Under the pieces are notes generated by a model, which had not been told where the DNA came from, ran no database searches, and worked only from the letters and a program-made list of their open reading frames with translations. A stretch of DNA of 64,000 nt from the NCBI GenBank assembly GCA_017601345.1, contig JAFNIT010000004.1, forward strand, positions 379 through 64,378. The letters are read 5' to 3'. How positions within the stretch are numbered: position 1 is the stretch's first letter; each line of letters begins with the position of its first letter. The DNA comes from Candidatus Brockarchaeota archaeon (GTDB lineage Archaea > Thermoproteota > EX4484-205 > JAAOZP01). Made by a program: the position numbers and the translations under genes. Below are positions 1-64,000 of the stretch, in pieces.

Positions 1-1474
1 GGAAGCCTTTCTCCTCAACAGCCTTCAAGCCAGCCTCCCCATGAACATAGGCTGCTGCAGCGGCTGAGGTAAACCCGCTGTTACCCCAGGCTAGGAAGGT
101 TGCGATGATGCCTGATAGCACGTCTCCGGTGCCGCCGACCGCTAAACCGGGTGTAGCATGCTTGTTCACCTTAAGCCTTGAACCGTTTGTAATAATTGTT
201 TCAAAACCCTTCAGTAAGATAGTGAATTCGTATTTCCTAGAGAGTTCTATTAATGTTTGAAGATTTTCAAACCATTTTTCTCTAAGCTCCTTCCCGAATA
301 CGTATTTGAATTCTCCATGGTGTGGAGTTGCGACAACTCCCTTAAGCAGTTCTGGTGATGATTTGAGTGATTTAAAACCATCTGCATCGACTACTGTGGG
401 CAACGATTTACTCCTAGCTTCTTTAATTAGGCTCTTAACTGCTTCGACAGTTTCCTCGCGGAGACCTAGGCCAGGGCCTATCACTAATGAATTAACATTC
501 TCCATAGGTTCTGAAAGCAAATCCAACGCTTTATTAGTAAGGTACCTACCGGGAAGCTCGTATACAACGAGATCAGGAGACATCGCTCTAATCGAACTTG
601 CCACGGACTCCGGCGCCGCTACAATAGATAAGCCGGCTCCAACTCTGAGCGCCGATAATGCTGCCAATGCAGGGGCACCCGAGAATTTTTCACTACCCCC
701 CACCACCAGAATGTAACCGTAATCTCCCTTGTGAGAGTACTTTTTCCTGCTCTTAACAACCTTCCTAACATCTCCTGGACCCGTGTATAATTCAGCTTCT
801 AGAGGGATACCTATGTCAGCTACTGCGACTTCGCCAGCATATCGATACTTCTGCAGGAAATCTTTGGTTTTATGAAATGTTATTGTGTATGATGCTTTAA
901 CGATTAGGTTCTCTCCAGTGCTCTCTGGACCAAGCCCAGTTGGAACATCGACTGCAAAGATAGTCTTATTAGAGGAATTTAATTCCCTCACAATTGAGGC
1001 GAATGGCTCTTTCAAAACTCCTCTAAAGCCTGTACCCAGCATCGAGTCGACTACGCAGTCGCATTCCTCAAGTAGCTTCTTGATAATCCCCGTTTCTGAC
1101 GAATCGTTAACCGTAATCTTTTCCACATCATCCATGTGTAAAAGCAGATTCCAATTGGCTCTAGCTTCTACGCTTCTAATATCCTGTGGCCTGCCTACGA
1201 GAACAATTGTAACGTGAGCACCCATATTTCTCAAATGTCTAGCTACTACGAAACCGTCTCCACCATTATTACCGGTGCCGCATAAGATCAGGAATCTCTT
1301 TCCCTTAACATTCGTTTTTAAAGCTATGAATCTCGCCGTTTCTGAGCCGGCGTTCTCCATCATGCATATTCTTGAGAAGCCTAGGGATTCAGCATTCTCT
1401 TCTATAGCGGCCATATCAGCACTCGTTACGGCTTCAGGAAGCAACGGCATTATGACGCTAATCCATTTTTCCAT
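1..1474 (-). CDS. nnr: Bifunctional NAD(P)H-hydrate repair enzyme Nnr (YjeF_N epimerase + ADP-dependent dehydratase); 3' end runs off the window
   Basis: Own reverse-strand translation from ATG (1474-1472): MEKWISVIMPLLPEAVTSADMAAIEEN...LILCGTGNNGGDGFV...GGTGDVLSGIIATFLAWG. Absent from the ORF track because it is open to the window edge. The + strand ORFs here are Ser/Leu-rich antisense. Confidence 0.8.
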   Translation of the reverse strand, partial: MEKWISVIMPLLPEAVTSADMAAIEENAESLGFSRICMMENAGSETARFIALKTNVKGKRFLILCGTGNNGGDGFVVARHLRNMGAHVTIVLVGRPQDIRSVEARANWNLLLHMDDVEKITVNDSSETGIIKKLLEECDCVVDSMLGTGFRGVLKEPFASIVRELNSSNKTIFAVDVPTGLGPESTGENLIVKASYTITFHKTKDFLQKYRYAGEVAVADIGIPLEAELYTGPGDVRKVVKSRKKYSHKGDYGYILVVGGSEKFSGAPALAALSALRVGAGLSIVAAPESVASSIRAMSPDLVVYELPGRYLTNKALDLLSEPMENVNSLVIGPGLGLREETVEAVKSLIKEARSKSLPTVVDADGFKSLKSSPELLKGVVATPHHGEFKYVFGKELREKWFENLQTLIELSRKYEFTILLKGFETIITNGSRLKVNKHATPGLAVGGTGDVLSGIIATFLAWGNSGFTSAAAAAYVHGEAGLKAVEEKGF

Positions 1475-1541
1475 TGTAGTAATTATTTTGGAAGCGGCTT
1501 TTAAGAATTATTAAACACCTTCGAAATCCGAGAAGGGTAGA

Positions 1542-2177
1542 TTGGGACGAAGCGGCTTGCTGAAAAGCCTTAGAAAAATCATCCATAACAAAGAAGTTAA
1601 TGAAACAGTTTTAAAGAGGATTAAGGATTTTGAGGAAATAGGGAAAAGCAGGGAGAAAGTGTTTAGTGAGCTTTGTTTTTGTATACTTACTGCCAATTAC
1701 TCTGCTGAAGGAGGGTGGAAGATACAAGAAGAGTGCGGTGAGGAATTCTTTAAGCTCGACGAGCATCAACTTGCTGAGAGACTTAGGAAGCTTGGATACA
1801 GGTATCCCAATAGTAGGGCAAGATACATAGTTAAGGCGAGAAGTATCTATGAAGACATTTGGAGAACCCTTAAGAGCGGAAGGGATCCTTCAGAAATCAG
1901 AAGATGGATTGCCGAAAACGTGCCTGGATTAGGCTTTAAAGAAGCCAGCCATTTTCTGAGGAATACAGGTTTTAAAAATCTTGCGATAGTAGATAAACAT
2001 GTTTTGAGAGTTCTATATAGATATGGTTTGATGAGAACAATACCGCAAAGACTCTCAAAAACTCTGTATCTGAAGATAGAGAAGACTCTTCTCAAAGTGG
2101 CTGGTGAATTAGGGATATCTCCGGCGGAACTAGACCTCTATCTCTGGTATATGGATACTGGGAAGATACTAAAGTAG
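1542..2177 (+). CDS. ogg: N-glycosylase/DNA lyase, Ogg2-type 8-oxoguanine DNA glycosylase (HhH-GPD fold)
   Basis: 211 aa; GLGFKEASHFLRNTG (HhH with catalytic Lys) followed by IVDKHV (Asp), as in archaeal Ogg. TTG start. Confidence 0.75.
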   Translation: MGRSGLLKSLRKIIHNKEVNETVLKRIKDFEEIGKSREKVFSELCFCILTANYSAEGGWKIQEECGEEFFKLDEHQLAERLRKLGYRYPNSRARYIVKARSIYEDIWRTLKSGRDPSEIRRWIAENVPGLGFKEASHFLRNTGFKNLAIVDKHVLRVLYRYGLMRTIPQRLSKTLYLKIEKTLLKVAGELGISPAELDLYLWYMDTGKILK

Positions 2178-2182
2178 CGCTT

Positions 2183-3166
2183 TCAAATTATTTCGAGCGG
2201 GATTTTAACGATTCTACCAGTCTTAGCTGACTGATAGGCTGCTAATGCTACTTCAAGAGCTTGCCTTCCACCCATACCCGTGGCTACTGGCTCCTCATCC
2301 TTCTCGATTACTTCTATAAAGCTCTCGATCATCCTCCTATCAGCATCAGCACCGTAATAAGAATAGTATAGTGGGGAACCTGATCTTACAACTGAACGTT
2401 TGATCTAAAAGCATCTATTACCATATAGCCATTCTCACAGAAAATACTCATGTAAACATCGCCCAAAGTCGGGTAGGTGTCAGGCCTAGACCAACTGCAG
2501 TCTATGCTCGCATTAACACCTCTCCTAGTCTTCACCATTATTAGTGCAGCATCCTCAACTCTGAGTTCAGGCCTAATGTTACGTGCAATCCTAGCGTAGA
2601 CGCTTGAATACTTGTCTCCGGTGTACCACCTGATTAAGTCGGCAACGTGAACAGTATGGTCCATTATGCATCATCCACCAGCTAACTCTGGGTCTCCAAA
2701 CCAGAGGTCAGGGCTTACCATGATTGGTTGAAGTTATGGCTAATATTTCCCCAAGAGCTTTAGACTCAAGGATCCCTCTGGCTTTAACAGTAGTATCGTG
2801 ATACCTCATTACGAAAGCTGTTTGAAGCTTAACACCTTTTCTTCTAGCTCTGGAAATAGCGTCGTCAGCATCCTCCAATCGTATTGTTATCGGCTTCCCC
2901 ACGAGAACATGCTTACCCGCTTCTATACATGCAACCATAAGCTCGTAATGCTTAGAGTTTTCCGATGAAATTATTACAGCATCTTCTAAAAGAGTCATGT
3001 AATCATCATAAAGCTTCCTAACGTTGTAGGCGTCCCCAGCCTTGATCAAGCTTTCCCTAGAATTGTCGTATATCGCTTCTAGACTTACGTTAGGGAGTTT
3101 CTTCAAAACCGCAGCATAACTCCAAGCATGAATATGTGCAAACGAAAACATGGCAAACCTGATCAT
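2183..3166 (-). pseudogene. Gfo/Idh/MocA-family oxidoreductase, disrupted (at least 2 frameshifts and 1 in-frame TGA)
   Basis: N-terminal Rossmann part is ORF 2708-3166 and the C-domain is ORF 2386-2664. The tail YYGADADRRMIESFIEVIEKDEEPVATGMGGRQALEVALAAYQSAKTGRIVKIPLEII* lies in a third frame down to 2183. PDLWFGDPELAGG-TGA-CIMDHTVH shows a stop where Gly is expected. Confidence 0.7.
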
Positions 3167-4140
3167 TTACAACACTTCCTCCTCCAACGGTAGCTTGACA
3201 GGCTTACCTGTAAAAATCGATTTCAAACCTTCTTCTCCAGGTACAGGAGGCGGCTCGTTTCTAAGGATCGAGTTGACAAAACACCTGATCTCCAAGTAAT
3301 AACCGTCTTTGAATAGAGGAGTTAATTCCTCCCTTAATCCGCCAGGCCTGTATATCGAAAGGGTCGCTGTCGACTTATTGTCAACGCTAAGCATTCCATG
3401 TGTTCCTGAAACCTCGATAAATGATGTAAGCGGAAACCCATCCGGCATTATCCAGCTTCCTTCAACGTAGCCAAGTGCTCCGTTCTTGAACTTAAGTAGT
3501 GCCTGAACATAGTCAGGCGAAGAAGCGTTCTTATTAAGGTAGCTTCCACCTTGAGCATAAACTTCCTCAACCTCTCCGATGCACCAATTCAAGAAATCAA
3601 CATCATGAATACTAAGGTCAATAAAAACTCCTCCACTCTTATGAACGTCATAATGCCACGAGTCTGGAGTCCATGAAGGAAAAGCAGACTGCCTGCATGC
3701 TCTTTCTAAAACAGGTTCTCCGATTTCTCCTCGTAGAATAAGTTCCTTAGAAGCAAGGTATTCCCCCCAGAATCTTAGCACGTGTGCCACCATAAGTTTT
3801 AAATCGTTTTTCTCAGCCTTTCTCACAATCTGAGAGTCTTAAAGCCATAGGCTTCTCCAAGAGAACGTGTTTCCAGCGTCAAGTGCTTGTAATGCAAAAT
3901 CTCTATGGGTATAGGTGGGCGTACAGATATCAACTATGGAAACATCCTTATCTTGGATTGCTTCAACCGGATTCTTTGAAGCCTTTCTGAAACCATATTT
4001 CTCTTTGAAAAACATCAGCTTCTCCCCGCTTCTGCTGAAACAAGTTACGAGCTCTACCTCAGGGATACGGATCCACCTTTCAGCATGAACATCCCCTATG
4101 AAGCCACATCCTAAAACACATACTCCGAGTTTTCAGTCAT
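3167..4140 (-). pseudogene. Second, tandem Gfo/Idh/MocA-family oxidoreductase, disrupted (frameshifts in the N-terminal third)
   Basis: ATG at 4140 gives MTE, then the frame is lost in an A-run. KLGVCVLGCGFIGDVHAERW...ICTPTYTHRDFALQALDAG lies in another frame, HVLLEKPMALR in a third, and it then returns to ORF 3167-3826 (C-domain). Confidence 0.7.
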
Positions 4141-4189
4141 GCAATTTAATAATAAAAAGGCGCTTAAAATTCCTTTTTTACCAAGAGCT

Positions 4190-5422
4190 CTAAACTAGCT
4201 CCACTATGTATTCCCGCCCGCGTTTAATCTTCCTTATCAAACCCTTCTTCTGAAGCTCGTTCAAAACCATTGAAGTCTTAGATTTTGAGAAACCTGTAGC
4301 CTCCTTGATCTGCTTCTGGGCCAGCTTGCCTCCTGAGTTTCTGAGGATTCTCAATATCAGCTCTTCGTCTGAAACCATGTATTCCTCGGGTGGCGGCGGT
4401 AATCCTCTCCTGCGACGGTACAGAAGCAGCAGGGTAGAGACTATTATAAGAAGAACGACTACTACTAATAGCAAGGTTGTTATTGGTGGAAGCTTAAGGC
4501 CTTCGGTCTCACCAGATTTTTCGTAAACCGAGAATTCTAGTGGTTGCGAGAACCCGCTGATCTTGTATTTAGAATCAGGCGGTAAGCGCACTGAAACACT
4601 CCACAACCCAGTGATGTTTGGAGTATAGTTGTCTGAGAAATAACCATTCTCTCCAATAGCCACCTCTCTGACTGTTTCTAAGCCATTAGGATTCCTGTAA
4701 ACGATTTGAATAATTAAGTCAGGCACAGGTGGGCTAACCTTTCCATGAATGCTTATGGAAAGACCTTTTTCAACTCTATCGGTGCTTGGCAGAAATTCTT
4801 CGATGGTTAAAACCCTACTTTGGAAAACTAGCTTAGGCTCACCGTCAGAGAAATCGAATTTACCGAACCAAATTTTTTTCGAAGCTTCTTCTCTTGAAGG
4901 AGTTGGGCTTATCAACTTCAGAAAATAATCGTCAACCAGTTCGGAATAATCTATTTCAAGCATCTCGTCTGGAAAAAGATAGAAGCCTCCTTCGAAAACG
5001 TCTCCGATTTCAATCGTGTTAGCTGTCTTAATACCAAAGTTAATCCAAGTGAATCTGTATTCGATAACTCCAAGCTGTTTTAATACCCCTTTTATATCAA
5101 TTTCTAGGCTGAAATCCTCAGCCCGCATTAACCTACCCGTTGTAGAAGATGCTTTGTCAACCATACTGTCTATAGTTGATTTAAAGCTTGAAAGCATATA
5201 TTCCCTGTTAGCACTCTCCATAAACTCTTGGAAATCTGCCTTCTCCTCTTCCGAAGACAATGGTGTTAAAAGCTCTACTATCCACGTTGCTGAAGAATCC
5301 TTATGTAGGATTATCCTGTAATTTGTTTGAAACTCGAATTCTCCATTAACTGGCAGTGATTGCTGTAAAATAAGCATTGCTAAGAATATTGGAATAACTA
5401 ATACGATGGTTTTGCGCAACAT
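4190..5422 (-). CDS. Membrane-anchored winged-helix (MarR/TrmB-like) protein with a large extracytoplasmic domain
   Basis: 410 aa. N-terminal signal/anchor, about 300 aa ectodomain, TM LLLVVVVLLIIVSTLLLLY followed by RRRRG. C-terminal wHTH: ILRILRNSGGKLAQKQIKEATGFSKSKTSMVLNELQKKGLIRKIKRGREYIVELV. Confidence 0.6.
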   Translation of the reverse strand: MLRKTIVLVIPIFLAMLILQQSLPVNGEFEFQTNYRIILHKDSSATWIVELLTPLSSEEEKADFQEFMESANREYMLSSFKSTIDSMVDKASSTTGRLMRAEDFSLEIDIKGVLKQLGVIEYRFTWINFGIKTANTIEIGDVFEGGFYLFPDEMLEIDYSELVDDYFLKLISPTPSREEASKKIWFGKFDFSDGEPKLVFQSRVLTIEEFLPSTDRVEKGLSISIHGKVSPPVPDLIIQIVYRNPNGLETVREVAIGENGYFSDNYTPNITGLWSVSVRLPPDSKYKISGFSQPLEFSVYEKSGETEGLKLPPITTLLLVVVVLLIIVSTLLLLYRRRRGLPPPPEEYMVSDEELILRILRNSGGKLAQKQIKEATGFSKSKTSMVLNELQKKGLIRKIKRGREYIVELV

Positions 5423-5463
5423 TTGAGTTAAAAAAAGAATTCGGAGAAATATAAATCTAGGGG

Positions 5464-6177
5464 TTACTTTTTCCCCTTGCCCCTGCCCTGACCCTTATTC
5501 TGAACCTGCTCCCTAACTCTTTCCCTTACCTCTTCCTTTATCCTCTCGTGAAGCTGCCTCATCTCTTGCTGGAATCTGTGGTTTTCCTCAACGATCTGCC
5601 TTGCAAATCGTTTGTTCTCCTCAGAAATGTTTGCCTGTAACGCCTTCAAGGCTTCTTTACTAGTTTCCTTAGAAAGGCTTAAACGGGTTCTTATTTCAAG
5701 CCTTATTCTGTTCATCTCCATTATGAATTCCTCGCGCGTAATATTGCCCTGCCTTAACATTTCCCTTAACCTTTCCATTTCCCTTTTTCTCTCTTCTATG
5801 CAGAGCCTTGTCTCGCTTCTAGTCTGATTTAACAATCTGAGCCTCTCATACCAAGTGTTTTCTAACATTATTCTTCTCTGAAGCCTAATTCTCAGTAGGT
5901 TTTCCCTATGCGTTTGAGTAATGTTCCTGATTAGTAATGACATATTCTTACCTAAGCAAGACGGTAGTGTTTCATTATCCAACGATATTGTAAAATCGTC
6001 TGTTGGAATCGTAAGATTATCATCGTATTCATTCTCTGTATAGTTCCCATTGTTGGATTCGCCGTTTCCTAAAACTCGTGGAGCAAACGATAGAATTATT
6101 ACAGTTGCAATAAGCATTGCTGTAACCATGAGCAGTATTTTCAAAGCATCCTTTTCACCAGTATTGCAACCATACAT
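5464..6177 (-). CDS. Hypothetical membrane-anchored coiled-coil protein (Arg/Glu-rich)
   Basis: The ORF is open to 6273, but Met33 (6177) is preceded by a GAGGTGG-like RBS and followed by a TM (ILLMVTAMLIATVIILSF). The rest is heptad-like and charged. No family recognised. Confidence 0.45.
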   Translation of the reverse strand: MYGCNTGEKDALKILLMVTAMLIATVIILSFAPRVLGNGESNNGNYTENEYDDNLTIPTDDFTISLDNETLPSCLGKNMSLLIRNITQTHRENLLRIRLQRRIMLENTWYERLRLLNQTRSETRLCIEERKREMERLREMLRQGNITREEFIMEMNRIRLEIRTRLSLSKETSKEALKALQANISEENKRFARQIVEENHRFQQEMRQLHERIKEEVRERVREQVQNKGQGRGKGKK

Positions 6178-6320
6178 CCTTAAACCACCTCTTGAAAAAG
6201 AGGTTTTAATTTTGTTGCTAATAAATGTTTTCAGCACCATTTTTGTTTTAAAAAGTTCAAAAAAAGCCAACACGTATTTTAAAAATTAAAAAACGTTCAT
6301 CTTTCTAAATAAAGACGATT

Positions 6321-8425
6321 TTACTCCATTCCTAAAAATACATCTAAACTATTAATAGCCCCAGTCCGATTAAAGATGGCGGAGCTCATTTCAGCATCAA
6401 GGTCAAGACTATCAATTATTCTCCGAGAACCATCAGAGTTAGTGACTTCAATTCTTGCATGGTCGAAACGATGTATTATAACAGGCACCTGGCATACTGT
6501 AAAAACCAGCATATCTTTATCGAGCTCTATGATCTGTTGCTGCCCTTCGACATCGTAGTATAAGAATCTTCTTGGGCTCTTCAAGAATTCTGAAGGGTTT
6601 ATCAGGTGTGTTCTGAATTTTAAACACCCGTCTTCAACAATTACACCCGTCTCACCTAGTCTTGAAATAATATCTTCCTTAACCTGTCCCGTCATGCCAG
6701 GTTGTTGTGCTCCAGTAAAGCTTGGCGTGTGAGAATAAGGATCTGTGGGAAATGCCCCGTACTGGCTGGGCGGCTTGTGTACACCGATGCCTTTACGAAT
6801 TTCGTAATAATGCGTTTTCAAGCGGTTTAAAAGGGCCTTATCCTGATTCATGCTTGCAGCCTTACTCAAAACCTCTTGAACTGCTACTAGTAGTTTCGAC
6901 ACCATGTGCTAGTAGATGCATCCAAGTCCCTCATACTTGAAGAAAGACCCGGAGCGGCCTGTAAAAGACTGGTGGTCGAATATTTTTTTCATAGATTTCT
7001 AGAATAAGCTCAGCCTCTTCCTCCACCAGTTTGCGATATTCTTCTTCATTCTTTAGGGCTTCAAGCGCCCCTTTAAGCACGTCGCTGTTTCGAAAAGCCG
7101 CATTAAAATGTATCCCGCCGTTTACATCACGGACTATGATGCGTTTATCACCGCGTTTTAAAAGTTCGGTTAGAAGCCTCGATTTCTCGACTTCGCTCTG
7201 GGGAATATTATTCTTCTCCAGAAATCGGGGTAGCTTACGGTCTGGGTAAAGCATGTAGCTATTTTGATCAGCACGGTACAACTTGCCTTCCCTTAATGAG
7301 CCGAGTAGCGTGGCAGCTTCTTCGGAAGATAATACTCCAGAGCTTAATACTGCTACCTGGCCTTCTAACATCTCGTATAGGCGGCGAATCCCAATTTCAT
7401 CATTACTTATCGTAATCAGGTTATACGAATGATACAGGCCATCGTCACGCTTATTGGCTCTGATCGAATGATCAATATGTTGGAGAGCCAAATCGCAGAA
7501 TGATTGGAGTTCCTCGATGGATAGTGTTGTTTGAGCGCCTGAAAAGCCTTCCGTATAAATCCTACTCCTGTAACGACTCCCAGCTTTACCGAGGTCGTCT
7601 AAAACCCTTTTACGATCCTTATCAGATATAGGCTTGCCCAGCAGGTTTAAGTGTCGCTTCAATGCATCATAAATGTCTCGGAAAAACTCTCCAACTTCGA
7701 AAGAAATGCTGATTTCACGCTCCTCAATTTCTCTAAAGAGATTTTTTACAAAAAGCAAGGAAACGTCGCAAGTAGCATAGCGTTACTACGGACACGCCGT
7801 AACCAACTAGTGCATTGTTTGCATCATTCCACTCGGGTCTCTGCGTATTCATCCAGATTCCTGCTTCGGGAACATAGTTTGACAATTTGGCGAGCAATAT
7901 AACTAGCAGTTTCTCAATAAGATTTACATGGTATATTTCACCGTTCTCATCTTGGACAAGTTTACCATCCGTACCAATCATTGATACTTTTTTCTGAATT
8001 TCCTGGTTGAGGGTAAAGTCGAATTCAATAGTTTTCCGAGGGTCATTCAGCATATCTTCATACGGCTTAATTCGGTAGGGAATGTTTGCGTATGCGAATA
8101 GTCTTCGCGTAGATAGTTTTGCAATAAAACCTGGATGGTAGCGTTCTGATGCTTCTAATAGTCTTAGAAGGTAAATCACTTGGTGATCACCCCAATAGCC
8201 TACGTATGACCATGGGTCGCGTGGATCAGGAACTTCCCATTCAAACCCCTCTCTTGTAACGCGGTATGGATTATACCCGTCTGGCGTAATGGCATCAACA
8301 AACTTGAATATCATGTTTTCAACATACTCGGAGAGAGAAAGTGCTAGTGCTTCCCAATTCTGGAAGATATCCCGCCAATTTCCCTGATAGTTTAATAAGA
8401 TTATACTTCTGAAGTCAACTCAGAT
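6321..8425 (-). pseudogene. Decayed, 5'-truncated remnant of a large conserved hypothetical gene
   Basis: Three collinear ORF pieces (7733-8314, 6931-7758, 6321-6905) plus an upstream open stretch LLNYQGNWRDIFQNWEAL. One frameshift lies at about 7745. An A7-run shift plus TAG in GLGCIY-TAG-HMVSKL (Trp expected) lie at about 6905-6950. No N-terminal part is present. Confidence 0.6.
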
Positions 8426-8490
8426 TAAGCCGGGTAACCTGCTATAGGTGGAAAACTGTGTTTAGATTTATGTTTCTTTGAAAACCTAAA

Positions 8491-9465
8491 TTATGCTTGC
8501 GAAGTCTTGTAGAGTTCAAGAAGATTCCTAACTCTCTTCTTAACGTTAGGGTGAGTGCTTAAAACCTCTACAATGCTCTCCGACACAGATATTTCTCCGT
8601 AAGCAAATTCTTCAAGAGAACGAACATCATATGCTCTTCCGAATCCTATTTCAGCCCCTACCTCAGGGTCTGCAATAAGAAGCGCCTTAAACGAAGCATA
8701 TCCAGCCATCGAGACCTTAGCCCTCTCCGGCACCCTGGCGTTTATATCCGATATTTTTACTAGGGCGCTTGCAAGGCTTAACGGCCCTCCTTCCGAAACT
8801 GTGGAACCATGGTAGTCAGCATAGTACTCCCTACTCCTGCTGAAACTGAGGATGAGGAGAGTCAGCAAATAGTACACTGCCATACCTAGCATGCCTACGA
8901 GGAGTAAAAGCCCCCCGTCACCCCTGTCTCTGCTTGAGCGTGAGGAATAAAAGCCCGAGTAATAGAGCGAGTACGCTATCCAGTAGACTATAGCAGGAAG
9001 AACTGAAAGAAACATCATTATTTGAACATCCTTATGCCTGAGGTGGCCGAGCTCATGGCCTATGACTGCCTCAACCTCAGACTCGTTCAAACTTTTTAGC
9101 AAGCCCCTGGTTACCGCCACCCTTGACCCTGTCAGAGGACTGCCGTACGCGAAAGCGTTTGGCAGAGGGATGTCTGAAACCATTATCTTAGGAGCCTTTT
9201 TTAAACCACTCTTCTCAGCAAGCCTTACTACGCTCTGCTCAAGCCATGGAAGCTCACCCTCGTTCAGAGGTCTGACGCGGTAGATATAGTCTATCAAGTA
9301 CGGCCCGATCAGCCACTGGATGAGGTTCCATAACACTACTATGGGTAATAGCATCAGCAATGGGACTCCAACAAAAGATAGAATAAGCGCTAGAAACCCT
9401 GTAGTCACTGCAATAACCAGCATCATCGTAGCTATCATGTTAAGCCTCAGCTTCCACAGATTCAT
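8491..9465 (-). CDS. htpX: HtpX-like M48 zinc metalloprotease
   Basis: 324 aa, multi-TM, HELGHLRH (HExxH) motif. Confidence 0.85.
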   Translation of the reverse strand: MNLWKLRLNMIATMMLVIAVTTGFLALILSFVGVPLLMLLPIVVLWNLIQWLIGPYLIDYIYRVRPLNEGELPWLEQSVVRLAEKSGLKKAPKIMVSDIPLPNAFAYGSPLTGSRVAVTRGLLKSLNESEVEAVIGHELGHLRHKDVQIMMFLSVLPAIVYWIAYSLYYSGFYSSRSSRDRGDGGLLLLVGMLGMAVYYLLTLLILSFSRSREYYADYHGSTVSEGGPLSLASALVKISDINARVPERAKVSMAGYASFKALLIADPEVGAEIGFGRAYDVRSLEEFAYGEISVSESIVEVLSTHPNVKKRVRNLLELYKTSQA

Positions 9466-9602
9466 TCTAAGTCACCTCCTTCATCACTGCTTCTTAAAAA
9501 CTCAGATATAAAGTTTATTTAAGCAAAATATAACGAGTGGGCTATTCTAAGAACGTGTTATCCCCAGCAAACTTATTAATTTGCAGTAGGATTGCCTGTA
9601 GC

Positions 9603-10967
9603 ATGCCGGTTTGCCCAGTTGACATAGGCAGGTATGGTTCCGTAGAAATGAGGAGGATCTTTGAAGAGGAAAACAGGCTTCAGAAAATGCTTGACGTTGA
9701 GGCAGCATTGGCAGAGGCTTTGGCTGAAGTAGGTGAGATACCGCGTGAGGCTGCTTTAACAATAAGGAGCAAGGCTGTCTCAAGAATAGTTACAGTCGAT
9801 AAGATTAGGGAGAGGGAGAAAATAACCAAACACGATATAGCTGCGATGGTAGAAGTACTCTCAGAAGAGTGTGGAGAATATGGGGAGTACGTTCACTGGG
9901 GGGCTACGAGCAATGATATAACGGATACAGCACTAGTCCTACAATTGAAGGAGGCTTTAGGTATAATCGGTAGGAGGCTGGTTTCCATAATAGAAATTCT
10001 TTGCGAAATGGCTAACAAATACGAGGATTTAGTAATGCCTGGGAGAACACATGGTCAACACGCCATTCCAATAACGCTTGGATTCAAATTCGCTGTTTAT
10101 GCTGCTGAGCTTGCCAGAAACTATGAGAGAATGCTACAGCTTTCAAAGAGGGTTTTGAAGGGGAAGATGAGTGGAGCAGTAGGCACGATGGCAGCCTTCG
10201 GAGAGAAGGCTATATTAATCGAGGATAAGACTATGAGTAAGCTGGGTCTGGAACCAGTTGAAATAGCAACCCAAATAATTTGCAGAGACAGGTTTGCTGA
10301 ACTAGTGTTGTGGACAGCACTGCTTGGCTCAAGCCTAGAAAGAATAGCTGTTGAAATAAGGAATCTTCAGAGGACGGAGATAATGGAGGTTGCTGAGGGC
10401 TTTGGAGAGCAGCAACGTGGAAGCAGCACAATGCCCCAGAAGCAGAACCCTGTTGACAGTGAGAAAGTATCTGGTCTCGCTAAATTGTTAAGGGGCATGG
10501 TGATACCTGCTTTAGAAAACATCCCGCTCTGGCATGAGAGGGACCTTTCCAATTCTAGCAATGAGAGGTTTACAATACCCTTATCCATGATAATAATTGA
10601 TGAAATGCTAATGACCATGGAGAATGTTCTTAGAAACCTAAGGGTTTACCCTGAGAACATGGTGAAGAATCTTGATTTGACGAGAGGCAGGATAATGAGC
10701 GAAGCCGTCATGATGAGGCTGGCTAGGAAAGGCATGGGAAGGAGGAGAGCGTATGAGACTGTGAGGAGATTGTCTCGGAAAGCCTCTGCTGACAATAGGA
10801 GCTTCCTAGAGGTCCTAGAGGAAGACCTGGAAGTCGCTAAGTATATTAGTCGCGAAGAGTTAATGGAACTCATGAATCCCAAGAACTACTTGGGGAAATA
10901 CAAAGAGTTAATAGCCAGAGCTACCTCCTACGCTGCGTCTAAAATAAGTGCAGATGTAAAAACATAG
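9603..10967 (+). CDS. purB: Adenylosuccinate lyase
   Basis: GSSTMPQKQNP signature loop. The ORF opens at 9537, but MPVCPVDIGRYGSVEM (9603) matches the usual PurB N-terminus. Confidence 0.9.
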   Translation: MPVCPVDIGRYGSVEMRRIFEEENRLQKMLDVEAALAEALAEVGEIPREAALTIRSKAVSRIVTVDKIREREKITKHDIAAMVEVLSEECGEYGEYVHWGATSNDITDTALVLQLKEALGIIGRRLVSIIEILCEMANKYEDLVMPGRTHGQHAIPITLGFKFAVYAAELARNYERMLQLSKRVLKGKMSGAVGTMAAFGEKAILIEDKTMSKLGLEPVEIATQIICRDRFAELVLWTALLGSSLERIAVEIRNLQRTEIMEVAEGFGEQQRGSSTMPQKQNPVDSEKVSGLAKLLRGMVIPALENIPLWHERDLSNSSNERFTIPLSMIIIDEMLMTMENVLRNLRVYPENMVKNLDLTRGRIMSEAVMMRLARKGMGRRRAYETVRRLSRKASADNRSFLEVLEEDLEVAKYISREELMELMNPKNYLGKYKELIARATSYAASKISADVKT

Positions 10968-10988
10968 TCGTTAAAGACAGGGATAGCT

Positions 10989-11600
10989 TTGGATATAGAC
11001 AGTCTTGTAGAATTGATTAGAAACAAGGCTTGGAAGCATTATTCTCCAGAACCCGGGCATGACTGGTTGCACGCCGAGAGAGTCTACAGAATGTGCATGA
11101 AGATTAGAGAAAGAGAAGGAGGCGATCCCGAGGTGCTTGCTGCAGCAGCATTACTTCACGACGTTGGTGTTCAAAACGAATTGGAGCAGAACGTAGACCA
11201 CTCGGAGGAGAGCGCTAAAATCGCAGGCGAAATACTTCGCGAAATAGGTTTCTCAAGCCATAAGATAAAAAAGGTCCAGGAGGTGATTAGGCAACATAGA
11301 TTTAAAAACAGTGTTAAAGCAACTACTTTGGAGGCGAAAATTTTACAAGACGCCGACCGCTTGGATGCGATTGGAGCAATAGGAATAGCGAGAACTTTTT
11401 CTTACGGGGGTAGTAGGAAGGTCCCCATGTATTCTGATGACAGGAATGTTACCTCCACTCTTCAACACTTCCATGATAAGCTTCTCAAAATAAGAAGTGT
11501 GTTAAACACTGAGACTGCTAAAGCAATTGCTAAAGAGAGACATGAATTCATGGAGGTTTTCTTATCAAGGTTTTTGAAAGAGATTGAGGGAGAAGCTTGA
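10989..11600 (+). CDS. HD-domain phosphohydrolase
   Basis: 203 aa; H...LLHDVG...DADRLDAIG. TTG start. Confidence 0.75.
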   Translation: MDIDSLVELIRNKAWKHYSPEPGHDWLHAERVYRMCMKIREREGGDPEVLAAAALLHDVGVQNELEQNVDHSEESAKIAGEILREIGFSSHKIKKVQEVIRQHRFKNSVKATTLEAKILQDADRLDAIGAIGIARTFSYGGSRKVPMYSDDRNVTSTLQHFHDKLLKIRSVLNTETAKAIAKERHEFMEVFLSRFLKEIEGEA

Positions 11601-11646
11601 CCCTATATTTTTAAGTAGCCTTCTAAACATTTCTTCCGGGTAAAGG

Positions 11647-12402
11647 TTGGTGATGCAAATAGTTTTCATAGGTCCAGCTGGTTCGGGCAAGACTACTTTA
11701 GTCAGTAAATATGGTGAGTGGCTTAACTCAAGCAACCAGAGAGTTTCCTTCATAAACCTTGACCCTGGAGCAGAAGAAGTACCGTATTCCCCATCATTCG
11801 ACATCAGAGAATTCTTTACTGTCGAGGAAATAATGAGGAGGGAGAAACTAGGTCCTAACGGAGCCATGATAAGAGCCATGGACATGTTAGCTGAGAAAAG
11901 CAGCGAATTGATTTCTAAAATAGGAGCTTTCCAAACAGATTTAATACTCGTAGATACCCCTGGTCAGAGCGAACTCTTCGTATTCAGGAGCACGGGGCCG
12001 GAAATTGTTCGAAGCCTATCTAGGATCAGTAGGACTATAATAGTGTTTTTGATTGACGGCCAGTTGATACGTTTTCCAAGCGACCTTATGGCTATGTTCT
12101 CCCTGGCAGCAGCATGTAAGCTGAGGCTGAGCGTTCCACTTGTCCATGTAGTCACCAAGACCGATACATTGGGGAGGGCTGACCTCGATCTTCTAATGCA
12201 GAATCCAGAGTATTTGGAAGATAGGATCGTTGAAGAAGAAAAAGGGCTTTTACAGGAGTACATGCTAGAATATTCTAAGATTCTTCATCCCATACTTAGA
12301 AGACAGAGGACAGTTTTTGTTTCAGCTATAGTTGGTACAGGATTTGAAGCATTAGAATCCATTATACATGATGCTATATGTGAGTGTGGAGATCTCCGTT
12401 GA
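11647..12402 (+). CDS. GPN-loop GTPase (paralog 1)
   Basis: P-loop GPAGSGKTT, GPN motif LGPNGAMI, DTPGQSE. Confidence 0.8.
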   Translation: MVMQIVFIGPAGSGKTTLVSKYGEWLNSSNQRVSFINLDPGAEEVPYSPSFDIREFFTVEEIMRREKLGPNGAMIRAMDMLAEKSSELISKIGAFQTDLILVDTPGQSELFVFRSTGPEIVRSLSRISRTIIVFLIDGQLIRFPSDLMAMFSLAAACKLRLSVPLVHVVTKTDTLGRADLDLLMQNPEYLEDRIVEEEKGLLQEYMLEYSKILHPILRRQRTVFVSAIVGTGFEALESIIHDAICECGDLR

Positions 12403-12637
12403 GCTTACCCCAATATATTTTGATGAGCTCCTCGTAATACTCCCCCGAAGCCATACTGTCTTCAATAAGCTTGACTAAAGAATAAATCTCGTCGAAAAAC
12501 ACAATATCCTCAGCCGATACGCCTCTTCTCCTCATTTTCCTCACCCCCCTTATTCCTAAACCAGCCTCCATTAGTGTAAGCGTTAAGACAGTATGTTTCA
12601 ACTCCTTAAGCTGATTTCTAAAACGGTCTGCGAACAA
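12374..12637 (-). CDS. Hypothetical small protein
   Basis: 87-aa ORF of non-repetitive composition; overlaps the 3' end of the GPN gene by 29 nt. No motif recognised. Confidence 0.3.
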   Translation of the reverse strand: MFADRFRNQLKELKHTVLTLTLMEAGLGIRGVRKMRRRGVSAEDIVFFDEIYSLVKLIEDSMASGEYYEELIKIYWGKLNGDLHTHI

Positions 12638-12681
12638 TACGACTCTGACCTAAATCATGCGCGAGGTTTATTAAAAAGCTC

Positions 12682-14127
12682 ATGGCTCTAAAAAGCATGG
12701 ATATCGTTGAACTCTTGAAAAAGATTCTTGATTATGCTATTGCATCGGGGGCATCATATGCCGAGGCCAGGTTTCACAACGATTTTGAGAAAAGCATTAC
12801 TTTAAAAAACGGAGAAGTCGAGGCAGTTGAAGCAAGTTACGAAAGAGGCGTAGGCATTAGGGTTATTGTTAACGGCGGACTTGGTTTCGCCTCCACAAAT
12901 CTTCTCAAGCCTGAAACAATTACTCACGTTATAGATAGGGCTGTTAAAACGGCTAGAGCATCCTCTTCATTAAAGTCTGTTAGCATAAAGTTCTCGGATG
13001 AAGAGCCTTACTCCGTCGACTGGAGAGTTTTCGAAAAGAAGAGCCTAGAGAACTGGGGCTTAAAAGACAAAGTTGATTTCCTGAAGAAACTGGATAGTGA
13101 GATTTTAAGCCAGAGTGTGAACGTTTCATCCAGATACTTAACCTACAGTGAGGAAAAAACTGAGAGAGTATATGTTAATACTGAGGGCTCGCTAGTATTA
13201 GCAACGGTTCCACGACCCTCGTTTTTCGCATTAATAACTGTTTCCGATTCGTCCAAGGGAGTCATACAGAGAACTCTTCAATTCGGAGGATCCGGCGGCT
13301 TAGAAGTCGTAGATTCTTGGAGGCTTGAGGAGAAAGTGAAGGAGGAAGTCAAGGTTCTCCGCAAGATGCTCGTAGACTCTGTAATGCCTCCGGAGGAAAT
13401 CATGGACGTCGTCATCGGAAGCGAAGTGACAGGCATAGTGTCGCATGAGGCTTCTGGACACCCTGGGGAGGCTGACAGGATACTGGGCAGAGAAGGGGCT
13501 CAAGCAGGAGAATCCTATTTAAAGCCGACAGACATAGGGAGGAAAATAGGAAGCGAAGTCGTCAACCTGGTTGACGACCCTACTTTACCGGGCTCGTACG
13601 GTTTCTATCTTTTCGATGATGAGGGGGTTAAGGCTAGGAGAAAATATTTGATAAAAGACGGTAGGATATGCGAGTTTCTGACGAATAGAGAGACTGCTGC
13701 AAGCCTCGGGATTAAAAGCAACGGATCGGCTAGAGCCTCCGGGTACAATGTTGAACCGATAGTAAGGATGTCAAATACATTCATGCTTCCAGGCGAATAT
13801 ACTTTAGAAGAGCTTTTGAACGATGTCTCTAAGGGAGTCTACATCAAGAGCTTTATGGAGTGGAACATTGATGATAAGAGGTGGAATCAGAGATACGTGG
13901 GGCTGGAGGCCTACATGATAGAAGATGGTAAAATAACCGTCCCGGTGAGAAACCCAGTCATAGAGATTACAACTGAAAAGCTTTTCTCAAGCATTGACGC
14001 TGTAGGCAGAGACTTGGATTTCACAGCAGCAACATGCGGTAAGGGAGATCCCATGCAGGGAGTACCTGTGTACACCGGAGGGCCGAGTGTGAGAATCAGA
14101 AGAATCAGAATAGGGAGGGTTGAATGA
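12682..14127 (+). CDS. tldD: TldD-family metalloprotease
   Basis: 481 aa; VSHEASGHPGEADR (HExxxH); typical GGxGG and C-terminal core. Confidence 0.85.
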   Translation: MALKSMDIVELLKKILDYAIASGASYAEARFHNDFEKSITLKNGEVEAVEASYERGVGIRVIVNGGLGFASTNLLKPETITHVIDRAVKTARASSSLKSVSIKFSDEEPYSVDWRVFEKKSLENWGLKDKVDFLKKLDSEILSQSVNVSSRYLTYSEEKTERVYVNTEGSLVLATVPRPSFFALITVSDSSKGVIQRTLQFGGSGGLEVVDSWRLEEKVKEEVKVLRKMLVDSVMPPEEIMDVVIGSEVTGIVSHEASGHPGEADRILGREGAQAGESYLKPTDIGRKIGSEVVNLVDDPTLPGSYGFYLFDDEGVKARRKYLIKDGRICEFLTNRETAASLGIKSNGSARASGYNVEPIVRMSNTFMLPGEYTLEELLNDVSKGVYIKSFMEWNIDDKRWNQRYVGLEAYMIEDGKITVPVRNPVIEITTEKLFSSIDAVGRDLDFTAATCGKGDPMQGVPVYTGGPSVRIRRIRIGRVE

Positions 14128-15454
14128 AATGGCTGAACTACAGGAGAAAGTGTTGAAGAAGCTCATGGAAAAAGGTGTTGAAGAAGCCATAGTAATTCTT
14201 AGAAGCGATAAGAAAAATTGCGTAAGGTATGCTAACAACGAGCCTACCGTAGCTTTCTCTGAAGCGGTAGATACCCTAACAATATACAGTAGTATCATGG
14301 GAAGGAGCTTCCTAGGAAGCTTTGAAAACGTTTCCGAGGATTTTATCGAGAAGATAGTAGACGAGGTTGTAACCATGACTAAGAATTCTCCACCCTCACC
14401 ATATTATACTCAAATACCTAAGGGACCATTCAGTTATAGGTCTGAAAAAATAGTGGAAAGAAGGATAGGAAGGCTTGATGAGCAGCTGGTATCATATGTT
14501 TCAGAAGCCGTTAAAGCAAGTAAGGAGGCGGGTGCAGAAAGAAGCGCAGGAATAATCTACGCTGATTACCAGGAGGAGAAACTCGTTTCTTCAACGGGCT
14601 TAAGTTTACGAGAGGAGGCCTCATCCATAATTCTGAACCACCGTGCTTTCGCAACTCCGGAGGCAACGGGACAATGGGTCTCATGCTCTACAACTCTAAG
14701 GGATTTCGACCCCTATGATGCTGGTAGGAGGGCTGGCGAGATAGCTAAGATGAGCCTTAACCCAGTTCCTATAGACGAGGGAACATACGATGTTTACATG
14801 GGGCCACTGATATTTGCAAACATAATGAGTGAGGTAGCTAGCTTCTCCTCAGGCTTCCTTGTGCAAATAGAGATGAGTTTCCTCACCGGAAGGCTTGGTG
14901 AAAAAGTCGGCTCTGAAGAACTCACGATCATCGACGACCCTACCATGCCTCAAGGCCTCGGAGAGAAAGTTTTCGACGACGAAGGCATACCTACTCAGAG
15001 AACAGTAATAATTGAGAAGGGTTTTTTGAAAAACTATCTTCATAATAGTAGGACAGCTAAGGTTGCCGGAGTATCTTCCACAGGAAACGCTGGAATAATA
15101 TATCCTCACCCTTGGAATATTGTAGTAAAGCCGGGTAACGTGAAAGAAGAGGACATGGTGCAGAAGCTTGGAAAAGGACTATACTTGACGAATTGCTGGT
15201 ACACCAGGTATCAAAACTATAGGACTGGGGACTTCTCAACTATCGTGAGGGACGGGGCCTTCTACGTTGAAGACGGAGAAGTAAAGAGAGCTGTTAAAGG
15301 ATGCAGGATAAGCGACAATCTGCAAAGAATAATTTCCGATGTAGAGGCTCTTTCGAACAGGCTCTATCCGATCAAATGGTGGGAAGTTGAAGTACCGACC
15401 TACGCGCCGGCAGCAATAATCAGGAACGTTAAGATAACAAGGGCATTCGGCTAA
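14120..15454 (+). CDS. pmbA: PmbA/TldE-family protease partner
   Basis: 444 aa paralogous to TldD without the HExxxH motif; 8-nt overlap with tldD suggests translational coupling. Confidence 0.8.
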   Translation: MNEMAELQEKVLKKLMEKGVEEAIVILRSDKKNCVRYANNEPTVAFSEAVDTLTIYSSIMGRSFLGSFENVSEDFIEKIVDEVVTMTKNSPPSPYYTQIPKGPFSYRSEKIVERRIGRLDEQLVSYVSEAVKASKEAGAERSAGIIYADYQEEKLVSSTGLSLREEASSIILNHRAFATPEATGQWVSCSTTLRDFDPYDAGRRAGEIAKMSLNPVPIDEGTYDVYMGPLIFANIMSEVASFSSGFLVQIEMSFLTGRLGEKVGSEELTIIDDPTMPQGLGEKVFDDEGIPTQRTVIIEKGFLKNYLHNSRTAKVAGVSSTGNAGIIYPHPWNIVVKPGNVKEEDMVQKLGKGLYLTNCWYTRYQNYRTGDFSTIVRDGAFYVEDGEVKRAVKGCRISDNLQRIISDVEALSNRLYPIKWWEVEVPTYAPAAIIRNVKITRAFG

Positions 15455-15456
15455 TG

Positions 15457-16584
15457 TTAAATCAAACCGGTAATTATTGCCATACCCACTATAAGCAGGA
15501 GTACCCCTGCTATTAATCTCATATATCTTCTTTTTTCAATCCTCCAAGCGTCAATTTCTAATACGCTCCTACCGAAGTAAACAAGGAGGAGAATGATGAT
15601 AAGAGGTAGAACTATTATTAAATTATACAGGATGAGAAGCAAAAATCCCTGAAGCGTCAACCCTGTTTTTGAAAGCGGGTAGATTAGGATGCTTACGTAT
15701 ATTGGACCCGTGCATGAAAAACTGATTATTGATACAATTATCCCCAACACGAACCCGATTATAATATTAATGTTCTGAGAATATTTATTAAAAATTCTGT
15801 TTAAGAGTCCTGGATGCTCTAGGCTAAAAATCCTTCCATAAAAGAAGAATTCTTTAAATTCTAAAACACTGAACACGATGGCGATTAAACCAAATAAGTA
15901 GCGCAGCATGGTGGGTGAAGGAAAATAGCGAAGCATCCCTATTGCTTGCAATAAAATGAGGCCAATACCGAAATAAAAAACTAAAATTCCTGTGATGAAG
16001 GCTCCGCACATTAGTAACATGCGTTTCGAAGAACTCCCTTGGAACGCATAACCAATTAGCGAGATTATTGCAGTAAAGGTACAAGGATTTAAAGAACTGG
16101 CGATAGCTGCAGCAACAGTACTTGCTATGAACGGTAGGGATAACGATGGGCGGTGGCCCTCCATAAAGCTCCTTATTATTTCACTAGCTTTATCATAATA
16201 ATCGCCGCCACTATATTCTAGTATAAGGCTTTCTAGTTTCTGAATAATATTCTCCTCACCAATTAGACACGTATCTCCTATGAAAACCGCAGGCACCTCC
16301 CGGTCTTCTTCAGCTATGTTAAAGCCTTCAGAAAGGGCGATAAACAATTCTACATTAGTATCGTTATTAAATATGTCAAACTTTCTAAAGGTTACATTAG
16401 GGTATCGCATCTTAACCGTGTTGATATGATTCTCAGCTCTTATGCAATGCTCGCAGCCTTCTGTAACAAAGTAGTAGACAGTTATATTCTGAGGAGAGGC
16501 TTTAGCAACCATTAGAAAAACATTAAAGAAGAATATTACTATAAAAATAAGCCATGAAAAACTTTCGAGATATCTTTGCGTCAA
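15457..16584 (-). CDS. Thioredoxin-fold (CxxC) domain fused to a CcdA/DsbD-like membrane thiol-disulfide transporter
   Basis: N-terminal anchor, YFVTEGCEHCIRAE (CxxC), then polytopic part with SLNPCTF and FSCTGP Cys motifs. Confidence 0.65.
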   Translation of the reverse strand: MTQRYLESFSWLIFIVIFFFNVFLMVAKASPQNITVYYFVTEGCEHCIRAENHINTVKMRYPNVTFRKFDIFNNDTNVELFIALSEGFNIAEEDREVPAVFIGDTCLIGEENIIQKLESLILEYSGGDYYDKASEIIRSFMEGHRPSLSLPFIASTVAAAIASSLNPCTFTAIISLIGYAFQGSSSKRMLLMCGAFITGILVFYFGIGLILLQAIGMLRYFPSPTMLRYLFGLIAIVFSVLEFKEFFFYGRIFSLEHPGLLNRIFNKYSQNINIIIGFVLGIIVSIISFSCTGPIYVSILIYPLSKTGLTLQGFLLLILYNLIIVLPLIIILLLVYFGRSVLEIDAWRIEKRRYMRLIAGVLLLIVGMAIITGLI

Positions 16585-16586
16585 AT

Positions 16587-17567
16587 CTAAGATCCCGATT
16601 TAAACATGAACGTCTTTGTAACACTTAGGCTTAAGTTATCGTATTTAATTCTGCATGTTAGATTATTCAACCCGCTTTGAATTCCATAACAAGGCGAGCA
16701 TGGAATATCTATGTTAATTGATTCCGTGTTTAAACCTCTGTTAACAGATACTTGCCACACCTGTGTGTTAAAGATCCATTTGTTGTTTACAACATGCTTA
16801 TTGAAACGATTTTTGAAGCCGGATATATCGATGGCAACATTCTCCAAATTCTTATTGCTAAGTATTAAAATCGTCAAATTAACATTCTTATCAACATTCG
16901 CTACATACTCCTCTTTATCTGTAAAAATTGAAAGGATTATTGTTAAATCGTCTCTCGAAAAGATATTTGTAGCAGCTTTTTCTAATCCGGAAAGATATTT
17001 ATTGGCCTCCTCAATGTTTTGAAGAATACTTAGGCAGGAAAATGCTAAACTACTGTTTGTACGCCAGTGTTGAAAGAACTCAAGAACAGTATGATTATAC
17101 TCGCTACCCATAGCTAGGTAATTGAATTCATTATCAAACACTATGGCTTCAAGCTCAGTCGCATTAGCGTGCTCTATTAGAAAAGATATTCTTTTAGGCT
17201 TCTCATAATATTCTGAAAGACAAGCATTCGCCTCTTTGAGATCTTTAAAGATAGTTAGGTATTCTTCAGCAAGACTCTGATTAAGACACCAGTATTGGAA
17301 GAATTCGAGAACAGTAGTATTATATTTTCCATTTGCAGCCAGATGGCTATACTTGTTGTCGAATAGTATTGCAGTCTCGTAATCCGTCAAATTAAGACTC
17401 ATAAGCAAAGATATTCTCTCAGATCTTGAAGTGTCTTCACCAGTACGATTGAAATAATATTGGTAAGTAGAAAAAGCACTAATCAATGCAATAATGACTA
17501 TTATCAATATGATTGCTTTATTCGGCATTACCTCCATCAGAGATTCCTGATATTTAAAACTTTTCAC
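16587..17567 (-). CDS. Hypothetical secreted/anchored protein with an internal tandem repeat of about 65 aa
   Basis: N-terminal TM. Two copies of ...AI(L/V)FDN(K/E)(Y/F)..LA.G.(K/E)YN.TVLEFFQ.W..N.SLA...L.I....(K/I)EAN..LS. Many NxS/T sequons. Confidence 0.45.
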   Translation of the reverse strand: MKSFKYQESLMEVMPNKAIILIIVIIALISAFSTYQYYFNRTGEDTSRSERISLLMSLNLTDYETAILFDNKYSHLAANGKYNTTVLEFFQYWCLNQSLAEEYLTIFKDLKEANACLSEYYEKPKRISFLIEHANATELEAIVFDNEFNYLAMGSEYNHTVLEFFQHWRTNSSLAFSCLSILQNIEEANKYLSGLEKAATNIFSRDDLTIILSIFTDKEEYVANVDKNVNLTILILSNKNLENVAIDISGFKNRFNKHVVNNKWIFNTQVWQVSVNRGLNTESINIDIPCSPCYGIQSGLNNLTCRIKYDNLSLSVTKTFMFKSGS

Positions 17568-17681
17568 CGCTTTAAAAACTCCAATTATCTTTTTGATTAT
17601 AAAAATGCATGAAGCATGATTAACTTTGCCTATCTTTTGATTTAAAGTTAAAAAAGCTTTTAGGATTACTTTTTGTAATAC

Positions 17682-18260
17682 TTGGACAAAATGTCCAAAA
17701 TAAGAGAGAAATACAGAGGGTCTAGAACATTTGCAAGAGATATCGCATTATTATCATTATTATCAGCCTTAGCCATTTCTTCAAATTATGTTTTAATAAG
17801 TGTTCCAAACGTTAAGCTCATGGATGTCATAATCTTCGCGTCCAGCCTCGCGATGGGAATGAAGTTCGGGACAACTCTTGCCGTAGTTATATGGATCATC
17901 TATGGGACATTAAATCCCTGGGGCTTCAGTTTACCAACGTTGGTAATAGTTATTCTCAGCGAGATGATCTATGTTCTCTTTTCTAAAATCGCTTTAAGCT
18001 TTAAATCTGAATGGGGTAAGGCAAGTTCTTATGATTCTTTGTTTCTCGGCTCCTTGGGATTCTTCTCCACCCTTATTTACGATATTGTAACGAACAGTTT
18101 CGTCGGATACCTTTTTTACGGGTCTGTCATTATGGGATTGCTTACAATGAACTTCCCCATTCCGATGGGACTAATGCATGAAGTTTCTAATGCATTTCTC
18201 TTCCCGATAGCTACGCCAGTGATATATAGTATGATAAGACGAGTGGAAAGCAAAATTTAA
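17682..18260 (+). CDS. ECF-transporter S-component-like integral membrane protein
   Basis: 192 aa, about 5-6 TM helices. Family call is by overall look and the DUF4430-type neighbour. TTG start. Confidence 0.5.
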   Translation: MDKMSKIREKYRGSRTFARDIALLSLLSALAISSNYVLISVPNVKLMDVIIFASSLAMGMKFGTTLAVVIWIIYGTLNPWGFSLPTLVIVILSEMIYVLFSKIALSFKSEWGKASSYDSLFLGSLGFFSTLIYDIVTNSFVGYLFYGSVIMGLLTMNFPIPMGLMHEVSNAFLFPIATPVIYSMIRRVESKI

Positions 18261-18273
18261 ATAGGAGGTTGTC

Positions 18274-18774
18274 TTGGACAAAATATCCAAGATGAAACCT
18301 CCGCGAAGTGTGTGGTTCGTCGCAACAGTATTCCTATTTACAATAGCAATAGGAGAGGCCTTGTTTTTGATTAATTTAAAAATGCAGTTGGAGAGTAAGG
18401 AAAAGGCTTATTCAGGGTTGCTAAAAAGCATCGAGGGTATAACCAATAGCGTGAGCATACTCATAAAATATGATAATGGCACTAAAACATGGTTTAACAA
18501 TACTAGAGTTCCAGTGGGCTGGTCGCTTTTTAACCTAACCAATTACGTGACGAACGGTAGGGTTGACTATCAAACTACTTTCGGCGTATTCATAACGGGC
18601 ATAAATGGCGTGGGCTCGCATGATACTTACTATTGGATATGGTATAGATGGGATCCTGTAAAGAAGGATTGGATGCTCGGCGAAACCGGTTGCGACTCAT
18701 ACTTTTTAAATGATGGAGATGTGCTAGCATGGTATCTTGTTGATACGAGCAGCTGGCCGCCGGAGAAGCCTTAA
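18274..18774 (+). CDS. DUF4430-like (transcobalamin-like fold) exported protein
   Basis: N-terminal TM, then FITGINGVG....YYWIWYRWD.....W..GETGCDSYFLNDGDVLAWY, the characteristic DUF4430 C-terminal pattern. Confidence 0.6.
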   Translation: MDKISKMKPPRSVWFVATVFLFTIAIGEALFLINLKMQLESKEKAYSGLLKSIEGITNSVSILIKYDNGTKTWFNNTRVPVGWSLFNLTNYVTNGRVDYQTTFGVFITGINGVGSHDTYYWIWYRWDPVKKDWMLGETGCDSYFLNDGDVLAWYLVDTSSWPPEKP

Positions 18775-18806
18775 AGTTTTTCTAGAGAAGACCATTATAA
18801 CTTGGC

Positions 18807-19412
18807 GTGGAACTGGTTTTAAGGAGAATGGCGAGGGAGTTTGAAAAGCATCCTAAGGATTTTAACATAGGTCATATTCTTTTAATTCTGTTTTATGCTG
18901 AAGAGGGTTTATCCAGGTCTAGGCTTAAGGAGCTTTTAGGCTTGGGTGAAGGGTCTGTGAAAAGCATAGTGAAGTATATGAAGAAACACGGATTACTATC
19001 TACTTCCAAAGCGGGGAGCAGGTTGACAAAAAAGGGTTCAAGCATACTTAGGAAAATAATGGTTTTTGTGCCTAGGATTTGTAAGGTTAGCTTAGAATAC
19101 TTATCGGTTGGGAAAATCAATTATGCTGCCATACTAAGGGGCGTGAAGATATCTGAAATATTGAGGATTAGAGACATGGTTATTAGACTAGGCGGAACTG
19201 GCGCCATTCTCCTTTTTTACAAAAGGGGACGTGTTGAAATACCATATGTGACTGAAGACCTTAAATCAGTCTCTAGTAGCGATTACAGCAAGATTTGTGA
19301 ATTGAATCCTCAAGAAGAGGATTCAATAATAATTGTGGGCGGGGAGGATAAGAGCTCAGCCTTAAAAGCCCTGGGCTCTGTGCTTTTAGGACTGCTTATG
19401 CAACAAGCTTAA
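18807..19412 (+). CDS. wHTH-containing protein (possibly DUF4443-type regulator)
   Basis: 201 aa; N-terminal LSRSRLKELLGLGEGSVKSIVKYMKKHGLL looks like a winged helix. GTG start. Confidence 0.4.
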   Translation: MELVLRRMAREFEKHPKDFNIGHILLILFYAEEGLSRSRLKELLGLGEGSVKSIVKYMKKHGLLSTSKAGSRLTKKGSSILRKIMVFVPRICKVSLEYLSVGKINYAAILRGVKISEILRIRDMVIRLGGTGAILLFYKRGRVEIPYVTEDLKSVSSSDYSKICELNPQEEDSIIIVGGEDKSSALKALGSVLLGLLMQQA

Positions 19413-19440
19413 ATCCATGTTTAAGCAGATATGAAGCAAG

Positions 19441-20280
19441 TTGGCAATAGCAGTTTTAACGCATAAACCCTTCTCTTATTTTTCAAAGCGCTTAATGGAA
19501 GAGGCTGTTAAAGAAGGCATCCGGTGCCAAATAGTGGATTTTAAAAACACCGCACTCTTGCTGGAAAAGGGGAAGACCGTGTTAAAGATTTTCGAAGACG
19601 GTGTTACCAGTGTTTTTTCAAGGCCTAAGACCACACTTAGCCCATTAATGCTCTATGCCGTATTTCTCACCAAGATTCTTGAGGAAGAGGGTTTTTACGT
19701 AATCAATTCCTTCGAAGGCTATTTGAATACCTTTGACAAAGTTGTCACTTACAGGAATCTTTTGATGAATAGTCTTCCATTACCAGATTCCATTATCTCG
19801 CCTTCTAAAAAAAGGCTTAGCGAGATGTCTCCTCCCTTTTTCCTGAAACCTACATACGGCTCCCGGGGGAGAGGAGTCAATCTTATTGAAAAAGTTGAAG
19901 ACCTGGTTTCCTACGACAATCATGGCGCTTGGATAGCACAGTCGTATGCTAGAGAGGGGGACTGGGACCTTAGGATACTAGTGTTAGGTGGACGTGTAAT
20001 AGCAATAATGAAGAGGAGTTCTGGAAAACCTGTTACAAATATTTCGCAAGGGGGAGTGGGAAGCCCTTTTGAAGCCAGTGAAGAAATCGAGGAGCTTGCT
20101 GTTAAGGCCTCCACTGCCTTAAAATGCTCTTTCGCCGGTGTCGACGTATCTATCAAGGAAGGCAATGCCTTTATACTGGATGTGAATCCTCAACCGGATT
20201 TCAAGGGTGTTGAGAGTTTGGGAATTAATATCGCGCGTAAGCTAGTAAGGTACGTCTCGCTGGAGGCTGAAAGAAAATGA
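19441..20280 (+). CDS. RimK-family ATP-grasp ligase (alpha-L-glutamate ligase-like; CofF/MptN class)
   Basis: 279 aa; KPTYGSRGRGV, DWDLRILVLGGRVIAIMKR, ISQGG, VDV...ILDVN. Confidence 0.7.
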   Translation: MAIAVLTHKPFSYFSKRLMEEAVKEGIRCQIVDFKNTALLLEKGKTVLKIFEDGVTSVFSRPKTTLSPLMLYAVFLTKILEEEGFYVINSFEGYLNTFDKVVTYRNLLMNSLPLPDSIISPSKKRLSEMSPPFFLKPTYGSRGRGVNLIEKVEDLVSYDNHGAWIAQSYAREGDWDLRILVLGGRVIAIMKRSSGKPVTNISQGGVGSPFEASEEIEELAVKASTALKCSFAGVDVSIKEGNAFILDVNPQPDFKGVESLGINIARKLVRYVSLEAERK

Positions 20281-20897
20281 AGACAAGCGGCCTAGTTATG
20301 GCATTGGGTTACGGTGGTGAGAGCTTCGTCGAGCTTAATAAGCTAGGAGAATACCCTGTTTTCCTACACGTTGTTAGGAACATCGGAGAAGTTGCGGAGG
20401 AAGTTATCCTAGCAGTGTCTAAGGGGACGTTAGAAGTTTATGATAAGGCTGTTTCCGAACACGGCTTTGATGAATGCAGGATTGTTGAAATCAGCAGCTC
20501 TGGAGATGAGTTAAGCATTCTGAAAGAGGGGGTGAGCATGGCAAGTGGAGACATAGTTATTATTGCCCCTGCAAATGCCCCCCTTATACCAGTCGATATA
20601 CTTGCACTATTAACGGAGCTGTGCGAGAAAAGGGATGCTGTTCTCACCAGAAACATGAAAGGAGATGTAGACTGGTTCTTATCTGCCTACAATAAGAAGA
20701 GCCTTATGGAGGCCATTAGAGCTGGAGGAGGGGAAGGCATGGATAATGTTGTAGAAAAGCTTAGAAGAGTAATGTACATCGCTTACTCCACGATAAAAGA
20801 CCTTGACCCCATGCTACTCTCAAGCGTAAGGATCATGCGCACCCCAGACATACAATTGGCGGAGAGGATTATGGGAGGGATGAGGAGAAGACTTTGA
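20277..20897 (+). CDS. MobA/CofC-like nucleotidyltransferase-fold protein
   Basis: 206 aa; DIVIIAPANAPLIPVDIL resembles the MobA-like NTP-transferase core, while the N-terminal G-loop is atypical. ATGA overlaps on both sides. Confidence 0.45.
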   Translation: MKTSGLVMALGYGGESFVELNKLGEYPVFLHVVRNIGEVAEEVILAVSKGTLEVYDKAVSEHGFDECRIVEISSSGDELSILKEGVSMASGDIVIIAPANAPLIPVDILALLTELCEKRDAVLTRNMKGDVDWFLSAYNKKSLMEAIRAGGGEGMDNVVEKLRRVMYIAYSTIKDLDPMLLSSVRIMRTPDIQLAERIMGGMRRRL

Positions 20898-21646
20898 GAG
20901 AAATCAGGATTTTCGGTATAAAATACGATGGAAACATAAAGAAAGGGGATAATCTGGCTAGAATAACGATAGAATCCCTAGGGAAGGAGGGTATTAAGGT
21001 AGAAGATGGGGACATAGTTACTCTAACGCATGTTGTAGTATCGAAATCCGTCGGTTGCACGATAGGTTTCAAGCAGGTTAAGCCCAGCCCATTAGCTGTG
21101 GCGCTAGCTGACAGATTACGCAAGCCTCCTGAGGAAGTTGAAATTATTCTCAGGAAGAGCAGGGATATTGTCAGGCTTGTCGGAAGCCGTATCATAACGA
21201 GGACGGAAAGCGGAATAATATGTGCTAATTCAGGGGTCGATGTTTCTAATGTAGATGGAGGATTAAGCATGGCTTTTCATCCAAGGAATCCTGATAGGGT
21301 TGCTGAGAAGATAAGAAGACAGTTTCTTAATGAAGGTGTTAAAGTGGGGGTGATAATAACAGATTCTTTCGACAGGCCTTTCAGAATTGGGCAGGTTAAC
21401 ATGGCTATAGGATGCTCCGGGATAGCTCCAATAAAAGATCTGAGGGGTAGTAAGGATTTATACGGGTATGTTTTAAGGTTTAAACGTATAGCGATCGTCG
21501 ACGAACTGGCTGCTGCAAGCGAACTTGCAACCGGAAGCTCTTCGGAAGGAATCATAGGATCCTTAATAAAGGGCTGTAGGTATGATTTTTCAGAAAAGGG
21601 GGTTAAGAGTATTCTAAGACCTAGGAAAAAAGACCTCTTTCTTTAG
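20894..21646 (+). CDS. cofE: CofE-like F420-0:gamma-glutamyl ligase family protein
   Basis: 250 aa; VVVSKSVG, ANSGVDVSNV, VIITDSFDRPFRIGQVNMAIG match CofE-family blocks. Confidence 0.7.
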   Translation: MREIRIFGIKYDGNIKKGDNLARITIESLGKEGIKVEDGDIVTLTHVVVSKSVGCTIGFKQVKPSPLAVALADRLRKPPEEVEIILRKSRDIVRLVGSRIITRTESGIICANSGVDVSNVDGGLSMAFHPRNPDRVAEKIRRQFLNEGVKVGVIITDSFDRPFRIGQVNMAIGCSGIAPIKDLRGSKDLYGYVLRFKRIAIVDELAAASELATGSSSEGIIGSLIKGCRYDFSEKGVKSILRPRKKDLFL

Positions 21647-21657
21647 ACCCTTTGCGA

Positions 21658-21692
21658 TTAACAGTTTTCTTCGATTAAAAGAAAACTGTTAA
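21658..21692. repeat. Perfect 14-bp inverted repeat (TTAACAGTTTTCTT / AAGAAAACTGTTAA) with 7-nt loop
   Basis: Read directly; lies between the cofE-like stop (21646) and the next start (21719). CGATTAA occurs three times within 21655-21716. Confidence 0.6.
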
Positions 21693-21718
21693 TAATCTTC
21701 GATTAACCCTGTAGAAAC

Positions 21719-22417
21719 ATGGTTGAAGGCTCTCCAGTCATGCATGGAGGCGAACTAATGGGGTTCGTCAAGAAGGAGTACCAATCCGCAAGGTTGGCAG
21801 AACTCATGCTTCTCTATGAGCCGAGTGGGCAAGTGGACCTTAAGATTCTTCAGGACTCTCTTCACAACCTGCTTGGATTAAGAAAGGGACCTCCTCCAGA
21901 GGCCACTGAGCTCTTAGATGATGATTCCGTAATAGTTAGTAGGGCTCTAGCTAACTCTATTACGCTGCCTTTCACTAAGCCCGTAATTAAAACATTAGTT
22001 CCCATGGAGCTGTTTAAACCGATTCCCGGGACAGAGTATATTCTGGAGATAGATATACCCAGTAGAGAGCTGACGATGGCTGTTGAGGATAGGTTGGCAG
22101 GGATCCCCGGACTGGCTGGAGAATGGTTCGTGGGGAAAGTGGAGGGGATAATAATTAGGAGTAGGAAGAGCCTATCTGTAGAGATTCCGGTTAAGACAGG
22201 TATGATGGGTAAATATGACAGGGAGGTTGGAGAATGCTTTACAATATTTGACTTCAATAATGGTTTTAGGACGTTCAAGACTATGGCTGATGCGAATATA
22301 CCAATAATCCATGGCGATATCTTGCTTGCAGACGGATCCTTCGACGAGAAGAAACTAATGCTGAAGGTAAAGCTCCTGTTTCTACCGAGATCAAGGGAGA
22401 TGTGGGTACTAGGATAG
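21719..22417 (+). CDS. Hypothetical protein
   Basis: 232-aa ORF of normal composition; no motif recognised. Confidence 0.35.
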   Translation: MVEGSPVMHGGELMGFVKKEYQSARLAELMLLYEPSGQVDLKILQDSLHNLLGLRKGPPPEATELLDDDSVIVSRALANSITLPFTKPVIKTLVPMELFKPIPGTEYILEIDIPSRELTMAVEDRLAGIPGLAGEWFVGKVEGIIIRSRKSLSVEIPVKTGMMGKYDREVGECFTIFDFNNGFRTFKTMADANIPIIHGDILLADGSFDEKKLMLKVKLLFLPRSREMWVLG

Positions 22418-23047
22418 AGGAACAGGCCTACCCAGTGTCCTAAGTACTTCCGGAGCCTCGGCCACTTCTCCTATTTTCCACACGGGTACGACTGAGCAGT
22501 TGTTCAAAATCTTGATTTCAGATTCTAGGAAAGTGACGACTAGGGGGCAGATTTTCTTCCTAACACCCTTCTCAGCAAGGTATTTGGCTAATAGCAGGGA
22601 CCTTTCAAACTGGAGTCTGCAGGCTGAGTGGAGATTATAATTCCTACTAACCCATTGCTTACAGTCTATAGAGATGAAAAATAAAGGGGTCTCAACTAAT
22701 AGGTCTATTTCCCTACGGGTATTTCCCACGTGGAACCTGAAATGCTCCTGAACTTTAAAGCCGTGGAGCCTAAACACTTCTGCAACAACTCTTTCAAACC
22801 TCCTCCAGTTTACTGATTTTAAAACAGTTTCTAAACGGACACCCGATTCAACTAAGTTCTGGAGGAGAAGTAGACAGCATTCAGGAAACGCTTTAAAACA
22901 CTCTTTATCCTCTACCATAACACCTTTAACCAGCAACAGTTTTAAATAATCACCATATTCTTCGGCCTCACCCCTACTTATTATGAAGCCTCTTTCCAGA
23001 AGCCTCCTTAAAAGATTCAGGCCTACAATATTGGGCTCTTCCGGCAT
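22409..23047 (-). CDS. PD-(D/E)xK nuclease-fold protein (restriction-endonuclease/Mrr-cat-like) with an N-terminal helical/wHTH region
   Basis: W..FERVVAEVFRLHGFKV...REIDLLVE...FISIDCKQW fits the E...D...(D/E)xK core. Confidence 0.5.
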   Translation of the reverse strand: MPEEPNIVGLNLLRRLLERGFIISRGEAEEYGDYLKLLLVKGVMVEDKECFKAFPECCLLLLQNLVESGVRLETVLKSVNWRRFERVVAEVFRLHGFKVQEHFRFHVGNTRREIDLLVETPLFFISIDCKQWVSRNYNLHSACRLQFERSLLLAKYLAEKGVRKKICPLVVTFLESEIKILNNCSVVPVWKIGEVAEAPEVLRTLGRPVPLS

Positions 23048-23110
23048 TACTCTAACCTTATGAGGAGGAGAAAATAAGGATTATATGTAAGTCCAGATCA
23101 CAGGGACACG

Positions 23111-23554
23111 TTGAACATAGCCGGGATATTGATAATCATAACGCTATTAGGCTCTAAGCCCGTGAACGAGGTTGAAACAGTTAATGTTACCGTGATCCTT
23201 AAAGTGTCTCCCTGGGATCCGTTAGCGAAGTCTTTCTTCAACGTATACGTTAACGGGTCCCCAGTCGTTTATGGGACAGAGCTAAAAGTAAACCCCTCTG
23301 GAAAGCTTGTTTTCAGGGTTCCTAAGGGCAGTTATTTATGGATAACTGGAGAGCCGGAGGTTATTGGTGATTACGGGTTCTGGTACAGGCTTGAAGACGT
23401 TAACGGTAGTAAACGTTCACTAGAGTTCAGAGCAGACCGTGAAACACTCGTGTACTTAAACTACTCGGTAAATCACGTACTCTTGTCACCGTACTTCATA
23501 GCTGTGTACTTACTGATAGCCCTTTTAGCCATAAGGAAGCGTATTAGGAAATGA
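23111..23554 (+). CDS. Hypothetical exported protein with C-terminal TM anchor
   Basis: 147 aa; N-terminal hydrophobic segment, C-terminal YFIAVYLLIALLAIRKR. TTG start. Confidence 0.4.
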   Translation: MNIAGILIIITLLGSKPVNEVETVNVTVILKVSPWDPLAKSFFNVYVNGSPVVYGTELKVNPSGKLVFRVPKGSYLWITGEPEVIGDYGFWYRLEDVNGSKRSLEFRADRETLVYLNYSVNHVLLSPYFIAVYLLIALLAIRKRIRK

Positions 23555-23588
23555 AGGAAATGTTTAAAAAAAGCAATGGCTAACCTAA

Positions 23589-24140
23589 ATGAAAATGAGG
23601 AGGGTTAAGCCAGTTATACTGATCGCCGGTGAATTGGGAGCTGGATGCACAGAGGTTGGAGAACTTCTTTCTAAAAAACTCGGCCTAGAAGTCCATAATA
23701 CTGAGAAGCTTATAAGAAGCTTAGTGTCTTCACCCACTCTCAGTTTCAAAGCCCTTGTTGAGAAATCAGTCTCTGGAGAAATAGAAATAGAAAAGGTTCT
23801 CTACAGCATGGTTTTAGACATAGTGAATAATGGTCCAGCAATAATAGAGGGGAGAAGCGCCTTAATGGCTTTAACCCATGAGGCTGACCTTAAGGTATTT
23901 TTGTACAGGGATATGAATGATAGAATAAAGCATCTTGCTGAAAGGAGGAAGACAGAAGACCTTAGGCAGCTCGAGGAAGATATTAAGGCCTCCGATATAG
24001 ATAGAAACAGCCTAGTTGAAAAGCTTTTTCACAGGAATTGGAGAGACCCGTTGCTCTATGACCTGATGATAAATACTTCTAAAATGTCGCATGAAGAAAC
24101 AGCCTCACTCATACTCGAAGCTCTTAAAGCTAGAAGATGA
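23589..24140 (+). CDS. Cytidylate-kinase-like P-loop protein
   Basis: 183 aa; ILIAGELGAGCTEVG degenerate P-loop; layout resembles archaeal cytidylate kinase family proteins. Confidence 0.5.
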   Translation: MKMRRVKPVILIAGELGAGCTEVGELLSKKLGLEVHNTEKLIRSLVSSPTLSFKALVEKSVSGEIEIEKVLYSMVLDIVNNGPAIIEGRSALMALTHEADLKVFLYRDMNDRIKHLAERRKTEDLRQLEEDIKASDIDRNSLVEKLFHRNWRDPLLYDLMINTSKMSHEETASLILEALKARR

Positions 24141-24165
24141 ATAGGAATCAAGAATTGTGTTAAAG

Positions 24166-24175
24166 ATTTATATAT
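24166..24175 (+). promoter_or_regulatory. TATA-box-like element about 26 nt upstream of the ATG at 24197 (leaderless arrangement)
   Basis: ATTTATATAT read directly; the spacing to the ATG fits an archaeal leaderless transcript. Confidence 0.35.
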
Positions 24176-24196
24176 GACTGGAATAAAAAATTTATC

Positions 24197-24361
24197 ATGA
24201 GTGAAGCATGTAGTAGTGGAGAAGCGCCTGCAGCACCTCCACCGAGTGAAGCGCCTGCAGCACCTCCAGCGCCTGCGAAGCCGGAGAAGAAGGCAAAGGC
24301 TAAGAAGGCTAAGAAGGCTAAGAAGGCAAAGGCTAAGAAGGCTAAGAAGGCTAAAAAATAA
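24197..24361 (+). CDS. Small (54 aa) Pro/Ala-rich protein with a lysine/alanine (AKK) repeat tail; histone-H1-tail-like basic protein
   Basis: Own translation: MSEACSSGEAPAAPPPSEAPAAPPAPAKPEKKAKAKKAKKAKKAKAKKAKKAKK*. ATG start, TAA stop, TATA box at -26. Below the ORF-track length cut-off. Confidence 0.5.
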   Translation: MSEACSSGEAPAAPPPSEAPAAPPAPAKPEKKAKAKKAKKAKKAKAKKAKKAKK

Positions 24362-24369
24362 GGCTATTT

Positions 24370-25026
24370 TTACCCCTTTTCTTTTTCGATAAAATCGATT
24401 AGGAGGCGAGACGCCTCCTCCAGAGTGTTAACAACGTATTGTGCTCCATAAGCTCCTGATGGAACCTTCTGCTTCGCGCAGAGTATGGAGAAACCGGTAG
24501 CTTGAAACATGCTTTTGTCATAGATAGTGTCACCGATTGCAGCTGTTTCGCTTATGGGAATAGAATATTTCTTACAAACGTTTTCTAAGACCCTTGCTTT
24601 CTTAGAGGGAACTACATTGACTCTGACGGCCCCTGTGAAGAATCCTCTTTCGTCGAAAACCATTTCATTGGAAATACATTCGTCTGCTCCCAATTCCTTA
24701 CAGACTCTTTCTGCCAAAACGTTAAGCCCGCTCGTAATTATGACTGTTAAAACGCCTAATTCCTTAAGCCGTTTAAATAGGCTTTTAGCCTCCTGTCTTA
24801 TTCTAACCCTAGAGAAAACATATTCGAAAAAGGATCTTGGAAGACCCTTGGGCCAAAGGCCAACATCATGTTTGACAAACTCCTCGTAATCCATCTCCCC
24901 TCTTGAAAACCTTTCTAAAGCCTTTGCAGCCAGATGATCAGTACCGAGAAACCTATGTAACACCCTCCAACTACTGTCTTCCTCGACAAGCGTCCCGTCG
25001 AGGTCTGAAAAAAGTATCCTTATCAT
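24370..25026 (-). CDS. HAD-superfamily hydrolase (phosphoserine-phosphatase-like)
   Basis: FSDLDGTLV (DxDxT), ITSG, GDTIYD motifs. Confidence 0.75.
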   Translation of the reverse strand: MIRILFSDLDGTLVEEDSSWRVLHRFLGTDHLAAKALERFSRGEMDYEEFVKHDVGLWPKGLPRSFFEYVFSRVRIRQEAKSLFKRLKELGVLTVIITSGLNVLAERVCKELGADECISNEMVFDERGFFTGAVRVNVVPSKKARVLENVCKKYSIPISETAAIGDTIYDKSMFQATGFSILCAKQKVPSGAYGAQYVVNTLEEASRLLIDFIEKEKG

Positions 25027-25607
25027 GATGAGAACCTGGTTATCCTCGCTTCGAGAAACGCTGCCGCAAGCAGGAGGCTTATTACGATTATAATGGTTAC
25101 TAAGTATTCTTTAAGCTCCTTTCTAAACCTTTTCTCCACTATAGCGAAAAACCCTGCAAGCCCCTGTGCAGAAGCCAATCCGTAAGCGAGAATCTCGCAT
25201 ATGCCCTCTGGACTAGAGATGAGACTGACTGCCAGAAGCAGGGGGTTCGAATTCCTCATGGTTGAGAATGCAGATACAGCCATACCGCTGAGAGAGGAGG
25301 AGAATATGCTGAATACGAAGCCGATTATCGGGACCATCATGGCTAGGCTGAGCGTAAAGTTGTGTATGAAAATATCTAATGGTTTGAAGCTTAGGGATTC
25401 CTCGAGAGACCTAACTATATTCTCAGCCAAATCTTTTTCAACTGGTATTGTGGATGAGATTATGAAAACCACTGAGAAAACAAGTACTGTAATAGGGAAC
25501 AATCCCCATTTAGTATGTAAAGGCGGTAGCAATACTTTATCCTGCTGTTCCCCGTAGGCTCCCTCCCGCTTCTTAGCAATTATCAAACTCATGTGCACCC
25601 AAGTCAT
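25023..25607 (-). CDS. SpoIIM/DUF95-like membrane protein
   Basis: FIHNFTLSLAMMVPIIG and PEGICEILAYGLA patterns; 4-nt overlap with the HAD gene. Confidence 0.55.
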   Translation of the reverse strand: MTWVHMSLIIAKKREGAYGEQQDKVLLPPLHTKWGLFPITVLVFSVVFIISSTIPVEKDLAENIVRSLEESLSFKPLDIFIHNFTLSLAMMVPIIGFVFSIFSSSLSGMAVSAFSTMRNSNPLLLAVSLISSPEGICEILAYGLASAQGLAGFFAIVEKRFRKELKEYLVTIIIVISLLLAAAFLEARITRFSS

Positions 25608-25653
25608 CGAGTAAATAAAGGTTTATCGCCTTCCAGCCGGTCTTTGAGAAAAC

Positions 25654-26208
25654 ATGTTGGAGAAAATCCTGGAAGTGGAGAAAGCATACGCAGGGAAACT
25701 GTTATCTCTCGTCAAGTACCGTGTTTTAATTAAGGGTGTGGAAACTGTTAGGGAGGTTGTTACACACCCGGGTGCAGTTGCCATAATTCCCTTTAAAGAC
25801 GATGGAAAAATAGTCTTAGTCAGGCAGTATAGGCTTCCAGCGGGCGAGGCTCTTATAGAGGTGCCTGCTGGAACACTGGGTGAGGACGAGAATGAGGAGG
25901 AGTGTGCTAGGAGAGAACTCTTGGAAGAAACGGGATACGAAGCAAATGCTTTAGAGAGAATCAGGAGCTTCTACTTAGCACCGGGTTATTCAACGGAGAA
26001 GATAACCCTCTTCCTAGCTAGGGGATTGAATAAGAAGAGTCAAAAACCCGAGCTGGACGAGGAGATAGAGGTATTAGAGTTGACCCTTGAAGAAGCGTTA
26101 AAAATGATTAGGAAAGGAATTATTAAGGATGCTAAGACGATAATCAGTATCTACGATGTTGTTGGAAAAACTAACTGTGAGAACGAGCATGACTCAAGAT
26201 TTATATGA
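25654..26208 (+). CDS. NUDIX hydrolase (ADP-ribose pyrophosphatase-like)
   Basis: Nudix box GTLGEDENEEECARRELLEETGY. Confidence 0.85.
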   Translation: MLEKILEVEKAYAGKLLSLVKYRVLIKGVETVREVVTHPGAVAIIPFKDDGKIVLVRQYRLPAGEALIEVPAGTLGEDENEEECARRELLEETGYEANALERIRSFYLAPGYSTEKITLFLARGLNKKSQKPELDEEIEVLELTLEEALKMIRKGIIKDAKTIISIYDVVGKTNCENEHDSRFI

Positions 26209-26226
26209 GAGCATTTCGCGTGAAGT

Positions 26227-27060
26227 GTGATGAAAACATCCTCAGAGATTCTTCCGAGGCTTGATTATAATAGGGTTATTGAATACTTGACAACCAGCCT
26301 AAGAAAGTATTTTGAAAACGCTCGTAGAAAAACGGGGATCATAGGCTTATCCGGCGGGATTGACAGCAGCGTAACTGCCCATCTAACCGTAAAGGCACTT
26401 GGGGTAGAGGGGACTAGACTGTGCATACTGCCTTCAAGCGTTACACCCCAGGAAGATATCGAGGATGCGATGAGTATTATTAAACAACTAGGCATACCTG
26501 CAGAGAACTGGAAGATGATCAGCATCGACCAAGTTGTTGAAGCATTTGAGAAGCTGCTTGGGCCCATGGGGAGGGTTGAGAAGGGGAATGTAATGGCTAG
26601 AAGCAGGATGATAATGCTCTACCATGAGGCAGCAGTCCACAGGGGTTTAGTTGTAGGCACGAGCGACAGGAGCGAGATATTATTGGGATACTTCACTAAG
26701 TATGGTGATGGGGGAGCAGACCTTCTTCCAATAGGAGGTCTTTACAAGACTATGGTGAGACAATTAGCTGAATACCTTGGGGTTCCAGAGAAGATATGCA
26801 ATAAGCCTGCTTCACCGGCTTTTTGGCCTGGTCACACCGCTAGGGACGAGATTGGGGTTGATTATGAGGTTTTAGACGCAATACTCTACTTGAAGTTTGA
26901 TAAAGGCCTTAGAGAAAGGGAGATTCAGAAAACCCTGCAGGCACCTATGGAGACTATTAGAATGGTTTTGGAAAGGGTGAGGCGAAATCAGCATAAGAGG
27001 CGTATGCCTAAGATATTCCCTGTTGATTATAAAGGGATGAGGTTAAAGAAAAATGTTTAA
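26227..27060 (+). CDS. nadE: NH3-dependent NAD+ synthetase
   Basis: PP-loop GLSGGIDSSV; FTKYGDGGADL. Confidence 0.9.
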   Translation: MMKTSSEILPRLDYNRVIEYLTTSLRKYFENARRKTGIIGLSGGIDSSVTAHLTVKALGVEGTRLCILPSSVTPQEDIEDAMSIIKQLGIPAENWKMISIDQVVEAFEKLLGPMGRVEKGNVMARSRMIMLYHEAAVHRGLVVGTSDRSEILLGYFTKYGDGGADLLPIGGLYKTMVRQLAEYLGVPEKICNKPASPAFWPGHTARDEIGVDYEVLDAILYLKFDKGLREREIQKTLQAPMETIRMVLERVRRNQHKRRMPKIFPVDYKGMRLKKNV

Positions 27061-27107
27061 TAGGTTTTTAGGAACGGAAAGAGGATGCCTATTGGGGTTG
27101 AAATTGT

Positions 27108-27743
27108 TTGAATAGCATAGTTGAAATACCCTTAACCTCCTTCATTGTGTCTCTTTCAGGAGCCCTTGCCCCAGGCCCCCTGATGGTTACAACTGTTAGA
27201 GAATCCTCTTATATGAGGAGTTTCAGGCCAGGGCTACTCCTGTCTCTTGGACACGCGTTAGCAGAAGCTCCCGTCACTCTAATGCTAACTTACGGATTGC
27301 TTAATGTTAGCGAGGATTTTTATCCTATCATAAGCGTATTTGGCGGGATTTTCTTAGCCGCAATGGGCATTTTATCTTTTTTAAAAAAGGCGAGGAGCAT
27401 TGAAGCCCAGGAAGTTGCACGAGCTCACCGTCCAATGACTATGGTTGCATTGGGAGCGACAATATCTGTTTCAAACCCATACTGGATTACTTGGTGGCTT
27501 ACCGTAGGAGCAACCTATGTTTCTAAGTCGCTACCCTGGGGCGTGCTGGGGATAGTCTTATTCTACATCAGTCATCAAATGGGGGATTTTGCTGTTCTAG
27601 GATCCATCTCAAAGCTAATGGCTAGTGGTGCTAGAAGCATTGGGGAGAAAGGATTGAAAATTCTAATTATCGTGTGCAATATTGCAATAATAGCGATAGG
27701 CGTCTCATTCATGCTGGAAGGGGCTCGTGTTTTCAAGCCTTAA
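27108..27743 (+). CDS. LysE/RhtB-family amino-acid exporter
   Basis: 211 aa, 5-6 TM, N-terminal GALAPGPL motif. TTG start. Confidence 0.6.
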   Translation: MNSIVEIPLTSFIVSLSGALAPGPLMVTTVRESSYMRSFRPGLLLSLGHALAEAPVTLMLTYGLLNVSEDFYPIISVFGGIFLAAMGILSFLKKARSIEAQEVARAHRPMTMVALGATISVSNPYWITWWLTVGATYVSKSLPWGVLGIVLFYISHQMGDFAVLGSISKLMASGARSIGEKGLKILIIVCNIAIIAIGVSFMLEGARVFKP

Positions 27744-27787
27744 ATCACGAGCACTCTTGGAGGAGGCTGTTTTACGGCTGGAAGAGA

Positions 27788-30658
27788 ATGTTTTTCAACC
27801 TTCTACTAGTTTTTCTCCCTGTGGAGAATCTGTCCAGCGAAGAAGTTGTTTCAATGCTTGGAGAGCCCGTTGCCAAGCTTGTTTTAGAGAGGGGGCTCGT
27901 TCCATTAACCGAGCCGCAGCTTAAAGCAATACCTGAAATAATTGATGGGAATAACGTTCTGATAGTGGCTCCGACGGGGATAGGGAAGACTGAAGCAGCC
28001 CTGCTCCCGATTTTAAGCATAATGGTTAAAGAGAAGATTAATGTTAAAAAGGGAGTGTTTCTGCTCTACATAACTCCGCTTAGAGCTCTAAACAGAGACC
28101 TGGTGGAGAGAATAGGCTGGTGGGCTAGCAGGCTCGACCTGAAGCTCTCAGTAAGGCATGGGGATACTCCGTCTTCCGAGAGAAGAACCCAGTCGTTAAG
28201 TCCTCCTCACATCCTTATCACGACGCCGGAGACCTTTCAAATCCTGCTGATAGGCACTAGGCTCAGGAGCCATTTGAAAACTGTAAGATGGGTTGTGGTT
28301 GACGAGCTTCACGAACTGGCTTCAGACAAAAGGGGGAGCCAACTCTCTCTCGGCTTGGAGAGGCTTAAGAGGCTTATAGGAGGGAAAATACAAATCATAG
28401 GGCTCTCCGCCACCATAGGCGAGCCGGAGCAGCTTGCGCGCTTCCTCGTAGGGACAGATGGTGATTTTAAGGTTGTTGCAACGCCAGTGCCTAAGGACAT
28501 TGAAATAAGCCTCGTGCTCCCAGACGTTACTAATGAGGATTATTTGCTGGCGGAGAAGCTCTTGACAACTCCCGAGGTGTCGGCGAGGCTCAGAGTGATT
28601 AAGGAGGCGCTTGGTGGAAGCAATGCGTTACTGCTCTTCACAAACACTAGAGCCACGGCCGAGGTGCTCTCCAACAGGCTACTGGTAATGAACCTCCCCA
28701 CTCCTGTTTCCATCCACCATGGGTCTCTCGGCGTCGAGGCAAGGGTTAGGGCGGAGGAAGGGTTGAAGGAAGGAGAGTTAAGAGGAGTAGTATGCACATC
28801 CAGCCTCGAACTGGGCATAGACGTCGGTGCCATAGACTTCGTGATCCAATACGGCTCGCCGAGACAGGCTTCAAGACTCATTCAGAGAATCGGGAGGAGC
28901 GGGCATAGGATAGGATTAACCTCTCGAGGAATGATTTTATGCATGGATGAAGACGATGCTACTGAATCTATTATCTTGAGGAGAAGGGCTTTAAACAGCA
29001 TTTATGAACCAGTTTCGCCTCCAGAGGCCCCGTATGATATTCTTGCACACCAAATAGTAGGGATGCTCTTGGAAAAGAACAGGTGGGGTGTAGAAGAAAT
29101 ATTGAAGCTTATTCAAGGCAGCGCATCATACTCAAGAATTTCGATAGAAGAATTGGAGAGGGTTCTAGAGTTTCTTTCAACACAGTATCCTAGACTATTG
29201 TTTTTCGAAAAGTACAGTGACACGATTAGAGCTGGGAGAAGAGGAGAGCTGATAAGGTTCTTCTTCGAACATATTTCGAGCATACCTGAGGTTAAGCAGT
29301 ACCCTGTTTTCAACGAGGATGAAAACCTAGTCGTCGGAAACCTTGATGAAGAGTTCGTGGCGGAGAAAGGACTCCCCGGGACGAAATTCGTAATGGGGGG
29401 ATTAGTATGGTCGATAATTCAGGTTTTTAATGGAAAGGTCATAGTTAAGAAGGCGGAGGATTCTTTGGGAGCAGTACCCTTCTGGACTGGTGAAGAAATA
29501 CCTGTTACTTATGAAGCGGCGACAGAAGTAGGAGCTTTCAGGAGGATGATTGAAGAGGAGTATCGCAAGGGAAGCAGCTTGGAGGAAATAGTTGAAAAAG
29601 CGTCTGGAGAATACGGTGTTGAGAAGGATTTCGCTCTTAAGATCGTTAAGCCGATTGTAGAATGCCTTGAGAAAGGTATACTCATCGGTACTGATAGAAG
29701 AATCGTGTTTGAGAAATGGGGCGACTACACTATCATACACGCATGCTTGGGAGACCTTGGAAACAGGGCTTTATCCAAGATAGTTGGGTCAATAGTTCTT
29801 TCCGAAGTCGGTTTAACGGTCCCAGTGAGTAGAGACCCTTACCGGGTGATGGTTGAAAGAGTGGTTTCGCCGTCGATAATACTTGACAGGCTTAGGAAGC
29901 TTGATGAAAAAGAGGTTATGAGAATGCTTTTAGAAAACATTGAGAACGCGGGTCTTTTCAAGAGGAGGTTCCTACATGTTGCTAGGAGGATGGGGATAAT
30001 AGAGAAGGATGCTGATCTTACGTCGATAAGGCTAGAATCGCTCATAAGAAACAGTAAGGGAAGCATTGTTTACGATGAGGCCGTTAAGGAGTTACTATCT
30101 AAAGACTACGATGTAAAACCCCTGATGAATATGATTAGAGGAATCGTCTCAGGGGAGATTGAAACCATAATATATGAAAGCGGCGCTGAACCCTCACCCT
30201 TAGCTAAGCCTATTCTCAGACAGGGTGAGAGACATCTTGACATATATCCCCCCGAGAAGGCTGACAAGATAATCCTAATGTATGCTTCAGCAAGGCTCAG
30301 GAACACTCCTCTAGAACTCGTATGCAGCGAATGCGGATTTCCCTACGGCACTATTAAGCCTGAGGAGTATACTTCAGAGATGAGGTGTAGCAGATGCGGC
30401 GGCAAACTGGGTGCGAATCCTACTCCAGGCGTCAGGATTAGGCGTGGAAAATCCAAGAGGATAAAAATGCTCTTCAAAAAGATTTTTAGGACGGCGGAAT
30501 TGTTAGAGAAATATGGTAGGGATGCTGCTATAGCCCTGGCTGGAAGAGGATTAAGCCTGAAGACTGTTGAGAAGATATTGGTTAGGAGAAGCATGACTGG
30601 AGAGGATATCGTGAAAATGATTGTTGACGCTGAGAGACGGCGTTTTCAAAAAGCTTAG
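27788..30658 (+). CDS. lhr: Lhr-type large DEAD/DEAH-box helicase with C-terminal zinc ribbon
   Basis: APTGIGKTEAALLP, DELH, SAT, HHGSL, QRIGRSGH; long C-terminal extension with CSECG...CSRCGG. Start uncertain: the ORF opens at 27674 overlapping the LysE gene, with Met at 27788 or 27854. Confidence 0.8.
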   Translation: MFFNLLLVFLPVENLSSEEVVSMLGEPVAKLVLERGLVPLTEPQLKAIPEIIDGNNVLIVAPTGIGKTEAALLPILSIMVKEKINVKKGVFLLYITPLRALNRDLVERIGWWASRLDLKLSVRHGDTPSSERRTQSLSPPHILITTPETFQILLIGTRLRSHLKTVRWVVVDELHELASDKRGSQLSLGLERLKRLIGGKIQIIGLSATIGEPEQLARFLVGTDGDFKVVATPVPKDIEISLVLPDVTNEDYLLAEKLLTTPEVSARLRVIKEALGGSNALLLFTNTRATAEVLSNRLLVMNLPTPVSIHHGSLGVEARVRAEEGLKEGELRGVVCTSSLELGIDVGAIDFVIQYGSPRQASRLIQRIGRSGHRIGLTSRGMILCMDEDDATESIILRRRALNSIYEPVSPPEAPYDILAHQIVGMLLEKNRWGVEEILKLIQGSASYSRISIEELERVLEFLSTQYPRLLFFEKYSDTIRAGRRGELIRFFFEHISSIPEVKQYPVFNEDENLVVGNLDEEFVAEKGLPGTKFVMGGLVWSIIQVFNGKVIVKKAEDSLGAVPFWTGEEIPVTYEAATEVGAFRRMIEEEYRKGSSLEEIVEKASGEYGVEKDFALKIVKPIVECLEKGILIGTDRRIVFEKWGDYTIIHACLGDLGNRALSKIVGSIVLSEVGLTVPVSRDPYRVMVERVVSPSIILDRLRKLDEKEVMRMLLENIENAGLFKRRFLHVARRMGIIEKDADLTSIRLESLIRNSKGSIVYDEAVKELLSKDYDVKPLMNMIRGIVSGEIETIIYESGAEPSPLAKPILRQGERHLDIYPPEKADKIILMYASARLRNTPLELVCSECGFPYGTIKPEEYTSEMRCSRCGGKLGANPTPGVRIRRGKSKRIKMLFKKIFRTAELLEKYGRDAAIALAGRGLSLKTVEKILVRRSMTGEDIVKMIVDAERRRFQKA

Positions 30659-30777
30659 AATTTTCTGGGCAAGTTTATATTAATGAGAGCATTAGAATTT
30701 AAAACTCTTTTTTAATTTGGCCATCAGCTACATTACGAGCCTACTTCTTTCTCAGAGACTAGATTTGCAAACATGAG

Positions 30778-31329
30778 TCAAGCACTTAGAATATAATGTA
30801 TGAATTTTTCTACGTCGAGTTCTGCAAAAGTCCTCCAGCCTAATACAAGGTTGTCCCCATCTTCCGCAATGTACCCCCTCCGTATATACCTGGCTAGGTT
30901 AAGCTTAACCTTCCATTCGGGAAACTTTTTCTTCAATATCTCTTCCACTTCCTTAACTGGGGCTGAGCCCTTGTGGGAAATTATCGTTGAGATGACAACA
31001 GCCAATCCAGCGATCTCATCTATCGACCAACCTAGGGTTTTCACGGCAGTCAGGCTTAGTTCATCCTTAAGCGTAACGTAGAACCTTGCTGTCGAGAGCT
31101 TGCTTTCATCATCGCTCATGCTGAGCTCGCTTCCATCATCCGAAACAATCTTTATTGTTAATCCCAGTTCTTGGAAACGTGTGTTGAGAAACTTGATTAT
31201 TGAAAGGTAACCTGGTCCAAGGTTCTTCTTAAGTTCCCATCCTTTAACTCCAGGAGTCCTATGGCTTTTAAACAGTAAGAGCTGCACTGCCCGCGCAACT
31301 TTGCTCCTTATCCTTTCCTCCTGCTCCAA
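30778..31329 (-). CDS. Tandem winged-helix 'kite'-like protein (Nse3/MAGE- or ScpB-like) of the second SMC-like operon
   Basis: 183 aa. KVARAVQLLLFKSHRTPGVKGWEL...ARFYVTLKDEL (WH-A-like) and GLAVVISTIISHKGSAPVKEVEEIL...YIRRGYI...LGWRTFAELDVEKFIHYI (WH-B-like) follow the MAGE-homology pattern as I recall it. Confidence 0.5.
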   Translation of the reverse strand: MEQEERIRSKVARAVQLLLFKSHRTPGVKGWELKKNLGPGYLSIIKFLNTRFQELGLTIKIVSDDGSELSMSDDESKLSTARFYVTLKDELSLTAVKTLGWSIDEIAGLAVVISTIISHKGSAPVKEVEEILKKKFPEWKVKLNLARYIRRGYIAEDGDNLVLGWRTFAELDVEKFIHYILSA

Positions 31330-31341
31330 GGCACCCGCCCC

Positions 31342-32058
31342 TTATATTGGTAGAGCTACGGAATGCTTTTCCACGTCTTTTGGAGTCGTCTTGAAAACCC
31401 AGACCTTGTTGGTCAAGGGGTCTTGCATAACTCCTACTAAGCCCTTAGTCATGAGGAAGCTTAAGGCTAATGCTCTGAATACTTTCCTCTTCTCCCCTTC
31501 CCTACTTATCAAAATATAGTAGTCAACGGGATCCTGACCCATCTCGTTTAAAATCTTCTCCATCTCGCTTTCGAAATCAGCCTCCTCCATTTTTAGAAGC
31601 TCGTTGAGCATGTTAATGGCACTAGACATCGGGATTTCTCCCATCTCGGGAAGCAAGTATTCTCTCAGGCTAGCCCAGTAGCCATAGGCTGTTCGCATTA
31701 TATTCATAGTGGCTTGCTCATTTTCAGCAACTGGTCTGAATGCTTTAAGGAAAGCCCCTGCAAGCCTCTCACTATCAAGCCCCATGAGCCGTACTTCCAT
31801 AAGGAAGGGGTCAAGATAGAGTCTGCTAGCCCTCTTCTTAACATCCTCCTGCTGGAGTAATATTATGTAGATTAATTTCAGCAGAGCAGCCATATTCATC
31901 ACGAGGGTTCTCTCATCCATTTCAAGCAGGCCTTCTCTAAGTCTCCTAAGGTTCTCTTTGACGTCTACGATAAAAGGGTCAATATTTTTCTCAATAACCT
32001 CATCACAAAGATGGATTATCCTCTCGATCAACTCAACGTATTTGCTGATCGGCGGCAT
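31342..32058 (-). CDS. Kleisin-like protein (ScpA/Nse4-like) of the second SMC-like operon
   Basis: 238 aa. N-terminus has IDPFIVDVKENLRRL...LVMNMAALLKLIYIILLQQ (ScpA-like N-domain). C-terminus has RKVFRALALSFLMTKGLVGVMQDPLTNKVWV (C-terminal WH pattern). Confidence 0.5.
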   Translation of the reverse strand: MPPISKYVELIERIIHLCDEVIEKNIDPFIVDVKENLRRLREGLLEMDERTLVMNMAALLKLIYIILLQQEDVKKRASRLYLDPFLMEVRLMGLDSERLAGAFLKAFRPVAENEQATMNIMRTAYGYWASLREYLLPEMGEIPMSSAINMLNELLKMEEADFESEMEKILNEMGQDPVDYYILISREGEKRKVFRALALSFLMTKGLVGVMQDPLTNKVWVFKTTPKDVEKHSVALPI

Positions 32059-32165
32059 TCAATTCAATCCCTCTAGCCGTGTAACCCGTGGTTAATGGAA
32101 TAAATATAAACATAACCTTCAGAAGAGAACTTTATTCCCACTGTTTATAATGAAAAGCCTTATCC

Positions 32166-33947
32166 CTAGCTCTGTTCAACCTCGAGTACTCTCGACTCGT
32201 CTTGAACTTTTTGAACAACTATTATGTGCGCATCTTCGACAGGAGGGGGTGTTCCAGGTGTTATGCATAAGTATGCTACTCCAGGATTCTCTCTGACAAC
32301 TTCAGAGAGTATTTGGAAGAACCTTTTTCTCATGAGCGGGTCCATGTGTACATCTAGCTCATCGATCCCCCTGATGCTTGATTTGACTAGTGACTGAAGG
32401 GCCATTAAGAAGGACACTACTGTTGCACTCCTCTCGCCACCGCTCTGAGTGTAGACGTTGAACTCCGTTAGAGGACCTCCGCCGAAGCTTACGAATATCA
32501 CGAGGCCAGCGTTATCAACATCTTCCATATTCACTAAACGTAAGTCGCCGGTCCCACCCATGGTTTCCATATTCTTCTTAAAACCCTCGTTAATCTTTTC
32601 AACGACAGCCATCATCTTTCTCCTCCATATCTCTATTCTCTCTTTAAGCTCGTCTTCAGCAGCCATTCTGTTTTCAACGACAACTTTAACCTTCTGCTCA
32701 AGGTCACTATACACCTTGAGGTAATTTTTGTAAAACTCTTCCGCATTCTCTGAAACCGTGCCGAGAGAGGCTATTTGAATAATGCAGTCGTTAATCTTCT
32801 TCTCTATTACATCCGGGAGATCGACTTCTTTTGGCGGCTCACCTTCAAGCTGACCCTTAACCTCGTTAATCTTCGATTCAATAGATCTTTCCTTCTCCTG
32901 GAGGCGGCGACGTTCAGCCTCCAGCTCTCTCAACCTATACTTTATTACCTCAGCCCTAACATTTAACTTCACGTACTTCCTTATCAACTTGGTTATCTCC
33001 TCGTCGAGCTTACTATACTCGTCGATGAGCCCTTCAACATCAGCCTTGCCTTCCGAGGCCTTGAAGAAAATCCCCTTTAGCTTCATCCTAGCCTTATTAA
33101 GGCTGTTCCAAACTTTCTCTGCCTTCTCGACGTTTCTTGAAGCGATTTTATTGCCTCTGTCAATCCTCTCCTCAATTTTGGAGATCCTCTCCCGGATCCT
33201 CAGTTTCTCGCCGTTAAGTTGGTTGAAAACACTCCACTTAAGAAGCCTGTTCAACTCAGCATGGAGCATCTGCAGCTCTCTCCTCTTAACAAGCTTCTCG
33301 TATTCTGCTCTCCACATCTCAAGGGTCTCACGGGCTTCGTTCAAAAGAGCCTCCACAGCCTTCTCTTCGCTTACGATTTTGCTCAATCTCTCTCTTGAAG
33401 CCTTTATATTATCCCTTAAGCCCGAAAGCCCGATAGCGCCCTCCACTAGCTTAAGCTTCTCAGAAGGGTCTAGTGATGCGAACTCCTCAATCATGTATTG
33501 ATGCATCATTATGAGCATGTTTGAAGGGTCTATTCCGAAAAATGAAAGTATCTCGTCAACCTCCATCTTCGTAGCAGGATTGTAATTTATCTGGCTCCAA
33601 TATTCTCCGTCTCTCCTTAAATACCTAGTTATAACGAGCTCGTCGGATCTTACGAAGGACACTGGCCTCTTACCGTCAACCCCCGGAGAGTTATCGAATA
33701 TCAGTGTAACTCTAGCAATATCCTCGCCAATCCTTATTAAATCGCTCAGTTTCTCAGCCCTGCCACTGCGCGACTGTCCGAGGCCGACTGAAATACCCCA
33801 GAGAATCGAAGATTTTCCGGAGCCATTAGGGCCGAGAATAAGATTAAGCCCGGGGCGAATAGTAATCTTACTATAACGATAACTCATGAAGTTCTCTAAA
33901 ATCACCTCTTTCAGTCGAAGCCTTTTTTCTTGTTCTACTGTTTCCAC
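32166..33947 (-). CDS. Compact SMC-like ABC ATPase (593 aa, short coiled coil, no obvious hinge or zinc hook)
   Basis: ENFMSY...LILGPNGSGKSS (Walker A), MMHQYMIEEF (Q-loop), QSGGERSATVVSFLMALQ (signature), IDELDVHMDPLMRKRFF (Walker B/D-loop). About 270 aa of heptad-rich sequence lies between the head halves. Confidence 0.75.
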   Translation of the reverse strand: METVEQEKRLRLKEVILENFMSYRYSKITIRPGLNLILGPNGSGKSSILWGISVGLGQSRSGRAEKLSDLIRIGEDIARVTLIFDNSPGVDGKRPVSFVRSDELVITRYLRRDGEYWSQINYNPATKMEVDEILSFFGIDPSNMLIMMHQYMIEEFASLDPSEKLKLVEGAIGLSGLRDNIKASRERLSKIVSEEKAVEALLNEARETLEMWRAEYEKLVKRRELQMLHAELNRLLKWSVFNQLNGEKLRIRERISKIEERIDRGNKIASRNVEKAEKVWNSLNKARMKLKGIFFKASEGKADVEGLIDEYSKLDEEITKLIRKYVKLNVRAEVIKYRLRELEAERRRLQEKERSIESKINEVKGQLEGEPPKEVDLPDVIEKKINDCIIQIASLGTVSENAEEFYKNYLKVYSDLEQKVKVVVENRMAAEDELKERIEIWRRKMMAVVEKINEGFKKNMETMGGTGDLRLVNMEDVDNAGLVIFVSFGGGPLTEFNVYTQSGGERSATVVSFLMALQSLVKSSIRGIDELDVHMDPLMRKRFFQILSEVVRENPGVAYLCITPGTPPPVEDAHIIVVQKVQDESRVLEVEQS

Positions 33948-34024
33948 CGATGTCTGGTTTCTTTAGGCTTAGATAAGGATTTTCGCCGATGGAAAATGGT
34001 TAAAAGCTGATTATAAGGCTTAAT

Positions 34025-34729
34025 GTGGGGATGGTTACTGCAGGCAAGATATTCAGGCTCGACGAATACTTATCTCAAAACGAGCTTGCTCAGAGACTCA
34101 AGGGGTATAGGGTTGAAACCCCGCTGGAAGGAACTGATTTAACGCTCGTTGCCGAGGTTACTGGCCTTAGGGCCTCTCAAAACATGCTGGAAGGGGTTTT
34201 GAGCAGGGATATTCCTGTAACTTTGAGAAGAAGGGATAAGACGGAAATCGCTATTAAGACCGTTGACTCCGTCTTCAGCTTTGTTTTCCGGAAGAGGAGG
34301 GTTTTCCTCATAGTGTTGGAGAAGAAGCCTGTTGCAAACATGGTTGCCAACATGTTCAGCCAGATAATATTTCTTAAAAGCGGGAAGATAGTTGAGGCAA
34401 GGATCTCCCCGAAGGTCATGCTGGAATATCATAATGCTAATAGCGATGCTGCTAAAGTTGTTTTCTTCGACAATGTTGACATACCTAACATAGAGAAACT
34501 ATCCTTGTACGGGCCTTCGCTAGCGAACACTAGCCTGTTCGCGGAGTATTTGAAGCATGGGGATATATGGTATGTAGTGATTTCCCATCGTAAATCAGGC
34601 TATGTCGCCGGAATCACTAGAGACAGTGTGGTAACTATTTTCAGCAAGATCGATCCAGCTTCATTCATAAAGTTCTCCATTGAGGAGATTATTCCGCTTG
34701 TTGAAGAATCCGAGTCCTCTAAGACGTAG
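34025..34729 (+). CDS. Hypothetical protein, divergently transcribed from the SMC-like operon
   Basis: 234-aa ORF (GTG start) of normal composition; no motif recognised. Confidence 0.35.
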   Translation: MGMVTAGKIFRLDEYLSQNELAQRLKGYRVETPLEGTDLTLVAEVTGLRASQNMLEGVLSRDIPVTLRRRDKTEIAIKTVDSVFSFVFRKRRVFLIVLEKKPVANMVANMFSQIIFLKSGKIVEARISPKVMLEYHNANSDAAKVVFFDNVDIPNIEKLSLYGPSLANTSLFAEYLKHGDIWYVVISHRKSGYVAGITRDSVVTIFSKIDPASFIKFSIEEIIPLVEESESSKT

Positions 34730-35309
34730 ACATGAGGGTTTCGTATTCGCTTTCTGTCAGAGCATCAAGCTTCCTCAGGCTTTCAACAAGATTTCTAAAC
34801 TCGAACACGTAGTGGAGCTCTACGCCTTTTTTCCTAAGCTTTTCAGCAGCGTTCTTACTCTGACACACTATTACCACAGCATCCTCAACGACTCCCCCCT
34901 CCCATACGATCTTATCAACAGCCTTCGATACCTGTCTACCTGTTGAAACAAAGTCGTCTATTATAAGCACTTTATCACCCATCTTGAACAACCCCTCTAC
35001 AGACTTGGCTTTTCCCTCTCTGAGAAGCAACATCGGCCTACCGGTTTTGAGGGAAACGTAGGAGGCATATGGTACTCCGGCTAATGGGACCCCCAGGACA
35101 GAGTTAAACTTCTCAACTCCGACCTCTTTTCTAACAACCTCAACCATCCTCCTCGCAACCTTATTGAAAACCCTGGGATTGCTTAGGACGACTGTTAAAT
35201 CAAGTACGAAAGGTTGTAGAATACCCTCATCCGTTTTCTCAGGCCATATGAGGAACCCTCCTGTCTGAACAAGGCTTTTAGCAACCAGGTCAACTAAGCT
35301 TGTAGACAA
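34719..35309 (-). CDS. pyrE: Orotate phosphoribosyltransferase(-like)
   Basis: PRPP-binding motif KVLIIDDFVSTGRQ; size and layout of type I PRTases. Confidence 0.65.
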   Translation of the reverse strand: MSTSLVDLVAKSLVQTGGFLIWPEKTDEGILQPFVLDLTVVLSNPRVFNKVARRMVEVVRKEVGVEKFNSVLGVPLAGVPYASYVSLKTGRPMLLLREGKAKSVEGLFKMGDKVLIIDDFVSTGRQVSKAVDKIVWEGGVVEDAVVIVCQSKNAAEKLRKKGVELHYVFEFRNLVESLRKLDALTESEYETLMSTS

Positions 35310-35970
35310 AGGGCTTTCCTACTTCGAGTATTGCAAGCTCTGTCTTTAAGCCTTTCTTTTTAACAACCCGCTGAATATCCTTCACGCTTTCCCCATAGCA
35401 GGGAATTATCAGCTTAGATTCAGTATTGCTCACTGATTCGAGGAATGATGCGATACTAGCCTTGGGGTTGAAACCCACCGGCAGGAAAGTGATGTCAGGC
35501 TTCTCCTCCTTAGTTATCTTGCTTAAGGTCTTCGATATTAAGGATTGGCCTGTTTGAAATAGCTTACAGCCATTTTCAAGAGTTATCATGTAGGTTACTG
35601 GTGTGGATGCCTCACGGTTTTCACTAGGGTATGATTTTATAACCAGGCCTTCGCTCACTAAGAGCTTATTGGGTGCTGCTGGAATAAGCATTTCTTTAGG
35701 TATCTGCGACCGGAGTATTCTGTAGCTTGTCTCGTCCGCGATTATCTTCCCTATCTTCTTCAGACAATGCAGCTCCATTATCACGTTCTCATCGAAACTC
35801 TCCGGCTGCTCGTCTGTTATCAGAACGTAATCCAGTGATTCGACACTATTAACATCTATTTCTGAAGGGTTTGTAAGAAGCCTTTGTGTTTGCGTGACGA
35901 TGTAAACGCAGGAATACTTGTTTAACCTAGTCAGCACGACTTCAGCTTTACCTGGTTTTATAATGCTCAA
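35290..35970 (-). CDS. Hypothetical protein, possibly a degenerate MBL-fold (UlaG-like) protein
   Basis: LDYVLITDEQPESFD sits where MBL proteins carry HxHxDH; the metal ligands appear lost. Confidence 0.3.
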   Translation of the reverse strand: MSIIKPGKAEVVLTRLNKYSCVYIVTQTQRLLTNPSEIDVNSVESLDYVLITDEQPESFDENVIMELHCLKKIGKIIADETSYRILRSQIPKEMLIPAAPNKLLVSEGLVIKSYPSENREASTPVTYMITLENGCKLFQTGQSLISKTLSKITKEEKPDITFLPVGFNPKASIASFLESVSNTESKLIIPCYGESVKDIQRVVKKKGLKTELAILEVGKPFVYKLS

Positions 35971-36046
35971 ACTCTCGCTGGTCTATCGAGTTCTTTTTAA
36001 AAGGGCTAATAAGCGTTTCTCATTTTTATAACTATGAAAAAAGCTC

Positions 36047-37387
36047 TTAGGCTCTGCCAATCTCCTCATGCAGCCTCTCGTGAAACACCCTTACCCTACT
36101 CCTCCACTCTCTAAATCCTTCAACAGAGGGATAGTTAATGTACAGCTGCCTGAAATCCTCCATGAGCTGAGCGGTCTTGTTAAGCCTCGCTAGGAACCAT
36201 GGTTTACCGATGCCAGCGAAGAATCTCGAGGCTTTTTCAGTAATGTTAAGCCTCAGCTTCTCGCCCATGCTTGCCTTCAAAAGGTCTTCGCTCTTAATAA
36301 GACCCTGGGCCAGACCGTAGTTTATCAGCGCGTTGTTCAGACTCTGTAGGAATATCCTGAAGACGTCTAAAGCCGCCTGCTTGGCACCGTATTTACTCAT
36401 GTATTGAGCGTTGAAGCCCCATAACGTAGCCTCGTCTTCACGACCGTTCTCCAGAGCCTCGGCGATAACCTCGGCAGCAAGAAAACCGCCGGTCATGGAG
36501 GACCCTATGCCGCCGCCGTGCACAGGGTTAACCATGAAGGCGGCATCACCCACAGCAATGAAACCGTTCCACACTGCTGAGTCTATTGGTCTCCTCGCTG
36601 GCACTACTCCGCCGCCTCTGTGTATGACCCTTCTGATCTTTCCTTTCAGGCATGGGAGTTTCTCAACCCATTTCTCGAAAAGAAGCCTTGGGTTAGCAGC
36701 GTTTTTAACAACGCCCAGACCAGTGTTGACTCTGTTCTCACCCTCCGGGAAAACCCAGAAATAACCACCTGGAGCATCCTCCATGTCTAAGTATATCGTT
36801 GGTAACGGGGGAGCCTCTTCTGTTTCCAATATCTCCCTGTAGCAGACGAGCGTCTCGTCATCGTCAAGCTCCTGGTCGAAGCCAAGGGTCTTGAGGTCTT
36901 TAGAGAGAATTCTGGAACTCCCCGTAGCGTCCACAGTCACTTTAGCATAAACCTCCTCCTTAGAACCATCCTTGAGGTTAAGGAGCTTAATCCCCTTCAC
37001 AAATCCATCTTGTATAATCAGACCGGTAGCATGCGTCTCCGACCTGAACTCGCACCCTGAGTCCAGTGCAAGCTTGAGAAGGAATTGACCGAATTCAACC
37101 CTGTTCAAAGCGTATGCGCTCAATCCTTCAGCCACTATGCTTAGCCGACTCTTCATGTCTGGAGAGTAGATTTCTATCCCAGGGTAGACTGCGAAATAAG
37201 ATTCTCTAGGTAGGCTTAGTCCAAGCCTCTCCACATGATGAGACCCTAAGGCGTCTCCGCAAACCTTGTCGCCAACCCTATTTGCAGGTAGCCTATCCAC
37301 CAGCAGTACTTTAAGCCCTTTTTTCGCCGCCTCCCTAGCTAGCGTTGCACCAGCCACGCCGGAGCCGGCTACGCATACGTCGTACAA
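36047..37387 (-). CDS. Geranylgeranyl reductase-family FAD-dependent oxidoreductase
   Basis: YDVCVAGSGVAGATLA...LLVDR (GxGxxG), CGD, VGDAAFMVNPVHGGGI. Confidence 0.8.
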   Translation of the reverse strand: MYDVCVAGSGVAGATLAREAAKKGLKVLLVDRLPANRVGDKVCGDALGSHHVERLGLSLPRESYFAVYPGIEIYSPDMKSRLSIVAEGLSAYALNRVEFGQFLLKLALDSGCEFRSETHATGLIIQDGFVKGIKLLNLKDGSKEEVYAKVTVDATGSSRILSKDLKTLGFDQELDDDETLVCYREILETEEAPPLPTIYLDMEDAPGGYFWVFPEGENRVNTGLGVVKNAANPRLLFEKWVEKLPCLKGKIRRVIHRGGGVVPARRPIDSAVWNGFIAVGDAAFMVNPVHGGGIGSSMTGGFLAAEVIAEALENGREDEATLWGFNAQYMSKYGAKQAALDVFRIFLQSLNNALINYGLAQGLIKSEDLLKASMGEKLRLNITEKASRFFAGIGKPWFLARLNKTAQLMEDFRQLYINYPSVEGFREWRSRVRVFHERLHEEIGRA

Positions 37388-37452
37388 TCCGGCTTCTGGA
37401 CTACTTAGTAGAATAAAAAGTTTCCCAATAGCTTTAAAGCAACCTGATCAAT

Positions 37453-38652
37453 GTGGAAAAACATGTAGGAAATTTGAAGGGGCTAGATTTTGAAACAGTT
37501 ACGGTTATAGAAGGAAAAGCAGAAATAATCGTGCCAAAACTGGATTACTACAGAGTTTCACCAAACGAATACGTGCCGTCGAAAGCACCAGTATTCTACA
37601 ATCCCTTGATGAAGGAGAATAGGGATTTGACTATTGCCGTCGCAAGCATAATGAGGAGAGAAAACGGTCGCAAGCTTGTTTTCGGCGATTCTATGGCAGG
37701 GGTGGGCGTTAGGTCGATAAGGATACTTTTGGAAGCGGGTTGGGATGAAGCCTATGTGAACGACAATAGTGAAAGAGCTTTTGCAAGTATAGTTTTAAAC
37801 TTAGAGAGAAACGGTTTGGTTGAGAGAACGCACGCATCTAAAATCGACGCAAACCTTTTCCACGCGGAACACTCGTCCCCGGGAACTAGGTTTGACATGC
37901 TTGACATAGACCCCTTCGGAACGCCTGTTAGATTCCTGGATACTGGGGTTCGAGCAGTTAAGCATGGGGGCCTCATCAGTATTACTGCCACGGATACAGC
38001 CAACCTCTTTGGGGTCCATAAGAGAGCCGCCAAAATACTCTATGGAGTTAATGTTTTTAAAACAGGGTTCATGAGGGAAATGGGCATCAGGGTTCTGCTC
38101 AAGACTCTTGCAGAAGCTGCTGCCAGAAGCGAGAGGGGGGTCGAGCCTATAGTATCCGTTGCCAGTAGGCATTACGTGAAGATAATTGCAAGAGTTTTAA
38201 AAGGGAGGAAACATGCTTTTCAAACGGTCTCGAAAATCGGTTTCCTCAGGGTGAGGAGGGCTAACGGCATCTATGAGCCGATGGGCCCAGTAGACCTGCC
38301 GGAGACCGGGATTGGCGATTCCTGCATTCTACTGGGCCCCCTGTATTTGGGAGAGGTTTTTTCCAGAAGCTGGGTTGAAAAAATAGCTGTAGAAACAGTT
38401 GAGAAGAACTGGATGGATGAGAAGATCTCAAAAATTGCTAACAGCCTTCTCTTAGACGATCAGAAGACCCTGGGAGGAGTTGACCTCGTGGGCTTGGCAT
38501 CTAGCCTCCGCATATCTCCTCCAAGCATCAGAACCGTTATTGAAAAACTTCTAGAAAAAGGATTCCAAGCATGCAGAAGCGGTTTCGATGCAAATTGTAT
38601 AAGGACTGACGCAGGACTAAACGATTTGGTAAAAATTGTTAAGAGCCTTTGA
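37453..38652 (+). CDS. trm1: tRNA (guanine26-N2)-dimethyltransferase
   Basis: VFYNPLMKENRDL, DIDPFGTP, ITATD blocks. GTG start. Confidence 0.85.
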   Translation: MEKHVGNLKGLDFETVTVIEGKAEIIVPKLDYYRVSPNEYVPSKAPVFYNPLMKENRDLTIAVASIMRRENGRKLVFGDSMAGVGVRSIRILLEAGWDEAYVNDNSERAFASIVLNLERNGLVERTHASKIDANLFHAEHSSPGTRFDMLDIDPFGTPVRFLDTGVRAVKHGGLISITATDTANLFGVHKRAAKILYGVNVFKTGFMREMGIRVLLKTLAEAAARSERGVEPIVSVASRHYVKIIARVLKGRKHAFQTVSKIGFLRVRRANGIYEPMGPVDLPETGIGDSCILLGPLYLGEVFSRSWVEKIAVETVEKNWMDEKISKIANSLLLDDQKTLGGVDLVGLASSLRISPPSIRTVIEKLLEKGFQACRSGFDANCIRTDAGLNDLVKIVKSL

Positions 38653-39271
38653 AAAACCTTGCGACGAGATAGTATTCAGAACTGCTTTTTCGAGAAGCCT
38701 TTGGCTTAACTCTCTTCACAAATTTAAACATTCTAAATACCTTTCTATCAACTCTGCGAGCATACTGTCCTTCAAAAATTTTTATAACTAAACAACCACC
38801 TTTTCTCAAAAGGTCCTTCAAAAGGCTGATTACTCTCTCAACCATTTCTATCTGTCTCGCATGATCTATTTCATAAATGCCTGACATGTTTGGAGAAAGG
38901 TCTGAGAGAACAACGTCAAACTTACCTCCCGATATTCTCATTACTTTGTTCGTGAAGTCCTCGTCGAAAACGTTGAGAACGCATGTTTTAACATTCTCCA
39001 ACTCTAAGTCTTCAACGGGCTTTAAGTCCACACCTAGAACCATTCCCGAGTTTCCAACGTGTTGAGAAGCCACTTGAAGCCACCCGCCTGGGGCACAGCC
39101 TATATCTAGTACATTGTCTCCTGGTTTTATAATCCTGTACTTGCCGATTATTTGTTTGAGCTTGAAAGAGGCTCTGCTACGGTAACCCTCTTTCTTAGAG
39201 AGGATGAAGTATGGGTCATTTCTCCTCTCGTGCAACCAGCGCCTCTTTGACTTCAACTCCAGTGCCTCCAA
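38639..39271 (-). CDS. rlmE: 23S rRNA 2'-O-ribose methyltransferase RlmE/FtsJ
   Basis: WLHERRNDPYF, YRSRASFKL, VLDIGCAPGGWLQV, DVVLSD. Confidence 0.85.
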   Translation of the reverse strand: MEALELKSKRRWLHERRNDPYFILSKKEGYRSRASFKLKQIIGKYRIIKPGDNVLDIGCAPGGWLQVASQHVGNSGMVLGVDLKPVEDLELENVKTCVLNVFDEDFTNKVMRISGGKFDVVLSDLSPNMSGIYEIDHARQIEMVERVISLLKDLLRKGGCLVIKIFEGQYARRVDRKVFRMFKFVKRVKPKASRKSSSEYYLVARFFKGS

Positions 39272-39662
39272 GCTCTATCGTGAGCACCCATCTATCTAGC
39301 AACTCGCAACGCTCCGGGCTTACGACAGAGTCCGAGGCGCAGCCCCTATTGAAGTACTGGCAGGAGAAGCACGGCGAGCCTTTCAGAGAGTCTATCTTCG
39401 GTATTTTCCGAGTTGAGTAAAGCTTGTACGTCCATCTTTCCTTGTGTAAAACTTTCTCTCTCCTTATAAGACCCCATGACTCTAGTTTTAAACATATTCT
39501 GGAACCTTCTCTACTAGAGATGTTGAGCATCTTGTATAGGTCTGTCTGTATAACACCGTCCTTAGACCGCATTATTATGTTAAGGACCTTACCCTCTAGC
39601 CTATATCTCCTTGAGGCCTTTCTCACCACCGGAGCTTTCACCATCTTATTAAAAGCGTTCAA
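39216..39662 (-). CDS. TFE-beta / RPC34(RPC39)-like wHTH protein with a 4-Cys (FeS-type) C-terminal motif
   Basis: wHTH (LYKMLNISSREGSRICLKLESWGLIRR), then SPCFSCQYFNRGCASDSVVSPERCELLDRW, which matches the PCxxC...C...sPxxC..L..W pattern. Overlaps the rlmE start by 56 nt. Confidence 0.55.
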   Translation of the reverse strand: MNAFNKMVKAPVVRKASRRYRLEGKVLNIIMRSKDGVIQTDLYKMLNISSREGSRICLKLESWGLIRREKVLHKERWTYKLYSTRKIPKIDSLKGSPCFSCQYFNRGCASDSVVSPERCELLDRWVLTIELGGTGVEVKEALVAREEK

Positions 39663-39695
39663 AAGCTATAAAGGTTTCTAAGGCTCTATTACGTT

Positions 39696-39929
39696 TCACC
39701 TTCTACCTGGTTTAAAAAACAAGACATCGCCCTTCTTAAGACCCTTAACCCCCTTTCTTAAAACAATTACTGCATAAGGCTCCTTGACAGGGCCTATTAT
39801 GTCGGCAACGTTTCCCACAGGCTTCCTCGAACCGTTTAGAACAGTGGAGCCAAGACTAACCAAGCCCTCCAGCTTTACTACAGCGATTCTCCCGCTAACA
39901 ATATTTTCAACAAGCCCCTTACGCTTCAA
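39696..39929 (-). CDS. gar1: H/ACA RNP protein Gar1
   Basis: 77 aa; VVKLEG...GSTVLNGSRKPVGNVADIIGPVKEPYAVI. Confidence 0.75.
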   Translation of the reverse strand: MKRKGLVENIVSGRIAVVKLEGLVSLGSTVLNGSRKPVGNVADIIGPVKEPYAVIVLRKGVKGLKKGDVLFFKPGRR

Positions 39930-40222
39930 CCGCCTACACCCCTAAGGATTCTGCCGATTTCTTGGATAAGGCTTCTCTTATTCAAACCATTACAGAATAC
40001 GATTATCCTGCCCGATTTAGTGTTGCTCATCCTAGGGTAAGTTTTCTCCGATTCTATCATAGTTCTGAAACCAAGCTTGTCGCAAGCTTCTTTAATCCTG
40101 ATTAAACTTGGAGAGCTTGTTGCAAGCCCTTTTGCGATACGTCTTCCATTTTTACGCGAGAGTTTAGAATCAAAATATTGAGGATAAATTATTACGTAAC
40201 GATCTTTTGAAATCCTCTTCAT
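39926..40222 (-). CDS. srp19: Signal recognition particle protein SRP19
   Basis: IIYPQYFDSKLSRKNGRRI motif, 98 aa. Confidence 0.8.
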   Translation of the reverse strand: MKRISKDRYVIIYPQYFDSKLSRKNGRRIAKGLATSSPSLIRIKEACDKLGFRTMIESEKTYPRMSNTKSGRIIVFCNGLNKRSLIQEIGRILRGVGG

Positions 40223-40608
40223 CCCGTGTGGACCAGCCTAGCGTTAACAACCCCGTCTGCTCCCGGTTTTGAAGTTACTATCGCATTACCCACCTCTGTC
40301 TTTATCACGGCACCTTTAGTTATCACTTTCATTCTGCTAAACTCTCTGCTAGCAGGATTTTCAACAACGTCCAGAATCCTAGCCCTAACAACCCTGTCTT
40401 TTTCAACAGCAACATTAGCGTAAGCAGCTTTGAGGACTCTGATTTTTATACCTCCGCCCCTGACCCTGATCTTCTTAGTCTCATCCTCCTCGCCTATCTT
40501 CGTAAGCGTTGGCGGTCGCCCCATCTCATACTTACGCTTACTCCTGTAAGGATTCTTCTTACCACCAGTACTCTTCCTTTTGAACAGGTCTCCATGGTAT
40601 ACGGACAA
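40219..40608 (-). CDS. rps8e: 30S ribosomal protein S8e
   Basis: MSVYHGDLFKRKSTGGKK...RKYEMGRPP...KIRVRGGG. Confidence 0.9.
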   Translation of the reverse strand: MSVYHGDLFKRKSTGGKKNPYRSKRKYEMGRPPTLTKIGEEDETKKIRVRGGGIKIRVLKAAYANVAVEKDRVVRARILDVVENPASREFSRMKVITKGAVIKTEVGNAIVTSKPGADGVVNARLVHTG

Positions 40609-40786
40609 TTCCGTCTCAGTGTTTTGAAATAACCCTTAAAAACTTATTCCTACACGGTCTTATGAGTCTTATGGATCCAGGGAAAGGCCCTGGGGCATCT
40701 GTACGTAGAAGCACTGCGTATTTGAGGAGCATGCTGGAAAGAACGAAACCCCAGGGCTTGGAAAAGGTGGTGGAGATGGTTTAAAA

Positions 40787-43700
40787 TTGCATCTCACCAA
40801 GATTGAGATTAGGAATTTCAAATCTATAGGAGACCGGCAAGTAATAAACCTGAGCAAAGGGCTGACGGTGCTGACGGGTAGAAACGGCTCAGGCAAATGT
40901 GTTGCGCCATGGATGCCCGTGGCCCAGCCTTGGGGAGGTAAACCTATAGAATCTCTTTTCCATGACGCTTGTTCCGACGGCATAAGGATTAGTGAAGAGA
41001 CTTCTGAGTACGTGATTCCCTCTGGGAAAGTGATGCTATTAAGTTACCATGGACGCCTAAACAAGTGTTTAGAAACCAGCGTTAGTACTTTTTTCAGAAA
41101 GCCTTACGACGGCTGGTTATTAAAACTGGTAACGTTATCAGGTAGGATCGTCGAAGTTACTCCAGAGCATAGAATAGCGGTAGCTTTTAGCACCAGTTTT
41201 AAATGGGTTGAAGCATCGTCTCTAACGCCGGATAGTAAAATAATGGTTTTTGAAAACGGGAAGATTAGGATCGATGTCTTAGACAAGGTTGTTAGGAAGC
41301 GTTGGGCAGGCATGGTTTACGACCTCTACGTAAGAAACGTTGGGTCATACATTATTGGAGACGGAGTAATAGTTCATAATAGTAATCTGGTTGACGCAAT
41401 ACGTTTCGCATTAGGAGAGAATAGCCCTAAGCTACTCAGAACTGATAGGCTTTCCTCCCTAGTCAATGATAACGCTGGAAAAGATGCGGAAGCATATGTG
41501 AAAGTAACCATAGATAACAGTGATTCCGCCATTCCCGGCCAAGATAAGATCATTACGATAGCGAGAAGAATGGGACGTGATGGAGAGAGCACATACCATA
41601 TCAATGGCAGAAGAACCCCTAGGAATGTTATTGAAGACATAATCTCTACAGCCGGTCTTTCAGCCAGAGGGTACAATATAATTCTTCAAGGAGAAATATC
41701 AAGACTTGCAGATAAGAATCCGGTGGAGAGAAGAAGGGAGATCGAGCAGGCGCTTGGCCTAGCCCAGTACGATGAGAAAAAGATGGAGGCCCTTAACAAC
41801 CTGCAGCAAGCAGACAATAATCTTAGGGTTGCACAGGCCAGGCTCCAAGAAATAGATAGGAGGATGCTCCAGTTAGAAAGGGAGAGGAACCTTCTTTTGA
41901 GAAGACGGATGCTTGAGAAGGAGATTGAAAAAGTACAGCTTATAATAGACTCTCTCGAGTACTGGAGGCTCATAAATAAGCTTAATGATGTTTCTGAAAG
42001 AATTGAAGAGAACAATGTTTTAAAAAACAAGCTTGAAAACGAACTTTATGCAATACAATCTGAAAGGAAGAAACTTATGGAAAGAACTGAAGAGTTATTG
42101 AAGGCAGTTCCATCAATCGGTGATTCTGAGAAGATTAAGCTTGAGTATGAGCTTAAAGATTGTGAAAGACAGCTCTACGAATGTTTGAAAAATACAGAGG
42201 AGGAAAATCTAGAATTAAATACTATTAAAAAAGAACTAAGGAAAGTTAAGAAGAAGAAAAGCAAGATGCAGGGAAAGATTAAACGATTACTAAAAGTTGC
42301 AAGCAGGATGTCGACAAAATATTCTTCCCTCACTAATCTACTCACTGGGCTCTCAGAAGAGAAGAAGAGAATGCAAGAAATTGAGAGGAGAAGGATGGAA
42401 GAAGCTTATCAGATCAGAAGCCAATTAACTATGGTTGAGAAAGAGTTGGAGAAGACACTTGTAGAAGAAAAGAATGCTGAAAGGATGCTGAAAGATATTC
42501 TCATTCATTATAACGGTGTTAGGAGGAGAATGAGTAACTTGAACAGGATGAAAAACAGAGAGAGCGCTAGGAGGAGCAGATTAATAGAAAAACTAGACGA
42601 CCTTGAAAAATCACTGGCGGAGAGAAGAAAAACACTTAGCAATACTATTGAAATGCTTAAAGTCCTTACCGAAAGCATGGATGTGTTCAGAATATTCTTT
42701 GCAAAGGCATCTGGCGCTTTAAGCTACAGGGATAGGAAAGATAAGGGGAGAATCCTAGAGCTTATGAGAAGAATCTTAGAAGAGAAGGGTTTAAGAGTCT
42801 ATGGAATTTTAAGGGAAAACCTCTGGTTCCCTGAGGATGTTAAAAAGGCTGTTGAAAGCCTGGCCGGAGAGTGGATGGACTCCGTTCTAGTTGGGAATTC
42901 GCTAGATATGCTTGTGTTAACGAAACTGTTCAGCGGAGAAACCACTGGCATAAGAGTGTTAACGCCTGAAGGAGAAATCTCTAAAAAGGAAGTGCCCTCT
43001 AAGTTTAATGGACGGGGCACCCATCTAATGGATTTGCTTAAGTATCCTAAGGTTATTGAGAAACATGTTTTAAAAATATTCTGGAATAGTGTTTTGGCAA
43101 ACAGTGTTGAAGATGCTTTAGCTTTTGTGAAGAATGGTTTTAAAGCAGTAACTCGAGACGGGCAGGTTTTCACAAGCGAAGGCGCGTTAATACCGGATGA
43201 TAGTGATAAGGAATTTGAAAATATCCTGAAATTTATTAAAACCTTCACTGGGAAGGCTGGAGAATTGTCTAAGATGATTGAAACAGTAGAGATGCACATA
43301 AAACATTCTTTAAGCAGGAAGATGGTGGAGACAACAGAGTTCCGAAACAAGCTTGAAGGCGAGTTAAATGCCATCGACGCATATATGAGTAGGCTGGAGG
43401 AACAATTGAATATTCTAGCTAATGAATACTTGTCGACCTCTAGGAGACTTAACCAAGTTTTTAGAGAACGGAATACTGGCAAAAAGCGTTTGCTTGAAAA
43501 AGAGTTGCAAAGACTAAGATCTTCGATAACTTTGAAAGAGAAGGAGTTGAGGAACATCCGGAAGAAGATAGGCCTGCTTGAAGAGAAGATGGAGAAATTA
43601 GATAATGAAAAAATGCGAGTTAGAAGAAGCTTAATAGAGATTGAGAACATTGTTAATACACTGCGTAGGAGAATTGAGGAATATAGGAAAGTTGAGGGAG

Positions 43701-44683
43701 CATTAGCAAGTAGTATTTTTGCGATTAGGAATGAAATTAGAAGCTCCATAGTTTTAGCAAACGATCTTAGGAATAAAATAGAATTCTTAAAGTCGAAGAT
43801 AGGGGAGGATGCTGGAGTAGAATACGGGGAGAGAGGTGAGCTTGTTGAAGCAATACGGAGACTTGATGAAGAGGCTGAGAGATTAAATTCAGAGATTAAT
43901 AGGGTTAAAGACGTTGAGAGGAGGCTTCTAGTAGAGAAAGAAGTTAATGAAAGCAAGATAGAAGAGCTGAGAAACAGAATTCTGGGTCAACCATTACGGG
44001 TGCCGGAAGAAACTAGAGACTCTGCGGAGAGGTACTTAAGCATTCTTAAGAGCGAGCTTGAAAAAGTCCGAGAAGTAAACATGCTCGCTATTAAGCAGTA
44101 TGAACAGGAGATAGATTTCTATAGGAATGCCTTAGAAAGGATTAACGAGCTGGAGGAAGAGAGGAGAAGCATTCAAGAGTTTATGGAGGAAATTGAAAGA
44201 AAGAAAAGAGAGGCTTTTCTAGAGGGTTTGAGCAAAATAAACAGTTATTTCTCAACGTTTTTCAACAAGATGACCGGCGGAGAAGGCTGGCTTCAACCTG
44301 AGGATCCTGATAATCCTCTCGAAACAGGCTTGAACGTCTACGTTAAGTTCCCGGGAAAGGAGGCTAGAGTAATAAGTGGAGTAAGCGGGGGGGAGAAGTC
44401 AGTTGCAGCACTCTGCCTAATCTTTGCGATGCAGAAACTTTTTCCAGCAGCATTCTACATTTTCGACGAACCAGATGCGCATTTGGATTACGTCAACATC
44501 GATAAGATGACTGACCTCCTTAAGGAAGTCTCTAAGGAGAGTCAGATCATAGTAATATCACTCAGAGATGTCGTCGTCAGCAAGGCTGATAAGGTTATAG
44601 GAGTATACGTTAAGAAGGGGATGTCAAGGTTCATGGAGATGCCAGGCGAGAGGGCTCTGGAGGAGATAGCTGTTGCTGGATGA
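40787..44683 (+). CDS. smc: Chromosome segregation protein SMC (canonical), precursor carrying a mini-intein in the Walker A loop
   Basis: IEIRNFKS...LTGRNGSGK|C...HN|SNLVDAIRFALGE; long coiled coils; hinge region about aa 700-800; SGGEKSVAALCLIFAMQ; FYIFDEPDAHLD. TTG start. Confidence 0.9.
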   Translation: MHLTKIEIRNFKSIGDRQVINLSKGLTVLTGRNGSGKCVAPWMPVAQPWGGKPIESLFHDACSDGIRISEETSEYVIPSGKVMLLSYHGRLNKCLETSVSTFFRKPYDGWLLKLVTLSGRIVEVTPEHRIAVAFSTSFKWVEASSLTPDSKIMVFENGKIRIDVLDKVVRKRWAGMVYDLYVRNVGSYIIGDGVIVHNSNLVDAIRFALGENSPKLLRTDRLSSLVNDNAGKDAEAYVKVTIDNSDSAIPGQDKIITIARRMGRDGESTYHINGRRTPRNVIEDIISTAGLSARGYNIILQGEISRLADKNPVERRREIEQALGLAQYDEKKMEALNNLQQADNNLRVAQARLQEIDRRMLQLERERNLLLRRRMLEKEIEKVQLIIDSLEYWRLINKLNDVSERIEENNVLKNKLENELYAIQSERKKLMERTEELLKAVPSIGDSEKIKLEYELKDCERQLYECLKNTEEENLELNTIKKELRKVKKKKSKMQGKIKRLLKVASRMSTKYSSLTNLLTGLSEEKKRMQEIERRRMEEAYQIRSQLTMVEKELEKTLVEEKNAERMLKDILIHYNGVRRRMSNLNRMKNRESARRSRLIEKLDDLEKSLAERRKTLSNTIEMLKVLTESMDVFRIFFAKASGALSYRDRKDKGRILELMRRILEEKGLRVYGILRENLWFPEDVKKAVESLAGEWMDSVLVGNSLDMLVLTKLFSGETTGIRVLTPEGEISKKEVPSKFNGRGTHLMDLLKYPKVIEKHVLKIFWNSVLANSVEDALAFVKNGFKAVTRDGQVFTSEGALIPDDSDKEFENILKFIKTFTGKAGELSKMIETVEMHIKHSLSRKMVETTEFRNKLEGELNAIDAYMSRLEEQLNILANEYLSTSRRLNQVFRERNTGKKRLLEKELQRLRSSITLKEKELRNIRKKIGLLEEKMEKLDNEKMRVRRSLIEIENIVNTLRRRIEEYRKVEGALASSIFAIRNEIRSSIVLANDLRNKIEFLKSKIGEDAGVEYGERGELVEAIRRLDEEAERLNSEINRVKDVERRLLVEKEVNESKIEELRNRILGQPLRVPEETRDSAERYLSILKSELEKVREVNMLAIKQYEQEIDFYRNALERINELEEERRSIQEFMEEIERKKREAFLEGLSKINSYFSTFFNKMTGGEGWLQPEDPDNPLETGLNVYVKFPGKEARVISGVSGGEKSVAALCLIFAMQKLFPAAFYIFDEPDAHLDYVNIDKMTDLLKEVSKESQIIVISLRDVVVSKADKVIGVYVKKGMSRFMEMPGERALEEIAVAG
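40898..41380 (+). mobile_element. Class-1 mini-intein (161 aa, no homing endonuclease domain) within smc
   Basis: Starts with Cys right after GSGK, has the block B TxxH motif (VTPEH), and ends ...GDGVIVHN followed by Ser(+1). Removal restores GRNGSGKSN. Confidence 0.8.
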
Positions 44684-45341
44684 AGCTCAGGAAGCATCTG
44701 AATTAATATTCGACTTAATAAGGCTAAGGAGAGTTAATCCGTGGGATGTTAAAATATCCGGTGTCTTGAAGCAGTTATCCAAAGAGCTTCGCGGAAAAGG
44801 CTATATGCAGTTCACCCTTTCAGGACTATTGTTATTAGCATCCTCCATAATCTACTTGAGGAAGACAGAGACCCTTCTAAACATCGAGCCAAAAGGAGAT
44901 GAAGATGCTGGGGAAATCAAGGATGTTGCAGACTTTCCTCTAGAAGCACTTGATAAAATAAGTCCTTCAAACATCCCCCTCAGACCTTCGCAACCCGTTA
45001 TAGATCTTGAACAACTGGTTAAAGCACTCCTCCGCATATTGGAGAAAGAATATTCGAAGAAACCTGTTGAAGAAGAGCCTTTGCCACCAATAGTCCCCCA
45101 GCAAGACGAGTTTATGAGAAACATTGAGAAAATGGTTGAGGAGTTTAAGAAAAGCCTTTTCGAACAGGTAGTTAGCCAAGGCAGGGTTCCTTTGAGAAGC
45201 CTACTTGAAGGAAAACAGCCCCTTGAAGCAGCTAGAACGTTCATATTAATACTCTTCGTACTGTCTGAGCCCGGTTTCGACATTGTTTTCGAAGGTGACG
45301 AGTGCTACATAGTGGCGGAGGATGGTTTTGAAGGAATCTGA
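44673..45341 (+). CDS. scpA: Segregation and condensation protein A (kleisin)
   Basis: 222 aa, overlaps the smc stop. N-terminal LIRLRRVNPWDVKISGVLKQ and C-terminal AARTFILILFVLSEPGFDI fit ScpA. TTG start. Confidence 0.75.
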   Translation: MLDEAQEASELIFDLIRLRRVNPWDVKISGVLKQLSKELRGKGYMQFTLSGLLLLASSIIYLRKTETLLNIEPKGDEDAGEIKDVADFPLEALDKISPSNIPLRPSQPVIDLEQLVKALLRILEKEYSKKPVEEEPLPPIVPQQDEFMRNIEKMVEEFKKSLFEQVVSQGRVPLRSLLEGKQPLEAARTFILILFVLSEPGFDIVFEGDECYIVAEDGFEGI

Positions 45342-45882
45342 ATATAAAAAGAGGATTGAGGCAGCACTGTTCGCGTCAGGCAGACCATTAAGCATTTTAC
45401 AACTCAAGTCTGCAGCAGGAGCTAGAAAGGTTGAGAAGGTTGAGAACGCTTTAGGAGAGTTGATTGAAGAATACAGGTCGAGAGATACAAGTCTTGAAAT
45501 AGTCGAGATAGGTCATGAAAACTACATGCTTAGAGTAAAGCCCGAGTACGTCAACTTCATTAAAAAGCTAGGGGTAAAGCCTATGATCAGCAGAGCTGGT
45601 TTGAAAACTCTGACTCTGATAGGTTTAAAACAGCCGATTGCGCAGTCTAAGATTGTCGCCCTACGGGGGACGCATGCTTATAAACAGATCCGGAAGTTGA
45701 TTGAAATGGGGCTTGTTGAAGCAAGCAGAAGTGGGAGAAGCAGATTACTAAGTCTCACTCCAACCGGTTTAAGCATTTTCGGTGCATGTAGCGATGAGGA
45801 GCTTAAACAAGCCTTAAGAAGCCGCCTACAACCAATGTCCTCCCATGAACAGAATAGGGAGAATACAGGACAGGCTAAGTAG
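45322..45882 (+). CDS. scpB: Segregation and condensation protein B (kite)
   Basis: RIEAALFASGRPLSILQL and a second WH ...SRAGLKTLTLIGLKQPIAQSKI. Confidence 0.8.
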   Translation: MVLKESEYKKRIEAALFASGRPLSILQLKSAAGARKVEKVENALGELIEEYRSRDTSLEIVEIGHENYMLRVKPEYVNFIKKLGVKPMISRAGLKTLTLIGLKQPIAQSKIVALRGTHAYKQIRKLIEMGLVEASRSGRSRLLSLTPTGLSIFGACSDEELKQALRSRLQPMSSHEQNRENTGQAK

Positions 45883-46891
45883 AACAGGCATAGACCTTCT
45901 AGCCTTAAGAGAACAGGGGAACATAATATACGCTATTGACTGGGATAAGCCTATTTCAGGAATCCTCTTAATACCGAGAAGCGGTGAAGCTAAGCTTCTG
46001 ACAAGCCAGCTTGAAAGCGTTAACCTCCCTTCTTCGCTCAACGACGTTAAAGTGGTTAAAATGGAGAGGGGCGAGAGGATTCTTAAAGGCTTTTTGAAAG
46101 AAGTGGGAAGAGGATTCAAATATATTGAGTTCGACTCCATAGATATGGATGATGCTCTGAAGCTGAAGGAAGAGCTTGGCGTCCTAATAAGGACCAGGAG
46201 CAAGATTGTAAGCGAAATGCGTGCGGTGAAGGATCCTTGTGAAATTGAAAAAATGAAGAAGGCGGCTGAAATAGCGAGTTCAACAGCTGGAGAATTGCTT
46301 GAGGGTTTGAAGGAGGGAGTCTCTGAAGTTGAATCCGCTTGCCAGTATAATTATACTATTGTACTGAAGGGGGCTTTAAAACCTGCTTTCGAAACCATAG
46401 TGGCTTTCGGAGAAGACTCGTCCAATCCCCATTTCACTCCATCATCCAGAAGACTGCGGAGAGGAGACGTCGTGTTACTGGATGCTGGAGCAGATTATTT
46501 GAACTATAAAAGTGATTTGACGAGGACTATAGTGTTCAAGGGGGGAGTGGGAAAAAACACGATTAGAGAAATGATTGAAGCAGTTGAGGAGGCTAAGAGG
46601 GCTGCTGAAGGAAAGGCCTTTCCAGGAGTTAAGGCTTGTGAAATAGATGAACGTGCGTGCGAAGTACTTTCGGAATATGGTTTCGACAAGTATTTTGCAC
46701 ACGGGCTTGGGCATGGTGTTGGAATTGATATTCATGAGCCGCCTAGTATTGCTCCTTTAAGCAATGAAGAGCTTAAGGAGGGCAATGTTATAACTATAGA
46801 ACCAGGGGTCTACGTACCGGGCGTAGGCGGAGTGAGGATTGAGGATACTTATCTCATAACCGATTCTGGGCCTGTAAAACTCACTTTTTAA
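45845..46891 (+). CDS. M24-family Xaa-Pro aminopeptidase/dipeptidase
   Basis: DAGADY...SDLTRT, HGLGHGVGIDIHEPP, ITIEPGVY, VRIED. Confidence 0.85.
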   Translation: MNRIGRIQDRLSRTGIDLLALREQGNIIYAIDWDKPISGILLIPRSGEAKLLTSQLESVNLPSSLNDVKVVKMERGERILKGFLKEVGRGFKYIEFDSIDMDDALKLKEELGVLIRTRSKIVSEMRAVKDPCEIEKMKKAAEIASSTAGELLEGLKEGVSEVESACQYNYTIVLKGALKPAFETIVAFGEDSSNPHFTPSSRRLRRGDVVLLDAGADYLNYKSDLTRTIVFKGGVGKNTIREMIEAVEEAKRAAEGKAFPGVKACEIDERACEVLSEYGFDKYFAHGLGHGVGIDIHEPPSIAPLSNEELKEGNVITIEPGVYVPGVGGVRIEDTYLITDSGPVKLTF

Positions 46892-47691
46892 AGGCCGAAT
46901 CTCCTCTTTCTCTTCTGGTACATTCTTATAGCTCTTAGAAGATCTATCTTCCTGAACTCGGGCCAGTATACATCTATGAAAACGAGCTCGCTGTAGGCTG
47001 ACTGCCAGAGGAGAAAATTGCTAAGCCTTTCCTCTCCGGATGTCCTAATTATAAGATCGGGGTCTGGTTCTGGAAGATGAGCAGTATAGAGCCTGCTTGA
47101 AATAGTTTCCTCATTTATTTCTTCTGGATCCAGCAGTTTTTTTGAAACATCGTAGGCAATGCTCTTAACCGCATCCACTATTTCAGCCCTGCCTCCATAT
47201 GCGAAGGCGATGTTCAAGAAGTGTGACGAGTATTTCTCAGTGTCTTTCTCAATTTTCTCCACGTATTGCATTATGTCGGGCGGAATAAGGTCTCTTCTGC
47301 CGATTACCTTGAAGCGAGTCTGGTTCTTGTGAAGGACCCCGTTATCCATTATTTCTACGAGCTTATCCTTAAATAAGTTTAGTAATAATTGAATCTCCTC
47401 AGGCGACCTCTTAAGATTTTCTGTAGATAGAACATAAAGTGTGAGAATTTTTATTCCAAGCTCATAGCACCATTTGATAACCTCGTCAACCTTCTTGGCA
47501 CCAAAAACATGCCCGAGCGATTTATCTAGGCCCTTTAGCTCAGCCCACCTTCTATTACCATCCATGATTATTCCTATGTGGTTTGGCATGGGCAGCTGGC
47601 TGACTTGCTTAAGCAGGCTTTTCTCATACAGCCAGATTGAGAACCTGCTTCTCGAAATCCTTAGTGCAATGCTTCCTAGGAGTTTTCGCAT
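46888..47691 (-). CDS. uppS: Undecaprenyl-diphosphate synthase-type cis-prenyltransferase
   Basis: HIGIIMDGNRRWA, FSTENLKR-like block, RTSGEERLSNFLLWQSAYSEL. Confidence 0.9.
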   Translation of the reverse strand: MRKLLGSIALRISRSRFSIWLYEKSLLKQVSQLPMPNHIGIIMDGNRRWAELKGLDKSLGHVFGAKKVDEVIKWCYELGIKILTLYVLSTENLKRSPEEIQLLLNLFKDKLVEIMDNGVLHKNQTRFKVIGRRDLIPPDIMQYVEKIEKDTEKYSSHFLNIAFAYGGRAEIVDAVKSIAYDVSKKLLDPEEINEETISSRLYTAHLPEPDPDLIIRTSGEERLSNFLLWQSAYSELVFIDVYWPEFRKIDLLRAIRMYQKRKRRFGL

Positions 47692-47696
47692 CCGCC

Positions 47697-48809
47697 CTAT
47701 TCTTCCATCATGGTTATTTTAAACGTTTTCGAAACAAAAAGGAGGAATCTTGTAATAAGAAATACAAGAATGTTTACAGAGTACATTAAAACTAGTGTGA
47801 GTACGCTTACGTATAGCAGAATACTAAGGTCAAAAGAGGGTGCGGATGCAGCTATTCCCAAAGTCTTGATCAATGGAACCAGTGACATAAGGTTCACTAG
47901 TATCGATAGAGAAGCCCGGATACTTGGGATTTTAAGCGGATACTTCAACGAGCCGCTTATCAGTATTAGCGCAACTCCGAGGAGGAAGATATCAACTACT
48001 TGTGCAATAAACCTTCCTAGAAGAATCATAAACGCCTCATTCTTCTCCATGTAGTATCCAATGGAAATAGTAAAGAGGATGAGTGCAATTCCTGTAAATA
48101 AAAACAACGTTTTAAACACCAGCATCATCGGCGGCAGGTTTTCACCGTATATTTGCTTCAGAGCTGAAGAAATCCATTTATCCAAGTCCAGACCTTTCAT
48201 TAATATTGCTATTCCAACTATGCTCCAGAAGACTGTGTTAACTTCTTGGTATGGTCTGAAATAGCTTAGAATGGTTAGAAGTGTTATTAATAAGCCTCCA
48301 AGCCCGAGAACCCATTTCTTAAACCTTGGGTCGGTGAAAAGCATTTTCAAATACCTTCCGAAAACTATGTATGATTCTTCAATGGCACGACTCTGTTTAA
48401 CAATTACCCTTCTCACCCCTGCTAAGGGGAGTCTAGCCTTTAAAACCGGTTCTATATCTTCCTCTCCGAAGCCGTCGGTAACGACATATACTTCTGAGGG
48501 GGGGAACGATTTTGCAATGTTCATTATTTCTCCAATCGCTTTCCGAGAGGCTTCCAGCCCCCCGTCTTTTAAACCGCTGACAACGCAGACCTCTGTTAAA
48601 TAGCCCGGTCTTGAAAAATCCTCCGCAAGCCTTACGGAGGCGAACATAGCATTTAAGTCAGCTTCTTCAGGATCGGAGAGGGCTAATTTCTCAGCTGCTT
48701 TCAACACGTTTTCCCTACCTATTATAGGCGTCTCTAAGCCAGTTTTTCTACCTATGTCATCATCCAGGTCCACGCATAGGATTAGGACTCTTTTCGCACC
48801 TTCCTCCAA
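47697..48809 (-). CDS. DUF373-like archaeal membrane protein
   Basis: Soluble N-domain VLILCVDLDDDIGRKTG... followed by about 6 TM helices. Confidence 0.5.
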   Translation of the reverse strand: MEEGAKRVLILCVDLDDDIGRKTGLETPIIGRENVLKAAEKLALSDPEEADLNAMFASVRLAEDFSRPGYLTEVCVVSGLKDGGLEASRKAIGEIMNIAKSFPPSEVYVVTDGFGEEDIEPVLKARLPLAGVRRVIVKQSRAIEESYIVFGRYLKMLFTDPRFKKWVLGLGGLLITLLTILSYFRPYQEVNTVFWSIVGIAILMKGLDLDKWISSALKQIYGENLPPMMLVFKTLFLFTGIALILFTISIGYYMEKNEAFMILLGRFIAQVVDIFLLGVALILISGSLKYPLKIPSIRASLSILVNLMSLVPLIKTLGIAASAPSFDLSILLYVSVLTLVLMYSVNILVFLITRFLLFVSKTFKITMMEE

Positions 48810-48882
48810 TAGTTCCTGAAAAATTTGATAGTACTCTCATTATTAAAAATTTTCGTATGTATAAAAAGTCTAAAACTCCAGA

Positions 48883-49761
48883 TTATCTCCCTGGAAGCGG
48901 GCTGCCCTGTGCTTCTATCAGAGCCTTAAACTCTTCCCAATCCAAGGTTTCGCCACGCTTAAGCTTCTCTTGAGCGTCTAAAGCAAGCTTACTCTTTATC
49001 GCCTCTTCTATTTTTAAGCGCTTAGCTTGCTCTTCTTGAAGCATTAATATATGCCTCATCTTAGCAAGGTAGGATTTAGCATCTATCTCAACCATTTTCA
49101 TGAAAAGCTCGTCCTTCTTTTTCCTCGCCTCCTCTATTTCAGCGTCGAGCCTTGATAACTCATCTCTTTTAATCTTCCTCTCCTCCAATAACTCCTTAAT
49201 CTTGGCATGGTAAAGATTTGATGTTTCAACAAGCTTTGCTTTTTCACTATTCTTCTGGATAATCATCGACTTTATTTCTTCAATCTTATTCTCAAAATCC
49301 TCCATCTTCTTCCTCATACTGATGATTGACTCCACCTCCCGGAGCAGCATCCTTGCTCTTTCGATTTCTCTAACCAGCTCAGCCTCCTCCTTAGGATCCA
49401 GATGTTCCGTCGCCAGTCTCCATTCAAGCTTCGATAGCTGCGCCCTAGCCTCCCTCTCGCTTATCCTTATCTTCCTAGAACGGCTTTTAACAACAACCCT
49501 CTTGCGTTCAATCTCATCCTTAAGGTTTTTCTCAGAAACCCTTAGTTGAGCTATATCCTCCTTAATCTTCTTAATTTGCTGGTTGACATCGTTTCTCCTA
49601 GCCATGTTCTCGTCTATTTGCTTAGTTATTTCAATAATCTCCTCCTTAAGCCGTTTTCTCCTGTCAATAAGCTCCTTAAGCTTCTCCTTCTGTCTTCTGA
49701 GTTCTTCCTCGATTTGCTTAGCGTAATCCCCGGCTAAGCTCTCAGCTTGGTATGCTGGCAA
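48883..49761 (-). CDS. Archaeal coiled-coil protein (COG1340-like)
   Basis: 292 aa, almost entirely heptad-like K/E/R-rich. Confidence 0.45.
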   Translation of the reverse strand: MPAYQAESLAGDYAKQIEEELRRQKEKLKELIDRRKRLKEEIIEITKQIDENMARRNDVNQQIKKIKEDIAQLRVSEKNLKDEIERKRVVVKSRSRKIRISEREARAQLSKLEWRLATEHLDPKEEAELVREIERARMLLREVESIISMRKKMEDFENKIEEIKSMIIQKNSEKAKLVETSNLYHAKIKELLEERKIKRDELSRLDAEIEEARKKKDELFMKMVEIDAKSYLAKMRHILMLQEEQAKRLKIEEAIKSKLALDAQEKLKRGETLDWEEFKALIEAQGSPLPGR

Positions 49762-49818
49762 ATCATTGAGGGTTTTACATGATGGTTTAATAAATTTTCC
49801 GGTAGTCAGAAATCGGTT

Positions 49819-50592
49819 TTAAATGGCCTGTTCTTGTGCAAACTCTTCACCAGTTCCAAGGATTCTGGTGATCTGCGAATACACTTCTACGAAACCTTCC
49901 ATCGTTACTGCTGAGACAGGTATCGGCTTGTTCAAGCTACTCAAAATAGGAAGTGTTTTCGAAAGCTCCTGTCCTAGTTTCAGCTTCTCACTCCTGTAAG
50001 ATTTGTTAATAGCTTCGTATAGCGTTAATGGATTAGAGTACCATTCGCTAATCCTCTTAACCAGGCGAGGCTCTGCAATGTCCACTTTGTTGATCACGTT
50101 TAGCTGAGGAATAGCGAGCGAGGCGTATACAGATATGCTTAAGTATAATGAAGCTAGAAAGCTGAGCGGCTCGAGCATGATTGCATAGTCGAAGAGGTAT
50201 ATTACCATCCTGGGACCTTCTAAAAAGTGTTCTGAGAAAACTCTTCCAACAGGTCTGAAGGCGAACAATTCTATCTGTCCTGGAGTATCTACAATAGCAA
50301 TCTCATAGCCCATTGTTTCGATCTCCTCGCTAATCTCATGCACTTTCACTGCTATCAGGTCTGAAGCAACCGTGAGTGCACTATTAGGTCCTAACCCAAG
50401 GTCTCTCATAAGCTTCTCAGTACTAACGTAAGTTCTAACGTCGAAGTCAGCAGTATAAGGCAGGTTTACGACACCAGGGTCTAGGTTAATTCTCGCAACG
50501 TCAACGCCCTTACTTTCAATCCATTCAGAAAAGTTTTTTACGAAGGTCGTTTTACCACTTCCTGCAGTACCTATTAAGAAGATGGCTTTCAT
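49819..50592 (-). CDS. GPN-loop GTPase (paralog 2)
   Basis: GTAGSGKTT, LGPNSAL (GPN), DTPGQIE. Confidence 0.8.
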   Translation of the reverse strand: MKAIFLIGTAGSGKTTFVKNFSEWIESKGVDVARINLDPGVVNLPYTADFDVRTYVSTEKLMRDLGLGPNSALTVASDLIAVKVHEISEEIETMGYEIAIVDTPGQIELFAFRPVGRVFSEHFLEGPRMVIYLFDYAIMLEPLSFLASLYLSISVYASLAIPQLNVINKVDIAEPRLVKRISEWYSNPLTLYEAINKSYRSEKLKLGQELSKTLPILSSLNKPIPVSAVTMEGFVEVYSQITRILGTGEEFAQEQAI

Positions 50593-51851
50593 AGAATTAT
50601 CTTCTCCTTAATCCTAGATTCAATGCTTATTCCGTGCAGGGGAAGACCCTCCGCTCTACTCAACGTTTCGATATATCTAGCAGTCTTCTTCAAGTATTTT
50701 GGAGAAAAATACTGGTATGAAACTATTCTGAGATAATCCAGTATTGTTACACCGCCTCTGACTCTTGCATACCCGCCCGTTGGAAGAATGTGATTACTCC
50801 CAGAAACGTAGTCTCCAACCGCTGGCGGTGATGATCCTCCGAGGAAAACGGTGCCGGCTGTCGTGATCCTATTGAACAACTTGGTTGGATTTTTGACCTG
50901 CAGAGAAATATGCTCAGGAGCTAGAAGGTTGCATTTCTCCAAGCCTTCTTCAATAGATTTGACTAAGTATATGTTTATCCTAGTTTTCAAGCTGTATTTC
51001 TTCGAAATCTCCCCGAATATTCTCTCAACGAGCTCAGCTAGGTCTTTTGAATCTGTTATTAAGGCTATGAAAGAATCTGGGGAGTGCTCAGCCTGAGCAG
51101 CTAGATCCAGAGCTACGGATTTTGGGTCTGCACTAGAATCCGCTAGGACAACGAGTTCAGATGGCCCTGCTGGAACATCTATCGAAACACCATAGCTGTT
51201 TGCAATCATCTTTGCTAAGGTAACGAACTTATTTCCCGGGCCAATTATTTTCTCAACTCTCGGAATAGTTTCAGTACCAAAGGTTAAGGCACCGACGCCA
51301 GCAACCATATTACACCGGAAAACTCTTCTTAAGCCCATTAGCTTAGCAGCATATAGAATCGCCGGGTTCACAGAACCATCCTTCCGTGGAGGAGTTAAAA
51401 CCTGGATTTCCTTAACGCCGACCAAGACAGCCGGATAAGCAGCCATAACTATGGTTGAAACATACATGGCCCTTCCTCCGGGGACGAGTATTCCGATTTT
51501 TTCAAGCGGATAGAAACGCATAAAGTATTTTAAACCTCCTTCATTAAGCATTTTTGGAGAGAGCATTCTCATCTGTAAGCCAACTACTTTCCTAATTCTA
51601 CTCATCATGAATAATATTGCTTTTTTAACATCATTCGACAAATACTTTTCAGATTCTTCTAACTCGTCTTGTCCAACCATAAGCCTGTCTTTTGAAAGCT
51701 TAACGTTATCGAAAGGCTTGGGGCGAGAAGTATAGTCTAAGAGCGCTTCGTCTCCCCTCTTTTTAACATCAAGCATTATCTGCTCTACGTAACGCCTCTC
51801 ATCATCACTACTTATATTGAAGGGGCTAAAACGGCTGGTCGAATTACTCAT
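50589..51851 (-). CDS. hisD: Histidinol dehydrogenase
   Basis: 420 aa; AGPSELVVLAD, AQAEHSPDS, GDYVSGSNHILPT. Confidence 0.85.
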   Translation of the reverse strand: MSNSTSRFSPFNISSDDERRYVEQIMLDVKKRGDEALLDYTSRPKPFDNVKLSKDRLMVGQDELEESEKYLSNDVKKAILFMMSRIRKVVGLQMRMLSPKMLNEGGLKYFMRFYPLEKIGILVPGGRAMYVSTIVMAAYPAVLVGVKEIQVLTPPRKDGSVNPAILYAAKLMGLRRVFRCNMVAGVGALTFGTETIPRVEKIIGPGNKFVTLAKMIANSYGVSIDVPAGPSELVVLADSSADPKSVALDLAAQAEHSPDSFIALITDSKDLAELVERIFGEISKKYSLKTRINIYLVKSIEEGLEKCNLLAPEHISLQVKNPTKLFNRITTAGTVFLGGSSPPAVGDYVSGSNHILPTGGYARVRGGVTILDYLRIVSYQYFSPKYLKKTARYIETLSRAEGLPLHGISIESRIKEKIIL

Positions 51852-51958
51852 TTGACAATAGGCTTTTAAAAGTACTTGTCTTTTAAAAGTTACTGAACGA
51901 TATCATTACAGCAAATAAACTATTCATGTGATAGGGAAAAGCAGCTATTTAATGTGGA

Positions 51959-52201
51959 TTACTCTCCTTCAGACTTCTTGCCAAGCCACCATTTTACGAC
52001 TTCCCTCCTCTGCCTTTTCTTCTTCTCTTCATCGCTCTCCATTACCGATTTAAGAAATCTTTCCCTAGTAGTCTTAAGTTCTTCAAATTCGTAGACTCTT
52101 CCACAAGCTTTACAGACGTAAAGCTTGGTGTTTAGTTCATACCTAAGTTCTCCACCGCAATCCGGACAGTAGTAGACGGGCAATCTGTTATTGTCGAGCA
52201 A
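51959..52201 (-). CDS. Small zinc-ribbon protein
   Basis: CPDCGG...CKACG followed by a charged tail; 80 aa. Confidence 0.45.
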   Translation of the reverse strand: MLDNNRLPVYYCPDCGGELRYELNTKLYVCKACGRVYEFEELKTTRERFLKSVMESDEEKKKRQRREVVKWWLGKKSEGE

Positions 52202-52280
52202 TATTGTGTTTAAACTTTTCGTATAAACTTATGGATTGGAAAAAGACGCTAAATACCCTGTTTAACAATGAAAAAACGTA

Positions 52281-52388
52281 TGGGGTCGCCGGGATTTGAA
52301 CCCAGGTCGCCAGCGCCCCTAGCCAGCTACTGCTTCAGGCTGGTATCCTAGACCAAGATGCCCGGTTCAGCCCCTAGACGACGACCCC
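52281..52388 (-). tRNA. Intron-containing tRNA, best model tRNA-Pro(GGG) with two introns (D-loop about 16 nt, anticodon loop 17 nt); alternative parse is tRNA-Phe(GAA)
   Basis: Sense GGGGTCG...CGACCCC-A acceptor, T-arm CTGGG-TTCAAAT-CCCGG, 108 nt. No encoded CCA; followed by a T-run. A strict BHB (h CC/GG, H AGCC/GGCU, bulges UGA and AGG, h' AGC/GCU) excises 52335-52319 and leaves the loop CUGGGGC. Confidence 0.8.
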
Positions 52389-52530
52389 TTGTTTTTCCTG
52401 ACTGCTCAAGCTGTTTAAAAACTTTGTTCCAATGTTGATCACCACTGACTGTTGCTTAAGATTAACAGATGCTTGAACCCAACAATTTTGACACCAATTG
52501 ATTACACGTCGAGCATTAGCACATTAAGAT

Positions 52531-52604
52531 GGAAACGGTGAGGGTGGGGGGAATGCCCTCAGAGATTAGAATCAAACCATACAGAGGGCGCCCTCACCGT
52601 TTCC
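52531..52604. repeat. Inverted pair of ORB-like boxes (GGAAACGGTGAGGG, perfect 14-mers, 46-bp spacer; left copy followed by a G-string)
   Basis: Read directly: GGAAACGGTGAGGG-TGGGGGG...GCCCTC(23 nt)GAGGGC-G-CCCTCACCGTTTCC. About 290 bp upstream of the Orc1/Cdc6-like gene. Confidence 0.45.
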
Positions 52605-52636
52605 CCCAGGTCAGACGTAGACTATTTATATAAATC

Positions 52637-52789
52637 TTACTCTGCGACGATTTGTTTAACTACATTTTTAGAGCGAGATTTCTTCAATATTCTGAAGCCG
52701 CAATAAGGGCATCTAACGCCTCCTCTAAACTCTAACAAATCCTTCTCGTTAAGAACTCTGTTGCAAGATAAGCATTGAAACTCCGGCAT
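52637..52789 (-). CDS. rpoP: DNA-directed RNA polymerase subunit P (Rpo12)
   Basis: Own translation (50 aa, below the ORF-track cut-off): MPEFQCLSCNRVLNEKDLLEFRGGVRCPYCGFRILKKSRSKNVVKQIVAE*. Zinc ribbon CxxC...CPYCG.RIL.K is typical of RpoP. Confidence 0.7.
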   Translation of the reverse strand: MPEFQCLSCNRVLNEKDLLEFRGGVRCPYCGFRILKKSRSKNVVKQIVAE

Positions 52790-52891
52790 TACTCTTTTAC
52801 CTTTAAACAGGGTTTAAAAACATTACTCATTCACTCTACTCTCCCCCTTACATTTTTACAACCGGAATCTAAAAATAAGCATTAACCCTTC

Positions 52892-53914
52892 TTGAGAGAC
52901 ATGCTGGAAAACACTTTATACCCAGAAAAGCTGTGGTTAAGGAAGGAGGAGTATAACAGAATATGGATACTCTTGGAAATGTTCATGGAAAGTATCATTC
53001 CCGTATCCATGTTAGTAATAGTATCTGGCGAGACGGGTAGCGGTAAGACAATGCTTGCCAAAAAGATTATGCTAGATGCAACATCCATGTGGAGAAATCT
53101 TAGAGCAATCTATTTAGATGCTGAGTCTGACGATCGCCACGGCCTTTTTGCATTATTACAAAAAGCTCGGAATCTAAACGGATATTCGGCTGTAGAGATT
53201 CTACATGTCTTAGAGAATAGTGAAAACAAGTTTTTAATAGTAATAGATAATGCTGAAAGCATTGTAGATAAGAGATTTGCCCAAGATCTCTCAAAGATTG
53301 GTGAGGGGTTTCCAAAAGGAGGGTTTTTCCTATTAGTTATTTTCGGTTCGAAAACTATTCCATTTAGTGTTTTAAATATGTCTCCACCTTCATACCCCAT
53401 TTATTTCAGCTCTTATGATCCTAGTGAAATTCGGATGATACTAGATAGTTTTCTTAGTAAAATCGAAAACAGCTCTATGAATAATGATGAAGCTTTAGAT
53501 ATGATAAGTACGGCATCCGGAGGCGATGCGAGCCTCGCACTATCAATTCTTAAACTGGCTTCAAGCATCTCCGGTGGCAAACCCATTTGCAAAAAACAAG
53601 TCTTAGAAGCCTTAAGAAAAATATCTGAAAACCCTTTCATTCGCAATATTAACAGAGTTAATGATCCCCATGCTACAGTTATTCTTAAAGTGCTTTCACA
53701 ATATCCTCAAGGTGTACGTTTAAGGAAGCTTTTTGAGGAATACAGTAAAACCTGCACAGATAATAGAATAAGACCACTTAGGTATACACAGTTATGGAAG
53801 AAGATCAGAATTTTAGAAAGGAAGATGCTTCTAGATTTCCAAGTGGTTAATCTTAAAAGGGGAAGGACAAGTATAGTGAGGGCAAGTTGTCTGAACGGAG
53901 AGACAGCCTTATAA
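52892..53914 (+). CDS. Orc1/Cdc6-like AAA+ protein with degenerate catalytic motifs
   Basis: Walker A SGETGSGKT. Walker B reads LIVIDNAE (DN rather than DE). FSSYDPSEIRMIL; GGDASLALSIL where Orc1 has GDAR. C-terminal WH-like region; 340 aa. Confidence 0.55.
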   Translation: MRDMLENTLYPEKLWLRKEEYNRIWILLEMFMESIIPVSMLVIVSGETGSGKTMLAKKIMLDATSMWRNLRAIYLDAESDDRHGLFALLQKARNLNGYSAVEILHVLENSENKFLIVIDNAESIVDKRFAQDLSKIGEGFPKGGFFLLVIFGSKTIPFSVLNMSPPSYPIYFSSYDPSEIRMILDSFLSKIENSSMNNDEALDMISTASGGDASLALSILKLASSISGGKPICKKQVLEALRKISENPFIRNINRVNDPHATVILKVLSQYPQGVRLRKLFEEYSKTCTDNRIRPLRYTQLWKKIRILERKMLLDFQVVNLKRGRTSIVRASCLNGETAL

Positions 53915-54279
53915 GACTGTTTGAAGAGCTATCAAATTCCGTAAGCACTTCCAGAATATTTTGGAAACTGCTTAAGAATGGGGAGATGAGTATTTCTCAG
54001 ATAATAAGGCAGACTGGTTTAAACCATAAGATAGTGAGAAAAAGCTTAGAAGAAATGATTGCTAAAGGATTTGTAAGAGGAAAATCCTTTGGAAGATTGA
54101 AGATTTATTTTTTGAACAGAGATAATTATAGTATCAGAGTATTGCTCAGTCTTTTAAGTATGCCTCCTCCGGATTTCTCCTCTAAGGATAATCGAGTTGT
54201 AGAGTTCTCTCAAACGGGTATCGCTCAGTCTGTTGAGGACCCTGGTTCTGAAGTTATCGTCTTCAGAAAGGAATCTTAG
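53887..54279 (+). CDS. Small wHTH (ArsR-like) protein
   Basis: IFWKLLKNGEMSISQIIRQTGLNHKIVRKSLEEMIAKGFV. The 3' part overlaps the convergent rfcL end by about 125 nt, so the true stop and extent are uncertain. Confidence 0.4.
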   Translation: MSERRDSLIRLFEELSNSVSTSRIFWKLLKNGEMSISQIIRQTGLNHKIVRKSLEEMIAKGFVRGKSFGRLKIYFLNRDNYSIRVLLSLLSMPPPDFSSKDNRVVEFSQTGIAQSVEDPGSEVIVFRKES

Positions 54280-55389
54280 GAAGGGTACGATTTCCCTCCT
54301 AAAAACAGACTTACCTACATGCAACTCTTTCAAGAAGAAAGATTCTAGCTCCCTGAGGCTTTTCAAATGTTGAATCCTCTTAAACCTCTCCTTAATTCTA
54401 CTCGGAAAGGCAAAGTTGACCTTGTTCTTCTGGGGTATCGCGAGGAAAGCATTGGACAATTTGTGATAGAAAATCGGCAGAAGCCTCCAGGCAGAGTTTT
54501 TAGATATTTGTTTGAGAAGCATGTCTGCCTCAGCCACGTATCTTAATGCTGGGAAGAGCCATTGTTTTGGTGAAAGATGAAGAATGTTTTCGAAAACCCA
54601 TTCAAGCAGGTCCTCAGGTTTTTCCTCTGAAGAGGATAATGATAAGGAGGCCTTTTCCAAGGTTGATGCATAAGTTGCTCCTCTCAATATTTCGAATATG
54701 TTTTTCTCAACATTCCTGTAAGACAATATTTTCTCTGCATCCTCGATGTTAACATCCTCTTGCGCAGAGTATAGAAGCTCCAAATCCTCTATAGCAGCTC
54801 TCATATCTCCTTCTGAATGCTCTGCAATTATCAATAGCACTTCCTGCCTGCATTTAACGCCCTCTGCCTTACATATGTCCCTGAGCCTCTTAACTATGGT
54901 CTGTGGTCTTATTCGATGTAAAGGAATCATGTAAGCCTTGTCCCTTATCTTATAGAGGTGGGGCGCCCACGGGTCGTTAGCAGCCATTACAATGGGTACT
55001 TTCGAGGATTCTATCAGCTCCAGTAGAAAGTTAATTGCATTGGATTCCTCGGCTGAGAGGCCGTCAATCTCATCGAAGAATATTAATACTTTACTGCTGA
55101 AAAGGCTCCTGTTGAGAGCTGCTGGTTTAATAACGTTCTCTAGAAAATCTACCCTTCTTGTCTCGCTTGCATTAGTCTCTATAAGCCTGTAGTTAAACTT
55201 TGAAGCGACTACTTCAACAAGAACAGTCTTCCCCACGCCTGGCGGACCGTGGAGTAATGCTGCTTTTCCACGCTCATCCCATTTTTCAAGCCAATCGATA
55301 AAGTCTTTCTTAGCAGCATCGTTTCCAACTACTTCCTCCAGCGTCTTAGGCTTATGCTTCTCAACCCAACTGAGTCGGGGCACGCTCAT
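54154..55389 (-). CDS. rfcL: Replication factor C large subunit
   Basis: WVEKHKPKTLEEVVGN, HGPPGVGKT, FDEIDG. Confidence 0.85.
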   Translation of the reverse strand: MSVPRLSWVEKHKPKTLEEVVGNDAAKKDFIDWLEKWDERGKAALLHGPPGVGKTVLVEVVASKFNYRLIETNASETRRVDFLENVIKPAALNRSLFSSKVLIFFDEIDGLSAEESNAINFLLELIESSKVPIVMAANDPWAPHLYKIRDKAYMIPLHRIRPQTIVKRLRDICKAEGVKCRQEVLLIIAEHSEGDMRAAIEDLELLYSAQEDVNIEDAEKILSYRNVEKNIFEILRGATYASTLEKASLSLSSSEEKPEDLLEWVFENILHLSPKQWLFPALRYVAEADMLLKQISKNSAWRLLPIFYHKLSNAFLAIPQKNKVNFAFPSRIKERFKRIQHLKSLRELESFFLKELHVGKSVFRREIVPFLRFLSEDDNFRTRVLNRLSDTRLRELYNSIILRGEIRRRHT

Positions 55390-56348
55390 TTCTGAACATC
55401 TGCGGCTAAAGCAGCTAATACAGTACTTATCTGTATCTCGGCATCAGCACCCATTGCCACTCGAAAGTTAGCCTCTCCAAGAGCATTAACAACCTGGAGC
55501 CTCTTTCTCTCATCAATCTCTATAGACATGAGTTCAGAATTCATCTCCCTCAGTATGTCGTTTGCTGACAAGCCGTCGTCGTACAAGAGTTTTGCAAGCC
55601 TCTTTCTCGCCGATGTAAAGTCGCCCTTTAATGCTTCGCTTATCATCTCCCCGACCTCTCTTGGATGGAGAACACCCACTACCTGTTTTACGCTCTCCCC
55701 GGTGATTTTCTTCAACCCCCCGGCGGCGGACTGCGCTATGTTTATCGCCTTCCTCATATCACCCCTAGCGGCCTTAACTATCTCGTCTATGGCCTCCTCA
55801 GTCCAAGATACTCCTTCCTTCTCTAATACCCTTATAACGCCCTCCCTTACGTGTGTTGGACTAAGAGGAGGGAACCTGAACACCGCGCATCTTGATTGAA
55901 TGGGCTCAATTATCCCCCATTGATAATTTGCAAGAAGTATGAATCTAGTGACTGAAGCATATCTCTCCATTATTCTCCTTAGGGCCTGTTGAGCATCCTG
56001 CGTCATGTTATCACTCTCGTCTAATATGAGTATCTTGAAGGGGATTTCCGTAGAGGGCCTGCTCCTAGCGAAGTCCTTCACCACCTCCCTTATGGTATTT
56101 ATACCCCTCTCGTCTGAAGCATTGAGCTCCATGAACCTGCCTGCAGTAGAGCCTTGGTAAAGGTCGTTTACAAGAGCTAAAGCAGCAGTAGTCTTCCCAG
56201 TACCCGGGGGGCCGACGAAAAGCATGTTTGGAACATTTCCAGACTTTACAAATGCCTTAAGCCTGGTTACAATCTCTTCTCGGTCTATTATCTCGTCAAG
56301 TGTTTTCGGCCTATACTTCTCGACCCATAGAAGGTCTGATATGCTCAT
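55386..56348 (-). CDS. rfcS: Replication factor C small subunit (no intein)
   Basis: WVEKYRPKTLDEI, GPPGTGKTT, ILDESDNM, SRC motif (QSRCAVFRF). Confidence 0.9.
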   Translation of the reverse strand: MSISDLLWVEKYRPKTLDEIIDREEIVTRLKAFVKSGNVPNMLFVGPPGTGKTTAALALVNDLYQGSTAGRFMELNASDERGINTIREVVKDFARSRPSTEIPFKILILDESDNMTQDAQQALRRIMERYASVTRFILLANYQWGIIEPIQSRCAVFRFPPLSPTHVREGVIRVLEKEGVSWTEEAIDEIVKAARGDMRKAINIAQSAAGGLKKITGESVKQVVGVLHPREVGEMISEALKGDFTSARKRLAKLLYDDGLSANDILREMNSELMSIEIDERKRLQVVNALGEANFRVAMGADAEIQISTVLAALAADVQK

Positions 56349-56407
56349 CGCTATGGAAATGGTGGTTGTTTAAAGTTAAATGTTTCGCTTAACAGGCTAA
56401 TTAAGAG

Positions 56408-56971
56408 TTGGATAGTATAACTAAGGAGTTGCTCAACTGGATTGTCAGGAGAGAGTTGAAAAGAATAAGGTTGAGATATGAGCTTGAAGAAACCGTGGTA
56501 ATCCCACAGGTTGATTCGAAAAGCATCCGGCTACCCGGGCTGGGCGAGGTGGTTATGGAGAAGGGGAAGGCGATAAGGGTTTACAGGGGAGTGGCGAACC
56601 AGCTGGCGAATTCTGGCTGGGCTAAAATGAGCGAGGAGCATTTAACCGTGAAAGATGTCGCTTCCATGAGATGGCTTGAATCTTCTGAAGAAGGGCTCAT
56701 CAAGCTCCCAGATTTCTTTTACCTTAAGGCTGTAAAGATGACTGGGAATAAGGGTGCGAAGAACATTGAGATCCAGAACGATCTGCAAGAAATAATAGAC
56801 ATAAGGCTTAGAAAACTGGTTAAATTAGTGTTTTTAAAGGAGGCTCCTACGAGTGTTCTAGAGCGGCTACAGCCAGAGGAGTTGCTTCTGTACAACCTTC
56901 TTAAGGAAGCTTTAAACATTTGGCAGAGGGAGTTGATTTATTCGGATGGAGGACAGCAGAGTCAGATCTAA
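56408..56971 (+). CDS. GINS subunit, Gins23-type (B-A domain order)
   Basis: 187 aa. A beta-rich part (LPGLGEVVMEKGKAIRVYRGVANQLANSGWA) precedes the helical part (LIKLPDFFYLK...IDIRLRKLVKLV). Sits immediately upstream of and overlapping mcm, as in Sulfolobus. TTG start. Confidence 0.5.
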   Translation: MDSITKELLNWIVRRELKRIRLRYELEETVVIPQVDSKSIRLPGLGEVVMEKGKAIRVYRGVANQLANSGWAKMSEEHLTVKDVASMRWLESSEEGLIKLPDFFYLKAVKMTGNKGAKNIEIQNDLQEIIDIRLRKLVKLVFLKEAPTSVLERLQPEELLLYNLLKEALNIWQRELIYSDGGQQSQI

Positions 56972-59009
56972 GACCCCGATTCAAAGCCTGTTCCTAGATT
57001 TCCTACGAAATTTCAGAGACGAGAATAATGAGAGGAAATACTATGATCAGATAGCATCCCTCCCCTCTCTCGGAGCATCATCCATCGTCATAGATTTCCA
57101 AGACATGCTTTCCTATAACCGGGAGATCGTCGAGGAGATCGTCGAGAACCCTTCTGTCTTAGAAGAACTTGGGAGCATCGCCCTATCCATCTTGAGCAGT
57201 CTAGACAGGGACTATGCTTCAAAAATACAACGGGTTGCTGTAAGGATAAGAGGCCTTGGAAAGAAGATATCGATTAGAGACATAAAATCCAGCCTATTGG
57301 GGAAGCTAGTATGTTTCGAAGGAGTTGTGGTAAGGGCCTCTGAAATAAAAAGCATACTTGTTAAGGGAGTCTTCCAATGCAAGACTTGCGGCAGCATATA
57401 CGAAGAGCCTCAGACAGGACTCGTTTTAAAACCGCCGCGTTGCGACGTTTGTGGAACAAGCAAACTCTCGAATTTCGAATTACTGCAGGACCGTTCCGAG
57501 TTCATGGATTACCAAGAGATAAGGGTTCAGGAGAAGCCTGAGGACCTGCCGGCGGGTGTGATGCCACACAGTATAAATCTTAGGCTTACTGGAGACTTGA
57601 CTGATCGAGTCAGGCCTGGGGACAGGGTTCAGATAACTGGAGTAGTAACCGCCACCCCCGACAGGCATCCTCTGAAGAATCTTCAATATACGACTTTCTC
57701 GCTCAGCATCGAGGTGAACTATATTGAAGCCTTAATGCAGGAGCTTGGAGAAGTCACGTTAACGCCCGAAGAAGAGAAGAAGATTATTGAAATGAGCAGG
57801 GACCCATGGATATACCAGAAGCTGATAAAGTCTATAGCACCATCCATATACGGTCTCGAAGAGATTAAGGAAGCAATCCTCTTACAGATGGTTGGGGGAG
57901 TGAGGAGAACCTATCCTGACGGCGTGACCGTCAGGGGAGACATAAACCTGCTTCTAATAGGCGACCCGGGCACAGCTAAAAGCCAGCTTCTCAAATATGT
58001 TCAAAGGATAGCCCCAAGGGGGCTTTACACTTCTGGAAGAGGGGTTACGGCAGCTGGCTTAACAGCCGCGGTTGTCAGAGACAAAACCGGAAGCTTCACG
58101 TTAGAGGCTGGCGCAGTAGTCCTTGCTGACAAGGGGATAGCTGCAATAGACGAGTTTGAGAAAATGAAGGCTGAGGACAGGGTTGCGATACACGAGGCGA
58201 TGGAGCAACAGACAGTAAGCGTAGCGAAAGGAGGGATCGTGGCAACACTAAACGCTAGGACAGCCATACTCGCCGCAGCGAACCCGGTGTACGGCAGGTA
58301 TGACGACAGCCTTAATTTCAGCGAGAATGTTGACCTGCCCCCCACACTGCTCTCCAGGTTCGACCTGTATTTCATAATAAAGGATAGGCCTGATAAAGAG
58401 GCGGATGCTAAGCTTTCAGACCATATCTTACAGCTACACATGGAGGCCTACAACTACAGTGATGAAATCATCCCCCCGGATCTCCTAAGGAAGTACCTAG
58501 CGTATTGCAAGAGAATAGTGCCTAGGCTCACGCCTGAGGCAACTGAGAGGATTAAGAACTTCTTCCTCCAGCTTAGAGGCAGCAGTCAAGAGGCAAATGC
58601 TCCAATACCCATAACACCGAGACATTTAGAATCTCTGATAAGGCTGAGCGTAGCCAGAGCTAGGGTAATGCTGAGAGACGAGGTTACTGTTGAGGATGCG
58701 GAAGTAGCTATAAGACTCATGGATTACAGCCTGCGAACAGCTGGCTTAGATGTTTCAACTGGTAAGGTCGACATCGACATTTTAATGACAGGAAAGTCCC
58801 GGAGCAAATGGGAGAAGGTGCGGATAATATTGAAGGAAATAGAGAACCTTGAAGCTGAAACCGGTAAAGCCCTTCTGAGCGAGCTGAGGAAAAGATGCGA
58901 GGAGAAGAAGATTGAACCAGACGAGTTTTACAAGCTCATAGAGCAGATGAGAGAGCAGGGAGTGATAATGTTCCCCGATGAGGAGACCGTTAGAAGAATA
59001 AGGCGTTGA
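56946..59009 (+). CDS. mcm: Minichromosome maintenance helicase MCM (no intein)
   Basis: Zn motif CKTCG...CDVCG, GDPGTAKSQ (Walker A), IDEFEKM (Walker B), SRFDL arginine finger. Confidence 0.95.
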   Translation: MEDSRVRSKTPIQSLFLDFLRNFRDENNERKYYDQIASLPSLGASSIVIDFQDMLSYNREIVEEIVENPSVLEELGSIALSILSSLDRDYASKIQRVAVRIRGLGKKISIRDIKSSLLGKLVCFEGVVVRASEIKSILVKGVFQCKTCGSIYEEPQTGLVLKPPRCDVCGTSKLSNFELLQDRSEFMDYQEIRVQEKPEDLPAGVMPHSINLRLTGDLTDRVRPGDRVQITGVVTATPDRHPLKNLQYTTFSLSIEVNYIEALMQELGEVTLTPEEEKKIIEMSRDPWIYQKLIKSIAPSIYGLEEIKEAILLQMVGGVRRTYPDGVTVRGDINLLLIGDPGTAKSQLLKYVQRIAPRGLYTSGRGVTAAGLTAAVVRDKTGSFTLEAGAVVLADKGIAAIDEFEKMKAEDRVAIHEAMEQQTVSVAKGGIVATLNARTAILAAANPVYGRYDDSLNFSENVDLPPTLLSRFDLYFIIKDRPDKEADAKLSDHILQLHMEAYNYSDEIIPPDLLRKYLAYCKRIVPRLTPEATERIKNFFLQLRGSSQEANAPIPITPRHLESLIRLSVARARVMLRDEVTVEDAEVAIRLMDYSLRTAGLDVSTGKVDIDILMTGKSRSKWEKVRIILKEIENLEAETGKALLSELRKRCEEKKIEPDEFYKLIEQMREQGVIMFPDEETVRRIRR

Positions 59010-59010
59010 A

Positions 59011-61224
59011 ATGGATTTAGAAGAACTGCCAATAGGAGAAGACGCTAAGAGGGAGCTTAAGAAAGCTGGTTTTAAAACGCTTTACCCGCCTCAAGAACAA
59101 GCAGTCAGGGCAGGTTTATTCCAAGGGGAAAACCTGCTCTTAGCTGTGCCCACTGCCTCTGGCAAAACTCTGGTTGCACAGCTTGCAGCGATATACAAGC
59201 TTGAGAAGGAAAGCGGTAAAACCGTGTATTTAGTCCCACTCAGAGCAATAGCTTGGGAGAAATATGTTGATTTCAGCATCCTACGAGGGATAGAGGGTTT
59301 TAAAGGGAGGAAGATTCGGATAGCTCTAGCAACCGGGGACTACGATTCTAAGGCTGAGGAGCTTGCTGACTACGACGTAATAGTCGCAACATACGAGAAG
59401 TTCGACTCGATAATTAGGCATAGGCCGAAATGGATAAACGAAGTAAATCTTGTTATTTTCGACGAAATACACTACGTGGATTCTGAAGACCGGGGCCCCG
59501 GCATAGAAACATTAGTATCCTTCACTAAGGCAATCCTGCCCAAGGCTCAATTGATAGCTTTAAGCGCCACAGTTTCAAACGCTGAGGAGGTTGCGAAATG
59601 GCTTGGTGCAAAATGCATAGTTTCCGAGTGGAGGCCCGTTAACCTTAGGGAAGGGGTTCTCCACGACTCTAGAATATTTTTCAAAGACGGTGAAGTCGTT
59701 GAGCTGAAGGATGAGTTCGAAGAACCTCTGCACTCGCTGCTCGCTTACTCGCTTAAGGATGGTGGTCAAGCTCTTTTCTTCGTTGAAACGAGGAAGAAGA
59801 CAGTATACTTGGCGAGGAAGCTTTCCTCAGTATCCTACCTATTTCTCTCCGAGTCTGAGAGAGAGAAGCTGAAGGAGCTTGCGGGAGAAATAAGGGAGAA
59901 TAGCGAGTCGACGATAATCGGAGAGGAACTTGCGAGCGTTGTTGAAAAGGGTGTTGCCTTCCACCACGCAGGGCTAACTAGTTTTCAGCGTAGGATGGTC
60001 GAGGAAGCGTTTAGAGAACGGTTTTTAAAAGTAATAACAGCAACACCAACCCTCGCAGCAGGGGTTAACCTTCCTGCAAGAGTTGTCTGTGTAACCTCGG
60101 TTAACAGATTCGACCCTGAAACACACACCAGCAGCATGATACCCATCATGGAGTACAAGCAGATGGCTGGGAGGGCTGGCAGACCCAGGTACGACAGGTT
60201 TGGAGAAGCAGTCATATATGCTAGGAGCGAGAGAGACATAGACTACCTGATGGCCAAGTATATCGAGTCTATTGCTGAACCGATAGAATCTAAGCTCGGT
60301 CTCGGAACGTATTTTTCAACAGCCATACTCGCTTCAGTTGCCAGCGGGATAGCGGTTGACGTTGAAAGCATTCTCGAAGTATTCAGAAACACGCTCTACC
60401 ATGTTCAGAAAGGTAGGGGGGTTTCAAACAGGGTTAAGAGGATTCTGAAAATACTTATGGGGGACGGGCTCATAATCAGGAGTAACGGTTTCCTTGAGGC
60501 AACGCCCCTGGGGAGGAGGATATCAGAACTATATATTTCACCATCAACTGGCATATTGTTTCTAAACGGTCTAAAGAATAAGCCACATTCCTTCACAGAA
60601 GTCAGCGGCTTAAACCTGATATGCGCATCTCCAGACATGAGGCCCAAGTTCGGCGTAACAGGCTCAACTGAGAGCTTTGTAATCGATTTCGTTGGAAAAC
60701 ACGAGTCGGAGCTCTACCTCGACATTGAGGACATTAGTCCGATGGAGACCTACAAGACGATGACAGCGCTGTGGATGTGGATAAACGAGTATAGTGAAGA
60801 CGATATCTATCTTAAGCTGGGTGTAGAACCTGGAGACCTTTATGCCTGCAAGGAGACGGCACAGTGGTTAGCATACTCTGCTAAGGAGATAGCTAGACTC
60901 GTCAAAGATCATGATGCTTTAAAGAAGCTTGAGGAGCTTGAGGCCAGAATAGAATACGGCGTTAAGCCAGAGTTATTAGAACTAGTATCTTCACTCGAAG
61001 GTATCGGTAGAGTAAGAGCCAGACGACTCTTCAGCCATGGTTTTAAAAAGCTTTCTGACGTCGCCTCAGCCAGTGTGAACGAGCTTTCCAGAATACCGGG
61101 GATAGGCCAGAAGCTAGCATTAAGCATAAAGAAAGAAGCCGGAGGCATAATACACAAAGAGGAGTGGAAGAAGAGAAAGGGGGGAGAAAGGATTCAAGCA
61201 AGCCTTGCTGAATTTAACGATTGA
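59011..61224 (+). CDS. hel308: Ski2-like DNA helicase Hel308/Hjm
   Basis: PTASGKT, DEIH, SAT, HHAGL, QMAGRAGRP, C-terminal HhH (GIGRVRARRL...IPGIG). Confidence 0.85.
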   Translation: MDLEELPIGEDAKRELKKAGFKTLYPPQEQAVRAGLFQGENLLLAVPTASGKTLVAQLAAIYKLEKESGKTVYLVPLRAIAWEKYVDFSILRGIEGFKGRKIRIALATGDYDSKAEELADYDVIVATYEKFDSIIRHRPKWINEVNLVIFDEIHYVDSEDRGPGIETLVSFTKAILPKAQLIALSATVSNAEEVAKWLGAKCIVSEWRPVNLREGVLHDSRIFFKDGEVVELKDEFEEPLHSLLAYSLKDGGQALFFVETRKKTVYLARKLSSVSYLFLSESEREKLKELAGEIRENSESTIIGEELASVVEKGVAFHHAGLTSFQRRMVEEAFRERFLKVITATPTLAAGVNLPARVVCVTSVNRFDPETHTSSMIPIMEYKQMAGRAGRPRYDRFGEAVIYARSERDIDYLMAKYIESIAEPIESKLGLGTYFSTAILASVASGIAVDVESILEVFRNTLYHVQKGRGVSNRVKRILKILMGDGLIIRSNGFLEATPLGRRISELYISPSTGILFLNGLKNKPHSFTEVSGLNLICASPDMRPKFGVTGSTESFVIDFVGKHESELYLDIEDISPMETYKTMTALWMWINEYSEDDIYLKLGVEPGDLYACKETAQWLAYSAKEIARLVKDHDALKKLEELEARIEYGVKPELLELVSSLEGIGRVRARRLFSHGFKKLSDVASASVNELSRIPGIGQKLALSIKKEAGGIIHKEEWKKRKGGERIQASLAEFND

Positions 61225-61313
61225 TTTACAATTATCAAGTCAAAAATATTGTGGTGAATTATCAATACTTTTTACGAGTAGATTAAATAGCCCGTTCCAG
61301 TAGAAATCCGGTA

Positions 61314-62048
61314 ATGGATTGCAGCAAGGTACTAGGTCTGCCAGTTAAAGATATTTATGAGAGGGAGGTTGGAACCCTCGTCGGCTTTGAGATCGATTCA
61401 AGGGGGATGCCCTCCAGCTTCTTCATAATGATGCCCAATGGAAGCTTCCTAAAGGTTGACGGAGAGGCTGTTGAAACTGGGAGAGAATACGTGATTTTGA
61501 AAAACTTCTGGAAGATAAAAGCCGAGAGTCTAATAAGGAGTATTGAGATAACTAAAAGGAGGATGGAGGTTCTTGAAAAGCTTAGGCAGGAACACCAGAT
61601 ACCTACTAACGTATACGACGAGCTTAAGAACGTGTATACGAAGGATATGGTTGAGCTAAACAACAGGGTTGCTGAACTGGTTTCAGAGCTGAGCAGGGTG
61701 CAGGAGGAACTTAAGAGTAGGCTTGACATGCTAACCAGAATAAGGTCTATAAACATGGTTCAGCTTTCTACAGGGGAAGTCGATGAAATAGGCTATAAGG
61801 CTGCTGAAACAATGATAGAGTCAAACTTGGACATAACGCTTCTAGAGATAAAGGAGACGGAGTCGATACTAGCCAGGTTGAAAAACCTTAAGCAGAAAGT
61901 TTCTCACGAAGCGACCATACCTCAAAGAAGCAACTTTATAGAGCTTTTAAGAGCCATTAACAACAGTAGGCAGCAGAGCCCTGACAGCCCGCTTGTCGTC
62001 AGGCTTCAGAGCGTTATGCAGAGCCAGCAGCAGAAAGAAACCCTCTAG
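61314..62048 (+). CDS. cdvA: CdvA-like cell-division protein (PRC-barrel + coiled coil)
   Basis: GLPVKDIYEREVGTLVGFEID...NFWKIKAESL, then coiled coil with IPTNVYDELKNVY. Resembles crenarchaeal CdvA. No cdvB/cdvC adjacent in this window. Confidence 0.6.
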   Translation: MDCSKVLGLPVKDIYEREVGTLVGFEIDSRGMPSSFFIMMPNGSFLKVDGEAVETGREYVILKNFWKIKAESLIRSIEITKRRMEVLEKLRQEHQIPTNVYDELKNVYTKDMVELNNRVAELVSELSRVQEELKSRLDMLTRIRSINMVQLSTGEVDEIGYKAAETMIESNLDITLLEIKETESILARLKNLKQKVSHEATIPQRSNFIELLRAINNSRQQSPDSPLVVRLQSVMQSQQQKETL

Positions 62049-62050
62049 TA

Positions 62051-63078
62051 TTACAATCCCTCGGGGCCAAGGTATACGGTGTCCTCAGCGTCGGGGCCAG
62101 TACCAACTATGGTGACTGGCACTCCCGTTTCATCCTGAATCTTCTTGAGGAAATCTATGCATTCTCGTGAGAGGGACTCCCTCCTCCTGGCTTTGGAGCA
62201 CTCTGGGAAAAGAACATCCACCTTGGTTACTGCTATCTGTGTAGCTCCGTTAACCCTGGCTGCACGTTTAGCCATCTGGAAATTGAATGGCGCAGCCCTC
62301 CTGAGCCTGCCCGTTACAGTACCCCTCTCCACAAAGCCTCTTTTCTCAGCTTCTTCAGGAGAAAGCTCATTCTCAAGAGGTCCTTTGCCCACTCTCGTCA
62401 CAAAGCTTTTTAGAACAAGTATGACTTCGTCAACCTTCTTCGGACCTACTCCAACTTCGCTGCAGACTGCTGCAGCAGTAGTGTCCCTCCCAGTTACGTA
62501 CGGATATGTACCATGGTAGAGGCTTAGGTAGAAGCCTTGCGTACCCTCTAGGTGAATCGTCTCTCCCCTGTCTAGTGCAGAGTTAACTTCTTCAGAAACA
62601 TCCGTAACATATTTTTTCAGCTCGGGCAGGTCTCTGACGAGCTTTGCCTTCCTAGTAACCCTGTCTGCGAGAGCGGGGGAAACACCCGTGCCAGTGGTGC
62701 CTATGAACTCCCTGAAAAAGTCACTACCCCTGTCAGCATCGATATGCTTCTGCTCGATTACAGAAGCCTTCTCGTCGATGAATACTCTTCCCTCGACGCC
62801 GAGCGTCTCAACTTCGCTCATAAACACTTTAGGGTCTACGTTAGCCCCGGCACCTATAAGCAGTCTTGTCTCAGGAACCAGGAATGCACTCGGCACCATT
62901 CTAAGCCTGTATGTATTGCCCTTGTAGACTACGGTGTGCCCAGCGTTTACAGAACCGACTCTAACAGCTATCTTCGGATGCTCCTTAAGTGCCAGGAATG
63001 CGGCGACTTTTCCTTCTAGGGACCTTCGAACGGTTTTCCCTCGTCGCCAAAGAATCCTGACACTATTACTGTAAGCAT
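62051..63078 (-). CDS. purA: Adenylosuccinate synthetase, reading frame interrupted by a 20-nt insert in the P-loop codons (candidate intron; otherwise a pseudogene)
   Basis: Exon 1 (63078-63036) is MLTVIVSGFFGDEG(K). Exon 2 (63015-62051) is (K)GKVAAFLALKEHPKIAVRVGSVNAGHTVV...GTTGTGVSPA...TQG...VTGR. The spliced length is 1008 nt (335 aa plus stop). Confidence 0.75.
63016..63035 (-). other. Candidate bulge-helix-bulge intron in purA mRNA (sense AACCGUUCGAAGGUCCCUAG)
   Basis: Central helix AGGG/CCCU, 3-nt bulges AAA and AGA on opposite strands, inner helix ACC/GGU plus 7-nt loop, outer helix GGCGAC/GUCGCC. Cutting after nt 2 of each bulge removes exactly 20 nt and restores GDEGKGK. Confidence 0.55.
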
Positions 63079-63166
63079 GCTAGCTCACACGCACGGTTTT
63101 GAAACAAGGAGTATAAAGCTTTTTCCATATTGTTTTTAAGCCTAGTTTAACATTAATCGAATAGGG

Positions 63167-63895
63167 TTGGTGAAGATCAAGTATGGGTGCTGCGGGTTCC
63201 CTCTTTCGATGAGCAGGTATTTTTCAGAATTCAGCCTCGTAGAACTCCAGTCTACCTTCTACAAGCTCCCCATGGTCAAGACTGCGGAGAAATGGAGGAG
63301 CCAAGCCTCCGAGGGTTTCGAATTCACTCTAAAGGCATGGCAGGGGATCACACACCCGCCTGAAAGCCCAACGTGGAAGAGGAGCGGTTTAAGTAAGGGG
63401 GAGCTTAAGGACTATGGTAACTTCAACCCTTCAAAGAAGGTTTTTGAAGCATGGGATAGGACCCTGGAAATTGCTAAGAGCCTACGTGCGAGGATAATAG
63501 TTTTTCAAACTCCCCCGAGCTTTAATCCTTCTCCGAAGAACATCGACAACATGAAGAAGTTTTTCAAAGAGATAGATAGGGGAGGGAAGATTCTCGCCTG
63601 GGAGCCTCGTGGAGAATGGTTGGAGAAGAAGAGTGTTACAAGAAGCCTATTGGAGAAGTTTGAGTTGACCCATGTGGTAGATCCTTTTTGGGATCAGCCT
63701 CTCACTACTGGAGTCTACTATTTCAGGCTCCACGGTCTCGGGAAGAGGTATAATTACAGTTACGAATACAGTCTTGAGGATTTGAAAAAGCTCAAGAACC
63801 TGATAGAAGGTTTAAAGAGCGCGGAGGAAGTGTATGTTTTATTCAACAATAAGAAGATGCTTGATTCTGCGAAGCTATTTGCTAGCCTCCTCTGA
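63167..63895 (+). CDS. DUF72 (UPF0759) family protein
   Basis: YGCCGFP...FSLVELQSTFYKLP...W......FEFTLKAWQGITH pattern. TTG start. Confidence 0.75.
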   Translation: MVKIKYGCCGFPLSMSRYFSEFSLVELQSTFYKLPMVKTAEKWRSQASEGFEFTLKAWQGITHPPESPTWKRSGLSKGELKDYGNFNPSKKVFEAWDRTLEIAKSLRARIIVFQTPPSFNPSPKNIDNMKKFFKEIDRGGKILAWEPRGEWLEKKSVTRSLLEKFELTHVVDPFWDQPLTTGVYYFRLHGLGKRYNYSYEYSLEDLKKLKNLIEGLKSAEEVYVLFNNKKMLDSAKLFASLL

Positions 63896-64000
63896 GCATC
63901 GCGGAGAATGGGTGTATGCATCTTTCTAGGAAAGAAAGATAACCCTGGTTATCCGCGGCTTCAACAACGTCTTCGCCGAACCTCATCTTACTTTCAGAAA
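63882..64000 (-). CDS. 3' end of an unidentified gene running off the window
   Basis: Own translation, open frame ...SESKMRFGEDVVEAADNQGYLSFLERCIHPFSAMLRGG*. Too short to identify. Confidence 0.25.
   Translation of the reverse strand, partial: SESKMRFGEDVVEAADNQGYLSFLERCIHPFSAMLRGG

Follow-up and report, generated by a model that had tools for sequence, protein, structure and literature searches.

An operon of three genes on the minus strand of a 64,000-nucleotide stretch of DNA from a Candidatus Brockarchaeota archaeon (the window in what follows) in all likelihood encodes an SMC5/6-related paralogue of the archaeal SMC complex, in which an SMC5/6-like ATPase is joined by a kleisin of the Nse4 type and a candidate Nse1/3-like kite, and for which we propose a clamp function. 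It is a further member of a published kind of archaeal SMC5/6-related operon rather than a discovery. The three co-directional genes, encoding proteins of 593, 238 and 183 aa, agree exactly with the coordinates and lengths first proposed when the open reading frames are checked, and currently carry the labels ‘AAA family ATPase’ and ‘hypothetical protein’. The operon and its immediate neighbours are as follows.

32166..33947, minus strand: SMC5/6-related mini-SMC ATPase, 593 aa (open reading frame; SMC_N match; SMC5/SMC6 best in the PDB)
31342..32058, minus strand: Nse4-related kleisin candidate, 238 aa (adjacency; Nse4_C in orthologues)
30778..31329, minus strand: Nse1/Nse3 (MAGE)-like kite candidate, 183 aa (synteny; weak MAGE matches)
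33948..34024, no strand: 77 bp of intergenic DNA separating the ATPase gene from the divergent gene X, with both promoters presumably inside it (coordinates; divergent order recurs)
34025..34729, plus strand: protein X, 234 aa, RdgC-like/TBP-like predicted fold (conserved, unannotated; fold search)
27674..30658, plus strand: aLhr1-type Lhr helicase (Pfam DEAD, Helicase_C, WH_Lhr and DEAD_assoc; convergent with the operon)

The ATPase: an SMC5/6-like head on a short arm

The ATPase is identical to a GenBank entry from Candidatus Brockarchaeota (MBO3799807.1) and matches Pfam SMC_N (3.7e-28) and the NCBIfam model SMC_prok_A (189 bits). Its head motifs (Walker A, signature motif and Walker B/D-loop), split by a coiled coil, are conserved across the family. 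The original prediction had quoted the motifs QSGGERSATVVSFLMALQ and IDELDVHMDPLMRKRFF, both of which are present, and had noted a resemblance to SMC5/SMC6, which is verified by their gap-free match to human SMC5, position by position (QSGGERSVSTMLYLMALQ...VDEINQGMDPINERRVF). When the profile of the ATPase family is compared with the PDB, SMC5 or SMC6 chains take all of the top 10 places (176-186 bits), ahead of an archaeal (Pyrococcus) Smc at 162 bits and SMC2 at 128 bits, and the single sequence gives the same order with SMC5/SMC6 first. As a control we applied the search to the canonical SMC of the window, which finds no SMC5/6 chain at E<=1e-10, and the SMC5/6 flavour ascribed to the head thus holds. 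By sequence, the head thus comes closer to SMC5/SMC6 of eukaryotes than to either canonical SMC or SMC1-4, an affinity that is based on HMM scores and the literature.

The AlphaFold2 model (mean pLDDT 87.7) places the two halves of the head at residues 1-172 and 465-593, joined by an outward arm helix (175-298; 124 residues, or about 18 nm), a 5-residue turn (299-303) and a return arm (304-462), the latter made of a helix (304-364) followed by joint-like breaks at 365-377 and 396-401. The apex is a plain turn with no globular hinge dimerisation domain in the model, and cysteines occur only at 388 and 561, in agreement with the earlier reading of a protein lacking both hinge and CxxC. The best Foldseek match to the model is a construct of Smc head, coiled coil and joint (PDB ID: 5xei; E=2e-26), and the predicted arm of about 18 nm differs from the antiparallel arm of about 50 nm of canonical SMC. 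Neck positions are conserved in the family, the apex is its least conserved stretch and varies in length, and the complete homologues sampled all have 555-697 aa. Going by the model, the ATPase is reduced in this TACK clade to a head, neck and joint plus an arm some 18 nm long with a plain turn at its end. A published hinge-less SMC from marine Actinobacteria proved to belong to a different family.

Partners and neighbours of the ATPase

Since the 238-aa and 183-aa proteins of the window match no Pfam or NCBIfam model themselves, their identity is taken from orthologues and family profiles. A word-index search with the 238-aa protein reached only relatives of at least 68% identity and was replaced by the orthologues in syntenic loci, among which 51 of 77 contain Pfam Nse4_C (best 3.4e-7). 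In the PDB the family profile finds EID3/NSMCE4B at the top (E=0.0049), with yeast Nse4 at 0.13, the C-terminal part of ScpA at 0.15-0.23 and its N-terminal part at 0.56, which upholds the suggestion that the protein is kleisin-like; hhalign gives it a probability of 2% when compared to the ScpA-like protein of the window. For the 183-aa protein the signals are fainter. MAGE is the only Pfam family that recurs among its orthologues, weakly and in 4 of 86 (best 3.6e-4), and the top PDB match of its profile is a Xenopus MAGE/Nse3 chain (7dg2_C), with weak E-values of 0.055-0.09, compared to 0.69 for Nse1. Similarity to the ScpB of the window is undetectable by hhalign, and the protein contains no cysteines, so that it is a kite candidate without a RING.

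Gene neighbourhood, which the original prediction had named as a check, adds to this picture, as the trio is syntenic almost universally across about 95 loci from five archaeal classes, with examples in Brockarchaeota-like archaea, Bathyarchaeia, Methanomethylicia, Korarchaeia, Thermofilales and Nitrososphaerales. Brockarchaeota probably correspond to Thermoproteota class EX4484-205. The kleisin-like gene adjoins the kite-like gene in 56 of 58 metagenome loci, the ATPase gene adjoins the kleisin-like gene in 35 of 40, and the trio is complete in all 14 loci of the first set, which argues against a chance association. Every locus has one ATPase gene and one kite gene, the latter always downstream of the kleisin-like gene where synteny holds. 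Scanning metagenomes from the kite gave a better yield of loci than scanning from the ATPase, for which matches to the generic P-loop pattern dominated a scan of a genome collection, leaving 10 useful loci. The setting is core chromosome rather than defence island, with housekeeping genes as neighbours, among them the RNA polymerase operon in Bathyarchaeia, and the locus is core and vertically inherited.

The canonical genes lie in the same window, as an operon (40787..45882) in which the SMC (40787..44683; Pyrococcus Smc match, 9e-82) and ScpB (45322..45882; Pfam match, 1.8e-34) proposed earlier are confirmed, while the intervening gene (222 aa), which has no Pfam match, is ScpA by position only. 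The operon studied here is a second, additional SMC/kleisin/kite system with affinity to SMC5/6-Nse4-Nse3, distinct from the housekeeping condensin, just as had been predicted. Of the three outcomes that the original prediction had named as refuting it, none came about. The canonical SMC also contains an intein that the earlier reading missed.

That reading likewise made no mention of the conserved divergent upstream gene or of the adjacent Lhr helicase. Protein X is found in 35 of about 95 loci and lies at most 4 kb upstream of the ATPase in 16 of the 25 metagenome loci with enough flank, with few exceptions on the opposite strand; roughly one locus in three lacks it within that distance. Its identity across classes is 39-52%, and neither it nor distant family members have a sequence match in Pfam (the RdgC family included), NCBIfam, PADLOC or the PDB. 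In its AlphaFold2 model (pLDDT 78.6) the most conserved stretch is modelled with low confidence, and the best Foldseek match is E. coli RdgC (PDB ID: 2owl; E=1.3e-4, probability 1.0, TMq 0.53, 7% identity). RdgC, according to work cited in PMC11390915, is a DNA-binding ring dimer with links to fork repair and recombination. The fold match is moderate (303 aa in E. coli RdgC against 234 aa in protein X), and a ring or dimer and DNA binding would be ascribed to X only by analogy, though the predicted fold makes it a candidate accessory DNA-binding partner. An Asgard context was sought through an X homologue labelled Jordarchaeales, whose contig is too short and shows no SMC neighbour. For a family that comprises at least 1,638 protein clusters (90% identity), annotated as hypothetical at present, the recurrent neighbours supply the first context.

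The Lhr gene is probably over-extended, with its start nearer 27788, and its product has the C-terminal Cys-rich motif described for aLhr1. It is convergent with and adjacent to the operon in the window, in loci L001, L002, L004, L006 and L009 and in 8 of 37 metagenome loci, and is a clade-specific neighbour that most loci lack within 4 kb. Being on the opposite strand, X and Lhr are not co-transcribed with the operon. Across the sampled loci no conserved partner besides these two was found. Protein X and, in some clades, the aLhr1 helicase are probably functional partners of the complex, and such neighbours would point to replication-associated repair.

Possible functions of the complex

We propose that the complex acts as a DNA clamp in repair. 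Two ATPase subunits would engage by their heads on binding ATP, a single kleisin would link one subunit, at its neck, to the other, at its cap, and a kite homodimer would be seated on the kleisin, so that DNA may be clamped atop the engaged heads and inside the kleisin/kite compartment, as in the DNA clamp of eukaryotic SMC5/6. As there is no hinge to close off a further compartment, loop extrusion over long range is unlikely; the more likely activity would be to clamp or sense DNA locally, at stalled forks or at recombination intermediates. A more specific version, which we put forward tentatively and which may well prove wrong, is a naturally minimal SMC5/6-type machine of TACK archaea, with a hinge-less ATPase and arms of about 18 nm, that can form only the head compartment closed by kleisin and kite, and works with X as an RdgC-like DNA-binding protein (and with aLhr1 in some lineages) where forks have stalled or on recombination intermediates. 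In that case the DNA clamp of SMC5/6 would be a module that functions autonomously, and the short form would represent either an ancestral condition in this lineage or the outcome of repeated reduction.

The same complex might have another job: rather than a repair factor, it would be a second chromosome-organising machine, a domain organiser of the condensin-like or coalescin-like sort. Vertical inheritance of a core locus whose neighbours are housekeeping genes (in Bathyarchaeia, the RNA polymerase operon among them) would suit this role, as would the restriction of the Lhr link to some clades. To our knowledge, moreover, the prokaryotic SMC/kleisin/kite complexes characterised to date all organise chromosomes or restrict plasmids. 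However, the genome already has a canonical SMC-ScpAB set, segment capture or loop extrusion is hard to picture for a protein that lacks a hinge and whose arm measures about 18 nm, and the recurrent neighbours are a protein with an RdgC-like fold and a repair helicase. We therefore regard an organiser as unlikely, though it is the best of the alternatives.

Much less probable is defence against plasmids or viruses by a system of the Wadjet/Mks or Lamassu type with a short SMC-like ATPase, the first of which had been named as an alternative in the original prediction. PADLOC does return generic short-ATPase matches (mad3, 89 bits; LmuB, 80 bits), eukaryotic SMC5/6 is reported to restrict viral and extrachromosomal DNA (PMC9458440), and Lhr-type helicases occur in BREX as BrxHI, whose model the adjacent Lhr matches (3.6e-101). 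SMC_prok_A and the SMC5 chains of the PDB nevertheless outscore every defence model, and the position next to core genes is kept across classes, unlike that of defence islands. Wadjet/MksBEFG combines a JetC/MukB ATPase with a MukF-like kleisin, a MukE-like kite and a JetD/MksG Toprim nuclease, a combination that was not found here: JetC scores 28.7 bits, and the kleisin-like, kite-like and X proteins have no PADLOC match. Lamassu couples LmuB to an LmuA effector (and LmuC), whereas here neither LmuA nor LmuC accompanies the generic LmuB match. The absence of a nuclease partner noted earlier extends to all the sampled loci, in which no nuclease or other effector recurs; nearby MBL-fold genes, considered for this part, are two unrelated families, each confined to certain clades.

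Least probable of all, and effectively refuted, is a stand-alone ATPase of the Rad50, RecN or ASRP (ClsN/Sph) type with two unrelated genes downstream, for which a short coiled coil without a hinge is typical and weak NCBIfam matches exist (Rad50, 1.7e-17; ASRP, 1.5e-12; RecN, 1.9e-7). These scores, however, lie far under both that of SMC and the family cut-offs (Rad50, 63 bits against 1087; ASRP, 47 against 300). The reading is further contradicted by the lack of the CxxC zinc hook of Rad50 and ASRP, by the lack of an Mre11 neighbour, and by the downstream genes, which keep their place in almost all loci and show signals of Nse4_C and MAGE.

Relation to known systems and significance

An SMC5/6-related archaeal SMC (aSMC) has been described by Yoshinaga & Inagaki 2021 (PMC8665677), and operons of an SMC5/6-related SMC, an Nse4-related kleisin and an Nse1/3-like kite in TACK and Asgard archaea, with TACK homologues sister to eukaryotic SMC5/6, are reported there and by van Hooff et al. 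2025 (bioRxiv 10.1101/2024.01.07.573240). The published table gives operon examples from Bathyarchaeia and Caldarchaeales, as well as Nse4-related and Nse1/3-related neighbours in Thermoproteota class EX4484-205. As far as these sources describe them, the published operons have the same gene order, come mostly from TACK archaea and stand alongside a canonical SMC set, as is the case here, so the novelty that the original prediction implied for this operon type does not stand. Both papers are phylogenetic studies, and in the sections of their text and supplements covered here we found no mention of arm length, the absent hinge, gene X or Lhr; the hinge-less short arm, gene X and the aLhr1 neighbour are, to that extent, points absent from them.

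The complex shares with eukaryotic SMC5/6 the motifs QSGGERS...LMALQ and DE..MDP, a C-terminal kleisin domain of the Nse4 type and, as a candidate, a MAGE-like kite, and the geometry of the DNA clamp is probably comparable. In contrast, its single ATPase gene implies a homodimer in place of Smc5 and Smc6, its single kite gene without a RING stands in place of Nse1-Nse3, and its ATPase has about 590 aa and no hinge compared to about 1,100 aa. No Nse2 docking arm, SUMO or ubiquitin ligase, or Nse5/6 was detected at the mini-SMC loci. With canonical Smc-ScpA-ScpB it has in common the SMC-kleisin-kite order and the fold of head, neck and joint, though the partners have diverged deeply, the hinge is missing and the arm reaches about one third of the canonical length.

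Among eukaryotic SMC complexes SMC5/6 is understood least, and descriptions of its relatives in archaea have until now been confined to phylogeny. If the complex forms as we propose, it would be a natural minimal SMC5/6, built from an ATPase homodimer with a single kleisin and a single kite gene product, lacking a hinge and having arms of about one third the usual length. Such a family could show what the clamp of head, kleisin and kite does alone, and what long arms and a hinge add to it. The genes of the operon could be named in annotation instead of bearing their present generic labels, and the recurrent RdgC-like and Lhr neighbours offer testable leads to the cellular role of the complex.

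An SMC5/6-like ATPase and its partners

The operon consists of three minus-strand genes, whose ORF coordinates agree exactly with the positions and lengths originally predicted.

Features of the operon and its surroundings in the window
27674..30658, plus: aLhr1-type Lhr helicase, convergent with and abutting the kite-like gene; C-terminal Cys-rich motif
30778..31329, minus: ORF, kite-like protein, 183 aa
31342..32058, minus: ORF, kleisin-like protein, 238 aa
32166..33947, minus: ORF, SMC-type ATPase, 593 aa
34025..34729, plus: protein X, 234 aa, conserved but unannotated, divergent from the ATPase gene, 77 bp away
40787..44683: canonical SMC, Pyrococcus Smc match 9e-82
44673-45341, plus: 222-aa gene between SMC and ScpB, presumably ScpA from its position
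45322..45882: ScpB, Pfam match 1.8e-34

The ATPase has the same sequence as GenBank MBO3799807.1, whose annotation reads 'AAA family ATPase [Candidatus Brockarchaeota archaeon]', and it matches Pfam SMC_N at 3.7e-28. Its best NCBIfam model is the archaeal SMC_prok_A, at 189 bits, far under the full-length cut-off of that model; the Rad50, ASRP, RecF and RecN models give much lower scores, and a reading of the protein as Rad50, RecN or ASRP is essentially excluded. When the single sequence is searched against the PDB, human SMC5 (1.2e-27) and yeast SMC5 (7.5e-25) are best, with Pyrococcus Smc at 5.7e-22. For a family profile of 12 sequences the top ten matches are all SMC5 or SMC6 (176-186 bits), ahead of archaeal Smc (162 bits) and SMC2 (128 bits). 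As a control we searched the window's canonical SMC, for which archaeal and bacterial Smc lead, followed by SMC1-4, SMC5/6 chains being absent among its 45 PDB matches at E<=1e-10. The resemblance to SMC5/SMC6 motifs that the original prediction had noted is confirmed by residue alignment, where QSGGERS..LMALQ and DE..MDP...R.F of the ATPase align with human SMC5. A fold search of the model described below returns SMC head, neck and joint (top match 5xei, E=2e-26); as expected, fold search alone does not separate SMC subfamilies. Judged by HMM and search scores, rather than by a tree, the ATPase is SMC5/6-like.

Searched singly against Pfam and NCBIfam, the window's own 238-aa and 183-aa proteins give no match. 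Among orthologues of the kleisin-like protein, 51 of 77 match Pfam Nse4_C (best 3.4e-7), and the best PDB match of the family profile is EID3/NSMCE4B (E=0.0049); yeast Nse4 comes next, as do the C- and N-terminal domains of ScpA (E=0.1-0.6). These matches bear out the proposed kleisin reading, and the assignment is solid. For the kite-like protein, MAGE is the sole Pfam family matched more than once (4 of 86 orthologues, best 3.6e-4); the best PDB match of the profile is a Xenopus MAGE/Nse3 chain, which is weak (E=0.055-0.09), with Nse1 at 0.69, and similarity to the window's own ScpB is not detectable. An Nse1/3 (MAGE)-like kite is a plausible assignment from these searches, and agrees with the literature.

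The canonical operon noted nearby is also real in its SMC and ScpB genes; the presumed ScpA gene between them has no Pfam match at E<=0.01. The Walker A motif of the canonical SMC is interrupted by a mini-intein-like insert of 161 aa (window 40898-41380; GRNGSGK/C...VIVHN/S, slashes marking the insert boundaries), which accounts for the 1,298-aa ORF and for PDB matches that begin near residue 198. The extein would measure 1,137 aa.

A hinge-less ATPase model

The AlphaFold2 model of the ATPase, for which 39 sequences were aligned, reaches a mean pLDDT of 87.7. Its N-terminal head half (residues 1-172) leads into one unbroken helix (175-298), which turns back within 5 residues (299-303); the return arm is broken at 365-377 and 396-401, corresponding to the SMC joint, and ends in the C-terminal head half. 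The model contains no globular hinge, and cysteines occur only at 388 and 561, so that there is no zinc hook; the absence of both hinge and CxxC hook had been read correctly from the sequence. Within the family, conservation is lowest at the apex, the middle region ranging from 243 to 339 residues, and positions of the neck, which lies around residues 188-238 and 406-441, are invariant or nearly so. The complete homologues sampled are all short, measuring 555-681 aa among the top database matches and, across 35 metagenome loci, 591-697 aa.

A conserved operon and neighbourhood

Syntenic loci were gathered by three routes, namely look-up of divergent ATPase homologues, a scan of genome collections and a kite-seeded metagenome scan. 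Synteny in other genomes, the check set by the original prediction, was found almost everywhere: the trio is complete in 14 of the 14 loci of the first set with a complete ATPase gene, and in the metagenome set the kleisin-like gene adjoins the kite-like gene in 56 of 58 and the ATPase gene adjoins the kleisin-like gene in 35 of 40, with four more nearby or inverted. By labels taken from record titles and protein names, the loci span Brockarchaeota, Bathyarchaeia, Methanomethylicia, Korarchaeia (Methanodesulfokora), Thermofilales and Nitrososphaerales. In loci L024 and L026 (6084-7871 vs 9273-10552), which are close relatives (kite 89% identical), the ATPase gene runs in the opposite direction to the kleisin-kite pair and lies about 1.4 kb from it.

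Homologues of protein X are present in 35 of about 95 loci. In about two thirds (16/25) of the metagenome loci with enough flank they lie upstream of the ATPase at a distance of no more than 4 kb, nearly always on the opposite strand. They are 39-52% identical between classes, a conservation exceeding that of the kleisin. Clustered at 90% identity, the family forms at least 1,638 groups, none of which is annotated; at 50% identity it has 225 representatives, each of a single domain and about 230 aa long. None of the sequence-based libraries searched recognises it. In fold search the X model (pLDDT 78.6) comes closest to E. coli RdgC (E=1.3e-4, TMq 0.53), with TBP-like folds next. Confidence in the model is low over residues 145-166 (VFFDNVDIPNIEKLSLYGPSL), where conservation is highest, and this stretch might be an interaction segment. 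In nine loci of a Brockarchaeota-like clade a phosphoribosyltransferase-like gene and an MBL-fold gene lie next to X (window 34719-35970, minus strand). In Nitrososphaerales a 204-aa Lactamase_B gene lies between X and the ATPase gene (L005 4317-4931; L105 7325-7939); it has no significant similarity to that MBL-fold gene, and the two are unrelated.

On the other side, the Lhr ORF is probably over-extended, with a start near 27788, since it overlaps a LysE gene and its homologues measure 945-957 aa. Lhr directly adjoins the kite-like gene, convergently, in the window, in 5 of the 15 first loci and in 8 of 37 metagenome loci, across several clades. At one locus (L009) Lhr paralogues flank the operon on both sides (3990-6821 and 10219-13074). 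In Bathyarchaeia an RNA polymerase operon replaces Lhr as downstream neighbour: a cluster of NusA-KH, L30e/L7Ae, RpoA and RpoB is convergent with the operon in 15-25 loci, 0.1-7 kb downstream of the kite-like gene (L008, L044-L046, L086 and other Bathyarchaeia). This neighbour and the PADLOC result speak for a system of the core chromosome rather than a defence island, and the reading as a defence system is essentially excluded.

Relation to known operons and possible function

Homologues termed 'SMC5/6-related aSMC' were defined by Yoshinaga & Inagaki 2021 (PMC8665677), 66 of 80 being from TACK, often with a canonical SMC alongside. An SMC5/6-related SMC whose partners are a kleisin related to Nse4 and an Nse1/3-like kite has been described by van Hooff et al. 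(bioRxiv 10.1101/2024.01.07.573240), with examples from Bathyarchaeia and Caldarchaeales, and their table gives Nse4-related and Nse1/3-related neighbouring genes in the Thermoproteota class EX4484-205. Among Asgard SMC5/6-related proteins they cite the P. syntrophicum gene NZ_CP042905.1_495. The window's operon is real, and is a further case of this operon type. The SMC5/6-type reading first proposed is thus correct; its novelty does not stand, as the type was already published. The parts of the literature texts and supplements that we consulted make no mention of the hinge, arm length, fourth gene or Lhr.

The analysis shows what the ATPase and the kleisin are, that the operon and its neighbourhood are conserved, and that the ATPase as modelled lacks a hinge. 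The ATPase would homodimerise via ATP-engaged heads and kleisin bridging, the kite may likewise form a homodimer, and DNA would be clamped within the kleisin compartment. X and Lhr suggest a role in replication-associated repair. The main rival, in which the same complex has an organisational role instead, seems to us improbable. Three traits that the family conserves appear undocumented and give the operon its moderate interest, namely an ATPase of minimal, hinge-less form, a neighbour with an RdgC-like predicted fold and the association with Lhr.

Follow-up and report, generated by a model that had tools for sequence, protein, structure and literature searches.

A probable class-1 mini-intein in the ATP-binding loop of Smc from Candidatus Brockarchaeota

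The smc locus and its interrupted Walker A motif

The window, a stretch of 64,000 nucleotides from a genome assembly of a Candidatus Brockarchaeota archaeon, carries an intact smc-scpA-scpB operon (Table 1). The start position of smc is common to its homologues, and the gene product matches the SMC_N (E 2.2e-53) and SMC_hinge (E 1.4e-7) profiles. The Walker B (FDEPDAHLD) and signature (SGGEKS) motifs are intact in the translation. With its head-coiled coil-hinge architecture, Walker A and B motifs, signature motif, and scpA and scpB partners, the reading frame encodes a canonical prokaryotic Smc. The match to TIGR02169 (SMC_prok_A) has an E-value of 8.6e-138 and, at 460.9 bits, lies below the equivalog cut-off of 729.4. 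The sequence scored by this model is that of a divergent Smc, interrupted by the probable intein.

The smc gene is the only full-length SMC gene in the assembly, which is 77% complete. A second, hinge-less SMC-like ATPase is also encoded in the window, and its ATP-binding loop (GPNGSGKSS) is uninterrupted. The probable kleisin gene scpA overlaps the end of smc; its product gave no match in Pfam and NCBIfam and was recognized by phmmer through PDB entry 6ivh, annotated as "Segregation and condensation protein A" (E 1.4e-5).

Table 1. Features of the smc locus and further genes of the window (window positions).
Feature	Position	Strand	Remarks
smc	40787..44683	+	ORF with TTG start; 1298-aa precursor, 1137 aa without the intein
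Walker A, N-terminal part (G31-R-N-G-S-G-K37)	40877..40897	+	end of the N-extein; aligns with GPNGSGK of intein-free SMCs; Lys37 codon aaa at 40895-40897
Probable class-1 mini-intein, 161 aa (Cys1 to Asn161)	40898..41380	+	supported by profiles, AlphaFold2 model, Foldseek, and dN/dS
Block A nucleophile Cys1	40898..40900	+	tgt, smc codon 38; invariant in 21/21 inteins of the class
Block B TxxH (Thr88-Pro-Glu-His91)	41159..41170	+	act cca gag cat; T88 and H91 invariant
Block F core (Val140-Tyr141-Asp142)	41315..41323	+	gtt tac gac; all three invariant in the class
Block G, penultimate His160 and terminal Asn161	41375..41380	+	cat (41375-41377) and aat (41378-41380), smc codons 197-198; invariant
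Ser+1, C-extein nucleophile and Walker A Ser (GxxxxGKS)	41381..41383	+	agt; invariant
Probable scpA (kleisin), 222 aa	44673..45341	+	overlaps the end of smc; between smc and scpB
scpB	45322..45882	+	PF04079 SMC_ScpB, E 1.8e-34; TIGR00281, 111.4 bits (cut-off 89.2)
Second SMC-like ATPase, 593 aa	32166..33947		no hinge
Lhr	27674..30658		no intein domain
RFC-L	54154..55389		no intein domain
RFC-S	55386..56348		no intein domain
MCM	56946..59009		no intein domain
Hel308	59011..61224		no intein domain

The Walker A motif of Smc is interrupted by an insert of exactly 483 nucleotides (161 codons), which, as read from the bases, lies in frame between Lys37 and the Ser of the motif. The precursor reads LTGRNGSGK-CVAPWMP...EVTPEHR...VYDLYV...GDGVIVHN-SNLVDAIRFALGE, so that the two junctions are GRNGSGK/C and VHN/SNLVDA (slashes mark the insert boundaries). 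When the flanks were joined in silico without the insert, GRNGSGKSNLVDAIRFALGE was obtained, which contains a complete Walker A motif. The Arg that takes the place of the usual Pro in this motif is found in all genomes of the window's genus.

The insertion point was confirmed by an alignment with the intein-free SMCs of Nitrososphaerales-type archaea, in which the gap falls exactly at GPNGSGK/SN, between the Lys and the Ser, and Ser+1 aligns with the Ser of GPNGSGKSN. A clean empty site at the same point is present in three genomes of the window's class, which belong to two genera. The insert is an in-frame insertion at a conserved site of the host gene, and intein-free orthologues are colinear across it. 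In a first-pass annotation of this DNA, an intein of 161 residues had been placed at this position on the grounds of an initial Cys, a TxxH block B, a terminal HN, and a following Ser, whose excision would rebuild the P-loop. These coordinates are exact to the base, each of the named residues could be read from the bases, and the in-silico join bears out the restored motif.

The insert is very probably a class-1 mini-intein

Comparison with an intein HMM had been proposed as a check of the first-pass reading. The excised insert matches the Pfam family Intein_splicing (PF14890) with 37.9 bits, above the cut-off of 35.8 (E 1.9e-9), and the NCBIfam model of the intein N-terminal region (TIGR01445) with 29.7 bits, above the cut-off of 24.5. 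For PF14890 only the excised insert passes, as the full-length Smc protein scores 30.9 bits against the same cut-off. The insert stays below the cut-off for the intein C-terminal region (TIGR01443, 12.2 versus 15.6 bits), a model of 24 positions. A phmmer search of PDB sequences ranked the RadA intein of Pyrococcus horikoshii (Pho RadA; 4e2u, E 1.9e-7) first, followed by the inteins Mja KlbA (2jmz, E 3.3e-6) and TvoVMA (4o1s, E 3.5e-5).

An AlphaFold2 model of the insert, built from a 27-row alignment, has a pLDDT of 96.2 and a pTM of 0.89 and consists of one almost all-beta domain without any low-confidence or extra segment. When this model was compared with the PDB using Foldseek, the first 19 matches were all inteins, and a Hedgehog autoprocessing domain appeared first at rank 20. 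The best match is TvoVMA (4o1s, TM 0.90, E 7.6e-13), and PhoCDC21-1, Pho RadA, and PabCDC21-1 each reach a TM of 0.88. The insert is thus predicted to have the HINT (Hedgehog/intein) fold, and the E-values of the Intein_splicing match and of the Foldseek match to a solved intein argue that the resemblance is not due to chance.

All residues expected for class 1 are present in the insert (C1, T88, H91, D142, H160, N161, and S+1). No endonuclease domain, whether LAGLIDADG, HNH, or another type, was found in the insert, for which Intein_splicing was the sole Pfam family matched. Because no endonuclease family is matched and a single domain of 161 residues leaves no room for one, the insert is assigned to the mini-inteins, which agrees with the first-pass annotation. 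That annotation had also described MCM, RFC-S, RFC-L, Lhr, and Hel308 as intein-free, and indeed these genes are present in the window and carry no intein domain. A search of the whole assembly (a 77% complete MAG) with PF14890 and TIGR01445 returned the smc intein as its single match.

A lineage-specific insertion unrelated to Hint domains, or an artefact of assembly, would be the most trivial explanation of the insert. Such an explanation is contradicted by the profile, sequence, and fold matches, all of which are to inteins, and by the recurrence of the same arrangement in genomes that stem from different springs and studies and were assembled independently, and we regard its probability as close to nil. 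We therefore consider it very probable that the insert is a genuine class-1 mini-intein between Lys37 and the Ser of the Smc Walker A motif that excises from its host protein, is old and immobile, and is maintained by selection.

Distribution and evolution of the intein in the class

The GTDB class of the window comprises one order with 26 species genomes, 21 of which carry the SMC intein. It is present in 15 of the 16 genomes of the window's genus, where the lone non-match is a 600-kb, 70%-complete bin, and three further genera carry it in every genome, whereas two genera lack it and have an intact P-loop. An apparently broken intein in one relative (G017) was discarded, as the frame break corresponds to a run of N in the record and no frameshift is present. 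The intein is fixed in most of the class. Its length ranges from 156 to 163 residues in the class, and all Brockarchaeota copies are minis.

When 301 genomes were sampled from the phylum, the SMC intein was found in the window's class only. Six other weak intein matches in this sample lie in open frames of 759-1125 residues. An SMC with an intein would need more space (about 1290-1360 residues in the window's class), and the six matches are therefore taken as putative inteins in other host proteins.

Positions that do not vary among the 21 copies in the class are C1, T88, H91, V140-Y141-D142, G156, H160, N161, Ser+1, and a few structural residues, and D142 is invariant in a wider alignment too. 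Overall identity falls to about 26%. Two of the comparisons with the window's gene were unsaturated, and in these dN/dS was 0.27 and 0.17 for the intein, 0.08 and 0.04 for the Smc head, and 0.14 and 0.16 for the coiled coil. Over the whole genus the dN of the intein tracks that of the coiled coil.

The intein tree matches the extein tree within the genus. The GC content of the intein is 0.437, as compared with 0.40 +/- 0.03 for host-gene stretches of equal size, and its GC3 likewise falls inside the host spread. A recent horizontal arrival was considered and dropped in view of this host-like composition and the mirrored trees. Taken together, dN/dS, tree agreement, and base composition indicate that the SMC intein is old, immobile, vertically inherited, and kept functional by selection.

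In the extein tree one family holds both the intein-free genera (g4 and g6) and their sister, the intein-bearing genus g5 (support 100/99). This arrangement requires a minimum of one precise loss or one additional gain. The deep part of the intein tree has long branches between genera and gives no resolution, so that one gain with one loss and several gains both fit.

Proposed splicing and its consequences for Smc

In P-loop NTPases, contacts to the phosphates and Mg2+ are made by the Walker A residues Lys and Ser, and a domain of 161 residues placed between the two is incompatible with nucleotide binding. The smc gene would be translated as a precursor of 1298 residues with a split ATP-binding loop. 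As the insert parts precisely the Lys and the Ser that make these contacts, the precursor would be unable to bind ATP, and unspliced Smc is expected to be ATPase-dead.

Judging from the invariant catalytic residues and the purifying selection, the insert would excise autocatalytically with ligation of the exteins. Established intein chemistry, read together with the residues present, suggests a pathway of four steps. An N-S acyl shift at Lys37-Cys1 would be followed by trans-esterification onto the hydroxyl of Ser+1 and by cyclization of Asn161, aided by His160 and by block B and F residues, after which an O-N shift would yield the Lys-Ser peptide bond. Splicing would thereby rebuild GRNGSGKS and deliver an ordinary Smc of 1137 residues, the partner of the ScpA and ScpB encoded downstream. 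Having lost its endonuclease, the intein would be immobile and passed on vertically with smc, and because a splicing-defective copy would inactivate Smc, purifying selection would keep it intact.

It could be argued that the HINT domain is splicing-dead and has simply been retained, so that Smc would be inactive or would have to function with a P-loop that stays split; the second SMC-like ATPase of the genome could then assume some of its functions. However, the seven catalytic positions are invariant in 21 genomes despite the divergence of the inteins, and purifying selection on the Smc head is very strong, with dN/dS values of 0.02-0.08. The hinge, the Walker B motif, and the signature motif are moreover intact, the ScpA and ScpB partners are present, and a split P-loop would be subject to the steric objection raised above. 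A splicing-dead domain is thus highly improbable, and an intein that splices remains the preferred reading.

The first-pass annotation had further claimed that chromosome condensation in this organism depends on protein splicing. For Smc-ScpAB this would hold, since the interrupted gene is the only full-length smc of the assembly. For condensation as a whole the claim goes further than a genome that is 77% complete, and that encodes a second, hinge-less SMC-like ATPase, can carry.

A different question is whether a splicing-competent intein could also act as a conditional switch, in which contacts between intein and exteins make splicing responsive to temperature, redox state, or DNA, and the Smc ATPase, hence the loading of condensin, is turned on post-translationally. 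Such a role would refine the explanation as a mini-intein and does not exclude it. It would be in line with the nearest solved relative by sequence, the Pho RadA intein, which also occupies a P-loop and is temperature-gated by its native exteins, with the persistence, under purifying selection, of an endonuclease-less intein in the greater part of a class-level lineage, and with the hot-spring habitat of the hosts. Yet a mini-intein trapped in an important gene should be retained for long and be under purifying selection just as well, as only a precise deletion removes an intein safely, and two genera of the class live without the SMC intein. Cys26, the possible redox-trap cysteine, is conserved in only part of the genus. 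A redox trap through a disulphide with Cys1 was accordingly dropped, Cys26 being conserved in one half of the genus only and Cys57 even less. Overall, a conditional role is possible but unlikely. By analogy with the P-loop intein of Pyrococcus RadA, the endonuclease-less intein might have been recruited for the post-translational control of condensin, as a gate that leaves Smc ATPase-dead until a temperature, redox, or DNA cue is received, a proposal that we consider improbable; if true, it would be the first case of protein splicing controlling chromosome organization.

On the preferred reading, the only canonical Smc found in these Brockarchaeota would acquire its ATP site through obligatory protein splicing. 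The locus offers a clean and well-bounded example of the rule that inteins favor the P-loops of DNA-handling ATPases. As a compact intein of thermophiles that is flanked by Lys(-1) and Ser(+1), it could furthermore be of interest to protein engineers.

Comparison with known systems

In our literature search, no experimental study of any SMC intein and no paper linking Brockarchaeota and inteins was found; Brockarchaeota themselves were, to our knowledge, not known in 2015. SMC is listed among the archaeal intein hosts by Novikova et al. 2016 (Mol Biol Evol 33:783, PMC4760082), who also describe P-loops as a favored intein site. As the main text of that study names neither site nor species for the SMC inteins, the likeness to the Brockarchaeota allele extends, as far as this text goes, to the host protein only.

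Outside the window's class, the same C-terminal junction was found in at least 78 species genomes by means of the pattern [IVF][VL]HNSN[LIV][IVL]DA, and it was confirmed by tblastn with a segment of 49 residues covering both intein and extein; this number is a lower bound because the junction pattern is narrow. The archaeal carriers among the matches listed include Aenigmatarchaeota, Woesearchaeota, Micrarchaeota, Nanoarchaeota, Iainarchaeota, Nanohaloarchaea, and Methanosarcinales, and the eight bacterial records among them come from Roseiflexaceae, Myxococcales, Chlorobiota, Desulfurobacteriaceae, Rubrivirga, Omnitrophota, an Actinomycetes MAG, and a Pseudomonadota MAG. The view of the first-pass annotation that SMC is not a standard intein host can consequently not be upheld, given these genomes and the archaeal SMC entry of Novikova et al. 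Insertion into the SMC P-loop is already known in kind from many archaea and some bacteria, and the Brockarchaeota copy is a further case.

The SMC inteins of DPANN archaea and bacteria share the insertion point of the Brockarchaeota copies, with junctions of the form GxNGxGK/C ... VHN/SN(L/I/V)(I/L/V)DA; among the matches listed, the N-terminal junction is always GxNGxGK/C wherever it lies inside the fetched DNA. They differ in size, most of them being large, with a frame that is open for more than 520 residues upstream of the C-terminal junction or closed at 367-500 residues. Among the matches listed, most DPANN copies have frames of the former kind and are therefore regarded as large inteins, and the bacterial ones measure 193-500 residues. 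All three protein clusters that were examined (P0048-P0050) carry LAGLIDADG_3 (PF14528), placed exactly between blocks B and F. Identity between the Brockarchaeota minis and the DPANN SMC inteins is about 20-26%.

Together these genomes form a natural comparison set, in which 21 species with a mini of 156-163 residues and three with a clean empty site stand beside DPANN and bacterial relatives that have larger inteins at the same site, those checked still with an endonuclease. Such a set is suited to studies of the intein life cycle, that is, invasion, fixation, loss of the endonuclease, and precise deletion, and also to examining P-loop inteins for a role as conditional switches.

Among inteins of solved structure, the Pho RadA mini-intein (4e2u, 4e2t, 2lqm) is the best match by sequence and reaches Foldseek TM values of 0.81-0.88. 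Its host, the RadA recombinase, belongs to another ATPase family, and identity in the structural alignment is about 18-19%. The Pho RadA intein, also in a P-loop, was described as a temperature-gated switch by Topilina et al. 2015 (PMC4513877) and Lennon et al. 2018 (PMC5790916); conditional splicing has been shown there, and for the Smc intein it is hypothetical. The best structural matches are the HINT folds of TvoVMA (4o1s, TM 0.90) and of PhoCDC21-1 and PabCDC21-1 (6rpq and 6rpp, TM 0.88), with Foldseek E-values from 7.6e-13 to 4.5e-10. With about 170 residues each, TvoVMA and PabCDC21-1 are minis, and the PhoCDC21-1 chain is longer, with 249 residues. Their hosts, the V-ATPase A subunit and MCM/Cdc21, differ from Smc, and their sequence identity to the Brockarchaeota intein is 19-23%.

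Intein-free SMCs in the same class

In three genomes of the same class (G009, G008, and G004; loci L032-L034), the SMC P-loop is clean, reading GPNG(S/T)GKSN without an intein. On the extein tree, the sister of these three genomes is an intein-bearing genus. This pattern suggests that the intein was precisely lost or that an intein-free allele replaced the interrupted one.

The Walker A motif itself reads GRNGSGK in every genome of the window's genus (loci L010-L024), with Arg32 located at position -6 relative to the splice junction. All other SMCs examined here, intein-bearing or intein-free, have Pro at this position.

Surroundings of smc

Features in and around smc (window coordinates)
Feature	Coordinates	Strand	Remark
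Second SMC-family ATPase, 593 aa	32166..33947	-	SMC_N head halves and short coiled coil
Ribosomal protein S8e gene	40219..40608	-	
Spacer between S8e gene and smc, 178 nt	40609..40786		
Arg32 of Smc	40880..40882		
ORF between smc and scpB	44673..45341	+	ScpA match in PDB sequence search

The S8e gene and smc are divergently oriented, and the promoters of both presumably lie within the spacer that separates them. For the ORF between smc and scpB, Pfam and NCBIfam profile searches returned no match, even at E 10, and comparison with PDB sequences matched ScpA (6ivh, E 1.4e-5). The ORF probably encodes a divergent kleisin that is missed by current profile libraries.

The second SMC-family ATPase has an uninterrupted P-loop (GPNGSGKSS) and lacks a hinge domain; the strongest of its partial matches is to the head region of TIGR02169 (E 1.2e-55).

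First residues of LAGLIDADG-bearing SMC inteins

Two SMC inteins that carry a LAGLIDADG homing endonuclease domain, P0049 and P0050 from metagenomic protein clusters, do not start with Cys. Both proteins line up with P0044 and P0046, which are sequences from Aenigmatarchaeota, and the alignment places Ser at position 1 of the P0050 intein (junction GSGK/SCRGD) and Thr at position 1 of the P0049 intein (GSGK/TIRGD). Thr is a very unusual first residue for an intein.

Follow-up and report, generated by a model that had tools for sequence, protein, structure and literature searches.

An inverted repeat beside an Orc1/Cdc6-like gene in a Brockarchaeota-related archaeon is probably the stem of a predicted small hairpin RNA gene with a proposed, clade-limited antisense target

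A perfect inverted repeat lies close to a gene for an Orc1/Cdc6-like protein in the window, i.e., the whole 64,000-nt stretch of archaeal DNA analyzed here, and the question is whether it marks a replication origin, as an earlier note on this DNA proposed in its headline, or the stem of a hairpin RNA, which the same note gave as the alternative. The left 14-mer (GGAAACGGTGAGGG, 52531-52544) and its exact reverse complement (52591-52604) came out of a repeat search of the window as arms of 14 nt with 100% complementarity, 46 nt apart. TGGGGGG (52545-52551) directly follows the left arm, a second pair (GCCCTC, 52555-52560; GAGGGC, 52584-52589) is nested between the arms, and TTTATATAAA occupies positions 52625-52634. 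All these positions had been given before and were correct on rereading of the sequence. By our own estimate, some 0.02 perfect 14-nt inverted pairs spanning no more than about 100 nt would be expected in 64 kb; the repeat exceeds chance expectation. The predicted fold of either strand reaches about -38 kcal/mol (z = -3.8), and none of 200 shuffled sequences folded as well. The GC content is 57% in the repeat, 30 to 38% in the flanks, and 43% in the genome, and thus the flanks, which had been described as AT-rich, are moderately so.

We propose that the repeat is the terminal stem of a promoter-driven small hairpin RNA gene, predicted from sequence comparison, with a clade-limited antisense role at the start of a gene on another contig (C16), and we assign this reading as a whole a probability of roughly 65%. 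Its first part, that the locus would be an RNA gene rather than an origin, we hold with good confidence. Its second part, that the predicted RNA regulates the C16 gene, is more tentative and falls a little short of even odds.

The neighborhood of the repeat, consisting of a tRNA gene, rpoP, the Orc1/Cdc6-like gene, and a replisome gene island, is as the earlier note described it. ARAGORN with default settings called no tRNA in the window, and the intron-containing tRNA came from Rfam. The Orc1/Cdc6-like protein, here called OrcL, scores 63 bits with TIGR02928 (cut-off, 181 bits) and 26 bits with Pfam Cdc6_C and is, by its sequence, a divergent paralog and not a canonical initiator. The start of its gene is 288 bp away from the repeat, with rpoP in between, and it is followed by genes for a TrmB-like winged-helix protein, RFC-L, RFC-S, and GINS. 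A search of relatives found OrcL orthologs confined to the genus. The RFC small subunit shares 94 to 99% identity with proteins from hot-spring MAGs that carry the label Thermoproteota or Candidatus Brockarchaeota; the samples that yielded the close relatives bear the labels JZ and DRTY, and the source organism is an uncultured hot-spring archaeon related to Candidatus Brockarchaeota.

The 14-mer, searched with 0 or 1 mismatch throughout the 1.18-Mb, 36-contig assembly, has no copies beyond the two arms and is therefore not a dispersed repeat; the earlier note had named this search as one that might refute its origin, and no dispersed copies emerged from it. Of 17 genomes of the genus that were examined, 16 have a single copy of the hairpin element, located in each case between rpoP and the tRNA gene. 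BLAST with positions 52500-52640 gave matches in 15 of 16 same-genus genomes, and most of these covered just query positions 32-107, the exact extent of the hairpin, with 74 to 94% nucleotide identity. In the same genomes, protein identity of the neighbors drops to 42 to 46% for OrcL and 66% for RpoP. The gene order HisD, zinc-ribbon protein, tRNA, hairpin, rpoP, OrcL, winged-helix protein, and RFC-L is kept in all 16 genomes compared. In the alignment the left flank could not be aligned, and to the right only TTTATATAAA and the rpoP stop codon were conserved; neither the repeat search nor the genus alignment revealed other conserved repeats in the flanks. The element also occurs on ten JGI metagenome contigs, four of which add new variants. 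A covariance model (R1) built from the 16 copies detected one copy in each of 14 sampled genus genomes, this genome included, and under strict filters it retrieved no homolog from 137 other genomes of the phylum, with one chance-level match. Rfam 15, searched over 50000-55000 with E values up to 1, gave no match except the tRNA, and the element would, on this comparison, represent a new small-RNA family of a known type without homology to any Rfam family.

All copies share a common predicted fold, with a terminal stem of 14 to 16 bp (helix 1), a joint of 1 to 3 nt, an inner stem of 6 bp (helix 2), and an apical loop of 23 to 29 nt that contains UGAUUCUA. On the 3' side, the internal loop reads AU(U)CCCCC(C)A in all variants. 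The apical loop varies in length and in sequence outside UGAUUCUA, and the joint and loop have accumulated many substitutions and 1-nt indels. No change disrupts the stems: in a hand-registered alignment of 20 pairs in 16 genomes, 320 of 320 cells are standard pairs. The second pair of helix 2, C-G in seven genomes, is replaced by U-A in the other nine, a compensatory change, and in helix 1 a U-A pair has become C-G in G003, with the intermediate U·G in genome G011. Another three one-sided changes in helix 1 yield G·U pairs (the one-sided changes lie in G015, in G011, and, twice, in G003), and nine genomes have an extra base pair at the base of the stem, which in the minus-strand RNA is G·U. 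In a plus-strand RNA, this pair and the one-sided changes would all be A·C mismatches, which points to the minus strand as the one that pairs.

The statistical side of this covariation is modest. The model-fitted alignment misregisters helix 2 in nine sequences, and the hand-registered alignment was used for the helix 2 counts. In the model-fitted alignment helix 1 is 100% paired, and 60 of 500 shuffled controls reached the observed score, which is not significant with helix 2 misregistered. Since there are just two independent compensatory events besides this control, we regard the covariation as real but thin.

The predicted RNA gene also appears to have a promoter of its own. TTTATATAAA, located directly after the rpoP stop codon, is a TATA box candidate, and the purine-rich, BRE-like bases immediately upstream of it overlap that stop codon. 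The box is palindromic, and therefore its direction must come from the context. From its first T to the first base of the stem there are 30 to 31 nt in every genome and metagenome variant, across a spacer whose sequence is not conserved. Upstream of tRNA genes in this genome, boxes of the TTTATATA or TTTAAAA type are found at an equal distance, and purine-rich bases precede them. The usual archaeal spacing between TATA box and start site would put the transcription start at about 52604-52607, the base of the stem. In the alignment of 16 genomes there is no conserved plus-strand promoter at the element, and in the compared copies no conserved oligo-T terminator follows the stem. A scan for bacterial-type promoters and terminators found nothing at the element and is irrelevant for an archaeal host. 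Thus, the earlier alternative of a minus-strand hairpin RNA of about 74 nt, with a TATA-like box about 25 nt away, gains support from comparative conservation, pairing, strand bias, and the fixed TATA distance. The predicted elements are listed in Table 1.

Table 1. Positions of the predicted RNA gene, its parts, its neighbors, and its candidate target
Feature	Position	Strand	Basis or remark
Predicted small noncoding RNA, ~77 nt	52531-52607	minus	5' end placed by prediction at 52604-52607; 3' end predicted at or just beyond 52531
TATA box TTTATATAAA of the predicted RNA gene	52625-52634	minus	Conserved in 16/16 genomes and all metagenome variants
Helix 1, 5' arm, RNA GGAAACGGUGAGGG	52591-52604	minus	14/14 pairs standard in 16/16 sequences
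Helix 1, 3' arm, RNA CCCUCACCGUUUCC	52531-52544	minus	Partly within the stretch antisense to the target 5' UTR
Helix 2, 5' arm, RNA GCCCUC	52584-52589	minus	Compensatory second pair
Helix 2, 3' arm, RNA GAGGGC	52555-52560	minus	Pairs with the GCCCUC arm
Apical loop, 23 nt, conserved motif UGAUUCUA	52561-52583	minus	3' part antisense to target codons 3-7
Asymmetric internal loop AUUCCCCCCA (anti-AUG and anti-G-rich Shine-Dalgarno)	52545-52554	minus	Pairs with target GGGGGGAAUG
Stretch of the RNA antisense to the target translation start	52537-52571	minus	BLAST, alignment, duplex energy
Intron-containing tRNA gene, downstream neighbor of the RNA	52281-52390	minus	Rfam; own TATA-like box at ~52414-52422
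rpoP-like gene, 50 aa, zinc ribbon, upstream neighbor	52637-52789	minus	Weak Pfam Zn_ribbon_RPAB4 match; synteny in 16/16 genomes
OrcL, 340-aa divergent, genus-specific Orc1/Cdc6-like paralog	52892-53914	plus	TIGR02928, Pfam Cdc6_C
TrmB-like winged-helix gene	53887-54279		Beyond OrcL, conserved neighbor
Candidate target gene, 118-aa membrane protein	G000:C16:38961-39314 (outside the window)

The sole other site of the genome that resembles the element lies on contig C16 (G000:C16:38943-38982; BLAST, E = 4e-5), at the translation start of a gene for a protein with one predicted N-terminal transmembrane helix (a hydrophobic stretch) and no Pfam match. A gene for a CarboxypepD_reg-domain surface protein follows, and the two appear to form a surface-protein operon. 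In four further genomes (G004, G013, G015, and G014), the start region of this target is likewise the only second match. The complementarity extends over about 35 nt, and the antisense stretch of the predicted RNA reaches from the 3' portion of the apical loop through the 3' strand of helix 2 and the C-rich internal loop into the 3' arm of helix 1. The paired target sequence is GGGGAGGGGUUGGGGGGAAUG-AGG-CCCUCAGAGAUUAGAA, with a 3-nt bulge, and it spans the G-rich Shine-Dalgarno sequence, the AUG, and codons 3 to 7. In its own genome the duplex is predicted at -67 kcal/mol versus -39 ± 5 for shuffles, and the six genomes that have the match (G000, G004, G013, G014, G015, and G003) give -64 to -75 kcal/mol versus -34 to -43 (standard deviation, about 4.5) for shuffled RNAs. 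G003, the most divergent of the six, has changed in the RNA and the target alike, from AUUAGA to AUCAGA and from GGGGGGAAUG to GGGGGGAUG (AAUG to AUG), and in G013 one change keeps a G·U pair between the two.

Based on these predictions, transcription would proceed on the minus strand from the TATA box, beginning at the base of the stem, and the RNA of about 77 nt would fold into the terminal stem, the inner stem with its UGAUUCUA loop, and the C-rich internal loop AUUCCCCCCA. Its 3' half could then pair over about 35 nt with the C16 mRNA, from the 5' UTR and the Shine-Dalgarno sequence through the AUG into the first seven codons, and this pairing would most likely mask the ribosome binding site, by analogy with the Methanosarcina anti-RBS small RNAs. 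The start region of the target is itself predicted to fold as a hairpin, with a loop complementary to the loop of the RNA, and a loop-loop first contact between the two is possible in such a model. Since the target start is predicted to be folded, the complementarity does not by itself fix the sign of the regulation, for which masking is the proposal.

The proposed antisense relation is confined to one clade. In eight other genus genomes with an ortholog of the target, the start region shares only GGGGAUG with it, and the duplex energies are within the shuffle range; a search for another long target match for the RNA of these eight second-clade genomes found none. The relation is therefore clade-specific, and the ancestral function of the RNA is not the one proposed here. 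The RNA locus and the C16 5' region can be aligned over about 40 to 60 nt, including the inner hairpin, as paralogs would be, and the changes shared by RNA and target could stem from gene conversion between paralogous DNA segments instead of selection on pairing.

These same observations are what would be expected of a stable structured RNA with a conserved role other than antisense pairing, e.g., a protein-binding scaffold, for which the C16 match would have arisen secondarily, from a duplication in one clade: eight genomes keep the RNA without the target match, the stem sequence and UGAUUCUA are conserved in both clades, and the two loci align as paralogs. However, the match sits exactly on the Shine-Dalgarno sequence, the AUG, and the first codons, and six genomes have retained it across two changes, each present in both partners, and a third that leaves a G·U pair. 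Moreover, neither a candidate protein partner nor a match to a known RNA family (in Rfam) speaks for such a scaffold, which we consider an unlikely explanation of the locus.

A comparable doubt arises from the terminal stem, which is nearly invariant in sequence across all 20 variants. This goes beyond structural need, and an additional constraint, i.e., a protein on the stem or a role at the DNA level, is likely from the comparison. We therefore keep, at low probability, the reading of the repeat as a palindromic DNA operator for a dimeric regulator, perhaps transcribed too. The regulator would be OrcL or the TrmB-like winged-helix protein, whose genes are conserved neighbors, and the near-invariance of both arms within the genus, which exceeds what a stem with a purely structural role would need, fits this reading. 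Nevertheless, a separation of 46 bp between half-sites, filled by a conserved and covarying inner helix, would rarely be seen in an operator, the G·U pairs confined to one strand and the compensatory change in G003 indicate RNA pairing, and the fixed distance from the TATA box puts the stem at the start of the transcript and not over the promoter. A combined use can be imagined as well, in which a degenerate OrcL recognizes the arms as a DNA palindrome or as an RNA stem, a retired initiator recruited to control the small RNA or to work with it. Its basis is the shared restriction of OrcL and the RNA to the genus, where they are always neighbors; we rate it as quite improbable.

The predicted RNA gene has also to be weighed against a relation to rpoP, since the hairpin lies 28 nt 3' of the rpoP stop codon, on the same strand, in every genome, and might just form part of the rpoP mRNA, as a 3' UTR structure or a terminator, without a function of its own. 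To our knowledge, archaeal termination uses oligo-T runs and not hairpins, whereas the stem here is followed by no conserved T-run in the compared copies. Between the stop codon and the stem there is a perfectly conserved TATA box at promoter distance, and the conserved loop, the C-rich bulge, and the long match to the start of another gene would not be expected of a terminator, all of which makes this reading decidedly unlikely.

With regard to the origin, the pair does have features in common with archaeal oriC regions such as Sulfolobus oriC1, Aeropyrum Ori1, and Pyrococcus oriC (PMC4010727, PMC1904270, and PMC8287685), namely, an inverted GGAAAC plus G-rich pair near genes of the Orc1/Cdc6 family and the replisome. 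In contrast to these, the element has neither a TTCC half-site nor an AT-rich region between the repeats, is present in two copies, and shows compensatory changes of the RNA type. ORB and mini-ORB repeats share a TTCC...GAA core, e.g., TTCCAGTGGAAA and TTCCAGTGGAACT (PMC1904270). The arms read AAGATGGAAACGG and CTGGGGGAAACGG, in which the positions expected to be TTCC are not TTCC and are not conserved in the 16 genomes. The ORB likeness noted earlier is thus real for the GGAAAYG plus G-string half, which the arms share with the ORBs of the same genome (TTCCAATGGAAATGAAGGGGTG), but it is limited to that half.

A much better candidate for the origin is found on contig C13, beside a canonical Orc1 of 406 aa that scores 385 bits with TIGR02928 (cut-off, 181 bits). 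The adjoining intergenic region (627 bp, 31% GC) contains, clustered within 290 bp, three of the seven exact TTCCAnTrGAAAT cores of the genome, and a 30-nt inverted ORB pair (TCATTCCAATGGAAATGAAGGGGTGCGAGT and its partner) flanks a spacer of 129 bp with 28% GC. Ten of 16 relatives share this region, which in G003 directly adjoins an Orc1-family ORF. Judged by these features, the true origin of the genome is likely on C13, next to the canonical orc1 gene. The neighborhood of a second Orc1 paralog (G004:C9) has no origin-type intergenic region or repeats, and further GGAAACGG sites occur singly and dispersed over the genome. The headline claim of the earlier note, an ORB pair that marks a replication origin, is accordingly not supported: the TTCC half, an AT-rich spacer, and more than two copies are lacking at the repeat, and the canonical origin region is on C13.

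It might still be argued that the arms are ORBs of a second origin, specified by the adjacent OrcL. Where archaea possess more than one Orc1 paralog, multiple origins whose boxes differ are common (PMC4010727). OrcL is followed by replisome genes, and the element and OrcL are both genus-restricted and always syntenic, in addition to the half-ORB resemblance. Against this, the other half of the TTCC...GAA core (PMC1904270) is absent, and the bases in its place are not conserved; the 46-bp spacer has 52% GC and folds into a conserved, covarying helix, and so is no unwinding element, unlike the 129-bp spacer with 28% GC at C13. There are just two copies, the flanks have no other conserved repeat, rpoP separates the repeat from OrcL, and OrcL is far below the Orc1 family cut-off. 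Besides, the substitutions in the arms keep G·U pairs on one strand, which recognition of duplex DNA does not require. The GC-skew check suggested earlier, run on the window, gave no switch at the locus, and neither did AT skew, although skew follows gene orientation here and is uninformative. The case for an origin tied to OrcL would thus come down to the half-ORB likeness and the neighborhood, and we think it very unlikely.

Other readings were rejected on inspection: a plus-strand ORF of 26 codons (MPSEIRIKPY...) with a G-rich Shine-Dalgarno sequence upstream is shifted out of frame by 1-nt indels (G000 versus G004, which are 94% identical over the element, as well as G015 and G007), an H/ACA guide has no ACA after the stem and would have an internal loop of only 1 to 3 nt on the 5' side, a C/D guide has no RUGAUGA/CUGA pairs, and K-turn and bulge-helix-bulge readings do not agree with the conserved structure.

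As a predicted antisense regulator, the RNA is closest in working principle to the anti-RBS small RNAs of Methanosarcina mazei, sRNA154, which acts with its loop 2 on glnA2, and sRNA41, which acts on the ACDS operon (PMC5867862). Like these, it would have its own promoter, a stable fold, an unpaired anti-RBS sequence, and a target encoded elsewhere, here from sequence alone. There is no sequence or structural homology to sRNA154 or sRNA41. The complementarity is much longer in our case (about 35 nt, covering 5' UTR, AUG, and seven codons) and concerns a single gene; in addition, the match is limited to one clade of a genus, and the host is an uncultured relative of Brockarchaeota.

A second comparison is with CopA/CopT, Sok/hok, and IstR/tisB, antisense RNAs of plasmids and type I toxin-antitoxin systems that act by loop-loop contacts. 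As in these systems, a long stem-loop RNA could pair with the start region of an mRNA for a small membrane protein, and the target region is predicted to form a hairpin with a complementary loop. Unlike them, the pair described here lies on different contigs and is neither overlapping nor adjacent, and the target is a protein of 118 aa in an apparent surface-protein operon with no sign of toxicity. We know of no system of the CopA/CopT, Sok/hok, or IstR/tisB type that has been established in archaea.

Taken together, the analysis removes a false origin call and places the likely true origin of an uncultured lineage on C13, beside its canonical orc1 gene. It also adds an uncatalogued, genus-specific family of predicted small RNAs in archaea for which we found no regulatory RNA described, and the predicted RNA comes with an explicit and testable mRNA target. 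Small RNAs of such a type are common, and current views are not overturned by one more. If the proposed pairing holds, an RNA and a target that may share common ancestry and have changed jointly in one clade would provide a small natural case of co-evolution between an antisense regulator and its target in archaea.

From its sequence, an intergenic region on contig C13 of the source genome, outside the window, is a canonical replication origin. The region (GC 31%) adjoins the canonical orc1 gene and carries three cores of the origin recognition box (ORB), and a 30-nt inverted ORB pair flanks a 129-bp AT-rich spacer within it. The region is conserved in 10 of 16 relatives. The genus has three Orc1/Cdc6-family genes: canonical orc1, a second paralog that starts 4 nt ahead of the stop codon of an isopropylmalate-dehydrogenase-like gene, and OrcL, the third and very divergent member, which is restricted to the genus. 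Besides, near the second paralog in a close relative (G004), we observed two direct repeats that are 100% identical; they may reflect a genuine tandem duplication or may have arisen during assembly.

Coordinates of the features discussed (G000, source genome; G004, close relative of the same genus; L104, L156, and L161, loci extracted from G000:C16, G004:C9, and G000:C13, respectively)
Feature	Location	Strand	Size	Remarks
Canonical replication origin (assigned from sequence)	G000:C13:2359-2985 (L161 2359-2985)		627 bp	Intergenic
ORB cores	C13: 2643, 2813, 2917			In origin region
Canonical orc1	C13:1138-2358 (L161 1138-2358)	-	406 aa	385 bits vs TIGR02928
Second Orc1 paralog	L156 2884-3999 (G004:C9)		371-378 aa	168 bits
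OrcL	Window 52892-53914	+	340 aa	63 bits
Direct repeats	L156 5158-5289 and 5385-5516 (G004:C9)		132 nt each	227 nt apart
tRNA-Ala(GGC), predicted	Window 52281-52390	-		13-nt intron
Candidate tRNA, anticodon CTA (labelled Pyl)	G000:C30:13559-13648	+		14-nt intron; outside window
Translation-start-like segment	Window 52545-52636	+		26-codon ORF
Conserved motif	L104 ~1410-1470 (G000:C16)			Upstream of 118-aa gene

ARAGORN with default settings returned zero tRNAs across the 64-kb window; with its intron search, the tRNA-Ala(GGC) gene was predicted there, as was the CTA-anticodon candidate on contig C30. The latter may be a tRNA that reads amber codons; otherwise it is an intron-containing tRNA that was parsed wrongly.

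The strand opposite the predicted small hairpin RNA gene resembles a translation start, in which GGGUGGGGGGAAUG is followed by an ORF beginning MPSEIRIKPY. This start mirrors that of the 118-aa membrane-protein gene on contig C16 (MRPSEIRSLK...), the proposed antisense target of the RNA, and, judged by sequence, the two segments appear to be paralogous. The motif GTTTGTAAAC...(A/G)TTATGAAACAAT was conserved ahead of the 118-aa gene or its ortholog in each of the 14 genomes, whether or not the antisense match to the RNA gene is present. It lies ~30 to 60 nt upstream of the gene's TATA-like box and may be a transcription-factor site.
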